A program made the translations under genes and the position numbers. Under the pieces are notes generated by a model. That model had not been told where the DNA came from. It searched no databases and saw only the letters and a list, made by a program, of their open reading frames with translations. Source: Azolla caroliniana (taxonomy: Eukaryota; Plantae; Polypodiophyta). Taken from it: a stretch of DNA of 64,000 nt. Shown piece by piece: positions 1-64,000 of the stretch; within the stretch, counting starts at the first letter, position 1, and every line of letters starts with the position of its first letter. The DNA lies in NCBI GenBank assembly GCA_043228905.1, contig JBHGNT010000021.1, positions 2,418,001-2,482,000 on the forward strand. The letters are read 5' to 3'.

Positions 1-2460
1 TTATTGCTACCCTTTTCCTTTCATCGCGGTCCATGTTCTCCGGGGGTACTCCGGTGCTCAGGAACTGATGCATCTCAGTTAGCCACGTGTCTTTATCGGC
101 TACCGTTGCATCCGTTGCCGGTTCCGTCGTGATCCGGAACAACTCGGCGTCGGGGAACTCATCCTGGACGCCGTCCCTTGCTTCTCCGGATTCGAGTCTG
201 CTTAGGTAGTCCGCTACCGCATGCTGCGCCCCGGGTCGGTGGAAAATGTCGAATTCAAATTCCTGTAACAACAATGTCCATCGTGCAATTTTTCCCGTCA
301 GGGATGCCTTCGAGACTAGGTGGAGTAGTGCCGAATGGTCGACATGGAAGGAAAACTTCCTTCCGAGCAGATAGTGCCTGTACTTTGTGACACTATACAC
401 CATTCCCAATGCCTCGCGTTCCGTCGTAGAGTAGTTCCGTTCGGCTTTTGAGAGTTTCCGGCTTGCGTAGTACACCGGTCGGTACCATTTCGGCTCCGTG
501 AGTTGCATCAGAACGCTGCCGATTGCTACGTCCGACGCGTCGACGAGGACGTGAAAGCTTTTACTCCAATCCAGCGGTTGCACCACCGGAGCTTGCGACA
601 GCATAACCTTCAACGCTTGGTAGGCTTCCTCCTCCGTCTCCGCCCATAGGAAGGGTACCCTGTGTACGGCAGTATGTAATGGTGTAGCGAAGTCTGCGAG
701 GTGCCGTATCATCCGGCTATGCCACCTTATTTGGCCCAGGAACCGGCTTAAAGCCTTTGCGTTATTTGGTGCTGGTGCCTCGAGAATCGCCTTGACTTTA
801 TCCGGATCTACCGCGATTCCTTCCTTACTCACCACGTGCCCTAGTAAGTTGCCGCTTGCCACTCCAAAGACGCACTTGGCCGGGTTCAGACTCAACCGGT
901 ACTCGCGGCACTTCTCCAAGCACAGCCGGAGGTGATCGAGATGCTCTCCGTGCCAGCTGTAGACCACGAAATCGTCAAGGAAGACCTGCATAAAACCGGG
1001 GATATATTCCCCGAAAATTTCCATTATTATCCTTTGAAAGGTCGTTGGAGCCGTCTTTAGTCCGAACATCATCACGACCGAGACGAACACTCCCCATTCC
1101 GTAACGAACGTTGTCTTCTCTTGGTCGGCCGGGTTCATTCGTATTTGGTTGTAGCCGCTAAATCCATCCAGGAAGCTGTAAACTTCGTGGCCGGCTACCG
1201 CATCTAACACCCCGTCCGTAAATGGTAGTGGAAACGCATCGGTCACTGTTGCGGCATTTAGTTTGCGATAGTCCACGCATACCCGGATTTTGCCGTTCTT
1301 TTTCGGGACCACCACTATCGGACTCAGCCAGGTTGCCTACTTGACCGGTCGGATAAATCCAACCCGGAGGAGCTTATCAATTTCCTCCTTCACCTTCGCC
1401 GCATAATTCGGATTCATCCGGTACCTGCGTTGAGCGATCGGTTTCGCGTCCGTACTTAGGTGAATTTGGTGCTGATAGAGCTGGGGGTCCAGCCCTCGCA
1501 TGTCTTCGTACGACCACGCGAACACATCCTTGAAGTCTATTAATAATGCTACCATTGCCTTCTTTTCTTCCTTCGGCAATTCCTTTGCGACATTTACCGG
1601 TCGGGGCTTGTTTGTTGTGCCGAGGTCCACCTCCTCTAGTTGGGATGCTTTTACCCTTTGGGATATCGTCATTTCCCTCTCTAGGGATTCCTGCGCTTGT
1701 CGCAGTTCCCGGATCGCCGCTTGGTCCGGTTCGTCCGGCGTCGTAATGTACGGTTCTACTGCCGCCGTGATATCCACCTCAAATAGTGGGACGATTCGTG
1801 GGTGTTCCTCGAGGTACCGCTCGACTTCCTCGTCCGGTAATCCCTCCAACATGTTGATGCTTTCCGCATACAATGGAGTTGCTTCCTTACTGGCGATCAC
1901 CCGTGGTTGCGTCGTTACTCGTACCTTTGTTTTCCCTCGCCGGAATGTGATCATGTTCTTTTGCCAGTTTTGCTTGATATGCGCCGTTCGCAGCCATGGT
2001 CGTCCTAGCAGTAGGGGGTACGCGCCTTGTACATTCAACTGTAGCACCACGGTCGATATCCGGAATACGTGGCCTCCGATCGTTACTTCCAAATCCCGGA
2101 TAAGCCCGGTCGGTCGGACTGAGCTGGTATCCGCCATGCGTAACCAGAAGGGGCATGGTTCCCATTCCCGGATGCCCAGGTTATCGCATGTATGTCGGCT
2201 GATGACATTTACCCCGGAGCCTCCGTCAATAATCGTTCCAGCAATTTCCTTTCCTTTCACGATTGTCGTGATCGTCGGGCTACTTGTATCGACCACCGCT
2301 GGTCCTTCCTCCGGGTTGGAGAAGAATGCCGGTGCTGGCGTCGGCTTCGGTTTGCTCACGGATGCCTGTAAGTCTGCCGTAAACCGTGGCACCAACTGTA
2401 GTAGCCGTGCTAACGGCAGCACGATTTGACAGTCCTGTAGCGCTTGCCACGTCGGTTTTC
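1..2460 (-). pseudogene. pol of A1: aspartic protease, reverse transcriptase, RNase H; one in-frame TAG at 1337-1339
   Basis: Protease IIDGGSGVNVIS and LLLGRPWL. Manual translation past the TAG gives ATWLSPIVVVPKKNGKIRVCVDYRKLN, MQVFLDDFVVY (RT), then FHVLVDASD, ERNYSTTEREALGMVY and HAVADYLSRL (RNase H). Confidence 0.93.
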
Positions 2461-4473
2461 TCCTGGCTGTATGATTTCTTCGTCTTTTGGCATATTTTGG
2501 TCTCTTACTTCTGCCGCATTCTGTTCATTGGCCTCCTTGATCCATTGCGCCGCTTGTTTTCTGATTGCCTCCTGGGCTTCCCACTCGGCGGTCTTTCCCT
2601 TTGACCGGGTTGTGACCTGTTGTACTTCTGTTATTTCGGTTGTATCCATGTTGACTGCCGGCTGCTTGTCATTGGTTTTGCTTGGGCATTGGTTACTATA
2701 ATGGCCTTCCTTATGGCAGTAATAACAGTACACCTTGTGACTGTTGCTCGTTTCTCCTTTCTCCCCGGTTTGGAGGGTGGGTATGCTTCGGCGGTCGTCT
2801 TCGGTTTTTCGGTTATCCGATACCGATACTGGGTTGTCATTCCTTGCTGCCTCCCAACGTTCCTCTCTTCGGAAAAATCCACGCTTCTGATTCCGTCGGA
2901 AATTTCGGTTCCCTTGTCGCCTCTCTTCTCTGCGTCGTTCGTATTCCGGGGATTCGTCTCGGTCGTACCGGTCCCGGGGGTAGCTATCTCTGCGTTTCTC
3001 CTCTCGGTCATAGTTATCGCGTCTTCTATCAGCGTATCTGTTACCGCGTTCGCGTTGGTAGCGGTCGTCTCTCCGGAATCGATCCTCATCCGGGTTCTGA
3101 TTGCGCGGTTCTATGTGTCGAACCGGTGCTGCCTGCCGATTTAACAGGTTATATTCGCATCGGTCCGTTGTATGGGCTCGAGAGTTGCAGATCATACATT
3201 GTGTCCGCAGGGTGCAGTCTACTGTTGAGTGGCCCGAATTTAGGCATGTTGTGCATTCCTGTCGGAACCTCAGGTCTTCCTCCTTCGGGAGTGCCCGGTG
3301 TAACATCCCCATCGACAAGAAGGAGCTAGTCTTGTCCATTTCTAAGACCCGATCAATAACTTGGTCCATTGTCCTGGTGTGGAAATCAAGGACTCCGCAC
3401 ATTGTTCGAAGTGGCTCTTTCAGCGCGGCCAAAAAGACTGCTTTGGCTTCGTCTTCGGGTGGTGCTCTCGTCAGTTGGCTGTGCAGGGTCTGAAACCGAA
3501 TGATGAATTGTGGCACAGTCTCGTTCTCTTCCTGCCGGGTGGTGTAGAACTGCCCGACCAATTCCCTTTGCTCAACTTGTCTGTGAAAAAGCCTGAGGAA
3601 TTTGGCCTTCAAGGCATCGAATGTGGCAAAGCTGCCCGGTAAGTGCTTTGCGTGCCATCAGGCCGCCGGTCCTTCTAAGGTCATGCCGAATTCGGCGACT
3701 TTGGATCGTTCGGCTTCGGGCTCCGTCAGTCTTTGGGAGACATGGTTGGCTTCCCATGTTTGGATGAATGCGTACACATGTGCCTCCGCGTCGGGCTCAT
3801 CCCGGTACTTTGGGTATGGGTACGGCATCGTATCGTCCAACTGACTCTCCTGCTTTCTCCGCTCTCTGTCCACTGTTGGCGTCGGTGTGAGAACCTTTGG
3901 TTCCTCCGCGGTTGGTGCCGGTATCCGCTCCTTCAGTTCCTCCGCGGGTGTTGCCGGTGTCCGGTCCTTTGGTTCCTCCGCGGGTGTTGTCGGTATCCGC
4001 TCCTTTGGTTCCTTCGCGGGTGTTGTCGGTATCCGGTCAGCCTCCCTCGGCGATTGCCGGTCACCGAACTCCAAGGTTATTTCTTCCTCTGGCTCCGGTG
4101 TTACTGAGTCTTCCGACCCCTCTTCCCCCGGGTCTTTTGGTGTGTCGTGGCTGCTTTTATACCGGGACGCAACGCTTCCGTCGCTTTCCGACTCCGCCTC
4201 AAGTGTTGCGAATGCTTCCGAGTCCCCGTCGCCCCCGGTGAGCGTCTGTAGTATTGTTTCCGCCTCTTGCAGGCTTGTTATGCTACTGCCTTCGTCGGGG
4301 ACTTGCAGAACCCGGAACTGCAGTGCTTCTTCTGCGACTCTCCGAAGAGTTCTGGAGAATGACCGATCTCGCCGGATCTCGTCGACGGCTTGTTGCAGGG
4401 CTTCCCGTCGTTGCTCTCGTTCAGTGTATCGTCTCGCTCGTTCGGTGATGTGGTCGTCGTTTGGTCTAGACAT
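2410..4473 (-). pseudogene. gag of A1 with Pro/Glu-rich N-terminal repeats, capsid domain and three CCHC knuckles; in-frame TGA at 3658-3660
   Basis: ORFs 3658-4557 and 2410-3612 share a frame. Capsid-like RQEENETVPQFIIRF. Knuckles CTTCLNSGHSTVDC, CMICNSRAHTTDRC and CYYCHKEGHYSNQC. Copy A2 has CAA at the stop position. Confidence 0.85.
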
Positions 4474-4509
4474 CCATCCCCCGGTTGTCCTCTGCACTTT
4501 GCAGGAATC

Positions 4510-4519
4510 GTGGTCGCCA
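4510..4519 (-). other. Primer-binding site of A1 (TGGCGACCAC, tRNA-Arg-like)
   Basis: Lies 6 nt inside the 5' LTR and is identical in A2 (35380-35389). Matches the recalled 3' end of plant tRNA-Arg (...GUGGUCGCCA) over 10 nt. Confidence 0.65.
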
Positions 4520-4525
4520 AAATAG

Positions 4526-5134
4526 TGTTGTTTGCCTGGCCGGACTAGCCTCAACACAGGTGTCTATCCGACACTTCTCCAAAGGGGTGGTAAGGATTGG
4601 ATGCTAGGTTACACGCGTAAGATGATTACAATTAAGCACAGACGGTAAAACAATACGAAGATACATATAAACACGCAATAATTACTTTTGTATTACTTCC
4701 GTCAAAACCTTTACAAATCATCGGATCCTTTTATAGGCATCCGGCAAGGTTACAATCGGTGCACTTAGGCAACCGTGCCTGGCCGGACTAGCCTCAACAA
4801 AGGTGTCTATCCGACACTTCTCCAAAGGGGTGGTAAGGATTGGATGCTAGGTTACACGCGTAAGATGATTACAATTAAGCACAGATGGTAAAACAATACG
4901 AAGATACAGATAAACACGCAATAATTACTTTTGTATTACTTCCGTCAAAACCTTTACAAATCATCGGATCCTTTTATAGGCATCCGGCAAGGTTACAATC
5001 GGTGCACTTAGGCAACCGGCATCCGAATCGGTCCGGATCCGTCCCTCCGAATAATAATTATACTATTATTTACTTCCTATTATCCGATCCGACTCCGCCT
5101 TCCCACTTGTCCTTGCTCTTCTGACCGGTCAACA
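4526..5134 (-). repeat. 5' LTR of A1 containing a 243-bp tandem duplication (4533-4775 / 4776-5018)
   Basis: TG...CA ends. The duplicated block is present once in the 380-bp A2 LTRs. Confidence 0.92.
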
Positions 5135-6599
5135 AGGTTCAACAACAAAAACCTTAATCTCTATTCACCACTCTATACATATGTGTGTTCAATGAACACT
5201 TTTATACAAGTCCTAGAAGGACTGACAGAAGTATTGACAGTACTTCAATGCTCATTAAGAGCTCCTACAATAACTTCCAAATATATTCCTCACGGAATAT
5301 CTTTCCTAACGGCCTCCCGGTTTACGCACCGATCCGGCCCTGCCTACGCACCGGTTTGCGTACCGGTTTACGCATTCGGCCTAATCGATTGGTCCCAACC
5401 GATCCGGTCCTCGGCTTCTTCAGCCGATCCGGCCGATGTTGAGCTTGTCTCTCAACAACGAACAACAAGACCCTGCTCGTGTCGAGCACGGTCCAATCCA
5501 TGGCCGACAGCCGAGCGAACCGTTGTTCGAATTCCTGGTGGAGCACCGACGTGTTCCTCCCCTTTCCAGGGCTCTCTACCCAAGCCATGAAGTCCCGCTT
5601 CGACAGCTAAAGCGAATCGTCGTACCTGTACTTCTCGAGGAGCCGCCCTCGAGCTCCACCCAAGCCTGGCATCCGGCCAACACCTCGAGCACCTCCACGT
5701 GGATGCTTGGCGTCACCACTCGAGGGAATCCAGACAACCGTCTGTCCTCCGGGATTTGCCTCATGATCATTTCGGCCCGATAGGCCTCCGAATAGCTCGT
5801 GGCATTCTTCCCACCGAATCGGCCTATGGTGCCGACAATCGATTATATGGCCCTATCAAGGGCACCCGTTCCCTCACGAGCACTGACTAGCCGGTCGACG
5901 GCTACTGCCATAGCTTCAGCAAGCTCGGATCCCCTCATCTTCAACTCCTTTGCCGCCTTCTTTCATGTCGGGTTCACCAAATATGTCGTGTTGTTACGCT
6001 CTCACGTGTGAAATAAGGCGGGACCGCGGGGGCCCTGAACCAAGGAGCGTGAGAAAGGAGAGGGAGAGCGATTCACAGAAACACACAGAGAGAGACAGGA
6101 ACGGAAGATTCAATTACAATGTCTACAACAATTACAACCGGCAAGCCGACAACTGACCCAAAACGGAGGTTCCACGCACACACACGGACGACATAGAGAA
6201 CGCACGATGGAGCCTCTGCTGGAAGCACACGGGCTTACACGCAGCAGAGGCAACCGACATAGAAACGTAGTGGAGAGCAATGGTGGAGGAGAGAGCTCGG
6301 TCCCCAGTCCAACAACACTTCGTCTTCGCCAAAACGCTATATCTTTCTTCTTCTTCTCCCTTCCCTTTTATAGGTCGCCGAGGAGGCCGTTACATCAAAC
6401 AGATCACCTTTATTCTCTGTCCTTTCGGATAGGGATACACATCGATTCCCTAGACAATTAATACCCTTCCTAGTACATATGTACATCAACCAATCTATTC
6501 TTAGCTATGTACAATTCATAAACACACATTCACGAGTGAAAAGGATTGGGTCACGCCTGCTCCTCTCGATTCCTCCTAGGGGCGGTTTTCTCCACGACA
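5135..6599 (-). mobile_element. Element D: deleted relative of gypsy family B/C (5' LTR 5984-6599, tRNA-Trp PBS, truncated gag about 5420-5940)
   Basis: LTR TGTCG...CGACA with termini similar to the B/C LTRs. PBS TGGTGAACCCGACATGAA. Gag fragments (WVESPGKGRNTSVLHQEFE) are homologous to 37791-38639. Confidence 0.85.
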
Positions 6600-7560
6600 A
6601 TGGGGTAAGGCAAGGTGATAAGCAGATGACCCAACCTGCTTACGGATTTCAAATGGGCCACAATATCGTGGGGCTAACTTAGCGCACTTGCCCGTAGACA
6701 ATGACCTAGAGTCAGTAGGGACACACAAAAAAACTTTTTGACCAATAGTAAATGCACGAGGACTTCTATCCTGATCAACATACAATCGAGCACGATCTTG
6801 AGCTATCTTGACATTCTCTTTGGCAATATGCAACATTTGGTTCATGTCTTGCAAAAAATTGTGTGTACTATCTAATGTATCACGATGAATCGTGACATCA
6901 ACTGGGGCACGTGGCTGAAAACCATACATCAACATAAAAGGACTATATCCGGTGGATGTATGTTTAGAGCTATTATAGGCAAATTCTAAGATAGGAAGGT
7001 ATTGCTCCCACTTAGAAGGGGTTTAGGGTTTGTCCATCAGACTGAGGATGATGTGCGGAACTCATGCTCAACGTAGTTTCTAGTTTCTTAAAGACTTGAG
7101 TCCAAAAGTCACTAGTAAACTTGGAATCTCGATCACTAACAATATCCATCGGTAATCCATAAAAGCGAAATAACTCATCAACAAATTGATAAGCCAATTG
7201 TTGAGCACTACCGTGGTTTTGGTAGGAATAAATCTAGCCAATTTTGTTAGTCTGTCAACGACAACCCAAATGGCATCATGACCCCTCTGTGTACGAGGTA
7301 AACTAACAATAAAATCCATCGATATACTTTCCCATTTGTTGTTGGGAATATCTAAGGGATGTAAAAGACCCGCAACTTTAAGTCGTTCCGACTTATTAAT
7401 TTGATATTGTAAGCGTTTAGTTACGTATTTATGCACATCAGAGTGCATCTTAGGCCAAAAAAAAGTACTCGAGATGAGAACGAGTGTGCGTTGTAATCCA
7501 GGATGACCAGTAGATGGTGCATCATGACATTCATGAAAAAAGTTCTGTTTTATGTGTGTG
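6600..7560 (-). pseudogene. Decayed Ty3/gypsy (chromovirus-like) integrase fragment, interrupted by element D
   Basis: ECHDAPSTGHPG, WESISMDFI, WVVVDRLTK, IVSDRDSKF, HPQSDGQT and KLAPRYCGPF motifs, with frameshifts. Confidence 0.88.
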
Positions 7561-8249
7561 CACATTTGTTTTGTGTGAGATGGAGGCATTTCTAAGGGCA
7601 ACTTCAAATATGTGAGGGAGAAGTAGAAAGAGAATTTGGCTCAAGTTGGGGTTCTTTTCAGGTCTATGTCATAGCCTATGTCTACATCACATAGAATCCA
7701 CTAATGTCTTTTCTTTTATATGACTAGAAATCATCAAAGTGGATGGTGCATTATTGAATAAAATATGGCGAGATAAACCAAGATGGGAAATATGCAGGTC
7801 CTGAAATGACTTCGAGAGACAATGTCAACAAGGAATAAGATATCATTTGCATATGCAATAAACAATGAAAACAATGAGGAAACAAGGATACTAAGAGGAA
7901 TATGAGAAATGCTCCAATAATAAATCACATAATGTATTATTTGTATTTTCTTGATATCCTCACATATAACATTCTCATTTTTTGAAAGCTTCTTCTCTTA
8001 TGTCTAGGCTCTAGCCAACAAAACAATAAAAATACTAAGTGCATGAAAGGATGGCTAGAGCCATATGTGAAAGTGTAAGATAAATAAGCAAGATCTCTTG
8101 TGTAGGATAGGATAGTCTTGGCTCGACCTTCCCGAGAAAGGGATTGAGTTTGTGTATATTTTAACTAAAGGAGTATATTCTTTTTTGGTAAAAAAAAAGA
8201 ACTTTTTTATATTATCCAAAGAACTTCTGAGATTATGCTCAATCTCTGT

Positions 8250-8950
8250 CCAAACCTAAGAAATGATTTGGTAGGTCTTTTAGTCACATTTTGAAATACC
8301 TTCAAACATCGAGCCTTCCAAATATACCAAGTTGTGATACATAGCAAGTGAACTTATTATTCATGCCCATAAAATAACTAGAAACACACAAACACCACAC
8401 ATGGTTTATATATTGCATTGCTTAAACGATATATGTAAGACAATAATGCTCATAATTTGTCAGAGGCCTAAGAATTCCTCCATACATCAACAATGGTATG
8501 AGGTGATATGGTGACACATTCACTTTCAATAGTGCTTTGACAAGTGGAAAGGGCGAGGTTTTTTAAAATTGTTTCATAATGTTATGATCCTTCAAATAAG
8601 AGGTTTTTGCCCTGATTAGTTTTTGTACCTAATGACCTATGTTCCAGTCCTATTTTGGCAACTTTTGATTTAGCATATTCTTGAAAATTTGTGATATACT
8701 TCTATACTCTTTGCATGGATAGCATTGAGCACCTATTTCTTATGCCATGACAATTGAATAAGATCTTAAGGATTGAACTCCCAATTGTTTATGTGAGTAC
8801 AATTGTCTATGTGAGTGTTACCCCACATTTCTACTTCGTAAACCAATACATGGACCACATCTCAATTCCATCTAACTTCCCATTTTCGAGTATTATTCTG
8901 GTTGCATTGTGTTTGATGACAATGTCCTTAAGTTAGTCCCCTTAAACTAT
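8250..8950 (-). mobile_element. Highly decayed LINE remnants
   Basis: Manual translation gives TWYIWKARCLKVFQ (L1-type C-terminus, about 8290-8345). The segment at about 8640-8720 resembles the LINE in the PAP intron (QRV.KYIT). Confidence 0.45.
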
Positions 8951-9482
8951 GAAGTGCATACCCAAAAGACACGTTTTTTAATAAGGGATGACGTTGAAAG
9001 AGCAAAAAGTTTGTATTTTTTAAAGCTTATAAGGGCTTATAAGGACACATGGTCAAACATACGAAAATTCTATGTATTTTATAAAAGTTTATTGGACATG
9101 TGATCGAAAGTATGAAAAGTTTATGTATTTATAAAAGTTATATCTTGTAGAGATATCCCTTCGTGCATTATTTAAAACAAATTGAAGGTTGTATGTACGA
9201 TATTTTACATTGGCCAATATGTAAAATTCATATATGGAAGTGTGGAAGGTTGGAAAAGGCTTTAGATATAGCAAAACACTAGATTTTCTTGATAAAATTA
9301 AAGACAATTAATTGGATCCCCTAGAAATAACACGAGCGGTGTTTGAAAGTGAGAAGCACAACCCACTATATGGTTGAGATCCATGAGAAGTGGCTTGTGG
9401 TAGCTCTAACCTCATCCATTAAAACCCACATCTACTAATTTACCCCACACATTCTAAGAGGTGGCTTGTGGTAGCTCTCGAC

Positions 9483-9983
9483 TAACAATCGGCAACGGTT
9501 CGGTTTGAACCGAACTGAACCGCGAAACCGCGTTTTAATGGTTTCCACGGTTCAATTCGGTTCGGTTTAGGTTCAAGTTTTTTTTAACGGTTTGGTTCGG
9601 TTTCGGTTTGGTTTCAATAGTCAAAAACCACGGTTTTAACAGTTTAACAGTTTTTAATTTTTAATATTTCTTAAAAATTTAAATTTAAATTTAAAAAATT
9701 GTTTTTAAACCATCTTTTCATTTTTACACCTTATTCTCACATTTTAGGAACATCTTAAAAATTCTAAAAATTCTAAATAATGAAATATTATAAATTTTTA
9801 AAAATTAAAAATTGGACCTATGTTGAAAACCAAAACTGAACCACAAAACCACGGTTTTTACAGTTTAATGGTTTAACGGTTTGAAAAAAAAAAGTTTAAC
9901 GGTTCAATTTCGTGGCTCGGTTCAGGTTTCAAAAAAAATAAATGGTTCGGTTCCAAACCAAACCAAACCGTTGCCGATTGTTA
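9483..9983. mobile_element. Non-autonomous hAT-type DNA transposon (MITE, 501 bp)
   Basis: Perfect 18-bp TIR TAACAATCGGCAACGGTT, 8-bp TSD CTCTCGAC (9475-9482 / 9984-9991), many subterminal AACCG/CGGTT motifs and an AT-rich core. Confidence 0.9.
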
Positions 9984-12051
9984 CTCTCGACTCATCCATT
10001 AAAACATCCACATCTACTAATTTACCCCACACATTCTAACCCCATTCTCACACTTCTTACATGGCAAATATGCTTTCCTTTAAAGTAGCTATGGTCTCAA
10101 ATACTATTATATACGCGCACAACTATCCACGAAAAATAACGATGCAAAAGAAATATAGAAGGCTACAATTGTATTGTGGGTCATAAGACCATCTAAAAGA
10201 TGTATGCTCAAGGACAACATGAACAGTTTATACATTCACTAATGCCAAAACAAAGTATATGACAAGTGCATATGATATTGACTTGTTTCATAATAGAAAA
10301 ATATCAACCTTTAACTTAATCAAACACTAATTTAATGCCCACCTAATAATTAGCAAAAAACAAAATATTTACCAAATGTACGTTAAAAGGAAAAAGGAAA
10401 GGCAACATTATCATTGGACCATTAAAAGGTTAGACATATCCCTCAAAAACAGAAAAAAGCGAGGCAATGCCTACTTTCATGATATAAAAAGATGTGAGTA
10501 ATGTATTTTAAAGTTGAGATTAAAGATAAAAAAACATGTCGAAGGATGAAGGCGTTGAACGTCTCATAACTTACATTATTAGGTTAAGGAAACTAAATGA
10601 GGTGTTTGTGGTAATGAATGAGTAAAGAAAGGTCCTAAAACCAAAACATATACATAATCAAAATAGCTAAGGAGTACAATCTAAATGAGGAAAAAGTGGC
10701 TATACCTTGCTCCACTCCATACTTGTTTATCTCATTCAAATCCATAAATGATGAACCTCAACGATTGGTCATCTAACATCATATACCAACGAGCTTGCCT
10801 AAATCAAAGTAAGAATAGCTCCACCCATTTCTATACGTGAACATCAACATCATCACCAAACATATTGGAAATCATATGATACCTTTTGAGGAACTTATCA
10901 TTTGTATAATTTCAGCACAACCCTTCAAAGAAGAGGTGAAACACAAATATAAAAGGTGGAGGTCTAATCATTCCATTACATGCACTTTTGTTGTAAAGGT
11001 ACATTGTATATGATATTAAGCCAATTTATGCTTGGGAGTTAAATATTTTGCCAATTTGAATGTGAACATTTGACGAGCTGATGTTGGGTGGTAAATCTTG
11101 GGCCAGTGGTTCCGTTGAAAGTATCCCAAGTCACGACTCACGACACAAAGCGATATTTAATGTTAATTCTTCTCTAATGAGTTTGCGACTACCCACTGAA
11201 GTATAATCAATGGTATCATAAAGCAAAAGATGCCCATCCCATCAAGTTATCATAAAATAAGTAAGAAAAGACAAAAAGACAAGGGATTTACTCGCTTGTC
11301 TTTATATGGAAGGAAAATGAACAAATCGAACTCGTAGGTGTCTTACCATAAGAAGTTGTTCAAAATTTCTTTCTAATAAAAATACTATGCCTCTTTTTGA
11401 CAAGGAGACAATGAGTGCAATTTAAAGTTGTGGCTATAATCCCTTTGAACACTATAGGGATGGGTTCCTTTTTAATGGTGTTCACAAAAGATAAAGGGAC
11501 AATAAAACATTGCAATGCCTTTTAAATGCTATAAAGCTTGTGCTCTCTCTTGATCCTACAACCTTGAGTTTTTCAAGCGCTGTTTTTTACAGAGATAAAA
11601 TAGTCTACTTGGATAGATTAGTCTCTATTTATAGTAAAGGAGTATTGTAAAAGGGCACCAATTCTTCTAAGATGTGAGACTTTCTCCAAAACATTTGTTC
11701 ATTGCTTGCTTATGGAAATAATTAGCCAAATCTTTTGCTTTGTGTACCTATGAACTCAATCAATCATAGCAGCAAAAAATTCACTAAAGATTTTATTACA
11801 AGAGCTTGTAATAATTCATGACAAAACAATAAAATCAACCGACGAAAGAGCGCCAAGGGCAACACGTAGCATCATGTTCCCATTGCCCTCTTATTTTGAT
11901 TGTTTTCTCATATTTAAGAACATCCTTAGGGGCAGAGCAAAAGACCTTGAAAAAGCATAAAGACACTTGTTTCCCGAGTTAATCAAAGATAGATTCATGA
12001 ACACAAATTGTGTAGCTATTGTTATATACAGTTTTTACAAGGCCATATATA

Positions 12052-14124
12052 CTATGTAGCCCAACCATTTTGAGGTGTTGCTTTCCATGTAGACATGGCA
12101 TGCAACATCCTTCCTTTCCAACCCATTAACAAATACTGACTATTTTGAGATACAGTGTATTCCTTATGGCATGTTTCAAGCATGATTTCCACATTTTTCT
12201 TAATTTTTTCACTCAACGGCAATTGTTTGAACCCCACCTCTTCAGTAACCGCTTGCCAATGTTTGTATTTATCGACCCTTTCAACTACCTCTGACCCTTC
12301 ACATGCAACTATATTCAGTATTGCTTTTCCCAAGATCTCACTCTCAAATACTAATCGATCACTCTTTTCTCGATCGATGAATGTGTCAAGCATATCAAAC
12401 ACACTCTCGAAGTGAAACAATGCTTCTTTAAATCTCCGTACAAAGAAAGGTGTGCTATAAGAACCAGTCACAATTCCTTGAACATACACGTCTGGATTCA
12501 CGTCCCTCCCTTGCTTCAAAAGCTTAGATCTAAGCATAGGAGAGTCAAGTGTTTCATCCATCACATATCGAAGCAACGAAGTGGAAAGAACCACCAGCAC
12601 TTCACCGGGGTTTCGATATGGACTCACAAAGTCTTGCATATCTAGATTCTCTTTACCCCCGGCCCAACCTGTGTATTTGAAAGGAACACCGTATACTTCA
12701 GCACAAGCTGATAACTGCCTGCCCGTCCTCTGGACCTGATCCTCGACCACATCGAGTTGAGACGGAAGCATGGAGTAGTGAGGGAATCCGAGGCCTATCA
12801 AATGCACCTCAGGAGGCCCCCCTGGCCTCGCTGCAAATGCTTGAAAGAGCGAAGGATACTGAACACCGTCCACTTGTAGCTCTAATATATGCACTTTTGA
12901 TGCACCCTTCGCAACATCAAGTATGGTTTGATTGATGAAATAGTGATAAGCTTTCACAAATGGGCAAGAATTCATGTATAGGCAAGTAGCTCGTAAGACC
13001 TCAGCTGCTGAAGGGCGTCGCCGCATTAAGCCCATGTATACAGGCCACCCAGTGCCAGAGAACCGAGCATCCATAGCTTCGACGAAGTAATAGGCCAATC
13101 TCTCTGCACTATTTCCATAAGGTGATGCATGTTGTTTCACCTTGTTGAGTATTTCAATTGCCCTCTTTGTATTGTTTAGCCCTACTGCTTGTGCACACTG
13201 GAGTAGAAGGTCATTTATATCGATGAACTCGTGTTCTCCATCTCGAGTAGACTTTGAAGATTTGGCACCAGATTTCTTCAAGCTCAATGAGCTTTCTTTC
13301 CTTGGTTTTAAGACCTTCCCTACTTTCTCGGCTTTTGGCATCTTATTGCCAAGTAATCTCACTCCAATGTCATCTTGGCTTCCATGTTTACCTGCTATGA
13401 GCACTTGCCCATTCATTGGTAACGAGAAACTCTGCATTTGTCCAGGTGAAACTCCTTTGCTATCAACATAAACCTCGTCCATGGGAAAACTCGTAGATGA
13501 CATTATTTGCTCATTCCCTAGCAATTTCAAATCCTCAAATCCCCTGTGAAAGAAAGAGGATGAAGAAGCTTTATGATCGACAGGTCCTGTCAAACTATTT
13601 AAGAGAATTTCATTCCTTGAGGCCTCGGAATCACTGTTTGACCACAACAATGAGCTTTCGGGAGATTTGGCATTTGATGTATAAACCAATGCATCGAGAT
13701 AATCTTCTGAGATGGATATGGAAGGACTTATACCATCCGAAGAACCAGGGCTCCAACCTTTGACATTGAAATCTAGAGAAGGCGAATCTTCTTTTAATAC
13801 AGATGCTAATTTCTCTTGATAGGCTACAAATTCGTCATGGCTAAGCATTAGATTGCTTGCATTTTGCTCATCATCATCTTCTGCTAGAATATCTGATATA
13901 TATGAAAGGGCAGGATCCCAGAGGGGTTCATACTGGTAGCTGTAGTCATGACTATTAACTGGTAAATTGTGTGATTGTTCACCATTAACCATCAGAGAAG
14001 GTCTTACATGAGATGCGATGCCTCGATTCCGAGCACAATCTATCTCTGTCTGGGTTTGTTGAAAAATATCGCGCAAAACAGCAGAGAAATCGGCACTGTA
14101 TAGTCCTTCGCTCTTCCTCTCCAT
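12052..14124 (-). CDS. GRAS family transcription factor, LISCL/SCL14-like (690 aa, intronless CDS)
   Basis: N-terminal LSYISDILAEDD (LISCL-type motif), LLLQCAQAV, SPYGNSAERLAYYF, VHILE (VHIID region), PFFVRRFKEALFHF, NIVACEG, and GWKGR...STW (SAW). First ATG is at 14124. Confidence 0.95.
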   Translation of the reverse strand: MERKSEGLYSADFSAVLRDIFQQTQTEIDCARNRGIASHVRPSLMVNGEQSHNLPVNSHDYSYQYEPLWDPALSYISDILAEDDDEQNASNLMLSHDEFVAYQEKLASVLKEDSPSLDFNVKGWSPGSSDGISPSISISEDYLDALVYTSNAKSPESSLLWSNSDSEASRNEILLNSLTGPVDHKASSSSFFHRGFEDLKLLGNEQIMSSTSFPMDEVYVDSKGVSPGQMQSFSLPMNGQVLIAGKHGSQDDIGVRLLGNKMPKAEKVGKVLKPRKESSLSLKKSGAKSSKSTRDGEHEFIDINDLLLQCAQAVGLNNTKRAIEILNKVKQHASPYGNSAERLAYYFVEAMDARFSGTGWPVYMGLMRRRPSAAEVLRATCLYMNSCPFVKAYHYFINQTILDVAKGASKVHILELQVDGVQYPSLFQAFAARPGGPPEVHLIGLGFPHYSMLPSQLDVVEDQVQRTGRQLSACAEVYGVPFKYTGWAGGKENLDMQDFVSPYRNPGEVLVVLSTSLLRYVMDETLDSPMLRSKLLKQGRDVNPDVYVQGIVTGSYSTPFFVRRFKEALFHFESVFDMLDTFIDREKSDRLVFESEILGKAILNIVACEGSEVVERVDKYKHWQAVTEEVGFKQLPLSEKIKKNVEIMLETCHKEYTVSQNSQYLLMGWKGRMLHAMSTWKATPQNGWAT

Positions 14125-14187
14125 TGGAGTATATGATGTTACTACCAAAAACTTGATCAAGAAGGTCAGATAGCTATATAAATATTT

Positions 14188-15939
14188 CTGTAACGACAAA
14201 ATAGCCGCAAACACTCTTTAAATTCATCTGAGAAACACAGAACCTAAGGCTTCCATATCTGTAGACATTGCATAAAACCCTGTTGTTACCACCCCAAAAA
14301 AAGAACGTGATAAAAAACAACAGTTTATCACAAGCAACGGTTTCCATGCATAAAATTGATCAAGGAATGCCTCAAAAATTCTCTATTTTCATTATTAGGA
14401 ATCTTCATCTGTGGATCATAAACCAATTTTACCACAGCAGAAAGAAGTGAAAAAGAACAATTTCCATATTGCACATAAAACTGATCAAAATTCTCTACAT
14501 TCTGACATGAGAACACAGGGCTTGAAGCTCCATATCTTTTCAAGAGCTATGATATGATGATGTAGCCACACCAAAAAGAAATAAAACGAAGGGTTTCCAA
14601 ATTTGAGCTCTCTATTGATTGATTATGAACTGTAATTGGTCTCTTGAAAAGATCTGAAAAAAAACTGGTGGAAAGACTTCAAAGAAAATGAAACACAACC
14701 ATTCAACAGGAAGACAAAAGTAAAACGCACTTCATTCAATTCATAGACTGATCAAGGAATGTCTCAAAATTCCTGCATTAATATGAGGAAATCCAGAACG
14801 TGAATCTTCTTACACATATAAAATCTACGAAGACTTTACCAATAAGTATATAGAAACAAAAGCAAAAAAAAGAAATGTTTCCATACGTACACACCTATCG
14901 ATTGATAACATATATATACACATACATTATGTATCTATATCTTCACTGTAATGGATTTCTTGAGAAGTTGTGATAACAAAGATAACAAGAAATTTTCAAG
15001 AGTTCCGAGGGTTTAAAAACTCTGAAACATTATAAAGAAAGAACCTGAAGCTTCCATATCTTCTCTATCGATGTTAGCATACCAAGAAGAAAGAAATAAA
15101 ACAACAGGTTCCATGCATAAAACACTTTTCACGCACGAAATCTATCGACAGTAGGCTTGTGAAAAGATGGCAAGAAAAACCACATGCATTCCTAGGGGTT
15201 AAACTTGAAGCATTTCCAAATCACGAACTGATCAAGAAATTGCCTACATTCTAATGTGAAAACACAGAATTATCTGAAGCTCTCAAACGAAGAAGAAGAA
15301 GAAGAAGAAGAAGAGTGATCCGAAAAGTAAATTTCATAAGCTGTTCTCTGTGTATACTTAATGGGACGATTACAGTACACAGGAAAAAGCCGAATTCAAA
15401 CCAAAATCAGGAACCTTAAGAAGAAAGAGGAAAGAATAAAATTGTAAATTTATTAGATTTTCGTTGACTGTGGACACGAAAATTCATAAGAAGAAGTTAG
15501 AAGAAATGAATAAAAAAGAAGGAGATTCAAAAGAAGAAGGATGAATGAAAATTCACCAGGTCTTAGCTGGCAGTGGAGACGAAACTGTCAAGAATAAGAA
15601 GAAAGAAGATATGAAGAAATGAATGAGATTTTAACTGTTCTTCAATCGCTGTATAGACAAATTCCAAGGGAATAATAAAGAAAGAAGGATATTTTCACAG
15701 TTTTCCTTGGCTGTGGAAACGAAATTCCATCAGAAGAAAGAAAGAACACGATAAGAAATTTACTGGTTCTATGCAGACTACGGAGACGAAATTCCTAAGA
15801 AAGAAGAATGGAAAATGAATGCAAGTATACCAGTTGTTCGCTGCCTATAGAAACGAAATTCACAAGAAGAAAGGAGAAAGGATGACTTGAATGCGAGAAA
15901 GCAAGAAAGGAGCGGATGATTTGAGGATAAGATTGTTAC
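14188..15939 (-). other. Predicted 5'-UTR intron of the GRAS gene
   Basis: Donor CAG|GTAAC at 15940/15939 and acceptor TTTTGTCGTTACAG| at 14188. The minus strand is T/C-rich. There is no transcript evidence. Confidence 0.5.
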
Positions 15940-16063
15940 CTGGATTATGGCTATGGAGAAGAAGATGGGAATGCAGAGCCAGAATAAGAGAACCTTCTCG
16001 TTGCAAAACAAGGGGGATGGAGAACAGAAGACAGACAGCAGCAAGCAGCCTGCAAACTACAGT

Positions 16064-16197
16064 AAACCCTAGAAGAAACGGTAGAGAAAGAAACCCTAGA
16101 GGAAACAGTAGAGAAAGAAACCCTAGAAGAAACAGGAGAGAGAGAGAGAGAGAGAAAGACAGAAAGATAGTCTCTTCTAAGACCAAAATTGGCCCAT
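16064..16197 (-). promoter_or_regulatory. Putative GRAS promoter/leader: three 27-bp repeats each with a telo-box (AAACCCTA), a GA tract, and a site II motif (GGCCCA)
   Basis: AAACCCTAG(A/G)GAAAC.GTAGAGAAAG-type units at 16064, 16091 and 16118. GGCCCA at 16191. Confidence 0.5.
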
Positions 16198-16605
16198 GAG
16201 ACCATAGTATGAACCATACGTAACATTCGCGTAAGAAAAACACCCTCAACGAATGATAAATACTATTCTTTTCGATTAACTATTTATTATCAGGTAAATA
16301 AGCCTAAAAAATAGGAAAAAACATATTTAAAAAATGGGAAAAATACACAAAAAAAAACCATAAGAATGTTTGAATAACATTCGCATTCGTTTTCCAACGA
16401 ATGTTATGCTAGACGAACCTGAATTTTGTGTACAATGCATGAGACAATTGGTTTACAATAAATAAAAAAATGGGGTATTTACCCATTCATTGAAAGTAAA
16501 AATAATAATCATCTTATTTGTAAAATTTTATAACTAATGGAAGGAGTTTTTTTTGAATAAAAAATAAAATAAAAAAATAAAATAAAAAATAAAACAGAAC
16601 ATAAA

Positions 16606-17223
16606 GCTAAAGAGTTCTAGTATAAAAAAAAATGTGTTCTATAAAGAAATGACTTTATACTACGCTTAGTTTCATTTTACATCCAAGTCTCTCAAAAAGA
16701 AGTGAGCGGTCAAAACGGCTAAAGAGTTCTAGTAAAAATAAAAACGTGTTCTATAAGGAAATTAAGGAAATGACTTTATACTACGCTTAGTTTCATTTTA
16801 CATCCAAGTCTCTCTAAAAGAAGCGAGCGGTCAAAGGGTTTCGATGTGGAGGTGACCCGTGGTCCCAATGGAAAAGATACCACAACCATAGTTGCTAAGC
16901 GACATAGCTCATGTTCCCTTTATCTTCTTAATTGTTTCTACTCCACGTCGAGTTGCTTTGAAACCCGACATCCGAGGGTGTTTGGTTGTTCTTTGCATTT
17001 CCGCTTCCTCAAGAGAGAGGCCGAGTGGTGTAGGTGTGTCCACATTCATCGTCTCCCCTTGTTCCTGCGAGAGAGATAGTAGAGAGAGAGTCAAGTTGCT
17101 TTGAAGCCCGACATCCGAGGGAGTTTGGTTGTTCTTTGCATTTCTGCTTTATCAAGAGAGAGGCCGAGTGGTGTAGGTGTGTCCACATTCATCGTCTCCC
17201 CTTGTTCTTGAGAGAGAGATAGT
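16606..17223. repeat. Two adjacent tandem duplications (about 112-bp unit at 16606/16718; about 143-bp unit at 16951/17094)
   Basis: Near-identical direct copies visible by eye. Possibly part of the LINE 5' UTR. Confidence 0.8.
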
Positions 17224-17533
17224 TTAGAGAGAGGAAAAAAAAAAAGAGTGGAGTGAGGAAGAAGAAGAAGCAAATTTGTTTTTATTTCTGTGCTCTCTAT
17301 CGGCAACGGCATTGGGCCTAAAGATAAGCGTTAGAAAGCTCTTGATTAGGGCTTCGTAACAAGATATAGCAAGTTAAATTTGGTGGTCTGTACGAGAAAC
17401 AACGATAGAAATAAGAAATATTGTGTTGTCGACATCCACATACTCAACACACATTGCAGGGCTTTTATTGTCTTCATCATCTTCGACCTCTTCAATCGAG
17501 TGAGTTCCGGTTGTCTCTCTTGTTCATGGAAAT

Positions 17534-20500
17534 TTGTTTTTACCCCGGATCGAAATCACATCAAGAATAATGGATATAAACATGAATTCCTCACAAATTG
17601 TGGGGGACATCAATATGGAAACAATTGATGAAAAAAAGAGTAATGCAATGGTTGAATGTAATCATGAAAGGGAAGATATTGAAAGGTTTAAGAGGTTTAA
17701 GGGTATTGAGGAAATTAATGAGAAAAAATTGACATATGTCGAAGTAATACATGTAGATGCGGTTGACAAGGATCATTGTAATTGTGACAATTTATGGGGA
17801 ATTGTCAATACCTTGTTGTCTGATATTGTGGAAGAAAATGAAAATGAAACGAAAGAATGCATTGGTGAAGATGTGCATGATGTGGAAGTTGATGCTAAGG
17901 CAGTGTTGCGATCTTTTGATGTATTCTATGATTATTTTTTATTGGGAAACTCCCATACATTAATTTGATTAAAGAATGGTTGAACACAATCGTGTCACCA
18001 AATTGTGCTGAAAATATATATGCAAGACCACAAGGGTTTTATGATGTAGTATTTCATTCACCAAAACATCGAAGTGCATTGTTGGCTAAAGTGCTTGTGT
18101 GGATAAAAGATTGGTGCATGTAATGCAATGGTCCCCCATAGTGGACTATCATGCTTTGTTAAAACAAGAATGCCCTTTTTGGGTAACAATGGATTGTAAG
18201 CATGTTTTTTTATGGTCACTTTACCATGGTTGATGAGTTAAATGGGTAAAGTGTTGGTATCTCCACATGCAAATGCTACAAATAATTGCAAATTAGGGTC
18301 ACTTTATGGCGGAATGTCATCGTCAATGTCCTAATTAAGGGAATGGTGAGGAAGGAGTTGGGAGAGATGTTGGTGTGTCAGATATTGTGGTTGTCATGGA
18401 TGAAGGAACATCATATAGAGCAGGTTATAAAGAGGTCTCACTTCAAGGTTTGGGCCCTAAGAATAAGGGAACTCAATCTATGGATATGGAAAAACAAAGT
18501 TGAGTGGTTATAGATCAAGGGGAAAAACCATTGGATAGAGTTAGTAGTGATGTTGTTGACAAAGATTGGCATCAAGTTAAGGGCAAGTCGAAGGGGAAAT
18601 CAATGAATACGCAACATAATAGTTTACTCACTACTCGTGAGACTACTTGACAAGGTAATTCAAGAACTCGGGAGGGTCTTCGAACAGTTCCTTGACAACG
18701 ACAATTTAGGGATAAGGGGGGGATGAGGTATTATCCCTTCACCTTCAATTTGATTCATTGGGACGGGTTGTAAATTCATCAAATTCTCGAGGTTTTCGTC
18801 AAGCGGGAGGACCTAAACAAAATCTTTCGATAGACAACCCTAAGGATGTGGTGCATGAGAATCCATATACAACATTGGAACATGCTGACTAGTTTCATGA
18901 CATCAGTTGCTCTAAAGGAACAAGTGCACCCATAACATTATTGATTGAATGAAAGTGGTAACATGGAATGTGAGAGGGGCATGTTCTCCTCATAAGAAGT
19001 ATATATTATGGGAAACTTTGTTAAGTAAAGAATGGGATGTATTATGTGTCGTTGAGCATAAGTGTCATGAGTTAGCAGGATTCACAGTTCATTTGTGTGG
19101 ATATTCATCATTCTATGCATGACATCTTAATAATCATTATTCAGGTGTGGTATTAATCGTGCGGGATAAATATTATCCTCAAGTGGTGCATAATGATCCT
19201 TATGGTTGGTTTTTGGTTCTAGAAATCATGTTTTTTGGCGAGGTTGTGTGGGTGGTTGGGATTTATGCCCCTAACCAAGCCACTCAACGTATTGTATTAT
19301 GGGGTTCACTCCTTCAAACCCTATGTGTGGGTCGTCCATGATTACTTATGGGTGATTTTAACATGTGTGTTGATACATCTCAATCTGTCTGAACATTCGA
19401 TCATGGATTATCCTTATCAACTTGCTTGGGATTCATTGGCTATGGAGGTTTTGAAGTTGGATGTTTCGACATGGTTGCATGAGAATGATCCAGGTTTTAC
19501 TTTCCAATCTGCTCAACATAGACAAACATGGAGTCAGTTAGATAGAATGTATCTGATGCACGATGATTCTTTTTTACCGACATCACTTTGTATGACAGTT
19601 CTACAAGATGTAGGAACTTCATATCACTTTCCTATTTGTTTGCGGGTTTGTAGTCATGCAATTGACACGTATAAATCCTTACTTAGAAAGCCTCCATTAC
19701 GCTTTAACTTTTCTCTTTTGCTTCAACCTCACGTTGATTCTCTCATGGAGAAAATTTTGGTAAATTCTTCACAAGAAGTGAATCATAAAGGAGTTAAAGC
19801 ATGGGATATCACGTTATGCAACATTAAGATCATTCATCGTATGTATGGAGTAACTAATGCTCAACGAAGAAGAGGTCTTCTTCGACAATTCTCACAAGTT
19901 CTCTCCTAGTGTAATGCATTATTGATATGTGTTCATTACTTTAAGGAGTTTATTACTTTAAGGAGTTGATTGACCCACAATTGTTAGTGACAAATGAGGT
20001 GAGTAGATCATGTCATGAGTTTTATGATGTGGTTGGATGTATTGTTCATTATATGACATATGTGTTCATTACTTTAAGGAGTTGATTGACCCACAATTGT
20101 TAGTGACAAATGAGGTGAGTAGATCATGTCATGAGTTTTATGATGTGGTTGGATGTATTGTTCATGACCTCATTAGTTAGGAATTGGATGAGGATTTCAC
20201 TGAGGATGAGGTGGACACGGTTTTAAGCCATCTTCCTAGTGGCAAGAGCCCTGGTTGGGATGGCTTGACAAATGAAGCTTTTAAACGATATTCGAACATT
20301 TTAAAGGGGCCTTTAACTTTGATGTTTCAACATTCTTGGGATTCTGGTTGTATGCCTCAAGCTTGGAAGGTTGGTCTAATTAAATTAGTTCCAAAGGTGG
20401 CATCTCCCAAATCATTTCATCAATGGAGTCCTATTTCTTTGATCGGGGGGTTGTATAAGATATTTACAAAGGTCTTGGCAAATAGATTACAAAAGTATTT

Positions 20501-21287
20501 ACCAAAGTTGTTACATCTTGGCCAATGTGGTTTTATTGCAGGTAGGAATATATTGCATAATGTGTTGAATGTTCAAATGGCCATGGATTATGCTCGAAAC
20601 ACTCATCAAGAATGGATTATGGTACAATTAGATTTGGAGAAATCTTATGATCATGTTAATTGGTCCTTTGTTTCTGGGTTAATGCATACAATGGGCTTTG
20701 GACCTCGTATGTCTCACCTCATATTTTTATTAGGACAAGATGCAGTGTCTCGAGTAATGCTTAATGGGGGAATTACATCAAAAATTGCCCTCATAAGATC
20801 CGTTCATCAAGGATGCCCTCTTAGCCCATTGTTTTTTGCCATTGGTACTCATCCCTTGTCAGTGATGCTATAAAGGCTTGCAACAAATGGTGACATTGTG
20901 GGTCTACACCTTCCCTCTGGAGGGCAACTAGTAGCACAAGCTTTGGTTGATGATTCTTTCATGTTTCTACAAGCCTCACGAGAGAATCTTGTGAAGGGGA
21001 TGCTTGTATGGAACCAATTTGTATTGGCTTCCGGATTACATATTAATTGGAGGAATTCTAGTCTCATATAATGTACTAAAAGGGATTTGGAATGTTTTGG
21101 ATGACAAGGATCCATGGTGAAGAAAGGCTCTATTTTTCAACACATGGCCATTAGGAATGTCAAATGTTACAAATGGGCTATCCATTAGGAATGTCAATTG
21201 ATTGAATAGATGTCTCGTAAGTTGAGGGATAAGTTCATGTTTTGGAAGTCACAATCTTGGCCATTTCATGTACGCTTGAAGGTTTAC
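17534..21287 (+). mobile_element. L1-clade LINE, 5' part (ORF1 remnant, APE endonuclease from 18949, RT 20184-21000), decayed
   Basis: MKVVTWNVRG, GIYAPN, LMGDFN and SQLDRMY (APE). KSPGWDGL, LDLEKSYDHVNW, QGCPLSP and LVDDS (RT). Internal duplication at about 19926-20165. Confidence 0.9.
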
Positions 21288-24200
21288 TCTTGAGAGATCA
21301 AGCTCAACTAGAGTTAGTTAGTTAGTCAACCATGTAACTTCGTAGTTACCAAGATAGAATCTAGTTAGAGGTGTTGACTATAACGCCTTAAATAGGTCCT
21401 TGTACTTAAGTAGGATATTCTAGATCCTCCACTCCCAAGGTCATTTAATATAGGACTTACACGGTGTCACGTTGTTACGCGCGTGCGTGGAGAACAAGGC
21501 GGGACCACCGGGGTCTTGGGCCGAGAAATAGCTGAGAAGGAGGAGAACGGAAAGGCAACGGACGCACTTGCACACGCACAGACACGGGAGCACATAGGAT
21601 CACAGTCCAACAACACAGCAAAACGAGACGACTAGAAGTCCGAGTATATGAACACGTATGTATATATATATATATATATATATCAAGATGGTTACAACTA
21701 ACAAGCCGGCAAGGCGAACACCGCCGCCTATTCACTCACACACAGAAGAGCGAGATGGAGACTCTGTCGGAAGCACATGGGCGTTCCATGGAGCAAAGTC
21801 AGCCTCCCGAAAACCTGCGCAAAAAAATGGCTATGGAGAGTGGCAGAGGAGAAGAGCTCGGTCCCGGTCCGGCTGCACTTCGTCCTCTCTAACGCACGAT
21901 ACCTTTTTCATTCCTCTCCCTCTCTTTTATAGCCCAAGGAGGGAGGTCGTTATCATCCGTTACATCACATTAATTCTCTGTCCTTTCGGACAGGGATACA
22001 CCTCGATTCTCTCCCTATTGAATGCATGCTACCTAGGATTTCACCTTAGCCGACTTGTACCTACCTACTTACCATACAACGAAAAGTGTGATCACGTGTA
22101 AGGGCCGGTTTACACACGCTAAACTCGGTTTCCACCTAGGGACGGTTTTCTTCACGACATCCGCCCCCACCTAACCGCGCATCCACCGTTATGCGCCAAA
22201 ATTGGGCCCTTGCTAGAGAAAACCGGTCCATGCTTTACTCCTCGTCTTCTGGATCGTCATCCGCCTCGGATCGCCCGCCGTCGCCATCCATGCTATCCAG
22301 ATCCGGCTCGCACTCGTGTCGTTTCTTAAACGCTTTGACCCTCTTCCCCACTACCGGTATTGCCATCCTCGTACCGTTGAGCTCCGCAAGATGGTAGGTC
22401 CCGTTGTCGTTGGCGCCTGTCACCACGTAAGGCCCGAACCACCTCCTTGCAAACTTCAGCGTTGCCATGTGCTGGTTGTTGAGGCTGCTATCATACACTA
22501 GGACCCAGTCGCCTTCCTCGATTTTCTTCGGTCACAGTTGGTGAGTCCGGTCAAACCGCCCTTTGTTCTTCAACCTTGCCAACCGAAGCTTCTCCGCGGC
22601 TCGTTCCACGTCCTCCGGCCTTCGCTCGAGCTGTCAAATCCGTGCCGCTAGCAGCTCCTCCCGGCTCATCTCATCTCTCCAGTCCACCGTGGCCCATGAG
22701 GAGATGGTTCGCTCTGTTGGCATGATCGGCCTCTGTCCGTACATAAGCTCTGCCGGCATGAACCCGGTTACCGAACTGTGCGTAGTTCGGTCCGCCTACA
22801 AGGCATAAGGCAGCAGTCGCGGCCAGTTCCCGACTTGGCCTTCACACGCCCGTACTAGCGCTTTGACGATCGGCCCGTGTCCGCGCTCCACCTTCCCGTT
22901 AGCCTCCGGATTGTACGTTGTGGTGAGCGAGAGTTTGACCCCTAGTCGGTCAAACAGCTCTTCAGCCTCTTGCGCGTCCAACTCTCCGCGGTCAGCCACG
23001 ATCTTTCCTATGCTCCCGTACCGACATATCACGTCCTCGATCAGAAACCAGCATACAACCGCGGTCGTTTTGTTCTGCAGCGCTCGGCCTTCAACTTGGT
23101 TCGTCAGATCCTCCCGAGCCAACACTAGATACCGCATCTGTCCTACCCCCATCACCATCGTCACCAAATCCACCATCCATTTGAAGTGGACGGTCGGAGG
23201 GTAGGTCGGGTGAAGTTCATCCCGGTGTCGGACTATGGAATGCATCTGACAGCTTTCACAAGTCATCACGAACCAATGCACGTCCCGGTACAGTCCCGGC
23301 CACCAGTACTTCCCCTTTAACTTCTCGAATGTGGCCCACGTTCCGCGGTGTCCGGCCCAGGAACTCTCGTGGTAGGCCTCCAACAACTCCTCCTATTCCT
23401 CCTTCTTCGCCACCACTCGGAGCAGGATGTCGTCCCTCTTCTTCGGCTGCTCTTCCGGATCTGGTTGGCCTCTTCCTTTGTCCACGCCGCGTCCGGTGTC
23501 ATTGTTTTCAGGAGCCCGCCGATCTAGAGCCACTCCCCGTCATACTTGCTCTCGTCGAATTCGTTAAGCGCCGGAGTGCTCCCCTTTCTGGTTGTCACGT
23601 ATGCCGCCTCGAAGAAATCTACGCCGACTTCCTCGTCCTCCGAAACCATGTCTTCCTCGTTTTCGAACCTCGCCCTTGAGAGCATGTCGGCCATGGCATT
23701 GTCTTTTCCGGAAATGTGTCGTATCTCCGGATTCAGGGACTTGATGTACGCTATCCACCTGAGCATTGCCAGGTCCGGAGTCGCGCATTCGGAAACCATG
23801 CTGAGAGTCGGCAGGCAGTCCGTCTCAATTATTACCTCAGTCCCGATCAGATAGTTTTTATCGGCCTTCACCGCCGAAACGATACCCCAGAGTTCGCGTT
23901 TAACCTGGGCGTATCCTCACTTTCGCTCACTGAGGACCTTCGCGCCGAACCGGATGGGGAACCTCGTGCCAACGCCATCCTCTTGGTTGATCACCCATCC
24001 GATCCCGGTCGGACTCGTGTCTACGGTTACGTAAATCGGAGTGGAGTGTCTTTGCAGTAGACAACCTTTTGGAGCACCGGTGTTGTGGCAAGTGCTTCCT
24101 TCATCTTTCGGACTGACTCCGTATGCTCGTCTCCCCACTCGAATTTACGCCCTTTCTTCAGCAACCCATACAGCGGCTCCGCGACGTGGGCGTAATGCGG

Positions 24201-25588
24201 GATCCAGATATGGTAGAACGCGCATGCTCCCAAGAATCTCTGAACCTCCGTAACCGAATTGCAGTCATGCTTCATCGCGAAGATGGCTTCCACCTTGGCC
24301 GGAGATGGTTTCCAACCGTATGGTCCGCATAGGTGCCCGACGACCATGATCTCTGATTGCCCAAAGGCCGATTTTTCCCCGGAGAAGGTGAGGCTCGCGC
24401 CTTCTAGTCTCTGCAGCACCTTCTCGCAATCATCGATGTGAGTCGCCACGAAATTCCGACATCCGTCCGGTCCGATTGTCTCGTCCTTTTCCTCCACCGG
24501 GCATCCCCTAATCGGGATGTCGTCTAAGAATGGCATGGTGATGTCCGGGATACAATCCCTGAGCACTTTGTTCATCGCGTTCACCATGTGAGCCACCAAG
24601 TTCGTCCCTCCTTGTGGTAGGGTACACATCCGCACTAGGCCGAGAGGAGTCCACATCGTCGTAATGTCTCTGCTCTCCACGACTAGTTGAAACTGATCGT
24701 ACCCCGAGTACAGATCACCGACAGAGTAAACCGACATTCCGGCGAAGGCCTCCGCGAACTCGTCTATGGTCGGTCTGATTCCTGCGTTCCAAATGGTCAT
24801 GTTGTTGACCAGTTGTAGGTCTTGAATAAAATGTAACGTGTCGTTCTTCTTTGGCACGGTAAACCACCGATTCGAGTATGGGGCACTCGACGGTTCGAGG
24901 ATGCCCATCTCGACCTTCTGTTTCAACAGCTCCATCAACTTCGGGATGTGAGCTCTGGGTACCGGAATCAATTTGAGGTTCCACGGCACATTCGGTACCG
25001 TGAAGATCACCATCGGTTACACAATTGTCGGGTCTACGCACCCGACCTCCGGTGAGAAACCGAAAGCCTTCCCGTGCCTCCCGAGCATTCTCGAAAACCG
25101 GTCCTCTTCCGCCAGCAGTAGAAAGCCACCCCCACCGATCTTGAGCTCTCGTAGCATTATATCAGTGAACGTGTGTCCTATGCTGGCCGGACCTCGCAAA
25201 CTCGGGTCCGACGCGCCCCCCTTTACTCGTAACTCGCTGCCCTCCGGCAAGGGTGCCGCTATTGGCCTCACCTTCCGGTCCACAGTCTTGTACTTTGTGT
25301 CCACCCAGGCCGTCCGATCCGACTCGAGCCCGTTACAGAAGTCGGCGATGACTTCATACATCCCTTCCGAACATACCGGAATCGTCCGGTCCTCTTTAAG
25401 GCCTCCTCCGACCACCTCTCGTAACTGTCCCAAGGTGTCGTCGAAAGAGACCGCCTCCACGGCTCCGTTGATTTCCTCTCCAGGGCCGAGGACTCCGCAT
25501 GCCCGAAGTTGCTCCTTCGCCCAACAACGCCGACAATCGTACAACCTCCGCTGTCGGAGAACGAAAATTTCCTACCTATGGTACATGT

Positions 25589-25654
25589 GTGGGGTTCTTC
25601 CAGTACGTCCGGACTACCGCGGCCCCACGCCCTGATAGCCCTCTCTAAAAATCC
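25589..25654 (-). other. Putative -1 ribosomal frameshift cassette of B (G GAT TTT TAG + H-type pseudoknot)
   Basis: Slippery heptamer at 25654-25648 and a 6-nt spacer. Stem 1 is GGGCUAUC/GGUAGUCC and stem 2 is GUGGGG/CCCCAC. Confidence 0.7.
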
Positions 25655-28600
25655 CCTCGGCTGCCGCCGCTGAGGGTCTCGCCATTCCTCTCATGGTTTG
25701 GACGTACGGTCCTGAATTGTACGGAATGCCGACCGTCCTAGCTCTTGACGCGCGCATACACTGAACCGTTGTCCAGCACTTTCGTCTCCATGCGTGTTGC
25801 CGTAATGTATGGCTCGCCGAGAATCACTGGGTGCAAGGATGTTTCATGCACGAAGAAATGTTGATCTATCTTGATGTCACCGACCTTTACGCGTATATTC
25901 GGGCGCGCACCATACAGCTCCTCCATAGCATGTTGTCGAGGTACTCCTCGCGGATGCGTGGAATGAGGCGGGACCTCGGGGTTCTTGTACCGAAGAGCAA
26001 TAGGGAAAGGAGAAGGGAAGGGACCCACTACGTGCGAGCGTAGATCCACAGGGACACGGCCCTTCGACACGAAGACGCCAGCGGGGAAAACAACACAGAG
26101 AGGCACAACGGTATGTAAGTATATATTAACAGAGACAAACAACAAAAGCACGAAGTCGGTTACAACCGAACAGGCCGGTGAACAGATGCCGATGCCTATT
26201 CGCAAACGCTCAGAAAGGAAGGAGTAGGTTGGAGGTGCTGCCGGAAGCACTCGGGCATTCCTCAGAGCAGCGCGAGCCTCACGAAACCTGCACAAAAAGA
26301 AGCTACGGAGAGTATGGAAGAGAGAGAAGCCTTCGACCGACAGCCCGACAGCACTTTGTCCTCTCTCTGATCCCGCCCTCTTCCTCGTCTCCCTCCTTTT
26401 ATAGGCAAGAAGGGAGCCGTTTCCTATTAACTTCCTACCTACCGAATCTACCTACCTAGGATCTTCCATGTCCCTAATTCTCTCTTATGTACAACATAAG
26501 GCGTACGTGCATGAAGAGCCGGTTCCTATGCTCCGGCGCACCGATTCCGCTTGTGGACGGTTTTCTTCACGACATCCGCCCCCACCTAACCGCGCATCCA
26601 CCGGCATGCGCCAAGTTGAGTTGGGACGGAGAAAACCGGTCCAGCCTTCATTCCCCGCCCGTCGGTTCTTCCTCGGTTTCGGATCGTTCGTCGTTCCGGT
26701 CCAAGTTAACCGGATCCGGCTTGTCGTCGTGACGCTTCTTGAACGCTTTGATCCACTTCCCAGCTACTGGTATCGCCATTCTCGTGCCGTCGAGTTCCGC
26801 CAGATGGTACGTCCCGTTGTCGTTGGCGCTTTGTACCACGTAAGGCCCAAACCACCTTCTTGCGAACTTCCGTGTTGCTCGGTGCTGGTTGTCGAGGCTG
26901 CTGTCATAGACTAGCACCCAGTCGCCTTCCTCGATCTTCTTCGGTCGGAACCGGCGCGTCCGGTCGAACCGGGCTTTGTTCCTCGTCCTTGCCACCCGAA
27001 GCTTTCCCGTAGCCTGCTCCACGTCCTCCGGTCTTCGCTCGAGCTGTCATATACGCGCCGCCAACAGTTCCTCCCGGCTCATCTCGTCTCTCCAGTCCAC
27101 GGTTGCCCACGAGGAAATCGTACGTTCCATCGGCATGATCGGCTTCTGCCCAAACATGAGCTCTGCCGGCATGAATCCGGTTACCGAACTGTGCGTAGTT
27201 CGGTCAGCCCACAACGCGTAAGGCAGCAACCGCGGCCAGTTCCCGACTTGCCCCCCGCATGCCCGAACTAACGCCTTGACGATCGGTCCGTGTCCGCGCT
27301 CCACCTTCCCATTCACCTCCGGATTGTACGCAGTGGTAAGCGAGAGCTTGACTCCTAGTCGGTCGAACAGCTCCTCAGCCTCTTCGGCGTCCAACTCCCC
27401 GCGATCAGCCACGATCTTCCCGACGCACCCGTACCGGCATATCACGTCCTCGATCAGGAACCGACATACGGCCGCGGTCGTTTTGTTCTGAAGGGCTCGG
27501 TCTTCCACCTGGTTCGTCAGATCTTCCCGAGCCAGGACCAGATACCGAATCTGTCCTACGCCCATCGGCATCGTCACCAGATCTACCATCCATTTGAAGT
27601 GGATGGTCGGAGGGTACGTAGGGTGAAGCTCGTCCCGATGCCGGACTATGGAGTGCATCTGACAGCTCTCGCAAGTTGTCACGAACCGATGCACGTCCCG
27701 GTACAGTCCCGGCCACCAGTACTTCCCCTTTATCTTCTCGAACGTGGCCCACGTTCCTCAGTGTCCAGCCCAAGGGTTGTCGTGGTAGGCCGTCAGCAGC
27801 TCCTCCTGTTCTTCCTTCATCGCCACCACCTGGAGCGGGACGCCGTTCCTCTTCTTCGGGTGCTTCCATAGGTATCCGTCCCGGAGAAAGAATCGGTATG
27901 CTTTCTTCCGAATCCGATTGGCCTCGTCTCTCGTCCATGACGCATCCGGCGTCATTGTCCTCAAGAAACCACCGATCTGCAGCCACTCGCCGTCATACTT
28001 GCTCTCGTCGAAGCCGTTAAGTGCCGGAGTGCTCGTCCCATCGGTCGTCAGTACGCCGCCTCGAAGAAGTCCATGCCGACTTCTTCGTCCTCCAAAACCA
28101 TGCCGCCCTCGTCATCAAACCTCGCCCTCGAAAGCATGTCGGCCATGGCGTTGTCCTATTCGGAAATGTGCCGTATTTCCGGGTCCAGGGACTTGATGTA
28201 CGATATCCACCTGAGCATCGCCAGGTCCGGTGTCGCGCATCCGAAAACCATGCCGAGAATCGGCAGGCAATCCGTCTCGATAATCACTTCTGTCCCGATC
28301 AGGTAGTCTTTGTCGGCCTTTACTGCCGAAACGATACCCTAGAGTTCGCGTTTAACCTGGGCGTACCCTCGTTGTCGCTCACTGAGGACCTTCGCGCCGA
28401 ATCGGATCGGGAACCGAATGCCGTCCTCATCTTCTTGGTTGACGACCCATCCGATCCCGGTCGGACTCGTATCTACCGTTATGTATACCGGGGTACCCTT
28501 TTCGTAGACAGCCTTCCGGAGCGCCGGTGCTACCGCAAGAGCTTCCTTCAGCTTCCGGACCAACTCCGTGTGCTTGTCTCGCCACTCGAATTTTCGCCCT

Positions 28601-30085
28601 TTCTTCAGCAACTCGTATAGCGGCTCCGCAACGTGGGCGTAATGCGGGATCCATATGTGGTAGAATGCACATGCCCCCAGGAACCTCCGAACTTTCGTAA
28701 CCGAGCTACAGTCGGTCATCATCGCGGAGATGGCTTCTACCTTTGCCGGAGACGGTTTCCGGCCATATGGTCCACATAGGTGTCCGACCACCAGGATTTC
28801 TGATTTCCCGAAGGCCGATTTCTCCCCGGAGAAGGTGAGCCTCGCATCCTCTAGCCTTTGTAGCACCTTCTCGCAGTCGTCGATGTGTGTCGCCACGAAT
28901 CGCCGGCATCCGTCTGGTCCGAGTGTTGCGTCCTTCTCTTCCACCGGGCACCCCTTGATCGGGATGTTGTCTAGAAATGGCATGGTGATGTCCGGGATGC
29001 AATCCCTCAGTACCTTGTTCATTGCATTCACCATGTGGGCCACCGAGTTGGTCCCTCCTTGTGGCAGGGTACACATTCGCACTAGGCCGAGGGGGGGTTC
29101 GCATCGTCGTAATGTCTCTGCTCTCCACGGCTAGCTTGAACTGGTCGTACCCCGAGTACAGATCACCGACCGAGTAAATCGACCTTCCGGCGAAGGCCTC
29201 CGCGAACTCCTCTATGGTCGGTCTGATTCCTGCGTTCCGAATGGTCACTCTGTTGACCGGCTGCAGGTCTTGAATGAAGCGCAATGTTCCGTTTTTCTTT
29301 GGTACGGTAAACCATCGGTTCGAGTATGGGGCACTTGACGGTTCGAGAATGCCCATATCGATTTTCTGCCTCAATAGCTCCATCAACTTCGGGATGTGAG
29401 CTCTCGATACTGGAATCGGCTTGAGATTCCACGGCACATGCAGTACCGTGAATATCACCATCGGCTCCACGATTGTCGGGTCTACGCACCCGATCTCTTC
29501 CGGTGAGAATGCGAAGGCTTTCCCGTGCCTTCCGAGCATTCTCCGAAACCGGTCTTCTTCCGCCGGTAGTAGGAACCCGCCCCCACCGATTTTGAGCTCC
29601 CGGAGCGTCCCGTCGGTGAAGGTGTGTCCTATGCAGACCGGATCTCGTAAACTGGGGTCCGACGCAACCCCTCTGATTCGGGACTCGCTGCCCTCCGGTA
29701 AGGGTGCCGCGACTGGCCTTACCTTCCGGTCCACAGTCTTGTACTTCGTGCTAACTCGGGCCGTCCGATCCGACCGGAGCCCCTGACAGAAGTTCGCGAT
29801 GACTTCGTACATCTCTTCGGAACATACCGGTATCGTCCGGTCTTCGTTAAGGTCTTCTCCGGCTACCTTCCTCAGCATCCCCAAGGTGTCGTCGAAGGAA
29901 ACCGCCTCCACGGCCCCGCTGATTTTCTCGTCCGGGCCGAGAACTCCGCACGCTCGAAGTCGCTCCTCCGCCCTTGCCCTTTCTCGGCCAACGATGCCGA
30001 CTATCATACACCCTCCGTTGTTGGAGAAGCAGAATTTTCTACCTATTTTACAAGGTTTCTTCGGTTTCGGTTCTATCGTACAGCT

Positions 30086-30151
30086 GTGGGGTCTTTCCCG
30101 AGTGTCCGGACTGTCTCGGCCCCACGCCTTGGCAGCCCTCTCTAAAAATCC
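30086..30151 (-). other. Putative -1 ribosomal frameshift cassette of C (G GAT TTT TAG + H-type pseudoknot)
   Basis: The Gag-PR ORF stops at 30142. The -1 frame is open from the slippery site directly into RT ORF 28706-30007. Stem 1 is GGGCUG/CAGUCC and stem 2 is GUGGGG/CCCCAC. Confidence 0.75.
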
Positions 30152-32313
30152 TCTCGGTTCTCGCCACCGAGGGATTCACGGATTCGCTCGTGGTTCGGCC
30201 GCACCGTCAGAAATTGGACCGAATGGCGCCCGTCCTGGCTCTTGACCCTCGCGTAGGCCGAACCGTTGTCCAGCACTTTGGTCTCCATTCTCGCCGCTGT
30301 GATGTATGGTTCCCCTAATATGACCGGATGCGAGGACGTCTCCTGCACGAAGAAGTGTTGGTCAATCTCGACGTCGTCGATCTTGACACGCACATTCGGG
30401 CAGGCCCCGTGCAGTTCCTCGGTGGCGCGCGTCGCCGCCCGTATCTTCCACCCGTGCTTGGTGTTGATCGGCCATTTTCCCCTTTTGTAGAAGTCCATGG
30501 ACATCAGGTTTATTTCCGAACCGTGGTCCACCAGTGCCACCACCGGTTCCTGAACATCTCCGATCTTTACCGGGGTCTCCGTGGTCGCTCGGGCCCAGTG
30601 CGGCCTCGAATAGTGGCTCTCCGCCCACTCACCTTCCAGCGCCAAGTCGTCGATGTGCGTCGTCCGCACCTCCACCGGTCTTTCCGGTTCCGTCTCCGTC
30701 GACAGCCTCTTCCGTTTTACCAAGTCCACAATGGAGTCGTGGAACTCCTTCTTGGCGATCCCTAGCACCTCCCGCAATGACAGCTCCACCTTGCTGTCGA
30801 GGATCCGTTCTTCTAGGACCTTTCGTAGGTCCGTGGTCCTTTCTATTTCCGTCCCCAGTCGGTATCCGCCCTTCTTGGGGTTATCTTGCGCGCTGGACCC
30901 ACCGGCTTCGTTCCGTTGTTGCCCGAATCGAGTCTCGTATCGTTGTGAGGGCCCAGCCGCTCCGGCTTTCCCCACTCGTTTGTCTTCTACCAGAGCCTCG
31001 TAGTTCCAGCAGGCGGCTTCTACGAAGCCTGTCTTCTCCTCGACCGGATCGCTCCACCCGGTTATTTCCCGGACCCGTCTCTCAGCGCGGTCCGTTTCAT
31101 CTTTCCTTAGTCGTGCGTTGCCGACCAAAATCCGTCTTTGCCCTCCTTTCGGGCCTTGCTGCCCCCGACCCGAATGCCGGCCAACGCCGAGTAGTGGATG
31201 ACCTCCACGTGTCGGACCGCTGCCTCTTCCATCAGTCTCTTCATACCTCCCCGCCCGTCGTTTCGGTTTAGGGCCCTTCTGGTGTCGCCGGCGTGCACCC
31301 GGCCTTCCCACAGGTACACCACCCGGTTCCTCAACGCTTCTGCGAAATCGCCGCAGTCCTTCCGGATGTGGCCGACCTCGTCGCACCACATGCACTTGTT
31401 CCCTGCTGCCGGTCGTCGGTCACAAGCCGGTTCGCCGCCTTCCCTTCGAATCTGGGAGATCTGGAGATCCTTTATCGCCCGCATCAACTCCTCCAGCGCT
31501 GCTCCTCCGGATGAGCCATTGACCATGCCGGTCGAAGCCGAACCGGTTTCGAGCCACTCCCGGGTCTCTTCCCTTCGCCCTTGCGGTGCCGGGTCAAGCC
31601 TCCTTGCTATGACCGAGCCCGCACCGGCCGCCCCATTATCAGCCCATTCTCGCCGTTTGTCGAAACGGCCACAGACTCTCTTAACCGCAGCCCAGTCGGT
31701 CGTCAACCCGTCTTCGGTTTCCAGCAAGGAGCCGACTTGATCCCGGTCCCGCTCGTCCACCGACTTGACGAACAGTAGGACCCGGCTCGTATCCAGAATG
31801 GTTCGGTCAAGCGCCGAAAGGCGCGCAAAGCGTTCCTCAAACTCCTGGAGGAGCGCCGACGCGTTTCTTCCCTTGCTGGGGGACTCCACCCATTCCATGA
31901 AGTCCCGTTTCGAAAGCCGGAGCGCGTCGTCTGTTGTCTGTCTGGCCAAACTAGCCTCAACACAGGTGTCTACCCAACACTTCTCCAAAGGGGTGGTAAG
32001 GATTGGATGCTAGGTTACACGCATAAGATGATTACAATTAAGCACGGACGGCAACCAATACGAAATACAGATAAATACACAATAATTACTCTTGTATTAC
32101 TTCCGTCAAAACACTTTACAAATCATCGGATCCTTTTATAGGCATCTGGCAAGGTTACAATCGGTGCGCTTAGGCAACCGACATCCGAATCGGTTCGGAT
32201 CCGGATCGGTACAACTATACCGAATCCGTCCCTCCGAATAATAATTCTACTATTACTTCCTATTATCCGATCCGCCTTCCCACTTGTCCTTGCTCTTTTG
32301 ACCGGCCAACACA

Positions 32314-32329
32314 TGGCACGCCCGTGGGA
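32314..32329 (+). other. Second PBS-like site (TGGCACGCCCGTGGGA, tRNA-Arg-UCU-like) occupying the PPT position of A2
   Basis: Lies 2 nt inside the 3' LTR on the antisense strand, and no purine tract is adjacent to this LTR. Resembles the recalled Tat-type PBS TGGCACGCCCGGTGGGA with one G missing. Confidence 0.6.
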
Positions 32330-32361
32330 AAGTGCCTTGCACTTCGAATCCACACCCGGCC

Positions 32362-34581
32362 TCAGTCTTCCTCCAAAATATTGAGCACACTTTGCTCGAT
32401 AGTGTCAAGTGGTGCTTCTTCCTCCTGTTCCTGTTCCTTGCCTGCCTGGTCTCCGACCTCCTGTTGGGTAGGCTGTTCCGTAAAAAATTTCTGCTCGGGC
32501 TCTGCTTGATTCCGTGGTGCCGGTGCTTCCTCACCGCTTCGTCCGGGTTCTTCCTGTTCTCCCTCCGTTCCTGGCTCTGTTATGTTACCGGTGTCGCTTT
32601 CTCCGGTCTCGACTGGTCGACTTGATATGCCTCCTTCCTCTGCTCTAGTGTCTTCCGGTCTCAGCTCTTCTTCTTCTCCGGCATCGGTCCGCTCCTGCTC
32701 TTCTTCAAGTTCGTCTTCAGGTATTCCTCGTCGGGGTTGTTCGGGGTCGGTTGGTTCATCTTCATCCGGTCGCGTTCCCTCACCAATAGTGGTTGGCGTC
32801 GTTCTTTCCTTAGCTTCCTGTCGTAACCGGTCCTGCTCGTATCTCTCCAACTCCAACTGAGTTGCGAGCTGCCCGTCATCCAACCTCTCTACCAACCCTC
32901 GGATTTCTTTGAGGTGTTCTTCTGCTAAAGTGTAGAAATCCTCCGACAATTCCTCCCGAATGGTGACGATACTTTCTTCATCCATCTTATAGAACCTGTC
33001 ACCGGTCTTCTTCCGATTCTCGGCATCCGCTCGGAGTGTCTGCAGCTCGGCTGCCTGTTGTGACCACTCCTTCCATAGCTTTTCTGTACTTTCGTTGATA
33101 CTTGCCTGAGCTCGGGTACTCCATCCTGACATGATGAGCTTGATCCGGTCAACTCCTGCCTTAGCATGCGCATAAGCTTCCTACTTTTCCTTCCTTGCCC
33201 GTTTTATAATGTCGGCCATTATCTGAGCCTGGGCCTCGTAATCTGCTTTCTGCTTTTCATAGGTACTCTGCAGTTTGCTGATCGTGAAGGTCGATTTTTC
33301 CTTTTCTTCATTCCTGATCTTGGTCAGGTCCAGCTTTTCCCGCCTTAGCGCCTCTAATTCCTTCCTTCTCTCCGTTGCTTGGGCTATTTCCGCCGACAAT
33401 GCTTCCTTGCTAGCACTGACCTCATCCATCGCCTTAGCCAGGTCTAATCGGGTCTCTTTGAGCTGCTCTTTCAGCTTCTCTATTTGCCGGTCGTAGTCTG
33501 CTGCTCGTTTTTTGTTGTCCGACTCGGCCTGCTTGTGATCTCGGTAGAGACGGTCGAAGTCCTCCGTCTTCTGCTTCAGGCGTCGGGTTGCCTGAGCTCT
33601 TAACCGATCGTCCCGGTCCTTCTGTTGTCGGAGTTCTTCCTGCAGTCGTTCTATCTCTTGTTCGGCATGTCGACGTAGTCGGTCCTTCTCCTTCTGCAGC
33701 TTCTCTTTTTCTTCTTGCAGTCGGTCATTAGCGGCTCGACCTTTCCGGAGGCCTTCTTCCATTTTTCGTCTGTCATCCTCCACCGCTTTCCGCTGCTCCC
33801 TTTCTCTTTCCCTTAATGCCTCCTGAGCTTGTAACTCCTCTCGTAAGGTTTCTATTATTTTTTCGGTCTCAGGGCCGGTTTGCAAGGCTACCGGTTCCGG
33901 TTCCGATTCTGGTTGCTTCCTTGTTGTCCCGACCGGCTCGGTGACAGCTTGTGCTTGTTGAATTCCTTCCCTTGCCTGCAACAGCTCCCCTTGCATTTCC
34001 TCGATCTGTGTTCGGAGCGCGACCAACTCCTGAGTTGTTGTATGCGTCAGCTGTTGCCGACACGTTTCTTCTTTCTTTAACTGGTCTGCTACTCCCGATA
34101 ACTGCTCCGAAAGCCATCTCAGCCATTGTGGCTTTGTTCTTCCGATTTCGGGGTGGCCTTGCTCACTTAAGCCAGGCTGATTTTCCGGCCTCTTCTCTGG
34201 CTCCGGCTCCGGCGCTCGTTCCTTCTTCTTCTCTGGGATGACCGGTTTTCTGAAGTCCGGCCCAACCGGTGTCGGTGCTGCTTCCCTGGGTACGGGTTCC
34301 GGTGTTGTTTCCGCCTCGGCTACTGGAGATGGTCCTTGCGCCCTCTGCTGAGTTCTGTCCACTGGTGGAGCCGGTCCTTTCGCCCGTTTCTCCCGACCTT
34401 GTCTTGCTGGGAGTCTTACCAGTGGTTCGGATGAGTCTTCTGTTTCAGTTTCCTCCTCCGGTGCGGGTACCAGATGGACCTTTTGTCTAGAGACCTCTGG
34501 TTCCGGTTCCGGCCGTCGCAGCGTTATATGGATTGGTTTGCACGCTACCGGTTCCTCCTCGGCCGCTTTCCCTTTGCTCAA
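32362..34581 (-). pseudogene. Extra 3' ORF of family A, about 740 aa (Pro/Glu-rich N-terminus, long coiled coil, acidic tail), one in-frame TAG at 33181-33183
   Basis: ORFs 33181-34581 and 32362-33132 are in frame with 16 sense codons between them. E/K/R/Q-rich heptads and no hydrophobic segment. Confidence 0.75.
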
Positions 34582-36120
34582 ATTGTCTGTGAAAAAACCT
34601 GAGGAATCTGGCCTTCAAGGCATCGAATGTGGCAAAGGTGCCTGGCAAGTGCTTTGCGTGCCATTGGGCCGCCGGTCCTTCTAAGGTTATGCCGAATTCG
34701 GAGATTTTGGATCGTTCGGCTTCAGGCTCCGTCAGTCTTTGGGAGATATGGTTGGCTTCCCATGTTTGGAGGAATGCGTACACGTGTGCCTCCGCGTCGG
34801 CCTCATCCCGGTACTTTGGGTATGGGTACGGCATCGTGTCGTCCAACTGACTCTCCTGTTCCCTCCGTTCTCTGTCCGTTGTTGGCGTTGGTGTGAGAAC
34901 CTTTGGTTCCTCCGCGGGTGTTGCCGGTGTCCGGTCCGTTGGTTCCTCCGCGGGTGTTGTCGGAATCCGCTCCTTCGGTTCCCTCGCGGTTGTTGTCGGT
35001 ATCCGGTCAGCCTTCCTCGGCGGTTGCCGGTCACCGAATTCCAGGGTTATTTCTTCCTCTGGCGCCGGTGTTACTGAGTCTTCCGACCCCTCGTCCTCCC
35101 GGTCGTTTGGTGTGTCGTGGCTGCTTTTATACCGGGATGCAACGCTTCCGTCGCTTTCCGACTCCGCCTCAAGTGTTGCGAATGCTTCCGAGTCCCCGTC
35201 GCCCGCGGCGAGCGTCTGCAGTATCGTTTCCGCCTCTTGCAGGCTTGTTATGCTACTGCCTTCGTCGGGGATTTGCAGAACCCGGAACTGTAGTGCTTCT
35301 TCTGCGACTCTCCAAAGAGTTTTGGAGAATGACCGATCCCGCCGGATCTCGTCGACGGCTTGCTGCAGGGCATCCCGTCGTGGTCGCCAAAATAGTGTTG
35401 TCTGTTTGGCCGGACTAGCCTCAACACAGGTGTCTACCCGACACTTCTCCAAAGGGGTGGTAAGGATTGGATGCTAGGTTACACGCATAAGATGATTACA
35501 ATTAAGCACGGACGGCAACCAATACGAAATACAGATAAATACACAATAATTACTCTTGTATTACTTCCGTCAAAACACTTTACAAATCATCGGATCCTTT
35601 TATAGGCATCCGGCAAGGTTACAATCGGTGCGCTTAGGCAACCGACATCCGAATCGGTTCGGATCCGGATCGGTACAACTGTACCGAATCCGTCCCTCCG
35701 AATAATAATTCTACTATTACTTCCTATTATCCGATCCGCCTTCCCACTTGTCCTTGCTCTTTTGACCGGCCAACATCGTCCAGCCCATATTTTTCTAGGA
35801 GTCGGCCCTCGAACTCCTCCCAGGTATGGCTCTCCGCCCGTACCTCGAGCACCTCCGCATGGATGCTCGGCATCGCCACTCGAGGGAACCCGGCAAGACG
35901 CCTCTCTTCCAGAATGTCCTGCATCAGCATTTCTGCCCTGTAGGACGCCAAATACTTCGTGGCATCCTTTCCGCTGAACCGGCCGATCGTACCGACAACC
36001 GCCTCAATGGCTCTGTTGAGGGCGCCGGAGCCCTTGCGTGCGCTCAATATCCGATCCACGGCCGAAGCCATGGCCTCCGCAAGATCCGACCCTTTCATCT
36101 TCTACTCTTCTGCCGCCTCC

Positions 36121-36138
36121 TTCACGTCGGGTTCACCA
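36121..36138 (-). other. tRNA-Trp primer-binding site of C (TGGTGAACCCGACGTGAA)
   Basis: 18-nt complement of the recalled plant tRNA-Trp 3' end UUCACGUCGGGUUCACCA, 3 nt from the LTR. Variants occur in B (about 38635-38652) and D (about 5962-5979). Confidence 0.85.
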
Positions 36139-38860
36139 AGATGTCGAGGTACTCCTCGCGGATGCGTGGAATGAGGCGGGACCTCGGGGGTCTTGTACCG
36201 AAGAGCAATAGGGAAAGGAGAAGGGAAGGGACCCACTACGTGCGAGCGTAGATCCACAGGGACACGGCCCTTCGACACGAAGACGCCAGCGGGGAAAACA
36301 ACACAGAGAGGCACAACGGTATGTAAGTATATATTAACAGAGACAAACAACAAAAGCACGAAGTCGGTTACAACCGAACAGGCCGGCGAACAGATGTCGA
36401 TGCCTATTCGCAAACGCTCAGAAAGGAAAGAGTAGGTTGGAGGTGCTGTCGGAAGCACTCGGGCATTCCTCAGAGCAGCGCGAGCCTCACAAAACCTGCA
36501 CAAAAAGAAGCTACGGAGAGTATGGAAGAGAGAGAAGCCTTCGACCGACAGCCCGACAGCACTTCGTCCTCTCTCTGATCCCGCCCTCTTCCTCGTCTCC
36601 CTCCTTTTATAGGCAAGAAGGGAGTCGTTTCCTATTAACTTCCTACCTACCGAATCTACCTACCTAGGATCTTCCATGTCCCTACTTCTCTCTTATGTAC
36701 AACATAAGGCGTACGTGCATGAAGAGCCGGTTCCTATGCTCCGGCGCACCGATTCCGCTCGTGGACGGTTTTCTTCACGACAACGCGTCGATGCCCGTAT
36801 TTTCCAGCCATGTTTGGTGTTGATCGGCCATTTCCCCTTTTTGTAGAAGTCCATGGACATCAAGTTGAATTATGAACCGTGGTCCACCAACGCCACCACC
36901 GGCTCCTGGACATCTCCGATCTTAACAGGGGTCTCCGTGGTCGTTCTGGCCCAGTGCGGCCTCGAATAGTGGCTCTCCGCCAACTCGTCTTCTAGCGCCA
37001 TGTCCTCTATGTGCGTCATTCGCACTTCCACCGGCTTCTCCGGCTCTGGCTCTGTCGACAGCCTCTTCCTCTTCACCAAGTCTACGATGGAGTCGTGGAA
37101 CTCCTTGGCGATCCCGAGCACTTCCCTCAGCGACAGCTCCACTTTGTTGTCGAGGATACGTTCCTCCAGGACCTTTCGCAGGTCTGTGGTCCTTTCAATT
37201 TCCGTGCTCAACCGGTACCCAGCCTTCTTGGCTTTATCCGGTGCGCCGGTCGCACCAGCCTCATTCTACCTTTGACCGAACCGGGTCTCGTACCATTGCA
37301 AGGGCCCGACCCCTCTGGTTTTACCTACTCGCTTGTCTTCCACCAAAGCCTCGTAGTTCTGGCATGCGACTTCAACGAAGCCCGTCTTCTCTTCGACCGG
37401 GTCACTCCACCCGGTTACCTCCCGGACCCGTTTTTCCGTGTGGTCCGCTTCTTCTTTCCTTAGTCGTGCACCGGCGAGGCCTTCCAGCATCAGCGGCCAG
37501 AATCCGGCTTCGTTCGTCTTCCGGGCCTCACCACCTCCAACCCGGATCCTAGCCGACACCAAGTAGTGGACGGTCTCCGTGTGGCGAGCCGCCGCTTCTT
37601 CCATTAGCCGTTTCATACCCCCTCGTCCGACATTCAAGTCCAGGGCCCTTCGGGTCTCGCTAGCATGAACCCGACCGTTCCATAGGTACACCATGTTGGC
37701 TCTCATTGCCTCGGCGAAGTCCTACCAGACGTGGCCGACCGCGTCGCACCACAAACACCGGTTTCCAGCCAGAGGCCTTCCGTCACGGGCCTATTTGCCG
37801 CCGTCCCTCCGTACCTGTGCAATCTGGAGGTCCTTTACCATCCTAGTTAGCTCCTCTAGAGTTGCTCCTCCGGACGAGCCTTTGACCATGCCGGTCGAAG
37901 TCGATCCGGTCTCGAGCCAGTCTCGGGTCTCTTCCCTTCGCGCTGGCGGGGTTGGCTCGAGTTTCCTTGCTGCTACAGAGCCCGCCCCTGTTGATCCTTT
38001 ATCGACCCACTCTCGCCGTTTGTCGAAACGGCCACAGACTCTCTTCACCCCGGCCCAATTGGCTGTCAGCCCGTCATCAATCTCCAGAAGGAGACCCACT
38101 TGCTCCCGATCCCTTGCATCCACCGACTTAACGAACAGCAGGATGCGACTTGTGTCTAGTACGATCCAGTCGAGCGCCGAAAGACGTGCAAAGCATTCTT
38201 CAAACTCCCGGAGGAGCACTGACGCGTTTCTCCCCTTTTTGGGGGTCTCTACCCATTCCATGAAGTCCCGCTTCGAGAGCCGAAGCGCGTCATCAAGCCC
38301 GTATTTTTCAAGGAGCCGACCTTCAAACTCTTCCCAAGTCTGGCTCTCAGCCTGTACCTCGAGCACCTCCGCATGGATGCCCAGCATCGCCACCCGAGGT
38401 AATCCGGTCAGTCGCCTTTCTTCCAGAATGTCTCTCATTACCATCTCGGCCCGGTAGGCCTCCAAATAACTCGTGGCGTCCTTCCCACTGAACCGTCCTA
38501 TCGTGCCGACGACCACTTCAATAGCCCTATCGAGGGCGCCTGCGCCTTCACGCGCACTCACTATCCGATCCACAGCCAAAGCCATGGCTTCCGCAAGATC
38601 CGACCCCCTCATCTTCCTATTCCTCTGCTGCCTGTTCACGTCGGGTTCACCTAATATGTCGCGTTGTTACGAGCGTGCGTGGAGAACGAGGCGGGACCAC
38701 CGGGGTCTTAGACCGAGAAATAGCTGAGAAGGAGGAGAACGGAAAGGCAACGGACGCACTTGCACACGCACAGACACGGGAGCACACAGGAATCACAGTC
38801 CAACAACACAGCAAAATGAGACGACTAGAAGTCCGAGTATATGAACACATATGTATATAA

Positions 38861-38898
<38 letters not shown>

Positions 38899-39803
38899 AC
38901 GGTTACAACTAACAAGCCGGCAAGGCGAACACCGCTGTGTGTTCACTCACACACAGAAGAGCGAGATGGAGACTCTGCCGGAAGCACACAGGCGTTCCAC
39001 TGAGCAAAGTCAACCTCCCGAAAACCTGCGCAAAAAAATGGCTATGGAGAGTGGCAGAGGAGAAGAGCTCGGTCCCAGTCCAGCAGCACTTCATCCTCTC
39101 TAGCGCGCAATACCTTTTTCATTCCTCTCCCTCTCTTTTATAGCCCAAGGAGGGAGGTCGTTATCATTCGTTACATCACATTAATTCTCTGTCCTTTCGG
39201 ACAGGGATACACCTCGATTCTCTCCCTATTGAATGCATGCTACCTAGGATTTCACCTCAGCCGACTTGTACCTACCTACTTACCATACAACAAAAAGTGT
39301 GATCGCGTGTAAAGGTCAGTTTACACACGCTAAACTCGATTTCCGCCTAGGGACGGTTTTCTTCACGACAACGGTTGTACCTATATTCTCCTCACACATG
39401 TACACCCTTGCACATGAGATCTATATATACCTCATTGATGGTATTTTTGTATCTGATGATGCTTTCTAATATAGTTACTCATCCCCCATCTTGTGTTGCA
39501 ACTTGCTCATAAGTGTAGTTCTCTCTCTCTCTTCCTCTCACACACATACACACACATATCACTTAATCTTCCGCTTAACTTAATCACATAATTAGGTACT
39601 AATTAACCCGTAGTTAATCACCTAATTCTTAACATGGTATCAGAGTGTGTGGTTTAGCCCATTCGACTCTTCATAATTGTGTGTTCGAAACGCCGACGAC
39701 GAATTCCGGCTATCCGCTACCGTAGTGCCATTACGTAGCACGAGTAAGTGATTGAGCGAAGGAAATCGAAAAAGGAAGACACTACATTAAAATTAACACA
39801 CAA

Positions 39804-42490
39804 ATGGGTAGCTCGCTCCCTAGTGAAAAGCTAGACCGGAGCAATTATTCATCTTGGGAGTACAAGATGACTCAATACCCTGTCGGCCAAGGGTATTGGA
39901 GCTACATCAACGGCGCTCAAGAAATTCGACCCGATTCAAAGAACGCCGACTACGCAATATGGGAGCAAGTGGCGAGTCGAGTCATGTATTGCTTGGCAAC
40001 ATGTGTCCACGACCACATGCTTAGCCACATTCGAGACGCTAAGACACCTAAAGAAGCGTGGGCGAACTTAAAGAAAATGTTCACCGCCAACACAACCGCC
40101 CGAAAGCTTCATCTCCAACAAGAGTTGAACAACATTCGGCAAAAAGACATGTCCGTGTCGGAGTACACCGACAAGATTAAGAGCATTTGCGACTCGCTTG
40201 GCTCCATCAACATAATCGTCGACGAAGACGAGATGGTTCGAGTATGCTTGGGCGGCCTCACACAACGATTCGACTCGTTGAGGACGGCAATCTTGGCAAT
40301 GGAAAACCCTCCTTCATTCTTCGACCTTCAATCAATGCTAATGGTTGAAGAGAACCACGTCCAAACCAAAACCAAGAGATCGGAAGGACAAATGTTCTTC
40401 TCGAATTCGGATGGTGGCCAGGAACGAAGTCGAGGCGGTAGAAGAGGTCAATTCGACCCATCGAACGAAGGGAACTCAAACCTTCGACAACAAGATGGAA
40501 GCCATCGAGGAACCTTCGGAAGAAGGGGGAGCTTCCATGTCGAAAAAGGTCAACAAACGTGACCCATAACTTGCAATTGTTGCGGCAAATTTGGTCACCG
40601 CAAAGAGGAGTGTCGGAAAAAGAGAAGTGAGTCGGCTTTGACAAGCCGACAACTCGCAAACTACGCCAACAACTCCGAATACGAAGACTACGGTGGTCTA
40701 TTCGTAACGAGACATAGAGCGAACTCTATGACCGTGTCCAACTCCGCAAGCACCTCCAATTCGGAACATGTGTGGTTCGTCGATTCCGGCGCCTCACATC
40801 ACATGACATCTCACGAAGAGTCGTTTAGTGATTTACGCACACCCCGTCGACCCGGCATCATAGAGACAAGTGATGACACCACACATCTGATTCGGCTCAT
40901 TGGCAACGACGGCCAAAACAATTGCATCAAGAATGTCTTGCATGTGCCCACAATAACGAAGAATTTGGTCTCGGTCGGCCAAATCGTGGAGCAAGGCATG
41001 TAAGTTCGTTTAAACAATGAAGGTTGTTTCATCGAGAAAGATGGCTGACTCATAGCCAAGGGACGGAGAAACGGTTGAATGTTCATCCTCGATTCAAACG
41101 AGGTGAAATCAGCCATGTATGCCAAAGGTCTCAAAACCAAAACAAACATCGAGTTGTGGCACAAAAGAATCTGCCACATAAACCTCCAACAACTTCGAGC
41201 GATGCAAACCAAGGGAGTCGTCATCGGACTTTCGACATTCAAGTCGAAACGAGTCGACCGTGTATGCGAAGCGTGTCAACTCAGCAAACAACATCAACTC
41301 CCATTCCCGAAGGAGAGCTACACGAGCAAAGGCCTCCTCGACATCATACATTCAGATGTATGGGGACCGGCTCAAACGCCGACGATCGGCAGATGCCGAT
41401 ACTACGTAACCTTCATCAACGACTACTCCCGCTACACGTGGATCTTTCCGATGAAGAAGAAGAGCGAAGTGGTCTCCCACTTCCAAAAGCTCAAGGGCCA
41501 AGTGGAGAAAGAAACTGGTCAGCACATTCGATGCCTACGATCGGACAGAAAAAAGGAGTACTTCTCCGATGAATTCACCTCCTACCTCCAAAGTGAAGGC
41601 ATTCGTAGAGAATTCTCGTGCCGACACACACCCCAACAAAATGGAGTAGCCGAAAGGAAGAATCAGCAAATACTCAAGGTAGCACGCGCCATGATGCATG
41701 AGAAGCACATGCCGAACTTCTATTGGGACGAAGCGGCATCCCCGGCTATCTATCTCATGAATCGATGCACCACCAACGGAGTGCGTGAGGTAACTCTATA
41801 TGAGCTCCTCGTCGGAAGGAAGCTGATCCTGTCACACCTCAAGGTGTTCGGAAGCATTGCGAATGTACGCATCCCGAACGAACAACAACAAAAGCCCAAC
41901 GTGAAGTCGGAGGAATGTATCCTCGTAGGATACTCATCCGAGAAGAAGGCATACAAGTGCCTCAACCCCTTGACCCGACCGGTTCGGATAAGTCAGGATG
42001 TAGACTTCGACGAATCGGCATCTTGGTATAAGCCCGATTCGGCTCCACCCAACCCGACTAAGGAAGAGTTGAACGTCAACTCGGAGGAAGGTATTCGGAC
42101 AAGTCCTCTACCAAAGGATAACCCAAGCCCACCCGAGCCTTCAAGCCTTCCAAGCACGTCACGGCTAAGTACGACCTTGGACAAAGGCAAAGGTAAGATG
42201 CCCGAATACGAAGTCGATCACCCCGACTACAGTGATTTGTATGTGTCGGCTCCCTCACTAGACAATGAATTTGGTGTACCCATCATGTAGACACCCGGAG
42301 TAAAGAAGACGCTCACATCGGCGAGCGAAAAACTTCGACGCTCTTCTAGAGAGAAGAATATCGTCACTTGGCTCGGCTACAACAAGTACATGGCCCATCA
42401 TTATGCCTTTGCAATGAAGGTAGCGGCCAAACAAGAGCCCGAGAGCTCTATGGAAGTGGCTCGTGACCCACGATGGGTGAAAGCAGTCGA
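39804..42490 (+). pseudogene. Copia gag-protease-integrase; RT/RNase H deleted
   Basis: NYSSWEYKM gag, CNCCGKFGHRKEEC, WFVDSGASHHM, LWHKRICH, HSDVWGP and PQQNGVAERKN. The EPES...DPRWVKAV motif that precedes RT is followed within about 160 bp by the PPT and LTR. Confidence 0.92.
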
Positions 42491-43084
42491 TCCAAGCCTT
42501 CGTCACAGGCTTGAGGGGGAGGAACCTAAACTGCCACGACATAGAAGCCGACACCGAAAGTCGCACAAAAGCCGACATTGAAAGCCGGACAACGACGAAA
42601 ACAAAACCGGATGTCGGACGCCTCACACTTGAGCTTGAGGGGGGGGGCGTGTTGAGAGATCAAGCTCAACTAGAGTTAGTTAGTTAGTCAACCATGTAAC
42701 TCCGTAGTTACCTAGATAGAATCTAGTTAGAAGTGTTGACTATAACGCCTTAAATAGGACCTTGTACTTAAGTAGGATATTCTAGATCCTCCACTCCCAA
42801 GGTCATTTAATATAGAACTTACACGGTTGTACCTATATTCTCCTCAAACATGTGCACCCTTGCATATCAGATCTATGTATACCTCATTGATGGTATTTTT
42901 GTGTCTGATGATGCTTTCTAATATAGTTACTCATCCCCCATCTTGTGTTGTAACTTGCTCATAAGTGTAGTTCTCTCTCTCTTCCTCTCACACACATACA
43001 CACACATATCACTTAATCTTCCGCTTAACTTAATCACATAGTTAGGTACTAATTAACCTTTATTTAATCACATAATTCTTAACA

Positions 43085-43354
43085 TGTACAATGTATTATG
43101 GAACCCATGATATTATATTACTTGTCATTGTTGCCATGGACAAATAAGGCTTTGCAATCTGTTTTGCAACCTCTTCGATATTTGTTGTGGAAGAAGAGGG
43201 ATAAGATGGGAATCACTTGGATTGCGTGGAATCATCTAGCAACCCCTAAGCGCTTGGGGGAGCTGGAATATTGAACTTATCTATGCATATGATGGCTCAT
43301 AGTGTTGTTGGGTGGGGGGTGAAGCCTTTCTCCCAAGGGGTATTACGTGTGAGG

Positions 43355-43394
<40 letters not shown>

Positions 43395-44933
43395 AAAAGG
43401 ACAAACACAAAATGAGAGGGAAAAATGTATATTTATTACATGCCCATGAGGGGTTTATATAATACATCCAATGTAACGATTACATGACCATTATAAATAA
43501 GACCGTTACGCATTCTTGTACACATGCACATAATTGTGCATGCGTCCATACACATACTCATCCTCACACACTCATTTACTTTACACATACACATCAACCA
43601 CATCATTACACCTACCCTTATGCCTCCCCGTATATTCTTACGAGTAACACGTAGATTTTTCATTATTACAAGACATGTGTTCAAACTCACAACCATGGAT
43701 ATCTATTGTTCAATATTTCATTGAGAACAAGGGTTTACCACATGGGAGGACAATGATTAAGGCTTCATTGTGGCAATTACTGAATGGATGTATTTCACTT
43801 AGGATTCCGGGCTCTTCATGTGTTCAACACTTGGTTACTTCATGGCAGGAAGCACTAGACTTGTTATGTGTATGGAAACCATCATCTAGTAGAGAGCATT
43901 GTAATTCTTTATAGAAAGAGTTACTTGTGTCTTCTCGGTTATTATGTTGGCCAGGAAAGGAGAGATTGTGCTCTCAATTTAATTGTTTGTTTCGTTTGGG
44001 GGTCAAAGAGGTGAGAGATATAGTTGAGGCTCCATCTCAAAGAATTTTGGAGTTTGTTGAAGCGCAACAATTATTACGCATCCCGCCTAATTATGGGTTT
44101 ATTTGGCAACAACTACAAAATATTGCATTGATGCAAGGTTCCTTACCTCTACAAACATGAGAACAATTGTGGATTGATTGGTGTTTACAGGGTCAAACGT
44201 CGTTGTTACAGGTGACTACTAATCTTTTGTATCATTGCTCTGTTGAGTCTCTTGAATGGCTATCATCTAAGGCTCACGAAGAATGGAAAATACACAAATT
44301 TGACCATGGGTGGGGGCAGATCTTACAACGTAGTTGGCATTCTAAATTGCCACTTGTAGCAAAGGTCTTCATTTGGAGAGTTTTGATTGGAGGATTGCCT
44401 TTGGGATTAGCTCTAAAGCGTCGTGGATTAGCAACGGGTAATTGCTTTTTTTGCACTGTTCAAATGGAAGATAGTACTCATCTCTTTATACAATGTATGA
44501 TTGCTTGTCAGATTTGGAGTTACATTTCTCATATTTGGCAAGTTTTATCACGGTGTTATTTGACACCTAGACAGTGGGTGTTTGCACAATTTACACACTG
44601 GATTGACCCAAAATCAGAGATAGAGATCATTTTTCTATTTCTGAGATATTGGGGATTGCGTCGTAATTGGAACATGCGCAACGCTTTTGTATTCGATGGT
44701 AGACATGGAGTGAAAGCATATCTACGAAAGTTGAAGGGAGTATTAATGTGGCAATTTTCTTTATTGGAACAAGTGGAAATTCTCTCCTCAGTGGAGTGTT
44801 CGTCTTGCCTATTGGAAATTCAACATGTTCCACTACCCATGTAGTGTAGTTAGTGGGTGACCATACTCCATTGTTACACCCATTGTAAGTAGTGTTTTTT
44901 ACACACATTTATTAATATAATTGTGTCTTTTCA

Positions 44934-44937
<4 letters not shown>
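43085..44937 (+). mobile_element. L1-clade LINE, 3' part (post-RT region and zinc-binding domain)
   Basis: Continues the element ending at 21287. TWIAWNHLATPKRLG, KVFIWRVLIGGLP, CFFC...EDSTHLFIQC and WNMRNAFVF. Ends at a (GA)n tract. Confidence 0.88.
43303..43649. mobile_element. Solo LTR (347 bp) inserted in the LINE
   Basis: TGTTG...TAACA ends and TSD CATAG/CGTAG. The LINE sequence rejoins across it. Confidence 0.8.
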
Positions 44938-45000
<63 letters not shown>

Positions 45001-45290
45001 TAGAGCAATGGTCAATAGTGTTTATGGATAGTCAACATCTACTATCAAGAGTGTCTGTGGATAGTCTTAGAGCCACAGTCAATAGTGTCTCTGTGTATAT
45101 AGACTTAGACCCACGGTCAATAGTGTCTCTGTGTATATAGACTTAGAGCCACAATCAATAATGTCCTCTGGATATAGACTTAGAGCCACAATCAATAGAG
45201 TCTCTGGATATATAGACTTAAAGCCATGGTTGATAGTGTCCTCTAGATATAGACTAGAGCTATAGTCAAGAGTGTCTCTCTCTAGATAGA
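44938..45290. repeat. (GA)~30 microsatellite followed by a degenerate ~33-bp minisatellite (TAGAGCCACAGTCAATAGTGTCTCTG...TAGACT)
   Basis: About 8 imperfect units visible from 45001. Confidence 0.8.
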
Positions 45291-46473
45291 TTGAGAGCGC
45301 AACAAGTTGCAACTAATTTTGAATTAGGTGTGTGAGTTGTTGGGAGGGGGGGTGTCTTGTGCTTGGGTCACTAGGTAGAGTCCTCGTGGCGATGTTGGTC
45401 ATATGAAGAGGAAGTCGCTCTAGACTTCATCCGTAAGCGTGCAGAACCAAACTCTATCCCTTGGTCCTCTAAAAGTGAGGGCAAAAAGACATCAACTCAG
45501 TTGAGAGTGGTTCATAAGCCTGCAAGATTTGTTTGAACGAGTTCTACATGGTCGTGATTGACTAGCAAGTGTTGCTAGCACCTCTTGAATGAGAGGTACA
45601 AGCTTACTTATGCATTGGAGACTTACGCTTTGTCCAAGGTTAAACACATTGACCATGAGGTTAGGGAGACCTCGAGGCCCCTAGAGGTGAGAAGGCAAAG
45701 ATTGCTAGGATGTTTTCCGTAGTGGTAAAGGAGGTGAGAGTGCAAAGACAACAAAGCAGTTTGCCTAGAACTCAAAAGCAACCACCATCGAGAGCAAGGT
45801 CATATCCCGAGGTAATGCATATGCATTCCATCCCAATAGGAGTAGGAGTGAGATCATCTAATGAATTGGGTGAAAAAATAATTGCATGAAATATGCGTCA
45901 GAACATGTTTATTCAATCCTCAGAGTTTTGGGTTATGGAGAGTAATTCCAACAACATATTGGGTAAAACAACAACCGTGTGGGTTGTCGCTTGAGAAACC
46001 CATGTGGTATAGGTTTATTAGTCCATACCATAATTAGAGAGATGCCAATATGGCAAAACCTATTGGTCTACACAAAGGTAAGATAAATGCCCATGTCCAA
46101 GTTGTGCACATAGTACAAACAATGATAGAAATGTGTGTGCTTCAAAAGAGTTAAAGTGTGTTGGCACATTTGCTTTAAATAATGGTCAAGAGATTTTCAA
46201 AAGCTTAAATGGCATACCTCAATTCAAGAAGAGTCATAATGTATGCCTATTCAAAGAAGAGGTTTGCTTGTGACATATAGTGATTTATGAATGCCAACCA
46301 TGTTAATATAGATCCTCACATCGGAAGGATGTCTCAATCAATGCATTGATGGGTTTCCTCTTGCATTCTCCTTAACCTACTAGGGTAATTTAAGAGGTGC
46401 AATAGTTGGTTTCACATAACATCCTCGTGTCATTTGGCACAAAGGATTAGATAAGAAGCACAACAATAGAGTA

Positions 46474-47188
46474 TACCTCTCGCTATGTACATCAAGCCCT
46501 CAAGCCATACATATACCTCCTTGAATCTAGCACAAATATCACTTTTGTCTAAACAGACATAAACTACATGGTAAAAAAAAATTGAGTGATCAACAATATG
46601 TTGAAGGCAAGCTACATTTTAAAGCAACTAAAGGCACATGTGTTATGCCATGTTACCTCTCGCTATGTACCTCAAGCCCTCAAGCCATATGGATACCTCC
46701 TTGAATCTAACACAAATGTCACTTTTGTCTAAACGGAGATAAACTACATGGTAAAAAAAAATTGAGTGATCAACAATATGTTGAAGGCGAGCTACATTTT
46801 AAAGCAACTAAAGGCACATGTGTTATGCCATGTTAACTCTCGCTATGTACCTCAAGCCATACGGATACCTCCTTGAATCTAACACAAATGTCACTTTTGT
46901 GTAAACGGAGATAAACTACATGGTAAAAAAAAATTGAGTGATCAACAATATATTGAAGGCGAGCTACATTTTAAAGCAACTAAAGGCACATGTGTTATGC
47001 CATGTTACCTCTCGCTATGTACCTCAAGCCCTCAAGCCATACGGATACCTCCTTGAATCTAACACAAATGTCACTTTTGTGTAAACGGAGATAAACTACA
47101 TGGTAAAAAAAAATTGAGTGATCAACAATATGTTGAAGGCGAGCTACATTTTAAAGCAACTAAAGGCACATGTGTTATGCCATGTTAC
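46474..47188. repeat. Tandem array of four ~180-bp units
   Basis: Units start at 46474, 46654, 46834 and 47006 with high identity. Confidence 0.95.
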
Positions 47189-47722
47189 ACTGAAACCCAC
47201 ACGCATCGCTAACAAACAATCATCTTTTCAATTCAAGCCTATTTTGGCATCCATCCCACTTCACTTATGTGGGGTTGTAACGTTTTAGCAAAACAAATTT
47301 TACTTAATATCGAAAAAAGTAAGGTAAAAAAGTCAAGAGTGCAAGAGGCCCTACCATCCCTAAAGTAATAACTTTAAATATATCCAAAGGAACAAAAATA
47401 AAATCACGTGATTGATATATGCTCTTTTATATAGTCTAGCCGCTAGCACCAACTTTAATTGATTGAGATTGATTGTCACGCCTTAATAATATACATCTAG
47501 ATCGAATCCTGGATATGCTTTTTGCAAATGTCATTCACATCCATCATGTTTGGATGAACTCAATTATCTTTTAGCAATGAGAGTCAATTCAATGTGTCCA
47601 TTTACGAAAAAGAACCATATTACATGTGGCAATTCAATGTGTCCAACACACAACTTTTGACTCACAATGTTAAGAAACATTATCATCGATAGAAATGATT
47701 ATTGATAGTGCATGATGAGCCT

Positions 47723-47834
47723 ACATATTCAACAATTCAAATCCAACTTCCAAAGTTCCTTATAAACTGGACTACTAAATGAATTTCCTTATAAATTGGA
47801 CCTTTGGAAGTTGGATTTGAATTGTTGAATGTGT
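47723..47834. repeat. 33-bp inverted repeat whose loop holds two 17-bp direct repeats
   Basis: Arms 47723-47755 and 47802-47834 match at 32/33 positions. TTCCTTATAAA(C/T)TGGAC occurs at 47756 and 47785. Confidence 0.85.
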
Positions 47835-50800
47835 GGTACGTCAAAACTTTGGAAAGCATCCAAATCTATATCCAACAGCGTATCATTTCTACAAATGGTA
47901 TAACACTCATATATGATATGATGACTTCAAACAAGGTGTGAGTCATGACCTCCTTTTCGCACTTTCATTCGGTCACCTTCCCTTCTACTTTGCCTACCCA
48001 ATGGTAGTTACTTTGCTGAAATTTTCTAACAAAAGGACCATCAAAGTGGCCAAAAGATGTGTGGTACTACTATCTAGGTTTCCATCAATTGCTACAATGC
48101 ACGCTTTTGTGGTATTACTTGTGGCTTGTAATAGGGGAGGGGTGTCAAGGTCGTGGCTTTACTCTAGCTGATGACTGTCACAAGAATCCACGAGAAGGGT
48201 GTGAATTAAGACGCGAGTAGGCCCAATTGGGTCTTGAACTTGGGAAGGTAGATTTGATGTTATTGTGTACTTAGGTTTGTGGGATTCTAACATGTAGGTT
48301 CAATTTGTGTACATACTCATGGTCCTCTTGTTCATTCTCCCTTGTTCAATTCGTGTGGGTGAACTTGTTAATGGATGTTTTATGTATAATAATATTGTAT
48401 GTATGTTGTATGTGAGGGTCAAATGTGTGTAATGTGAGTATATTATATGTAGACTTCTTTTTTTGTCAACTGTAGCCTTAATCATATAATATTTTGCTAA
48501 TAAATTTGTTAGTGATTTTAATTGCCAATTGGCTCATTTGATTACAGACAGATTCTAAATCCTTAAACTACTTCGCAATCCTTATCAATTTATTTTAATT
48601 AACCCTGACTATCTATGATTTCTTCATTGATAATTCAAGTGAATCTGATTACACCACACACAAGGCAGATTATATTGCTTGATTATAATTAATTAAGCAA
48701 TAACAATTTCAAGCCTGCTCATAAAAGCATTGAAGCAATATTGATAATATTTGAAGCGGGAGAATTAATCCTATATAATCACCCCTAATATATATATATA
48801 TATATGGTTAGCAAGAATAAGAAAACATACACCATTGAAAGTGGAATGTCATTGTACAAAGCAAAATTCAAAGATTTTCCATTAAATGATCATGGCTTCG
48901 CCTTTTGATGCTTTCCATAGAAATCTACAAAAACTATATATCAATAATGTAGATTAAAGCAATATGATCGGTCTCAAGTTTCAACCTATCTACTTAGTAG
49001 AAATATTGAGTTGTGGAATGAAAAACATTGTTATTTTGATTATTTGGGTGGGGATAAACTAGGAATTTTTGTGACGTGTATGCACGCATGCAAATAAAAT
49101 ACTCTAAATGCAATAGTAGATTCTGCATGTTATCTGGATATTATCATATGAATATCCTCTTTAAATAATGAATACAAATGAAGGATGTAATGCACCGTAT
49201 CAAAAAGTAAACAAACCAGTTCACCTTTTAGGCTTTTTCTCTACGGTCATTAGCTTGTGCTTGTACTTCACCACTATCAATGTTATAATTTTAATTTGTG
49301 TCATGTCTTGCCGGAGTAGACTGCAATCAAATATGCAAAGTTTATAGGTGAAATATTAATTAGTTTAGGATGAAATAACATGCATTATGAGATACTGTGT
49401 TTTGGGACCAGTGAACAAATGATTGACTATGTGTAAATAAATACTCACTAATTGATATTCTAAGAATAGATTATGCATACCCAATGTTAATTGCAGTCTC
49501 TATCTTATACCCTGTGAGAATCCATATTTTGGATCTAGTAATGGATGGGAAAGCTAGCATATCATTGCTAATCAGAAAATAGAACAAATAGGAAAATGTC
49601 ATTTAATACTGATGCACACCACAGTACTATACTATTATGGGTTTGTTTTTATTTGGGCTTTATCACGATTCACAAGTTCTTGCTTTCTCAAAGTTAGAGT
49701 TTCATTAAAAATTCTGGGCTTCATCAAAGTTCTTGCTTTCTTAAAGGTTTGGGTTGCATTGAATTTTGTGTTTCAGTGTAATTGTTAGGTACTTAAGGTC
49801 AAATAATCTTAAATCTCATGGAGAAATGTATTCTAGTACTATAGTAGAGTTGAACTCTTAGAATTTTAAGTGTCTTAAGTTTTAACCTCTTTTCAAGTAT
49901 TTTGGTACTTTTTATTGAGGAATGTGTCTTGGGATTAATCTATCTGAATCCCAAGAATCTAAAAATATTTCAAAAAGATTAGAGAGAACTTTAATCCCCT
50001 AAACAAAATAAATATGAATAAGGAAATCAACATCTAAAGACAATAATCAACCAAATATTGTTAATGGCTAAAAATAAAAAGAATATTCTGTGTACTAACA
50101 ATAAAAATTATTGGTTGGGAAAGGATTCAATTCCTACAACTGTTCCATACTCGGAAACGTTCAATCAAATGCTTGTTAACACCCACAAAGTCCTTGCCAC
50201 TTGGCAACGACTCCAAATGATAAATAAAATAGTGGTGTTCCTTTCAATCCTACCTACTTAGCATATGATGGGATATATGCCTCATCAATTCGATGTGACA
50301 AGGATTGGTGGACATGCATTAATGAGCTACGTGAAATCAATGAAAGTCTCAAATATCTTGGGCTTCACGCTCCCTCCAATATGCAACCAACTACTTAGAA
50401 GTAGAAAATAGGCGTTACTCTTCATTTGAGAACATTTGTGATGGAGGAGAAATTAACATTTGGTTCTCAAGAAATACCTCTTTGATGCTTTGGCAATACT
50501 AATGCTTTTTTATGTGGTTTTAAGTATCATGGGGCGGAGTCATGAGAATTTGTGAGATGGGCGTGACAGATACAAGTAGAAACATCATATTCCTAAACCA
50601 AGGACAATGGATTTATTGCCATGCTCTTCAGTGTTTTTCTCTTCTCAAATTGCACAAGCGCATATGTATGCATGCACATTTTGTGTCTAATGATATGTGG
50701 GTGAAGTGTGTGCGACCATGTATTGTATGAGTATTTGTGATATGTTTGAGTTAGTATGTGGGTGCACTTCTAGTGGTGTGTGTGTTAATGTGCATGTATA

Positions 50801-51418
50801 TAATATGCATATTGTGCCTCGTCAAGATCATTTGTTGAGGAGTCCAAACCAATGTATAGCCTATCGATGGCGAGTTGGGCAAGTGTGTTACATTATCCAT
50901 CATGCAAGTTGAACATAATGGACTTGGTTGTGGGTCAACCAGAGTTCCCATAAAGCCCAAAATTTGACCAAATGAACAAATTGTTGGGTCACAAGCTATT
51001 AACTAGAAATCCAAAAGAACATACTAAAACTACAATTGGTAAATTGTAGTTGTAAGTAGTAATGAAGTAGGAAAGTATATGTTGATTGGACATGTGTCCA
51101 TAGGTACCAATGTAATATGCTTTCATAAGTGCACCCACGTTGTTTGCAGGTTGTGTGTCAAGTCTTTTTGAGCACAAAGCACACCACCCTCACAACTGAT
51201 ACTCCAAGCGAACACGTGACGAGGCTGAAGCCAATAACAATATTGAACTAGAAAAGGATTTGGTATCAATAAGCTTCTGCAAATTTGACAAGAGAAGCTC
51301 ATGAGAATTAAATGTTCGTGGAGATCTAGAACTACATAAGTCACTCAAAGGCAGACTTTCTTAGATGAAGATGGTGATTGATAGATGATAGACAAGGAGG
51401 TATGGGGAATCTCAATCT

Positions 51419-51455
<37 letters not shown>

Positions 51456-51831
51456 TGTAATTAGCTTACCTTATTGGTGAGTTGTTACACTACAAGCCAC
51501 TATGTCTTGGGTTAAAAAAAAAACCCAAATTTACTCACATCTCTATTATATACTCCATACATATCTCTTAATTTACTAGATGTCACTGTGGAATGTAGGG
51601 GTTGAACCCATGACCACTTGGTAGCTCAGTTGGTCTCTCTCTCTCTCTATTGGAACATTCATTGGTAAGTTCTTGAACATCGAGAGTTGCTACTCACTTT
51701 CACATGTCTCACGTGAAATGTAATATTTTTTGGTGTCATACTACATACGTCATGTTTGACCTACAAAGACAATAATAGAATCTATCTATCTATCTCTATC
51801 GTAAATTAGCTGAACGTCTTGGGTTCGAGAC

Positions 51832-51875
51832 CTCATGTCTCTATTACTCCATACATACATACAATGATACATGCA

Positions 51876-51907
<32 letters not shown>

Positions 51908-52087
51908 CATCTTAATTTTTACTAGATCTCATGTCTCTATTACTCCATACATACATACAATATATATATATATATCCTCTTAATTTTTACTAGATCTCAT
52001 GTCTCTATTACTCCATACATACATACAATGATACATGCATACATATAATATATATACATATATATATCCTCTTAATTTTTACTAGAT
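51832..52087. repeat. Three tandem 70-95-bp units containing TA microsatellite
   Basis: CTCATGTCTCTATTACTCCATACATAC...CTTAATTTTTACTAGAT repeated three times. Confidence 0.85.
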
Positions 52088-52367
52088 GCCAAAAATGTGG
52101 AATGTTAGGGCTTGAACTCATGCCTAAACCCTAAACCCTCATGACCTTCTTTCTAGTCTCGGATGCAGGAGTAAAGCAACAAACGTAATGAATGACATAT
52201 ACATACATACGTACGTAATGAATGATATACATACATACATATATGCATATGCGGCGATGAATCTCGTGCTGATAGTAGTACTGAGAGATCGATCAGACCT
52301 CAGTCTTCACGTCGTACGCAGGAGGTCCCCCCTCATCAGCATGTCATTCGTACTTCCTTCCTCCCAT

Positions 52368-52397
52368 TCTCCTCATCTGCGGAGGGATGATTCAACA

Positions 52398-52450
<53 letters not shown>

Positions 52451-52485
52451 CAGGGGTTGAATCATCCCTCCCGCAGATAACGAGA
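52368..52485 (+). ncRNA. Candidate miRNA-like hairpin with (CA)n(TA)n loop
   Basis: ATCTGCGG-AGGGATGATTCAAC (52375-52396) pairs with GTTGAATCATCCCTCCCGCAGAT (52456-52478) with a single bulge. The basal extension is imperfect. Confidence 0.45.
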
Positions 52486-52719
52486 GATCAGACGGGGCTT
52501 CAATCCCTACTCACCAGGTACTTTTCATATCTTTGCAAAGCGTTCCTTTAATCATGACTCAATTGCATGTTTTTTTCATATCTTTCTTCTTCTTGTTCTT
52601 CTTCTCCGCGTGTTCTTTTGTTCTATATGTTTGTATATGATGGTTCTCTCAACAACTCTGTGGATCGCGTGAAGTAGGGATCTGTTAAAATTCCTCCCGA
52701 GAACAAAAGATTGGCTTTT

Positions 52720-53104
52720 CATTATACATGTGTGTATGTTGATGTATGCATATACATATATGTGTACATTTGCATATAGAGATGTGTATATATACGGATA
52801 GATGCATGCAAGACTGTATGAATATATGAGAGTCTTATTTTCATTGGTCAGAGGCAATGTATGTACGCATGTATGTCTCTCTCAATATGTGTGTATGTAT
52901 GTACGCATGTATGTCTCTCTCATTATACATGTGTGTATGTTGATGTATGCATATACATATATGTGTACATTTGCATATAGAGATGTGTATATATACGGAT
53001 AGATGCATGCAAGACTGTATGAATATATGAGAGCCTTATTTTCATTGGTCAGAGGCAATGTATGTACGCATGTATGTCTCTCTCAATATGTGTGTATGTA
53101 TGTA
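52720..53104. repeat. ~201-bp tandem duplication in the predicted leader intron of the PAP gene
   Basis: Copies start at 52720 and 52921 and are nearly identical. Confidence 0.9.
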
Positions 53105-53446
53105 GGTATACAGGTATGTATTTATGTACCTACGTACATATGTATGTAGTTCAGGCTGCATGCATGTACATATGTTCAGGCTTAAAATTTATGGTTCAAC
53201 TTTTCTGTATTGAAGATGGATGATTGAATGGATGTAATTTGAAGCATAGATATATATAATTTTGTTGGATATGTACATTGATAAAAAGAAAGCAAACAAA
53301 TAAATGTGATTGTAAATTTACTTTTTACAAATTAGAACAATACTAGGAAAATGTTAGATGGTAAAGTGTAACCATTGGCAAATCAATGATTAGCAGAAAT
53401 AAGGTGGCAAAGGAAGATCTTGTTAAAGATACACTCTAAGCAAAGT

Positions 53447-56400
53447 ATGGCGCGGTGTCGAGAGGCAATTGTGTGGCTCATGTTGACGATAATCATGACA
53501 ATTTTCTTTTCTTCACAAAATGTGGTATGTGCTCAGAGAAAAGGAAGAGGTCTTACTAGCGAGTATGTGCGCTCCCGAGGGGGAAACATTGACATGCCTT
53601 TGGATGCAGACGTCTTTCAAGAACCCCCTGGCTTCAATGCTCCACAACAGGTTTGTTCTGGCATGATACACACACATATGTTGGGAAGTAAAATGTTACT
53701 TAACATCATAAGCAGGCTAAAGTGACCAATGAGACCAAAGGTGTTACCTGATAAATCTCCTTATAAATCCATATATATAGTCTTATACCATGCCTAGTAA
53801 ATAAATCACTAAACAAAATACTACTCCAGAGTTGCCTGATTTAACTGCAAGGTTGTGTTCAAAGTACAATGATGTAGGGAAACTGCGTGCAAGTTGTGTG
53901 ATAATTGTCCCAGAAAGAATCATCTTGGTTCATCAAGATTTTCTGGCTCTTTCTGTTTAAGGAGCAATTGTTTCCATGACTTGGTAAAAGACATTGCCAT
54001 AAAGGTTTTTTCTTTTTAGAAATAAAGCAACAAACTCACCAGAGTTTGGGATGACCAAACGATCAAATTTTGTATATAAACTAAAAAACTGCCGAGTTCT
54101 TCACATAGAATTCTTCAACCAAATCCAAAGAAATTCCTTACTATGGAGTTTTCAGAAGAAAGGTCATCTCTGTGATGTGGAAAATATTTTCTTGACAGAA
54201 GGTCATCTTCATCTCTGACTCTTGTTCCCATTATCCATGTATTCCTAGTCTTTAGCTGAATGAGGTCTTGTGTGCTGTTTCACTAGTCTTTGAGTGAGCT
54301 GAGATGAGAGGTGGTGCATCCAAGATGATGATGATAATATATTAATGTCCAAGGGGACCAAAAATGACCTGTGGAACCAATCAAATCTTATAAAGCACTC
54401 TCCTTAGTTGTGTGGGGGAGAATTTTAAAATGGTAGAAAGAAAAGAAGAAATAAAATACGAATATAAAAAATGAAACCTGGAAATAAAAAAGGCAAGTTT
54501 GTTTCTGAATCTCATTGCTGACATATTCTATGAGTTTGGTTCTCTGATTAAGTTGAGATGAATGAAAATGCATACTGTTTTCGATGATGGTTTGTTCCTC
54601 TTTGGGAATTCTAGAAAGCTAGTACAACCTTGTGCGAATTCCTGGTGATGGTGTCATATGTGAGGCACTCCAAAGGAACATGTTCTTCTGTTTCTGATAC
54701 GTCGAAAAAATATATAGCATCAGTGTAATGGTATGTCTCGCTCTCTTCAAGTTTCTGCATGCATTACTGAGCATGGGGTTGTTGTCTCTAAAGCGAAATA
54801 ACAGTGTAGGAATTCTTTTGTTTATTCTCTTTTTCATTCCACAAGCTTGCTGAAATACTTTGTAACCAAACCTCAGTTTTGTAAAGCAGAGTTTCCACCA
54901 TACCCTACCAACTGTTAACTTTCAGATTTGACAATGCTTACCACCATGACTGTGGTCTTAGCCACATTGACTGCCAGATCCCTATGCTCGGAAATTATGT
55001 GTACCATATTTAAAAGCTTTTGCAGTCTCAGTCTCAGTTGCCAAAAGCAAGGCATCATGTGTGCAAATCAGAACCAATACTGTGAAATGTCCATTGGCTG
55101 GTTTTCCATGTTCTCTTATGGCTTCGTGAATGAACTGTTCTAGATGACAGATACATTGACTGAATATAGTAGGTGATAGAGGGCATCCTTGTTTCACTTC
55201 CATGGTGCTCATGACCTCTCTAGAAAAGCCTTCATTTGTCTTTGGCCCTCTTCTTACTTGCTGGTGCTGGGCTGCGGTTATTTCATGCATGTTAGTAGTA
55301 CTCCCAAGTTGTTGGGATTGTGTTTGAAGACTTATTAAAAATAATAACACAATGGTTGCACTTTAAGGCGACCCGCTTCCATTACGACCCACAGAAAAAC
55401 AAGATGGTGAATAGTGTTGGGTTTGGGTCGGAAACTTGATTGTCCCACAGTTCTCTTGTTGCGTTTTTCATCCCAGTCCCTAAACAACTGTAGAAGTTTA
55501 ACTATTAGAATTAGAATTTTTATCGTCCATAGAGAGACGAATTTTGACGTATGGGACCAGAGTATACATGTGTTCTTGATATGTGTCTCCTTCCTAAAAA
55601 AGGGTATTCATACATTAAAGTACAAAGTCTCTATGCATGAATAAAGCATACACATATGAGCTCAACCTTCTAGGTGGTGTCTTAAGTATCGTACTTAAGT
55701 TATCACTCCCTCTTAGTATGTCACATATTTTGAATGAATTGCACTATATGCAGAGCATGTGAAGAGCAAGTGACGTTCATCCTCTACCATTCCTTGATTG
55801 CATACTTTACATGCCTTCAAATTTGTTACATTTTGATACCATGATGCAACTTCAATACCTAACTTGTGAGATCGAGTGCAAAGTAGTGTAAGGGCTCTAT
55901 GAGCATTACTACTCATATTTGTAATGAGATAAGGTTGGATACGATCAATAGGCGTTCTTGCATTATATTGAGACTAACATTCAAGGTTGACATTTGCAAT
56001 GTAATATTCTAGCTTTGTCCTCTTAGCATCTTGCCACTTCATCGTTAATGATTCCACCAGCCTTTCCTCAATCATTACATACTACATAGTATCACCCGAA
56101 AGCTCTAAAAGATCATCTACACCCCATCTTCTAAACCATTTTCTTATGTCAACAACCCAACCGGATGAGAGAATTTTACTCCAAACCATTTTCTTTTGTA
56201 ACTTACATCCAACATTCCAAGCAAGATGTGGTAATTGATGGTTCGGCATATTCTTGACCTTTGTAATGTATCTATATACTCTTTGGAGTGCCGATATTTC
56301 TATGGGCCAAACACCTGTTTCCAAGAGCATTACCTGGTAAGAGGTAGTGCATTTAACTCCTAATTGCCTCCTTAAGAACATCTTTTGAATTTTCTCAATC

Positions 56401-58857
56401 TCATTCCATGCATTAAGACATAATAGTGGAATAGTTAGGGAGCTCATTTCTTTTCCTTCCGTATAGTGTCTTGGTACATTTATCTTGCCAAATATTGAGT
56501 TAAACCTTGTGCTATTGCCTGATTTAATAATGCATGTTTCCATTTTTTAGACACTAGGCCAGTCCATTTGAGCAGTTCTGAGCGCAGGGTAGTATATCTA
56601 TCCTAAAACTGTGTGACCAACCATGATGCTATATCTGGATACCAACATGAAATATCAAGTTATCACCCTCAGTCCCCTTATTCTAAGCTCATGGATAAAG
56701 AGGCCGCTCCAATGATCTCCTAGTGTAGGTGTATCCAACTAGTAACAATGATCCAACACTGTGAGATATTGTCTTTACACCTATAATGTATGCACATAAC
56801 GTGATAAAATAAAATTGATTGGGCAGTTTTGTTTGGAAAGGTACACATTACACAAGGGGATGTTTATGGGACGTCTGTCATCATCTCATGGGTGACTCCT
56901 GATCATCCTGGTTCTTCAATTGTTTACTATGGCACCAGCGCTGAAAACTACTCATTTGCCACCACAGCTGAGCCTGCCATACAATATTCTGCATATAATT
57001 ATACCTCTGGATTTATACATCATTGCACTATTCAAGATCTTGAGGTATTCGGCCACAGAGATTTTTGTTTGTTTTCTTACTTTGAACTTCTTTTAAAATT
57101 TGTGTTCTAGAAAGCTGGTTTACACGTCTCTAATATCCTGTACTGGATGGACTATTCACAGTATAGTACAACCTATTTCTACAAGATTGGAGATGTGGAT
57201 GTGTCTCGTGAATTTTCATTCACTACACCCCCGGAATCAGGGCCAGATGTCCCTTACACTTTTGGACTTATTGGTGATCAACTTTTGTTTCCCATATTTT
57301 TGGCAATTGGATTTTATTTATCTTGCAATTTTAAATCAATGCAAACAAAGTCCTGGTAGTTGAATCTGATTTTATCATTCAATCAAATACAATTTCAGGA
57401 GATATTGGGCAGACAGCAGACTCCAATCGTACCTTACAACATTATATGGAAAGCAAAGGCCAGACAGTTTTATTTGTCGGGGATTGTTCATATGCAGACC
57501 AGTATCCATTTTTTGATAATAATCGGTGGGATACATGGGGTCGATTTGTTGAACGTAGCACTGCATATCAGCCTTGGATATGGTCTGTTGGAAACCACGA
57601 TATTGAATGGGGCCCAGAATTTGTAAGTCAATATTTTGCCCCTTTTCCTTTCACGAATGTCTCTGAGTTCTGCACATCAGTTCCTTATTTTTTCTTTCCT
57701 AACATTTATGAGTTTTTTACTTGCACTATTATTTGTTGCAGTCTGTAAATCCCCTAACATTTGTGAGTTTAACCCGTCAATCTTTATTCTTTTCGTTTTT
57801 TTCTTCCACAGTTGTGAGTTCCACACTGTTTTTTGCTAACATTATGAGTTTTGCACTTAAGGCTTGATCTTTTTTGGTTCCTTCCTTTTTGGAAATATTT
57901 ATGAGTTTTGCATTAAATCTTCTTTTTTCTCTTGACATTTCTTATCATCTTTAGTTTTCTCTTCCTTTCTTTTCACCGGATAGTGATTGATTTGAACACC
58001 GAACGAATATCTTACAAGGCTTTCATTTTTCTGTGTTTGCATATTTAACTTTTTCTCATTTGGAAAATGGAAACAAATATTTATATTCTAGGGAGAGTAT
58101 GGTGACTTCAAGGCTTATGTACATCGGTTAAAGACTCCTTATGCACGTTCAAACGGCACTTCTCCACTTTGGTACTCGATCCAGCGTGGCCCAGCATATA
58201 TTATTGTGTTATCATCTTACTCTTCCTTTGGTGAGGAAACCTTCATTCAACTTCAATGCTACTTTCCTTCTCGTTATGTTTAGCATGTGATTATCTTTGT
58301 TGGACAGTTAGATCTAGTCCACAGTACAACTGGCTTAAAGAAGAGCTTCCGAAAGTAGACAGAACAAAGACGCCATGGCTCATTATTATAATGCATATCT
58401 CATTTTACAGTAGCAATTCAGCTCACTATCTGGAAGGGGAGGCAATGCGCAATGTCTTTGAGGCATGGTTTGTAGAATACAAAGTGGATATTGTTTTTTC
58501 AGGACATGTGCATGCCTATGAAAGAACGGTATGTTCTCTTTGAAGAGCTTTTTGAAACCCTTTGAAACTTTTGAAGGTTTTTAACTACTTTTGGGATATG
58601 TTGGTTGAATTATCTTTTTGAAGTCTTACAAATCTTATCTTTTGGTGCAATCCTGCAGTTCCCTGTATCAAACATTAACTTTGATTTGGTTAATGGTGAT
58701 TGTTTACCGGTTTTGAATGATGATGCTCCAGTCTATGTTGTCATTGGAGATGGAGGGAATATAAAAGGACTTGCTTCGCAGTAAGAACCACTCATGGTGT
58801 ATTGTTTATCTTTCTTTTTCCCCTTTTGTGGATGCATATAATATGTTGTATTTTGTG

Positions 58858-58905
<48 letters not shown>

Positions 58906-59454
58906 TTGTATCTTTCTATGAACTCTTTTGTTATTGTATATGTTGGATAGCTTGCATTTGTCACTTTATGTACCATGTTTTTGCAAATGCATAGATTGAT
59001 AGCTTCTCTACTGTCTTTATATGCCATTTTTTGTGGATATGCATATATTGGTAGCTTGTATCATGTGAATGCATAGATTTGTAGCGTATCTAGCTTGTAA
59101 TGTCTTCCAATGCTATTTTTGTGTGAATGCATATCCTTTTTCTTGCAAATGCTTACATATAATAATGCATATATTGATAGCTTGTATTGTAGGTCTTTCT
59201 ATGACATTTTTTGGTGGCTTATATTTGTCGGTGAATGCATATAGTTTTTATTTGATCATGTGTCCAGATACATTGAGCCACAACCCGAGTACTCGGCATT
59301 TCGAGAGGCTAGTTTTGGCTATGGTATTTTCGATATCATGAACCGGACGCATGCATTATTCTATTGGCATCGTAATCAAGATGGAGAGGCAGTCATATCT
59401 GATTCTTATTGGCTCAATAACCAATATTGGAAAACAAGTGTAAGGATCAAGTAA
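53447..59454 (+). CDS. Secreted purple acid phosphatase (PAP10/12/26 group), 470 aa; exons 53447-53650, 56841-57044, 57162-57273, 57399-57622, 58092-58230, 58308-58528, 58659-58780, 59268-59454
   Basis: Signal peptide and DMPLDADVF...NAPQQVHITQGD. Metal-binding motifs GDIG, GDCSYAD, GNHD, IIMH and GHVH. All introns are GT-AG with consistent phases (1413 nt total). Confidence 0.95.
54500..56420 (-). mobile_element. Decayed non-L1 LINE fragments (RTEX/L2-like) in the first coding intron of PAP
   Basis: [12 protein letters not shown] (RT), [15 protein letters not shown]...LLETG, and RSHKLGIEV...CKVC...[14 protein letters not shown]. Confidence 0.75.
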
Positions 59455-59674
59455 AATAATTGGGTAATATTATTATATCGAAGATTTGGGCTACTATATA
59501 GAGAGTAGTTGAACTTGATGTCTTATGTGTTCCAAATGGCTGATTCTTATTGGCTCAATAACAAATAATGGAAAACAAGTGTAAGGATCGAGTAAAATAA
59601 TGAGCAATATTATTATATCGAAGATTTGGGCTACTGTATAGAGAGTAATTGAACTTGATGTCTTATGTGTTCCA
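59399..59674 (+). repeat. ~140-bp tandem duplication spanning the PAP stop codon and 3' UTR
   Basis: Copies start at 59399 and 59540. Confidence 0.88.
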
Positions 59675-62299
59675 AGGTGAAGGAAAGATTTTGTGTTGCG
59701 AAGGATATACTGTGTTTATCTCTACAAATCTGTCAAATATTTTGTAGTCAGACCCAACTAATTGCTTGTGGATTTATGCAAATATCTAAAATTTTGGTAC
59801 ATGTGGGCTGATGTTTATAAATTTTAATTCAATGGAATAAATGTGGTTAAATCTCTTGGTTAGGTTTGAGGTATGAAAGTAGTCCATTGTCCAAATTTAG
59901 GTGAACCTAGGTAAGGAACATTGGCCCACAAATGAAGGTGAGTGAATCCTTGGAAATAATGCTGAAGCACAATGAGTAATAATTTATATGAGTCTAGTGT
60001 AGATTACATATCAGGCTTAAATCTTTGTAACCTTGTCTTATTTTCCTTACTAAAGTAGTGATATTAATTTAAACCCTTGCTTTAGGAAAATGATTTGCAT
60101 AAATATTATATGATGCCAAGTATTTTATAAACCAAAAGCACTTAATAAGTCTTGCAAATTCTCTCTTTTTAAGGCTAGCTTATTGCCGTCAAACTTTATG
60201 TATCAAATTTGATGGTAGATAAAAATCTTCAAAAAAGTTTTACTCCTAGTTATTGAGTCCTTTGCATAGGAGTAAAATGATGCTTAGATTAGGAACTCCT
60301 TAGCAATAGATGAGGTGATTGAGGGATATGGATGAAGAAGAATAATTGCTTTGAATGTTTTGGTGATGAGTGAAACTAATTTGGTAATGGAAAAAAAATG
60401 GTAATGAAATTGAGTCTATGGGTCATAATCAATGTGAAAAAGTCCATGACAAATAGAAGGGCCAAAAGATCAATGCTTTGAATGTTTTTGTGATGAGTGA
60501 AACTGATTTGGTATTATTGCAAGTTCCCATGCATCATAATCCTAGGTGAAACACCATGCCATATACAAGGTGTGAGATCAAACTAGAGTTTTAGAGCCTT
60601 CATAATCACTTGGTTTTGGAAAGGGTATCAAACAAATGGCGTGTTACTTCCATCACAATTTTAATGGGGTAGACAACATTCATTGCACACATATGAAGTT
60701 CTTGGAGGAGTTATGGGAATAGTTCTTGGAAGAAGAGTGGGCGAAGGTGTTATGGGTGGCCAAAATCAAAGAGAACTTGGACAATTGAAGCAAAGGGAAC
60801 CAAACCACCACTTCAGTGCTTGAGGAGTTTTTGACAATAATAATAATAATAATGCCAATGACAAAGATGTGAGGATGATATAACTAAAAAACATAGGGGC
60901 ATGCCACAAGAAGAAAAAACTGAGAGTAACGTTGAAGGAATTTTGATAATTTAATAAACAAAAAGCTAGATTAGATTCCTAGAGTAGACAAGGGCTTGAT
61001 AGGAGATTAAGGAAAATGAGATGGTACATGTGTTTTCGAGGAGTTTTGATGATAATTCATTGCAATTGGTCGCCACCTGATATGCAATAAGCTACATGTC
61101 ACAACTTAGATGGGCATTTGGGTATATTGTTTTAGTAAGTTTCATCCTACCTCTAAAAGAGACAAAGGTAAGAAAAATTTGGGGGTGGACAACATAAGGG
61201 CATATTCACGAGATTAAAGTAATGTGGAGGGGTAAGGGAAACAAGAGAATGGAAATGAATAACTAACTTAACTAACGTTTTCCATGGGAAGTGATTTACG
61301 ATGTGAAAAAACACACACACACAACTTCTCCTCTTCTTCGCTCCACTTTTTGTTGTTTGTTTGGAGAATCATAGATATATGGGGTTCGACATGAATGCAC
61401 AATCCCTCAAGAAACTCCATAGAGAGCTCAAACTGTAAGCATCATTTTCTTCCTTTTCATCTTTTTCCTTATGTTCTTATCCTTACTATATGTTATGAGT
61501 CATGACTATAGTCTCCCCATGGTTGTTCAAAAGTTGAGAATGAATGAATCAACCCTTGCACATGTATATGTAGGGAGAGAGAGAGAGTCTATTCTCCATA
61601 ATATCTATCACATCGCCACAGGTTTTCATGGATTCTCTAATCGAGGGCTTTCGTGGATTACTAAAAACACAAGGTATTCAAGAGACAAAACACGTTCGCG
61701 TTCATAAGTGGAAGGGATAATGTATTCCACTAATAGATTCTTGAATAGTTTTTCAATAAATGTTTAAACATCGACAGTTTTCAAATATGAAATGTAGTTA
61801 ACTCAAGGCACAAGTTAAAATTAATGGTTGCACCATCTTGAGGAGACGTAGGTTCCAAAAGTGGACATCTATTGTTAGACTTGAAAATGTTTTAAGTATA
61901 AGAGGTAACACTGGAATCCTTAGTGTCATCATCTATAAATTTAGTGCTCGTCAACATCCATAAATTCACAACTCAAGAAATGTAGACAATATTCATAAAC
62001 AATTTTGATAAATCCACAACTCCAAAAATGTAGACAATATTCATAAACGGTTAAAACTGTCAAACTTAGACGTGAACATTAATATATATCAATTTGAACA
62101 TATCAACAGTTGTCAGGATATCCACACTGCTTTCCACTTCTTCCTTTTGAGAACTCCCTAACAAAATTTGTGAAGTAGTATCTACTCCATATAGGCTGGC
62201 AATGATAGGGTCCTCAAATAGCTCGTTGACAAAATCAATAAGCTCCCTAGGTTCACCAACTAATGGAGGAATAAGTTCATGGGATGCAGATTGAAAATG

Positions 62300-63015
62300 T
62301 TAAGGCTTTAATCCTCATGTTAATGAAACTCACTTGCTCATCATCCTTTTTAAGTGCAATTGTATTTCTGAATAACTCCAATGCAGATGCAGATGCAGTA
62401 CACATGAACAATTTAAAATGCGGATTGATTTAGCTAAACATAAACTATATTGATTTCTAAAGGCATAACAAACAAAGTTATAATAATTTACCTGAGCCAA
62501 AGAACAAATCTAGTATCCAATCTCCTTCATTGGAAAACATTTCAAATGACAAAAATCAATATTATGTAGAATATATTGATGGGAAAATTAAAATTCTCCA
62601 TGTAAGATAAATATTCCTTACTAAGCAAGGTTTTCTATCCCATTGCAATGAGATCTCAAGGCCTGTGCTATAGACTATCCTTGGTCCATGCTATGGAATA
62701 TGACAATTCTCCATAAGGATATTTCCTGTGCAAAATCTTTCATCATCTTCTCAAGTTGTTTGAACATAAATGGTTCATCATCATATGTTGATCCAACCAT
62801 ACAAAAATCCGTATGGTATGTCAACAATCAATAATATGTATTTCTTCGTTAGCAATATGTGTATCATCTCAACCACATCACCATAATAGACATTATAGTA
62901 TAAATCCCGGGTGATATCCTTTTTGTGGCTAAATTTCTTAAAAGTGTCACTATCTTCTACACCTGGATATGCTTTCACTAAACGATAGTCCTTTTCTTTC
63001 CCCATTCTTTCAAGA
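62300..63015 (-). pseudogene. Decayed beta-class DNA amino-methyltransferase (N6A/N4C type) gene with spliceosomal introns
   Basis: Manual translation gives YNVYYGDVVEMIHIL..KKYILLIVDIPYG (motifs III-IV), then EMFSNEGDWILDLFFGSG, a ~90-bp intron, and TASASALELFRNTIALKKDDEQVSFINMRI (motifs I-II). Confidence 0.72.
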
Positions 63016-63017
63016 TG

Positions 63018-64000
63018 TGTCAACAGACGACGCTTATGTAGTACAAGGTTCGACAGACCGATCGAACATACGAGGAAGAGATTCCTCACGGCCGCCGAAT
63101 AGTCAGCGAAGACGGAGCCAGTCACGGGATAACCGAATCTGCAACTATTGCAAGAAACCCGGACACATCAAAGCCGACTGCCGCGCACTCAAGAACAAGA
63201 ACAACAAGAAGAGTGGCCGGCATGAGGAGATCAATTACGTCAGCTTCTCAGCTGATGTGCTACCAGACGACCCGAATATACTATCAATCGAAAATCCAGT
63301 CGGATCAGAAGTTCTACTCACGACTGAAGAGTCGAGCACATGGCTCTTAGATTCGGGCGCGTCATTTCACGTGACTCCTCATCGATCCCAATTTCGGCAA
63401 TATACGATCCGTCACTCCGACTCAGTTCGAGTCGGTAACTCGCAACACTGTGACATCATCGGAATCGGCACAGTAGAGCTCAACCTTGCAGGTGGCTCTA
63501 CACTTGTACTCCACAATGTCCGACATGTACCCGAGCTCTCAAGGCCATTGATCTCAGTCGGACAACTAGATGAAGACGGCATTCGTGCCGGTTTTTCTTC
63601 GGGAGGGTGGACACTCCACAGGGGGAACCTCCTGCTTGCTAGAGGACCCAAGATACACTCCCTGTATCCGTTACATGTTACGCTCAGAGAGGGTAACCTG
63701 TTTTTGGTGGATATTCCTGTGTCATCACTATGGCACAGAAGATTAGGACACCTCAGCAAGGCCGGCATCACGCATCTATCTAGAGCCGGATACATCCCCA
63801 AACTCTCCTTCTCCGACCATCAATTCTGCGAGCATTGCCAGTATGGCAAACAAGCAGCCGCATCACACCCGACATCAGCACCAAGAGAAACGAGACCTCT
63901 CGATTTGGTCCACTCGGACGTCTGTGGCCCGATGCCGCATCAGTCTCTTGGCGGTGCCTCTTACTTCGTCAGTTTTATTGACGATTCGACTCGAAAGGTG
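63018..64000 (+). mobile_element. Ty1/copia internal fragment (gag knuckle, protease, start of integrase), 5'-truncated and running off the window end
   Basis: CNYCKKPGHIKADC, WLLDSGASFHVT, LWHRRLGHLS and LVHSDVCGP. Confidence 0.92.

Follow-up and report, generated by a model that had tools for sequence, protein, structure and literature searches.

RSV, an alpharetrovirus primed by tRNA-Trp, has the heptamer A_AAU_UUA, unlike the one described here, and Skipper of Dictyostelium, a chromovirus, is said to change frame between pro and pol. In RSV, Gag and the protease are encoded in one frame and a -1 shift with a pseudoknot leads into pol (PMC1224870, PMC5009743), and in the part of the Skipper literature drawn on here its ORF2 is described as PR-RT-RH-IN (PMC5006619). 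Among plant elements, Ogre and Retand (Tat clade) carry Gag-PR in ORF1 and RT-RH-IN in ORF2, separated in Ogre by an intron of about 274 bp and in Retand by a single in-frame stop, and both carry an additional archaeal RNase H and make target duplications of 5 bp (PMC6317226). In the sections of that source used here, REXdb gives GAG-PROT:_:RT-RH-INT for Ogre (35%) and GAG-PROT:s:RT-RH-INT for Retand (49%), lists GAG-PROT:o:RT-RH-INT for no plant gypsy lineage, and enters the ORF organisation of Phygy, a clade called Physcomitrella-specific, as ND (Neumann et al. 2019; PMC6317226). A 2016 review citing a 2003 survey mentions, in the excerpt used, plant elements only with +1 arrangements (PMC5009743).

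On plant ribosomes, the umbra-, diantho- and luteoviruses use G_GAU_UUU followed by a nearby stop and a structure ~6 nt downstream, which is a bulged stem-loop that pairs with a site ~4 kb away (PMC5009743). A -2 shift is described for arterivirus nsp2TF at RG_GUU_UUU, which depends on nsp1beta/PCBP bound at a C-rich motif that lies 10 nt downstream and needs no RNA structure (PMC5644247). Spacer-dependent -2 slippage has been reported for the engineered U6A construct (PMC3458567). These three accounts are cited for the excerpts that bear on the sites below.

In this study, a 64,000-nucleotide stretch of Azolla caroliniana DNA (the window) was analysed, and we conclude from sequence comparison that a -1 programmed frameshift at G_GAU_UUU, stimulated by a pseudoknot, very probably joins Gag-PR to RT-RH-IN in a group of Ty3/gypsy elements, with a likely -2 shift in a sister clade. 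The window holds two decayed, nested copies of Phygy-like elements of this kind, B and C (Table 1). C sits in the protease of B, and the C gag is in turn split by element D. The primer site of C, complementary to tRNA-Trp, is immediately internal to the 5' LTR at about 36122-36139 and its polypurine tract adjoins the 3' LTR. The target duplication of B is ACGG and the flanks of C mismatch at two bases. The protease of B, disrupted by the C insertion, has an in-frame stop ~30 codons upstream of the shift site, and its -1 frame loses register ~50 codons downstream of it.

Table 1. Features of elements B and C in the window (positions of the 64,000-nt stretch).
Feature	Position	Strand	Remarks
Element B	21465..39370	-	LTRs 38657-39370 (5') and 21465-22159 (3'), 92% identical
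B gag-PR 5' part; B PR end and pol	36784-38656; 22160-25933	-	
B heptamer G_GAU_UUU and UAG stop	25645..25654	-	heptamer 25654-25648
B pseudoknot	25589..25641	-	stem 1 25641-25630 with 25622-25611; stem 2 25628-25623 with 25594-25589
Element C	25934..36782	-	LTRs 36142-36782 (5') and 25934-26574 (3'), 98.4% identical
C Gag-PR ORF, 3' part	30142..31419	-	DUF4100 region and retropepsin-fold protease (LVDHGS motif)
C slippery heptamer G_GAU_UUU	30145..30151	-	in Gag-PR frame; heptamer in 57/60 genomic copies
C Gag-PR UAG stop	30142..30144	-	first half of 6-nt spacer 30139-30144
C stem 1	30108..30138	-	5' arm 30138-30127, 3' arm 30119-30108
C stem 1 loop	30126-30120	-	7 nt; contains stem 2 5' arm GUGGGG (30125-30120)
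C stem 2 3' arm CCCCAC	30086..30091	-	follows 16-nt loop
C -1 frame ORF	28706..30175	-	~135-codon linker, pre-RT region, RT start
Remainder of C pol (RT, RNase H, integrase)	26575..29130	-	interrupted by stops and frame breaks

The first-pass annotation had proposed that the protease frames of B and C close at the same G GAT TTT TAG, that the -1 frame of C then runs open into RT, and that a structure begins 6 nt after a heptamer used by dianthoviruses, and all of these points hold. The 10-mer GGATTTTTAG is exact at 25645-25654(-) and 30142-30151(-) and is not rare by itself (4 matches with one mismatch allowed, 6.6 expected). The spacer is TAGAGA in both elements, the -1 ORF of C has 489 codons and reaches RT, with a frame break near 29095, and the heptamer agrees with the dianthovirus site as given in the excerpt used (PMC5009743). 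The protease-containing ORF of C ends in ...NREDF*; the stop after the heptamer is TAG in 58 of 60 genomic copies and TAG, TAA or TGA in other families.

Sixty genomic loci, picked by similarity to the junction and including B and C themselves, place pol at -1 relative to PR in 53 cases and at +1 in 7, the latter mostly with visible indels 3' of an intact site. Metagenome loci retrieved by the protease protein alone have pol at -1 in 55 of 58 scorable cases and at +1 in 3 (22 of the 80 loci were unscorable); 76 of the 80 come from one assembly series, so the 31 families recognised are not 31 hosts. The +1 call for one of them, L173, was attributed to a downstream indel. Neither set (0/60 genomic, 0/58 scorable metagenome loci) contains the continuous PR-RT frame that the annotation had named as contrary evidence. 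In 20 full copies of C, modal distances assign frame 0 to the gag ATG, zinc knuckle and PR and frame -1 to RT, RH and IN. Full copies have just two ORFs of at least 300 aa, with the protease detected by Pfam in ORF1 only and RT/RH/IN in ORF2 only, and pol terminates beside the PPT; both frames are open in some copies (710+1154 aa in 2/4, 771+1149-1151 aa in 3/4). Across 29 -1 families the heptamer is GGAUUUU (24), GGAUUUC (2), GGGUUUU (2) or GGUUUUC (1), which is of the X_XXY_YYZ type of canonical -1 PRF sites and lies in the zero frame within the overlap; G_GA is an accepted XXX variant in the portion of the review used (PMC5009743). In some families a stop closes the -1 frame only 10 nt upstream of the Gag-PR stop, which would confine the shift to the heptamer. 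Of 68 long homologues that carry the marker motif close to the end, 61 terminate at [DNG]F* or five residues further on.

Gag and the protease are encoded in one frame and RT-RNase H-integrase in a second, overlapping frame. Most ribosomes would terminate at the codon directly after the heptamer and release a Gag-PR of about 700-890 aa. A predicted minority would stall at the pseudoknot, where the tRNA-Asp/tRNA-Phe pair would slip to GGA UUU, and would produce Gag-PR-Pol with the junction ...D-F-L-E-R-A. The earlier reading that the protease is made with Gag and that RT-RH-IN alone is down-regulated is supported, and its description as unusual is not, given Ogre, Retand and REXdb; the overlapping-frame route is what the REXdb sections used here lack. 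The Gag-Pro/Pol split is common in plants (Ogre, Retand) and the frameshift mechanism looks to be the undescribed part; in the open-access literature no description of this shift signal for plant retrotransposons was found. If the -1 reading is true, the expression strategy of Phygy, listed as not determined, would be filled in, frameshifting would be a third answer to the Gag-Pro/Pol ratio in plant non-chromoviruses beside the Ogre intron and the Retand stop, and plant genomes would gain a new class of recoding, a pseudoknot-driven -1 site on RNA that the host itself encodes.

The predicted pseudoknot is local and of the H type, which sets it apart from the long-range pairing of the plant viruses, and its stem 1 of 11-12 bp is nearer to the geometry of IBV. 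The first model of stem 1 was correct in its hexamers (GGGCUA/UAGUCC in B, GGGCUG/CAGUCC in C), as it was for stem 2 (GUGGGG/CCCCAC in both), but too short at 6 bp: family comparison gives 12 positions round a 7-nt loop, interrupted in both B and C by an internal loop, and the 6-nt inter-stem linker of that model belongs instead to the upper part of stem 1. The 31-nt span of stem 1 is invariant across 31 families. Covariation, which the annotation had proposed to examine, supports the pairing both across the 31 junctions and in tree-independent pairs. In the junctions, 83.9% of cells are paired (25-40% in slid registers) and double changes occur at 10 of 12 pairs, amounting to 54 cells compared with 21 in shuffles (0/500 shuffles). 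In 15 disjoint sister pairs, taken with the protease-side tree (30 rows, B of the window excluded), pairing is kept in 6 of 10 double changes compared with 2 of 48 in slid registers. Stem 2 has an energy of -11.2 kcal/mol with its own partner and -9.2 kcal/mol with the partners of other families (0/20000 permutations). It is weak in the families L110, L112 and L174 (shuffle p 0.4-0.8), where the stem-loop alone may suffice. With a 6-nt spacer and covarying stems, the structure lies within the 5-9 nt downstream of canonical -1 PRF sites, and the 31 natural variants are a structure-function series.

Nested folding, by a program that cannot represent pseudoknots, counts against the structure: in C the minimum-energy fold of the 92-nt region forms stem 2 and another helix in preference to stem 1, and the 92-nt folds are no better than shuffles (z -0.15 for B and -0.20 for C). 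An alternative helix in C, CCGAG/CUCGG, was rejected as a conserved feature since it is out of register in B. A comparison of 29950-30300 with Rfam yielded nothing at E<=5.

A young sister family, absent from the annotation, retains the pseudoknot, with pol displaced to +1/-2 at AG_GUU_UUU and a spacer of 5 nt instead of 6 nt, and has an open 1154-codon pol in 9 of 12 full copies (own-genome counts were taken from single non-overlapping locus or copy sets). The shift site of the sister clade is CAG GUU UUU in the zero frame, so that the U run has moved one base against the frame of Gag; a 12-bp stem begins 5 nt downstream (z -5.3) and no C-rich motif was found at the arterivirus position, 10 nt downstream. 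The clade probably enters pol through a -2 slip, and in its closed -1 frame and its spacer, one base shorter, it resembles -2 systems as described in the excerpts used (PMC5644247, PMC3458567). A +1 shift of tRNA-Phe on UUU_G or UUU_U, in this clade only, would lead to the same frame and is the less likely of the two routes, although it deserves weight. P-site re-pairing after a -2 slip (GUU to AGG) would be poor, and on U6A a first-base change abolished -2 slippage, which required the first U (PMC3458567); the A-site UUU, however, regains full pairing at -2 in each of the two member families, but only 2 of 3 pairs at +1 in one of them. Plant viruses have UUU-based +1 sites, but UUU_CGN, their known +1 context, does not occur here and the site is identical to the arterivirus -2 motif RG_GUU_UUU, as far as the sections cited extend (PMC5644247). 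The shorter spacer is also the direction expected for -2 (PMC3458567, in part), and with a -2 slip F-x-x-R stays correctly spaced and pol keeps the 1154 codons seen in a -1 family. Preferring the -2 slip, we think it reasonably probable that a single conserved pseudoknot serves a non-seed land-plant lineage in which a recently active clade was retuned from -1 to -2, the U run having slid and the spacer having gone from 6 to 5 nt. Eukaryotic ribosomes would then carry out, in nature, a structure-stimulated -2 frameshift on which a mobile element depends, and its retuning would be an evolutionary test of the mRNA-tension model; the -1/-2 sister pair lets the effect of a one-base spacer change on slip size be tested directly.

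It is improbable that splicing accounts for the junction, either by an Ogre-like intron that fuses PR to RT or by a spliced sub-genomic RNA with a UUUUUAG acceptor. Ogre splices at the same position according to the part of the survey used (PMC6317226), and UUUUUAG/A in B and C is acceptor-like and CAG/GUUUUU in the sister family donor-like; that AG, however, occurs in just 10 of the 31 junctions. The rest have UAA, UGA or a sense codon there, and outside stem 1 neither an AG nor a GU near the site is invariant, so no splice site is conserved near the junction. The PR-RT linker of 121-156 codons is stop-free in the pol frame in 29/29 cases and in the other two frames in 0/29 (1 of 30 was dropped owing to a stop), and, unlike an intron, it has 15 different lengths that vary by whole codons only and third-position bias in 10/10 pairs. 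With a linker that is free of stops in no frame but that of pol, and with no conserved splice sites, an Ogre-type intron, for which the annotation had asked for a check, is unlikely and has no support at the DNA level; the spacer DNA is coding and the frames overlap, in contrast to the Ogre split. Contigs from five RNA runs on two junctions are DNA-like or do not span the site. Gene models of Riccia and Physcomitrium do fuse the frames, and twelve long models (the named ones being from Riccia sorocarpa) read on from PR to pol via links of 39-156 aa, but the join points are scattered. We take these twelve to reflect predicted introns. The frameshift reading also suggests that moss and liverwort gene models carry false splices over this site.

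Re-initiation or internal initiation of pol, with the structure as an initiation, packaging or dimerisation element, is a shade more doubtful than splicing. A Met 20-25 codons upstream of the KYK motif is common, not universal, but ~100 open codons precede that Met without explanation and the first Met falls anywhere between codons 3 and 111. The palindrome GUCCGGAC lies at the foot of stem 1 in B and C and is lost in distant families. Separate initiation also leaves unexplained both an in-frame heptamer that always stands 6 nt from the structure and the conserved G-F-x-x-R trans-frame peptide, and free Pol would have no Gag handle for packaging. Mutational decay spread from a dead master copy, which the further breaks in the decayed B and C might suggest, is refuted by the metagenome family survey, in which the identical break occurs in 31 families with protein identity down to 50-60%, by copies with LTRs up to 100% identical that carry it with both ORFs open, and by the covarying structure.

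The elements have the LTRs, PBS, PPT and domain order (Gag-PR-RT-RH-IN) of Ty3/gypsy. The PBS TGGTGAACCCGACGTGA follows the 5' LTR and is complementary to tRNA-Trp, and the host loci with the complementary motif are tRNA-Trp(CCA) genes in 5/5 tested. The target duplications found are all NCGN (19/19); among the 60 copies, the flanks of 10 did not match, and a PBS, LTR pair or ends were missing from 31. Two open pol ORFs have one RNase H region in Pfam and no chromo family at E<=0.1, which distinguishes them from Skipper and, together with the duplications, from Ogre and Retand. With no env between pol and the 3' LTR and an RT of the plant Ty3/gypsy type, the likeness to alpharetroviruses is convergence, not kinship. 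A fold search gives the C-terminal domain of ORF1 a retropepsin-like fold, and its identity as the protease is supported by this and by weak Pfam matches in 17 of 35 members; a PDB search by sequence gave no match for it. The tRNA-Trp primer site, 4-bp NCGN duplication, absence of a chromodomain and short internal region are shared with Phygy as described in the excerpt used (PMC6317226). The C family measures 6.6-7.1 kb and the sister families 7.4-8.4 kb, compared with 7.7-10.0 kb for Phygy. Physcomitrium (Phygy) proteins are 49-57% identical over the protease region and have a like tail (..KDFGEVPL*) and a like linker peptide, which lends indirect support to a placement in Phygy, and unlike in the clade as described, homologues here are named from Adiantum and Riccia too.

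The Gag-protease (Gag-PR)/pol junctions of elements B and C, nested minus-strand Phygy-like Ty3/gypsy elements, both have G GAT TTT TAG AGA followed by the proposed stems, exactly as the first-pass annotation described, and the -1 frame that it reported in C runs without a stop for 489 codons into RT. In the window, both elements are decayed away from the junction. The C ORF ending there contains the motif LVDHGS, and aspartyl-protease families in Pfam match its last 150 residues weakly. In a fold search, an AlphaFold model of the same residues (mean pLDDT 61.5) matched Ddi1 as well as retroviral proteases, the best match having an E of 2.5e-06. The usual protease active-site motif is D-T/S-G; that of this lineage is D-H-G-S throughout. 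Named homologues are from Physcomitrium, Riccia, and Adiantum; the host is probably a land plant without seeds.

The recoding signal at the Gag-PR/pol junction is real and conserved, and it is very probable that -1 frameshifting joins the two reading frames. Counting frames from Gag-PR, a shifty heptamer lies in the zero frame in 29/29 aligned -1 families (GGAUUUU in 24, GGAUUUC in 2, GGGUUUU in 2, and GGUUUUC in 1). A stop of any of the three kinds adjoins it in 24 and lies 3 or 15 nt further on in 5. In some families the -1 frame reads open for no more than 10 nt upstream of the stop, which pins the shift to the heptamer. The linker between the site and the KYK motif, a conserved landmark in pol, was compared in 29 junctions, one of 30 having been set aside because of a stop; all 29 are open in the pol frame and none in either of the other two. 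Linkers have 15 different lengths (121-156 codons) and differ mostly at third positions (10/10 pairs). No conserved signal for splicing or internal initiation is present, since the AG of UAG is found in 10/31 junctions and the first Met of the linker lies anywhere from codon 3 to 111.

The 31 junctions align without gaps at a median identity of 51%, and stem 1 has a fixed span of 31 nt, made up of two arms of 12 positions around a 7-nt loop. Its proposed covariation was borne out, with double changes at 10 of 12 pairs (54 cells versus 21 in shuffles; 0/500), and 83.9% of cells are paired compared to 25-40% in slid registers. Because kinship inflates double-change counts, 15 disjoint sister pairs were hand-picked from the protease tree, leaving out family L163; pairing was kept in 6/10 double changes compared to 2/48 in slid registers, and all four failures fall at positions 9-11, the upper internal loop. 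In stem 2, the stem 1 loop pairs with a downstream run, with an energy of -11.2 kcal/mol for a family's own run versus -9.2 for those of other families (0/20000 permutations). Clear swaps include GCGAGA/UCUCGC, GAGGGU/ACCCUC, and CAAGG/CCUUG; stem 2 is weak in three families (L110, L112, L174). In geometry the structure resembles the IBV-type long-stem frameshift pseudoknots described in PMC5009743: stem 1 has 11-12 bp and stem 2 has 5-8 bp, loop 1 is 1 nt and loop 3 about 13-17 nt long, and no loop separates the two stems. When the 92-nt regions of B and C were folded as nested structures, neither did better than shuffles, and the fold of C favours an alternative helix.

The claimed split is family-wide. 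Searching the 523 Mb genome with junction DNA gave 2236 (C) and 2132 (B) first-look candidates, of which 40 each were scored. Among 60 loci picked by junction likeness, two being the window's own copies, pol is in -1 in 53, in +1 in 7, and continuous with the protease in 0; 57 of these loci keep the heptamer intact and 58 keep the TAG. Among 20 full-length copies of C, the gag start (9/15 scored), zinc knuckle (12/16), and protease (17/17) are in frame 0, and RT (16/18) and RNase H (13/18) are in -1. The integrase core is in -1 in just 7/15 because indels pile up with distance; the modal distance is still -1. To avoid selection on the junction, 80 metagenome loci (76 from one assembly series, 4 from other sources) were fetched by protease protein: 55 are -1, 3 are +1, none is in frame, and 22 are unscorable. 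Two further host-genome families include copies with both frames fully open (710+1154 aa in 2/4 copies; 771+1149-1151 aa in 3/4), the copies having been drawn from matches with long open Gag-PR frames. In Pfam searches, ORF1 alone has protease-like matches, while those to RT, RNase H, and integrase fall in ORF2 alone. The marker motif lies within 60 residues of the end in 68 of 116 long homologues, of which 50 end in [DNG]F at the stop and 11 five residues later. Twelve homologues continue into pol through links of 39-156 aa, those named being Riccia gene models. In gene models P0071, P0077, P0157, P0185, P0186 (Physcomitrium) and P0181-P0227 (Riccia), the point at which protease is fused to the pol linker varies; such fusions are likely predicted introns bridging the frameshift.

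Families L147 and L161 form one clade (100/100) amid -1 families in the midpoint-rooted protease-side tree; their Gag-PR ORFs end in QVFD and QVFY, respectively, and pol is in the +1/-2 frame. The L147 family is abundant in the host genome (729 first-look candidates), and 17/19 scorable loci are +1, the other two carrying downstream indels. Among 12 full copies selected for open Gag-PR (LTR identity up to 100%), an open pol of 1154-1155 codons runs from the -2 frame in 9, and only two codons of the -1 frame are open in each of the 12. A perfect 12-bp stem 1 (z -5.3) follows the site, CAG GUU UUU, after a 5-nt spacer. From its sequence, this clade probably reaches pol by a -2 slip: the site fits the arterivirus -2 site RG_GUU_UUU (PMC5644247), and spacers 1-2 nt shorter are favoured by -2 slips in the work described in PMC3458567. 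Against this, P-site re-pairing after -2 is poor, and PMC3458567 describes how a change to the first U of U6A abolished -2. A +1 shift into the same frame is rather unlikely.

The primer site matching host tRNA-Trp, the NCGN target duplications (19/19 found), and the absence of a chromodomain or second RNase H in Pfam searches of the ORFs are marks of Phygy, whose ORF organisation is given as ND in REXdb (PMC6317226). In that source, what separates GAG-PROT from RT-RH-INT is an intron in Ogre and a stop in Retand; frames that overlap are confined in its table to GAG/PROT (Tcn1, Selgy). The 0/-1 pattern matches RSV as described in PMC1224870, a likeness that is convergence. Our search of the open-access literature found no account of this signal; a precedent outside plants is possible. 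The host genome has 61 matches to the tRNA-Trp 3' motif, many tandem-clustered at a spacing of about 0.9-1.3 kb, and five dispersed matches were confirmed as tRNA genes.

The window holds a four-level nest in which copia contains B, B contains C (inserted in its protease gene), and C contains D. Element D lacks pol and has 380-bp LTRs (98.4% identical) and a 5-bp duplication, TCGTC. The ORF overlap in a D-related element could reflect a gag/pro frameshift or decay.

Coordinates of features in the window and at other loci
Feature	Position	Strand	Remark
Copia element	21290-21465, 39371-39636, 42652-43086		B inserted in 5' LTR
Copia gag	39756-40562
Copia integrase	41079-42290
B LTRs	21465-22159, 38657-39370	minus	92% identical
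C LTRs	25934-26574, 36142-36782	minus	98.4% identical
C protease active site	about 30515-30530	minus	D-H-G-S, also in homologues
D	31932-35775		inserted in gag of C
D long ORFs	33181-34614, 32362-33180		coiled-coil-like; no Pfam match for either
D tRNA-like 3' end	32312-32360		where polypurine tract would be expected
D-related element	1337-5134		Gag ORF 2410-3657 overlaps protease ORF 1337-2524, different frames
GRAS-domain gene	12052-14217	minus	intronless, 721 aa ORF
Tandem repeat, ~180 bp	46474-47188		four copies
Tandem repeat, 201 bp	52719-53120		two copies
Young sister family	L271-L282 (e.g. L274:1883-7553); L147, L161		same pseudoknot, AG_GUU_UUU, 5-nt spacer
tRNA-Trp motif, host genome	C8:17796786-17823371; C16:4989495-5105657; C5:10105608-10112201

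Follow-up and report, generated by a model that had tools for sequence, protein, structure and literature searches.

Introduction

LTR retrotransposons and retroviruses are generally held to follow one rule of replication, in which a tRNA primes the first DNA strand and a polypurine tract (PPT) primes the second. How, then, would the second strand begin in an element that has no PPT? The question is raised by A2, a Ty3/gypsy copy with its coding sequence on the minus strand, at positions 31932-35775 of a 64-kb window of Azolla caroliniana DNA ("the window" being the whole stretch that was analysed). A2 and a second copy, A1, form what we call family A. A2 has a tRNA primer site behind its 5′ LTR and another tRNA-like site, inverted, where the PPT should be. 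Judging from the sequences compared here, the role of the PPT is probably taken by a second host tRNA, which would anneal to the minus-strand DNA and start the plus strand.

A2 has whole ends and a deleted interior

The LTRs of A2 (Table 1) have the termini TGTTG...CAACA and differ from each other at 6 of 380 bp, all transitions (K2P 0.016; 98.4% identical). An earlier, sequence-only reading had described A2 as complete. This description holds for the two LTRs and the perfect TSD, but not for the interior: gag is cut at ~34568 by an internal deletion that has taken its remainder together with the entire pol, leaving A2 without protease, RT, RNase H and integrase, and a second small deletion lies directly behind the 5′ site. 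The gag fragment is followed by part of an extra ORF with one in-frame stop (33181-33183), which is homologous to a 954-aa ORF located behind the integrase and whole in the metagenome contig L059. This ORF terminates just upstream of the tRNA-like motif, which is itself outside any ORF. We conclude that A2 is a non-autonomous copy, with whole ends and a deleted interior. The extra ORF has one Pfam match, below the cut-off, and its atlas matches are all <0.9; a plant mobile domain, at 0.80 in 20% of members, is a lead only.

The 5′ site, 6 nt after the LTR, reads TGGCGACCACGA. The motif TGGCGACCAC is found at 35389-35380 in A2 and at 4519-4510 in A1, as the sequence-only reading had it; there are 2 matches in the window against 0.07 expected, and none of 100 shuffles reached 2. 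The LTR of A1 (5134-4526) contains a 243-bp tandem duplication, it has the same 5′ site as A2, starting at 4519, and it codes for gag-PR-RT-RNase H, with stops. Given that A1 has LTR, 5′ site and gag in common with A2, and continues into PR-RT-RNase H on the minus strand, the coding strand is fixed.

Table 1. Window coordinates of features of A2 and of the second family A member
Feature	Position	Strand	Remarks
A1, second family A member	1..5134	-	runs off the window, 3′ end outside
TSD GACGA	35776..35780 and 31927-31931	-	inside gag of a family B element
5′ LTR of A2	35396..35775	-	380 bp; TATA-like box at LTR position 172
T-rich spacer, 5′ LTR to primer site	35390..35395	-	6 nt; resembles the AT-rich 3-6 nt Athila spacer
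5′ PBS	35378..35389	-	12 nt complementary to plant tRNA-Arg(CCG) 3′ end
gag fragment	34568..35380	-	residues 22-286 of polyprotein P0003, 75% identical; start deleted
Extra ORF, C-terminal part	32362..34567	- (sense)	coiled-coil, no Pfam match
T-arm box	32344..32353	-	repeats tRNA positions about 49-58, from the T-stem (5′ strand) and T-loop
Small hairpin	32330..32344	.	inserted between T-arm box and 3′ part
Inverted primer site	32314..32329	+	anti-tRNA on minus-strand DNA
Spacer, CCA to 3′ LTR	32312..32313	-	2 nt
3′ LTR of A2	31932..32311	-	380 bp

An inverted tRNA-Arg site lies in the place of the PPT

Ordinary PPTs are present in the window, in families B1 and B2 and in a copia element. The 15 nt before the 3′ LTR of A2 contain 8 purines, with a longest run of 3; the longest run is also 3 in L059 and in a second metagenome contig, L003, as against 5-9 in six control ends, which bears out the earlier claim that no purine run stands at this place. 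Among the best 80 of 492 relatives, nine more distant loci have purine-rich ends, recognised by their LTR pairs (L054, L065, L071 and L075) or by homology (L063, L067, L069, L070 and, weakly, L056).

Before the 3′ LTR, the sense strand of A2 reads ...TCCCACGGGCGTGCCA, followed by 2 nt and the LTR; on the + strand, TGGCACGCCCGTGGGA begins at 32314, 2 nt off the LTR edge. The tRNA-like CCA end reported at this position, and the hairpin AAGTGC/GCACTT next to it, are both present as described. The likeness to a tRNA is longer than first noted, extending beyond the hairpin into a T-arm box (32344-32353), where A2 has one change (32349 T>C) that is absent in many copies. We conclude that the 3′ motif corresponds to the T-arm and acceptor 3′ strand of a tRNA, with a hairpin inserted near position 58-59.

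In comparisons with flowering-plant tRNAs, used in place of the fern's own set, both sites match tRNA-Arg 3′ ends. An Arabidopsis Arg(UCU) 3′ fragment in the supplement rows of PMC8482286 reads TTCGAGTCCCACCGGGCGTGCCA; relative to this, the inverted site has the last 11 nt exact, including CCA, skips one C, and has the next 5 nt. Maize has an Arg(UCU) isodecoder that ends GAGCGTGCCA in the same rows, and a G>A variant in L059 is identical to it. A maize Arg(CCG) fragment, also from these rows, ends CATCGTGGTCGCCA. Its pairing with the 5′ site covers 13 nt in A1, L002 and L003, and 12 nt in A2, where the sequence right behind is deleted. Arabidopsis Arg(UCG), as given in the supplement of PMC7827920, would pair with the 5′ site over 10 nt, and a similar 12-nt stretch is given in PMC4724089 as an Arg or Trp PBS of HERV9. 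The sequence-only reading had likened both sites to the tRNA-Arg sites of Tat/Ogre-type elements; the match to tRNA-Arg stands, whereas membership of Tat is not supported, the family polyprotein having no extra archaeal-type RNase H.

By a rough estimate, the chance that one of 100 tRNA ends would be matched over 11 nt within 9 offsets of an LTR is 2 in 10,000. With one mismatch allowed, the 11-mer has 1 match against 0.47 expected (34 of 100 shuffles), which is not rare when taken alone. We conclude that what goes beyond chance in the inverted site is where it lies, how it agrees with the end of a real tRNA, and that it is conserved. A whole tRNA is another matter. ARAGORN called 0 tRNA genes, Rfam gave no tRNA match to E 10, and a 5′ acceptor strand to partner the motif was found in neither A2 nor A1; a complete self-encoded tRNA or tRNA-like structure, which had been suggested as a mimic, is not supported by these results.

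The 3′ junction is repeated in relatives

Among the best 80 of 492 metagenome relatives, which were kept for analysis, 3′ ends of the family A clade are visible in two contigs, L003 (RT 88% by P0004) and L059 (73-77% in the integrase region). Apart from these and the nine loci with purine-rich ends, the other 69 of the best 80 have no placeable 3′ end. Inverted site, hairpin and 2-nt spacer are all found in both contigs, with CTA in place of CCA in L003; the L003 junction is followed by a shared LTR that lies upstream of gag, so that its link to the L003 pol is indirect. A pattern of T-arm box, spacer, CCA and TG gave three matches, in A2, L003 and L059, across both strands of 88 loci and the window. 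These three are the full 3′ junctions known as continuous sequence (n = 3). Their LTRs differ beyond their ends, and the left end is TGTT in all three.

We placed these elements in a tree of 46 rows (31 loci, 2 window rows and 13 proteins) made by a quick search. L003, L059 and the metagenome polyprotein P0003 fall within a 17-row clade (SH-aLRT 100), and all 10 rows with a PPT are outside it. Note that the loci were selected for integrase coverage or visible ends, and that 3′ ends are readable in 2 of the 17 clade rows and in none of the sister group.

Contigs of public runs were consistent with these observations. The bin covering 32310-32343 had the highest depth of 30 bins in all four runs, where depth is a sum over contigs and not a copy number, and no variant fell within 32310-32348 among 40 of 139 variant rows. 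A narrower comparison used a 90-nt stretch and added two other runs, including one organism with only 8% of the element's words. The depth again peaked on the motif in four of four runs, although the 90-nt stretch loses cover at its ends; the only listed variant was at a hairpin loop base (32336), and no indel was listed. In all four runs the motif is also joined to other LTR ends. Among 24 of the 110 loose-end rows, there are loose ends from three runs in which the T-arm complement continues after a different hairpin arm. Loose ends at 32313 suggest that the spacing to the LTR may exceed 2 nt in another family. Given the depth peak, the scarcity of variants and the joining of other LTR ends, the motif is common to many families and better kept than the adjoining LTR.

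The window itself shows a single 3′ end, in a copy that is rearranged inside, and this would fit an accident of one copy or an assembly artefact, produced by an inversion or by capture of a tRNA fragment at one insertion. Such an origin is hardly credible for a junction that is repeated in two independent metagenome contigs, is spanned by contigs from runs that carry the labels of three organisms, and in A2 lies between a perfect TSD and LTRs that are 98.4% identical. The earlier proposal, drawn from that one 3′ end, is partly supported: none of the outcomes named as counting against it was seen, the 3′ motif is kept in L003, L059 and the public runs, and both motifs match plant tRNA-Arg ends. 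Outside these sources, IMG/VR held no relative by protein, and its six exact matches to the motif, having no LTR or hairpin context, were taken as chance; prokaryote genomes gave 0 matches to the motif.

In calculated folds, the motif pairs with a tRNA end more strongly than shuffled sequences do

We calculated the pairing of the minus strand with the 3′ 30-mer of a tRNA-Arg(UCU), using as a stand-in a phage-borne tRNA from viral locus L081, and RNA-RNA energies for what would be RNA/DNA pairing. The duplex reached -51, -45 and -44 kcal/mol in the three elements, compared with shuffle means of -23 to -24 and a best of 1000 shuffles of -35 to -38 kcal/mol. In all three elements the cofold was a three-way junction with the hairpin looped out.

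The sense segment also folds by itself, as one long hairpin of -17 to -19 kcal/mol in three of three elements. The 4-bp core of the AAGTGC/GCACTT hairpin of A2 pairs in all three sequences (12 of 12 cells), and in two of the pairs both partners have changed; this covariation is not significant at 3 rows (61 of 500 shuffles as high). These folds are what would be expected if the primer were encoded by the element: the sense RNA segment would take a T-arm-like shape, survive RNase H, be cut behind the CCA and prime the plus strand. Such an RNA would already be on the minus strand, as a PPT is, and the inner hairpin does keep its pairing through double changes. Nevertheless, we consider a self-encoded primer unlikely. 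The letters identical to the tRNA are conserved, in contrast to the freely varying hairpin inserted among them, and the one variant seen, that of L059, follows a real isodecoder, suggesting that selection acts on pairing with an outside tRNA rather than on shape alone. In addition, the element has no 5′ acceptor strand and no tRNA was called in it, and the fold is an automatic result of copying a T-arm. Under a self-encoded primer, the likeness to a tRNA would reflect capture or mimicry for RT.

We also considered self-priming, in which the 3′ motif would pair with the 5′ site, and rejected it, since it offers only 5 anchored pairs and its energy varies between copies from -9 to -24 kcal/mol. 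Separately, folds of A1, L002 and L003 suggest a hairpin behind the 5′ site; it differs among them and we make no claim for it.

A second tRNA as the probable plus-strand primer

A CCA end that points into U3 from 2 nt away, in an element whose PPT is missing, has plus-strand priming as its simplest use. Under the tRNA reading, sense RNA would be packaged and tRNA-Arg(CCG) would prime the minus strand at the 5′ site. Clearance of the RNA by RNase H would then expose, on minus-strand DNA, a split anti-tRNA site consisting of about 16-17 nt (acceptor and T-stem), the looped-out hairpin, and about 10 nt (T-arm). tRNA-Arg(UCU), or its 3′ fragment, would anneal there as a three-way junction, and extension from its CCA end, 2 nt short of U3, would begin the plus-strand DNA and fix the left end, as a PPT does in other elements. 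More speculatively, the skipped base and the hairpin would break up the hybrid of RNA and DNA, and the primer may in this way escape RNase H until it is extended. A fresh or re-annealed tRNA could also serve for repeated use of the plus-strand primer.

A tRNA end annealed to DNA is a substrate for RNase H, which counts against priming by a tRNA. Another difficulty concerns the T-arm: m1A58 cannot form a Watson-Crick pair, according to PMC13191261, so that one pair would be blocked and the T-arm part of the pairing weakened. On the other hand, Ty3, as described in the sections of PMC5371799 on priming, has split primer sites and a PBS that is not regenerated from the tRNA, indicating that short, split sites are workable; its plus-strand primer is also used more than once. 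The Ty3 PBS likewise led us to drop the argument that a fixed one-base gap rules out use of the 3′ site as a first-strand PBS, since that PBS is not copied from the tRNA.

A first-strand role for the 3′ site would require an antisense genome. In that case antisense RNA would be packaged, the split 3′ site would prime the first strand, the second would start at the 5′ tRNA site or at the short purine-leaning spacer, and a separate sense mRNA would supply the proteins. Of the two sites, the one at the 3′ end does have the spacing closer to the canonical one and pairs over a longer stretch, and pairing that extends into the T-arm is known where the first strand is initiated on an RNA template (PMC5371799, same sections). 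We nevertheless regard an antisense genome as improbable. The other strand is the one that encodes gag-pol and the extra ORF; sense TATA-like boxes are present in the LTRs of A2 and L003 (positions 172 and 203), whereas A2 has no antisense TATA-like box and L003 and L059 have a weak one. The spacer in front of the 5′ site is of the Athila type, as at a first-strand site that works: the spacer of the Athila-type locus L075 has the same length as that of A2, and the type is described in the ATHILAfinder preprint (10.64898/2026.03.20.713144). Lastly, no more than 4 purines run together in the 15 nt before 35396 on the + strand, where C and T occur in relatives. The sequence-only reading had also raised replication from transcripts of either orientation; this may occur, but gag-pol, the extra ORF and the TATA-like box of A2 share a single strand.

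PPT-independent starts of the plus strand are known in retroviral mutants. The motif might not be a primer at all, and instead serve in packaging or opening a tRNA, as a decoy for tRNA fragments or as an RNA signal, with the plus strand begun from unspecific RNA fragments. The sense RNA could indeed pair with the 5′ acceptor strand of a tRNA. This is decidedly improbable, because the CCA, the fixed place 2 nt from the LTR and the loss of the PPT would all be unneeded, and because the exact left ends of the LTRs (TGTT in three of three) ask for a defined primer. Priming of the plus strand by a tRNA is in our judgement the likelier explanation.

Extended to the clade, the same comparisons favour, with similar confidence, a whole group of fern elements without a PPT that would prime both strands by two different host tRNA-Arg species, the second at a split site in minus-strand DNA gated by the hairpin, in a symmetric, PPT-free cycle. 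In the literature searched, which left out subscription journals, Repbase-type records and some supplements, we found no description of an inverted PBS in the place of a PPT. The element is of a known kind, and its priming arrangement, if confirmed at the bench, would be new and would break a supposedly general rule. A natural, high-copy clade without a PPT would mean that the second primer can be swapped, and would make it possible to test directly which properties let an RNA end act as a plus-strand primer and how it is spared by RT/RNase H. Annotation software that relies on PBS and PPT to orient or filter LTR elements would place such elements of fern genomes in the wrong orientation or discard them. 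Both ends of the element would also become targets or decoys for tRNA-Arg fragments.

Family A among known Ty3/gypsy lineages

Family A shows the Ty3/gypsy domain order (A1 and P0003), TG...CA LTRs with a TSD, and a tRNA PBS behind the 5′ LTR; the mark missing from A2 is the PPT before the 3′ LTR. P0003, which is 94% identical to the RT-RH of A1, has the order gag-PR-RT-RH-INT and intact RNase H active-site residues. Behind its integrase there was no match to a chromodomain to E 0.1, and P0003 has one RT-type RNase H only, with no extra archaeal-type RNase H. In trees made without REXdb reference rows, family A is on the non-chromovirus branch and groups with Athila-side elements.

Ty3 itself, in the sections of PMC5371799 cited above, shares with family A the LTRs, the gag-PR-RT-RH-INT order, a short 5′ PBS that is not regenerated, and split sites that engage the T-arm. 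However, the split site of Ty3 is complementary to one tRNA and lies on the RNA strand, and its plus strand starts from a purine-rich PPT, whereas family A has its second site on the opposite strand, for a different tRNA, and no PPT.

Set against the table of lineages in PMC6317226, family A agrees only in part with each of Athila, Tat, Phygy and Selgy. With Athila (that table and the ATHILAfinder preprint) it shares the lack of a chromodomain and of an extra RNase H, the 5-bp TSD, the AT-rich spacer between LTR and PBS, an extra ORF behind pol, and internally deleted non-autonomous copies. In contrast, Athila is listed with a tRNA-Asp, -Asn or -Ala PBS and a conserved PPT junction, where family A has Arg sites and no PPT, and the Athila extra ORF is listed as antisense, whereas that of family A is sense. 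The Athila-type rows also appear to form a separate branch: family A stands apart from L075, P0002 and P0015 in quick trees without named references, in which these three were taken as Athila-type from their PBS and hosts.

Tat elements (TatIII, Ogre and Retand; PMC6317226 and PMC11963269) share tRNA-Arg sites, the 5-bp TSD and extra ORFs, but are defined by an archaeal-type RNase H, which P0003 lacks, and have one PBS and a PPT; Retand is described with both in PMC11963269. Phygy and Selgy are, like family A, non-chromoviruses of seed-free plants without an extra RNase H, but in the lineage table of PMC6317226 they have a 4-bp TSD, tRNA-Trp or tRNA-Ala and no extra ORF, as against the 5-bp TSD, Arg sites and extra ORF of family A. 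Family B of the window fits the Phygy marks. The window also encodes a GRAS protein, which points to a fern host rather than to a moss, being closest to those of Adiantum and Ceratopteris (61-62%).

An additional ORF and conserved sequence beside the primer sites

Behind the integrase, the Ty3/gypsy clade of family A carries an extra sense ORF, which is also found in the related metagenome loci L001, L002, L009, L018 and L073. Its product of ~950 aa consists of a conserved N-terminal domain, a coiled coil and an acidic tail, and this tail stops immediately before the inverted tRNA-Arg(UCU)-like motif in the PPT position. No Pfam family was found for the product; a possible relation to the plant mobile domain is a weak lead. 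At the other end, the 5′ primer site is followed by a GATTCCTGC stretch that is conserved and by a small hairpin suggested by folding, an arrangement that loosely mirrors the 3′ site. A tRNA-Arg(UCU) is also encoded on a viral contig, and its T-arm and acceptor 3′ strand are a close match to the plant-type sequence.

Coordinates of elements, genes and conserved stretches
Feature	Position	Strand	Remarks
Extra ORF	L059 1542-4406; window 32362-34567	sense	clade-wide
GATTCCTGC stretch and hairpin	window 4470-4525; L002 42-100; L003 918-976		
tRNA-Arg(UCU)	L081 298-391		
A1 5′ LTR (contains the duplication)	window 4526-5134		
Family B gag-like stretch	window 5457-6064		
B1	window 21465-39370		family B gypsy, nested
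B2	window 25934-36782		family B gypsy, nested
Ty1/copia element	window 21290-21465 + 39371-43086		5′ LTR interrupted by B1
GRAS (scarecrow-like) ORF	window 12052-14217	minus	721 aa, without introns, fern-type

Genomic setting and family B

Insertions in the window are nested in the order copia, B1, B2, A2. Since a family B gag-like stretch surrounds A1, both family A copies lie inside B elements. The TATA-to-U5 part of the A1 5′ LTR is doubled by a 243-bp tandem duplication, the copies being 99% identical. The copia element has a Met-type PBS and a G-rich PPT.

Both B1 and B2 have the primer site TGGTGAACCCGAC, presumably of tRNA-Trp type, and an ordinary PPT; the target duplication of B1 is 4 bp (CCGT). 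In primer site type, PPT and the 4-bp duplication of B1, family B matches the marks of the Phygy lineage given in PMC6317226, where Phygy is described from Physcomitrella only, whereas the host here is a fern.

Elsewhere in the window are a tandem array of a 180-bp unit (46474-47188), a 201-bp duplication (52719-53104) and RT fragments (19223-20873 and 44161-44844), one of them LINE-like with zf-RVT.
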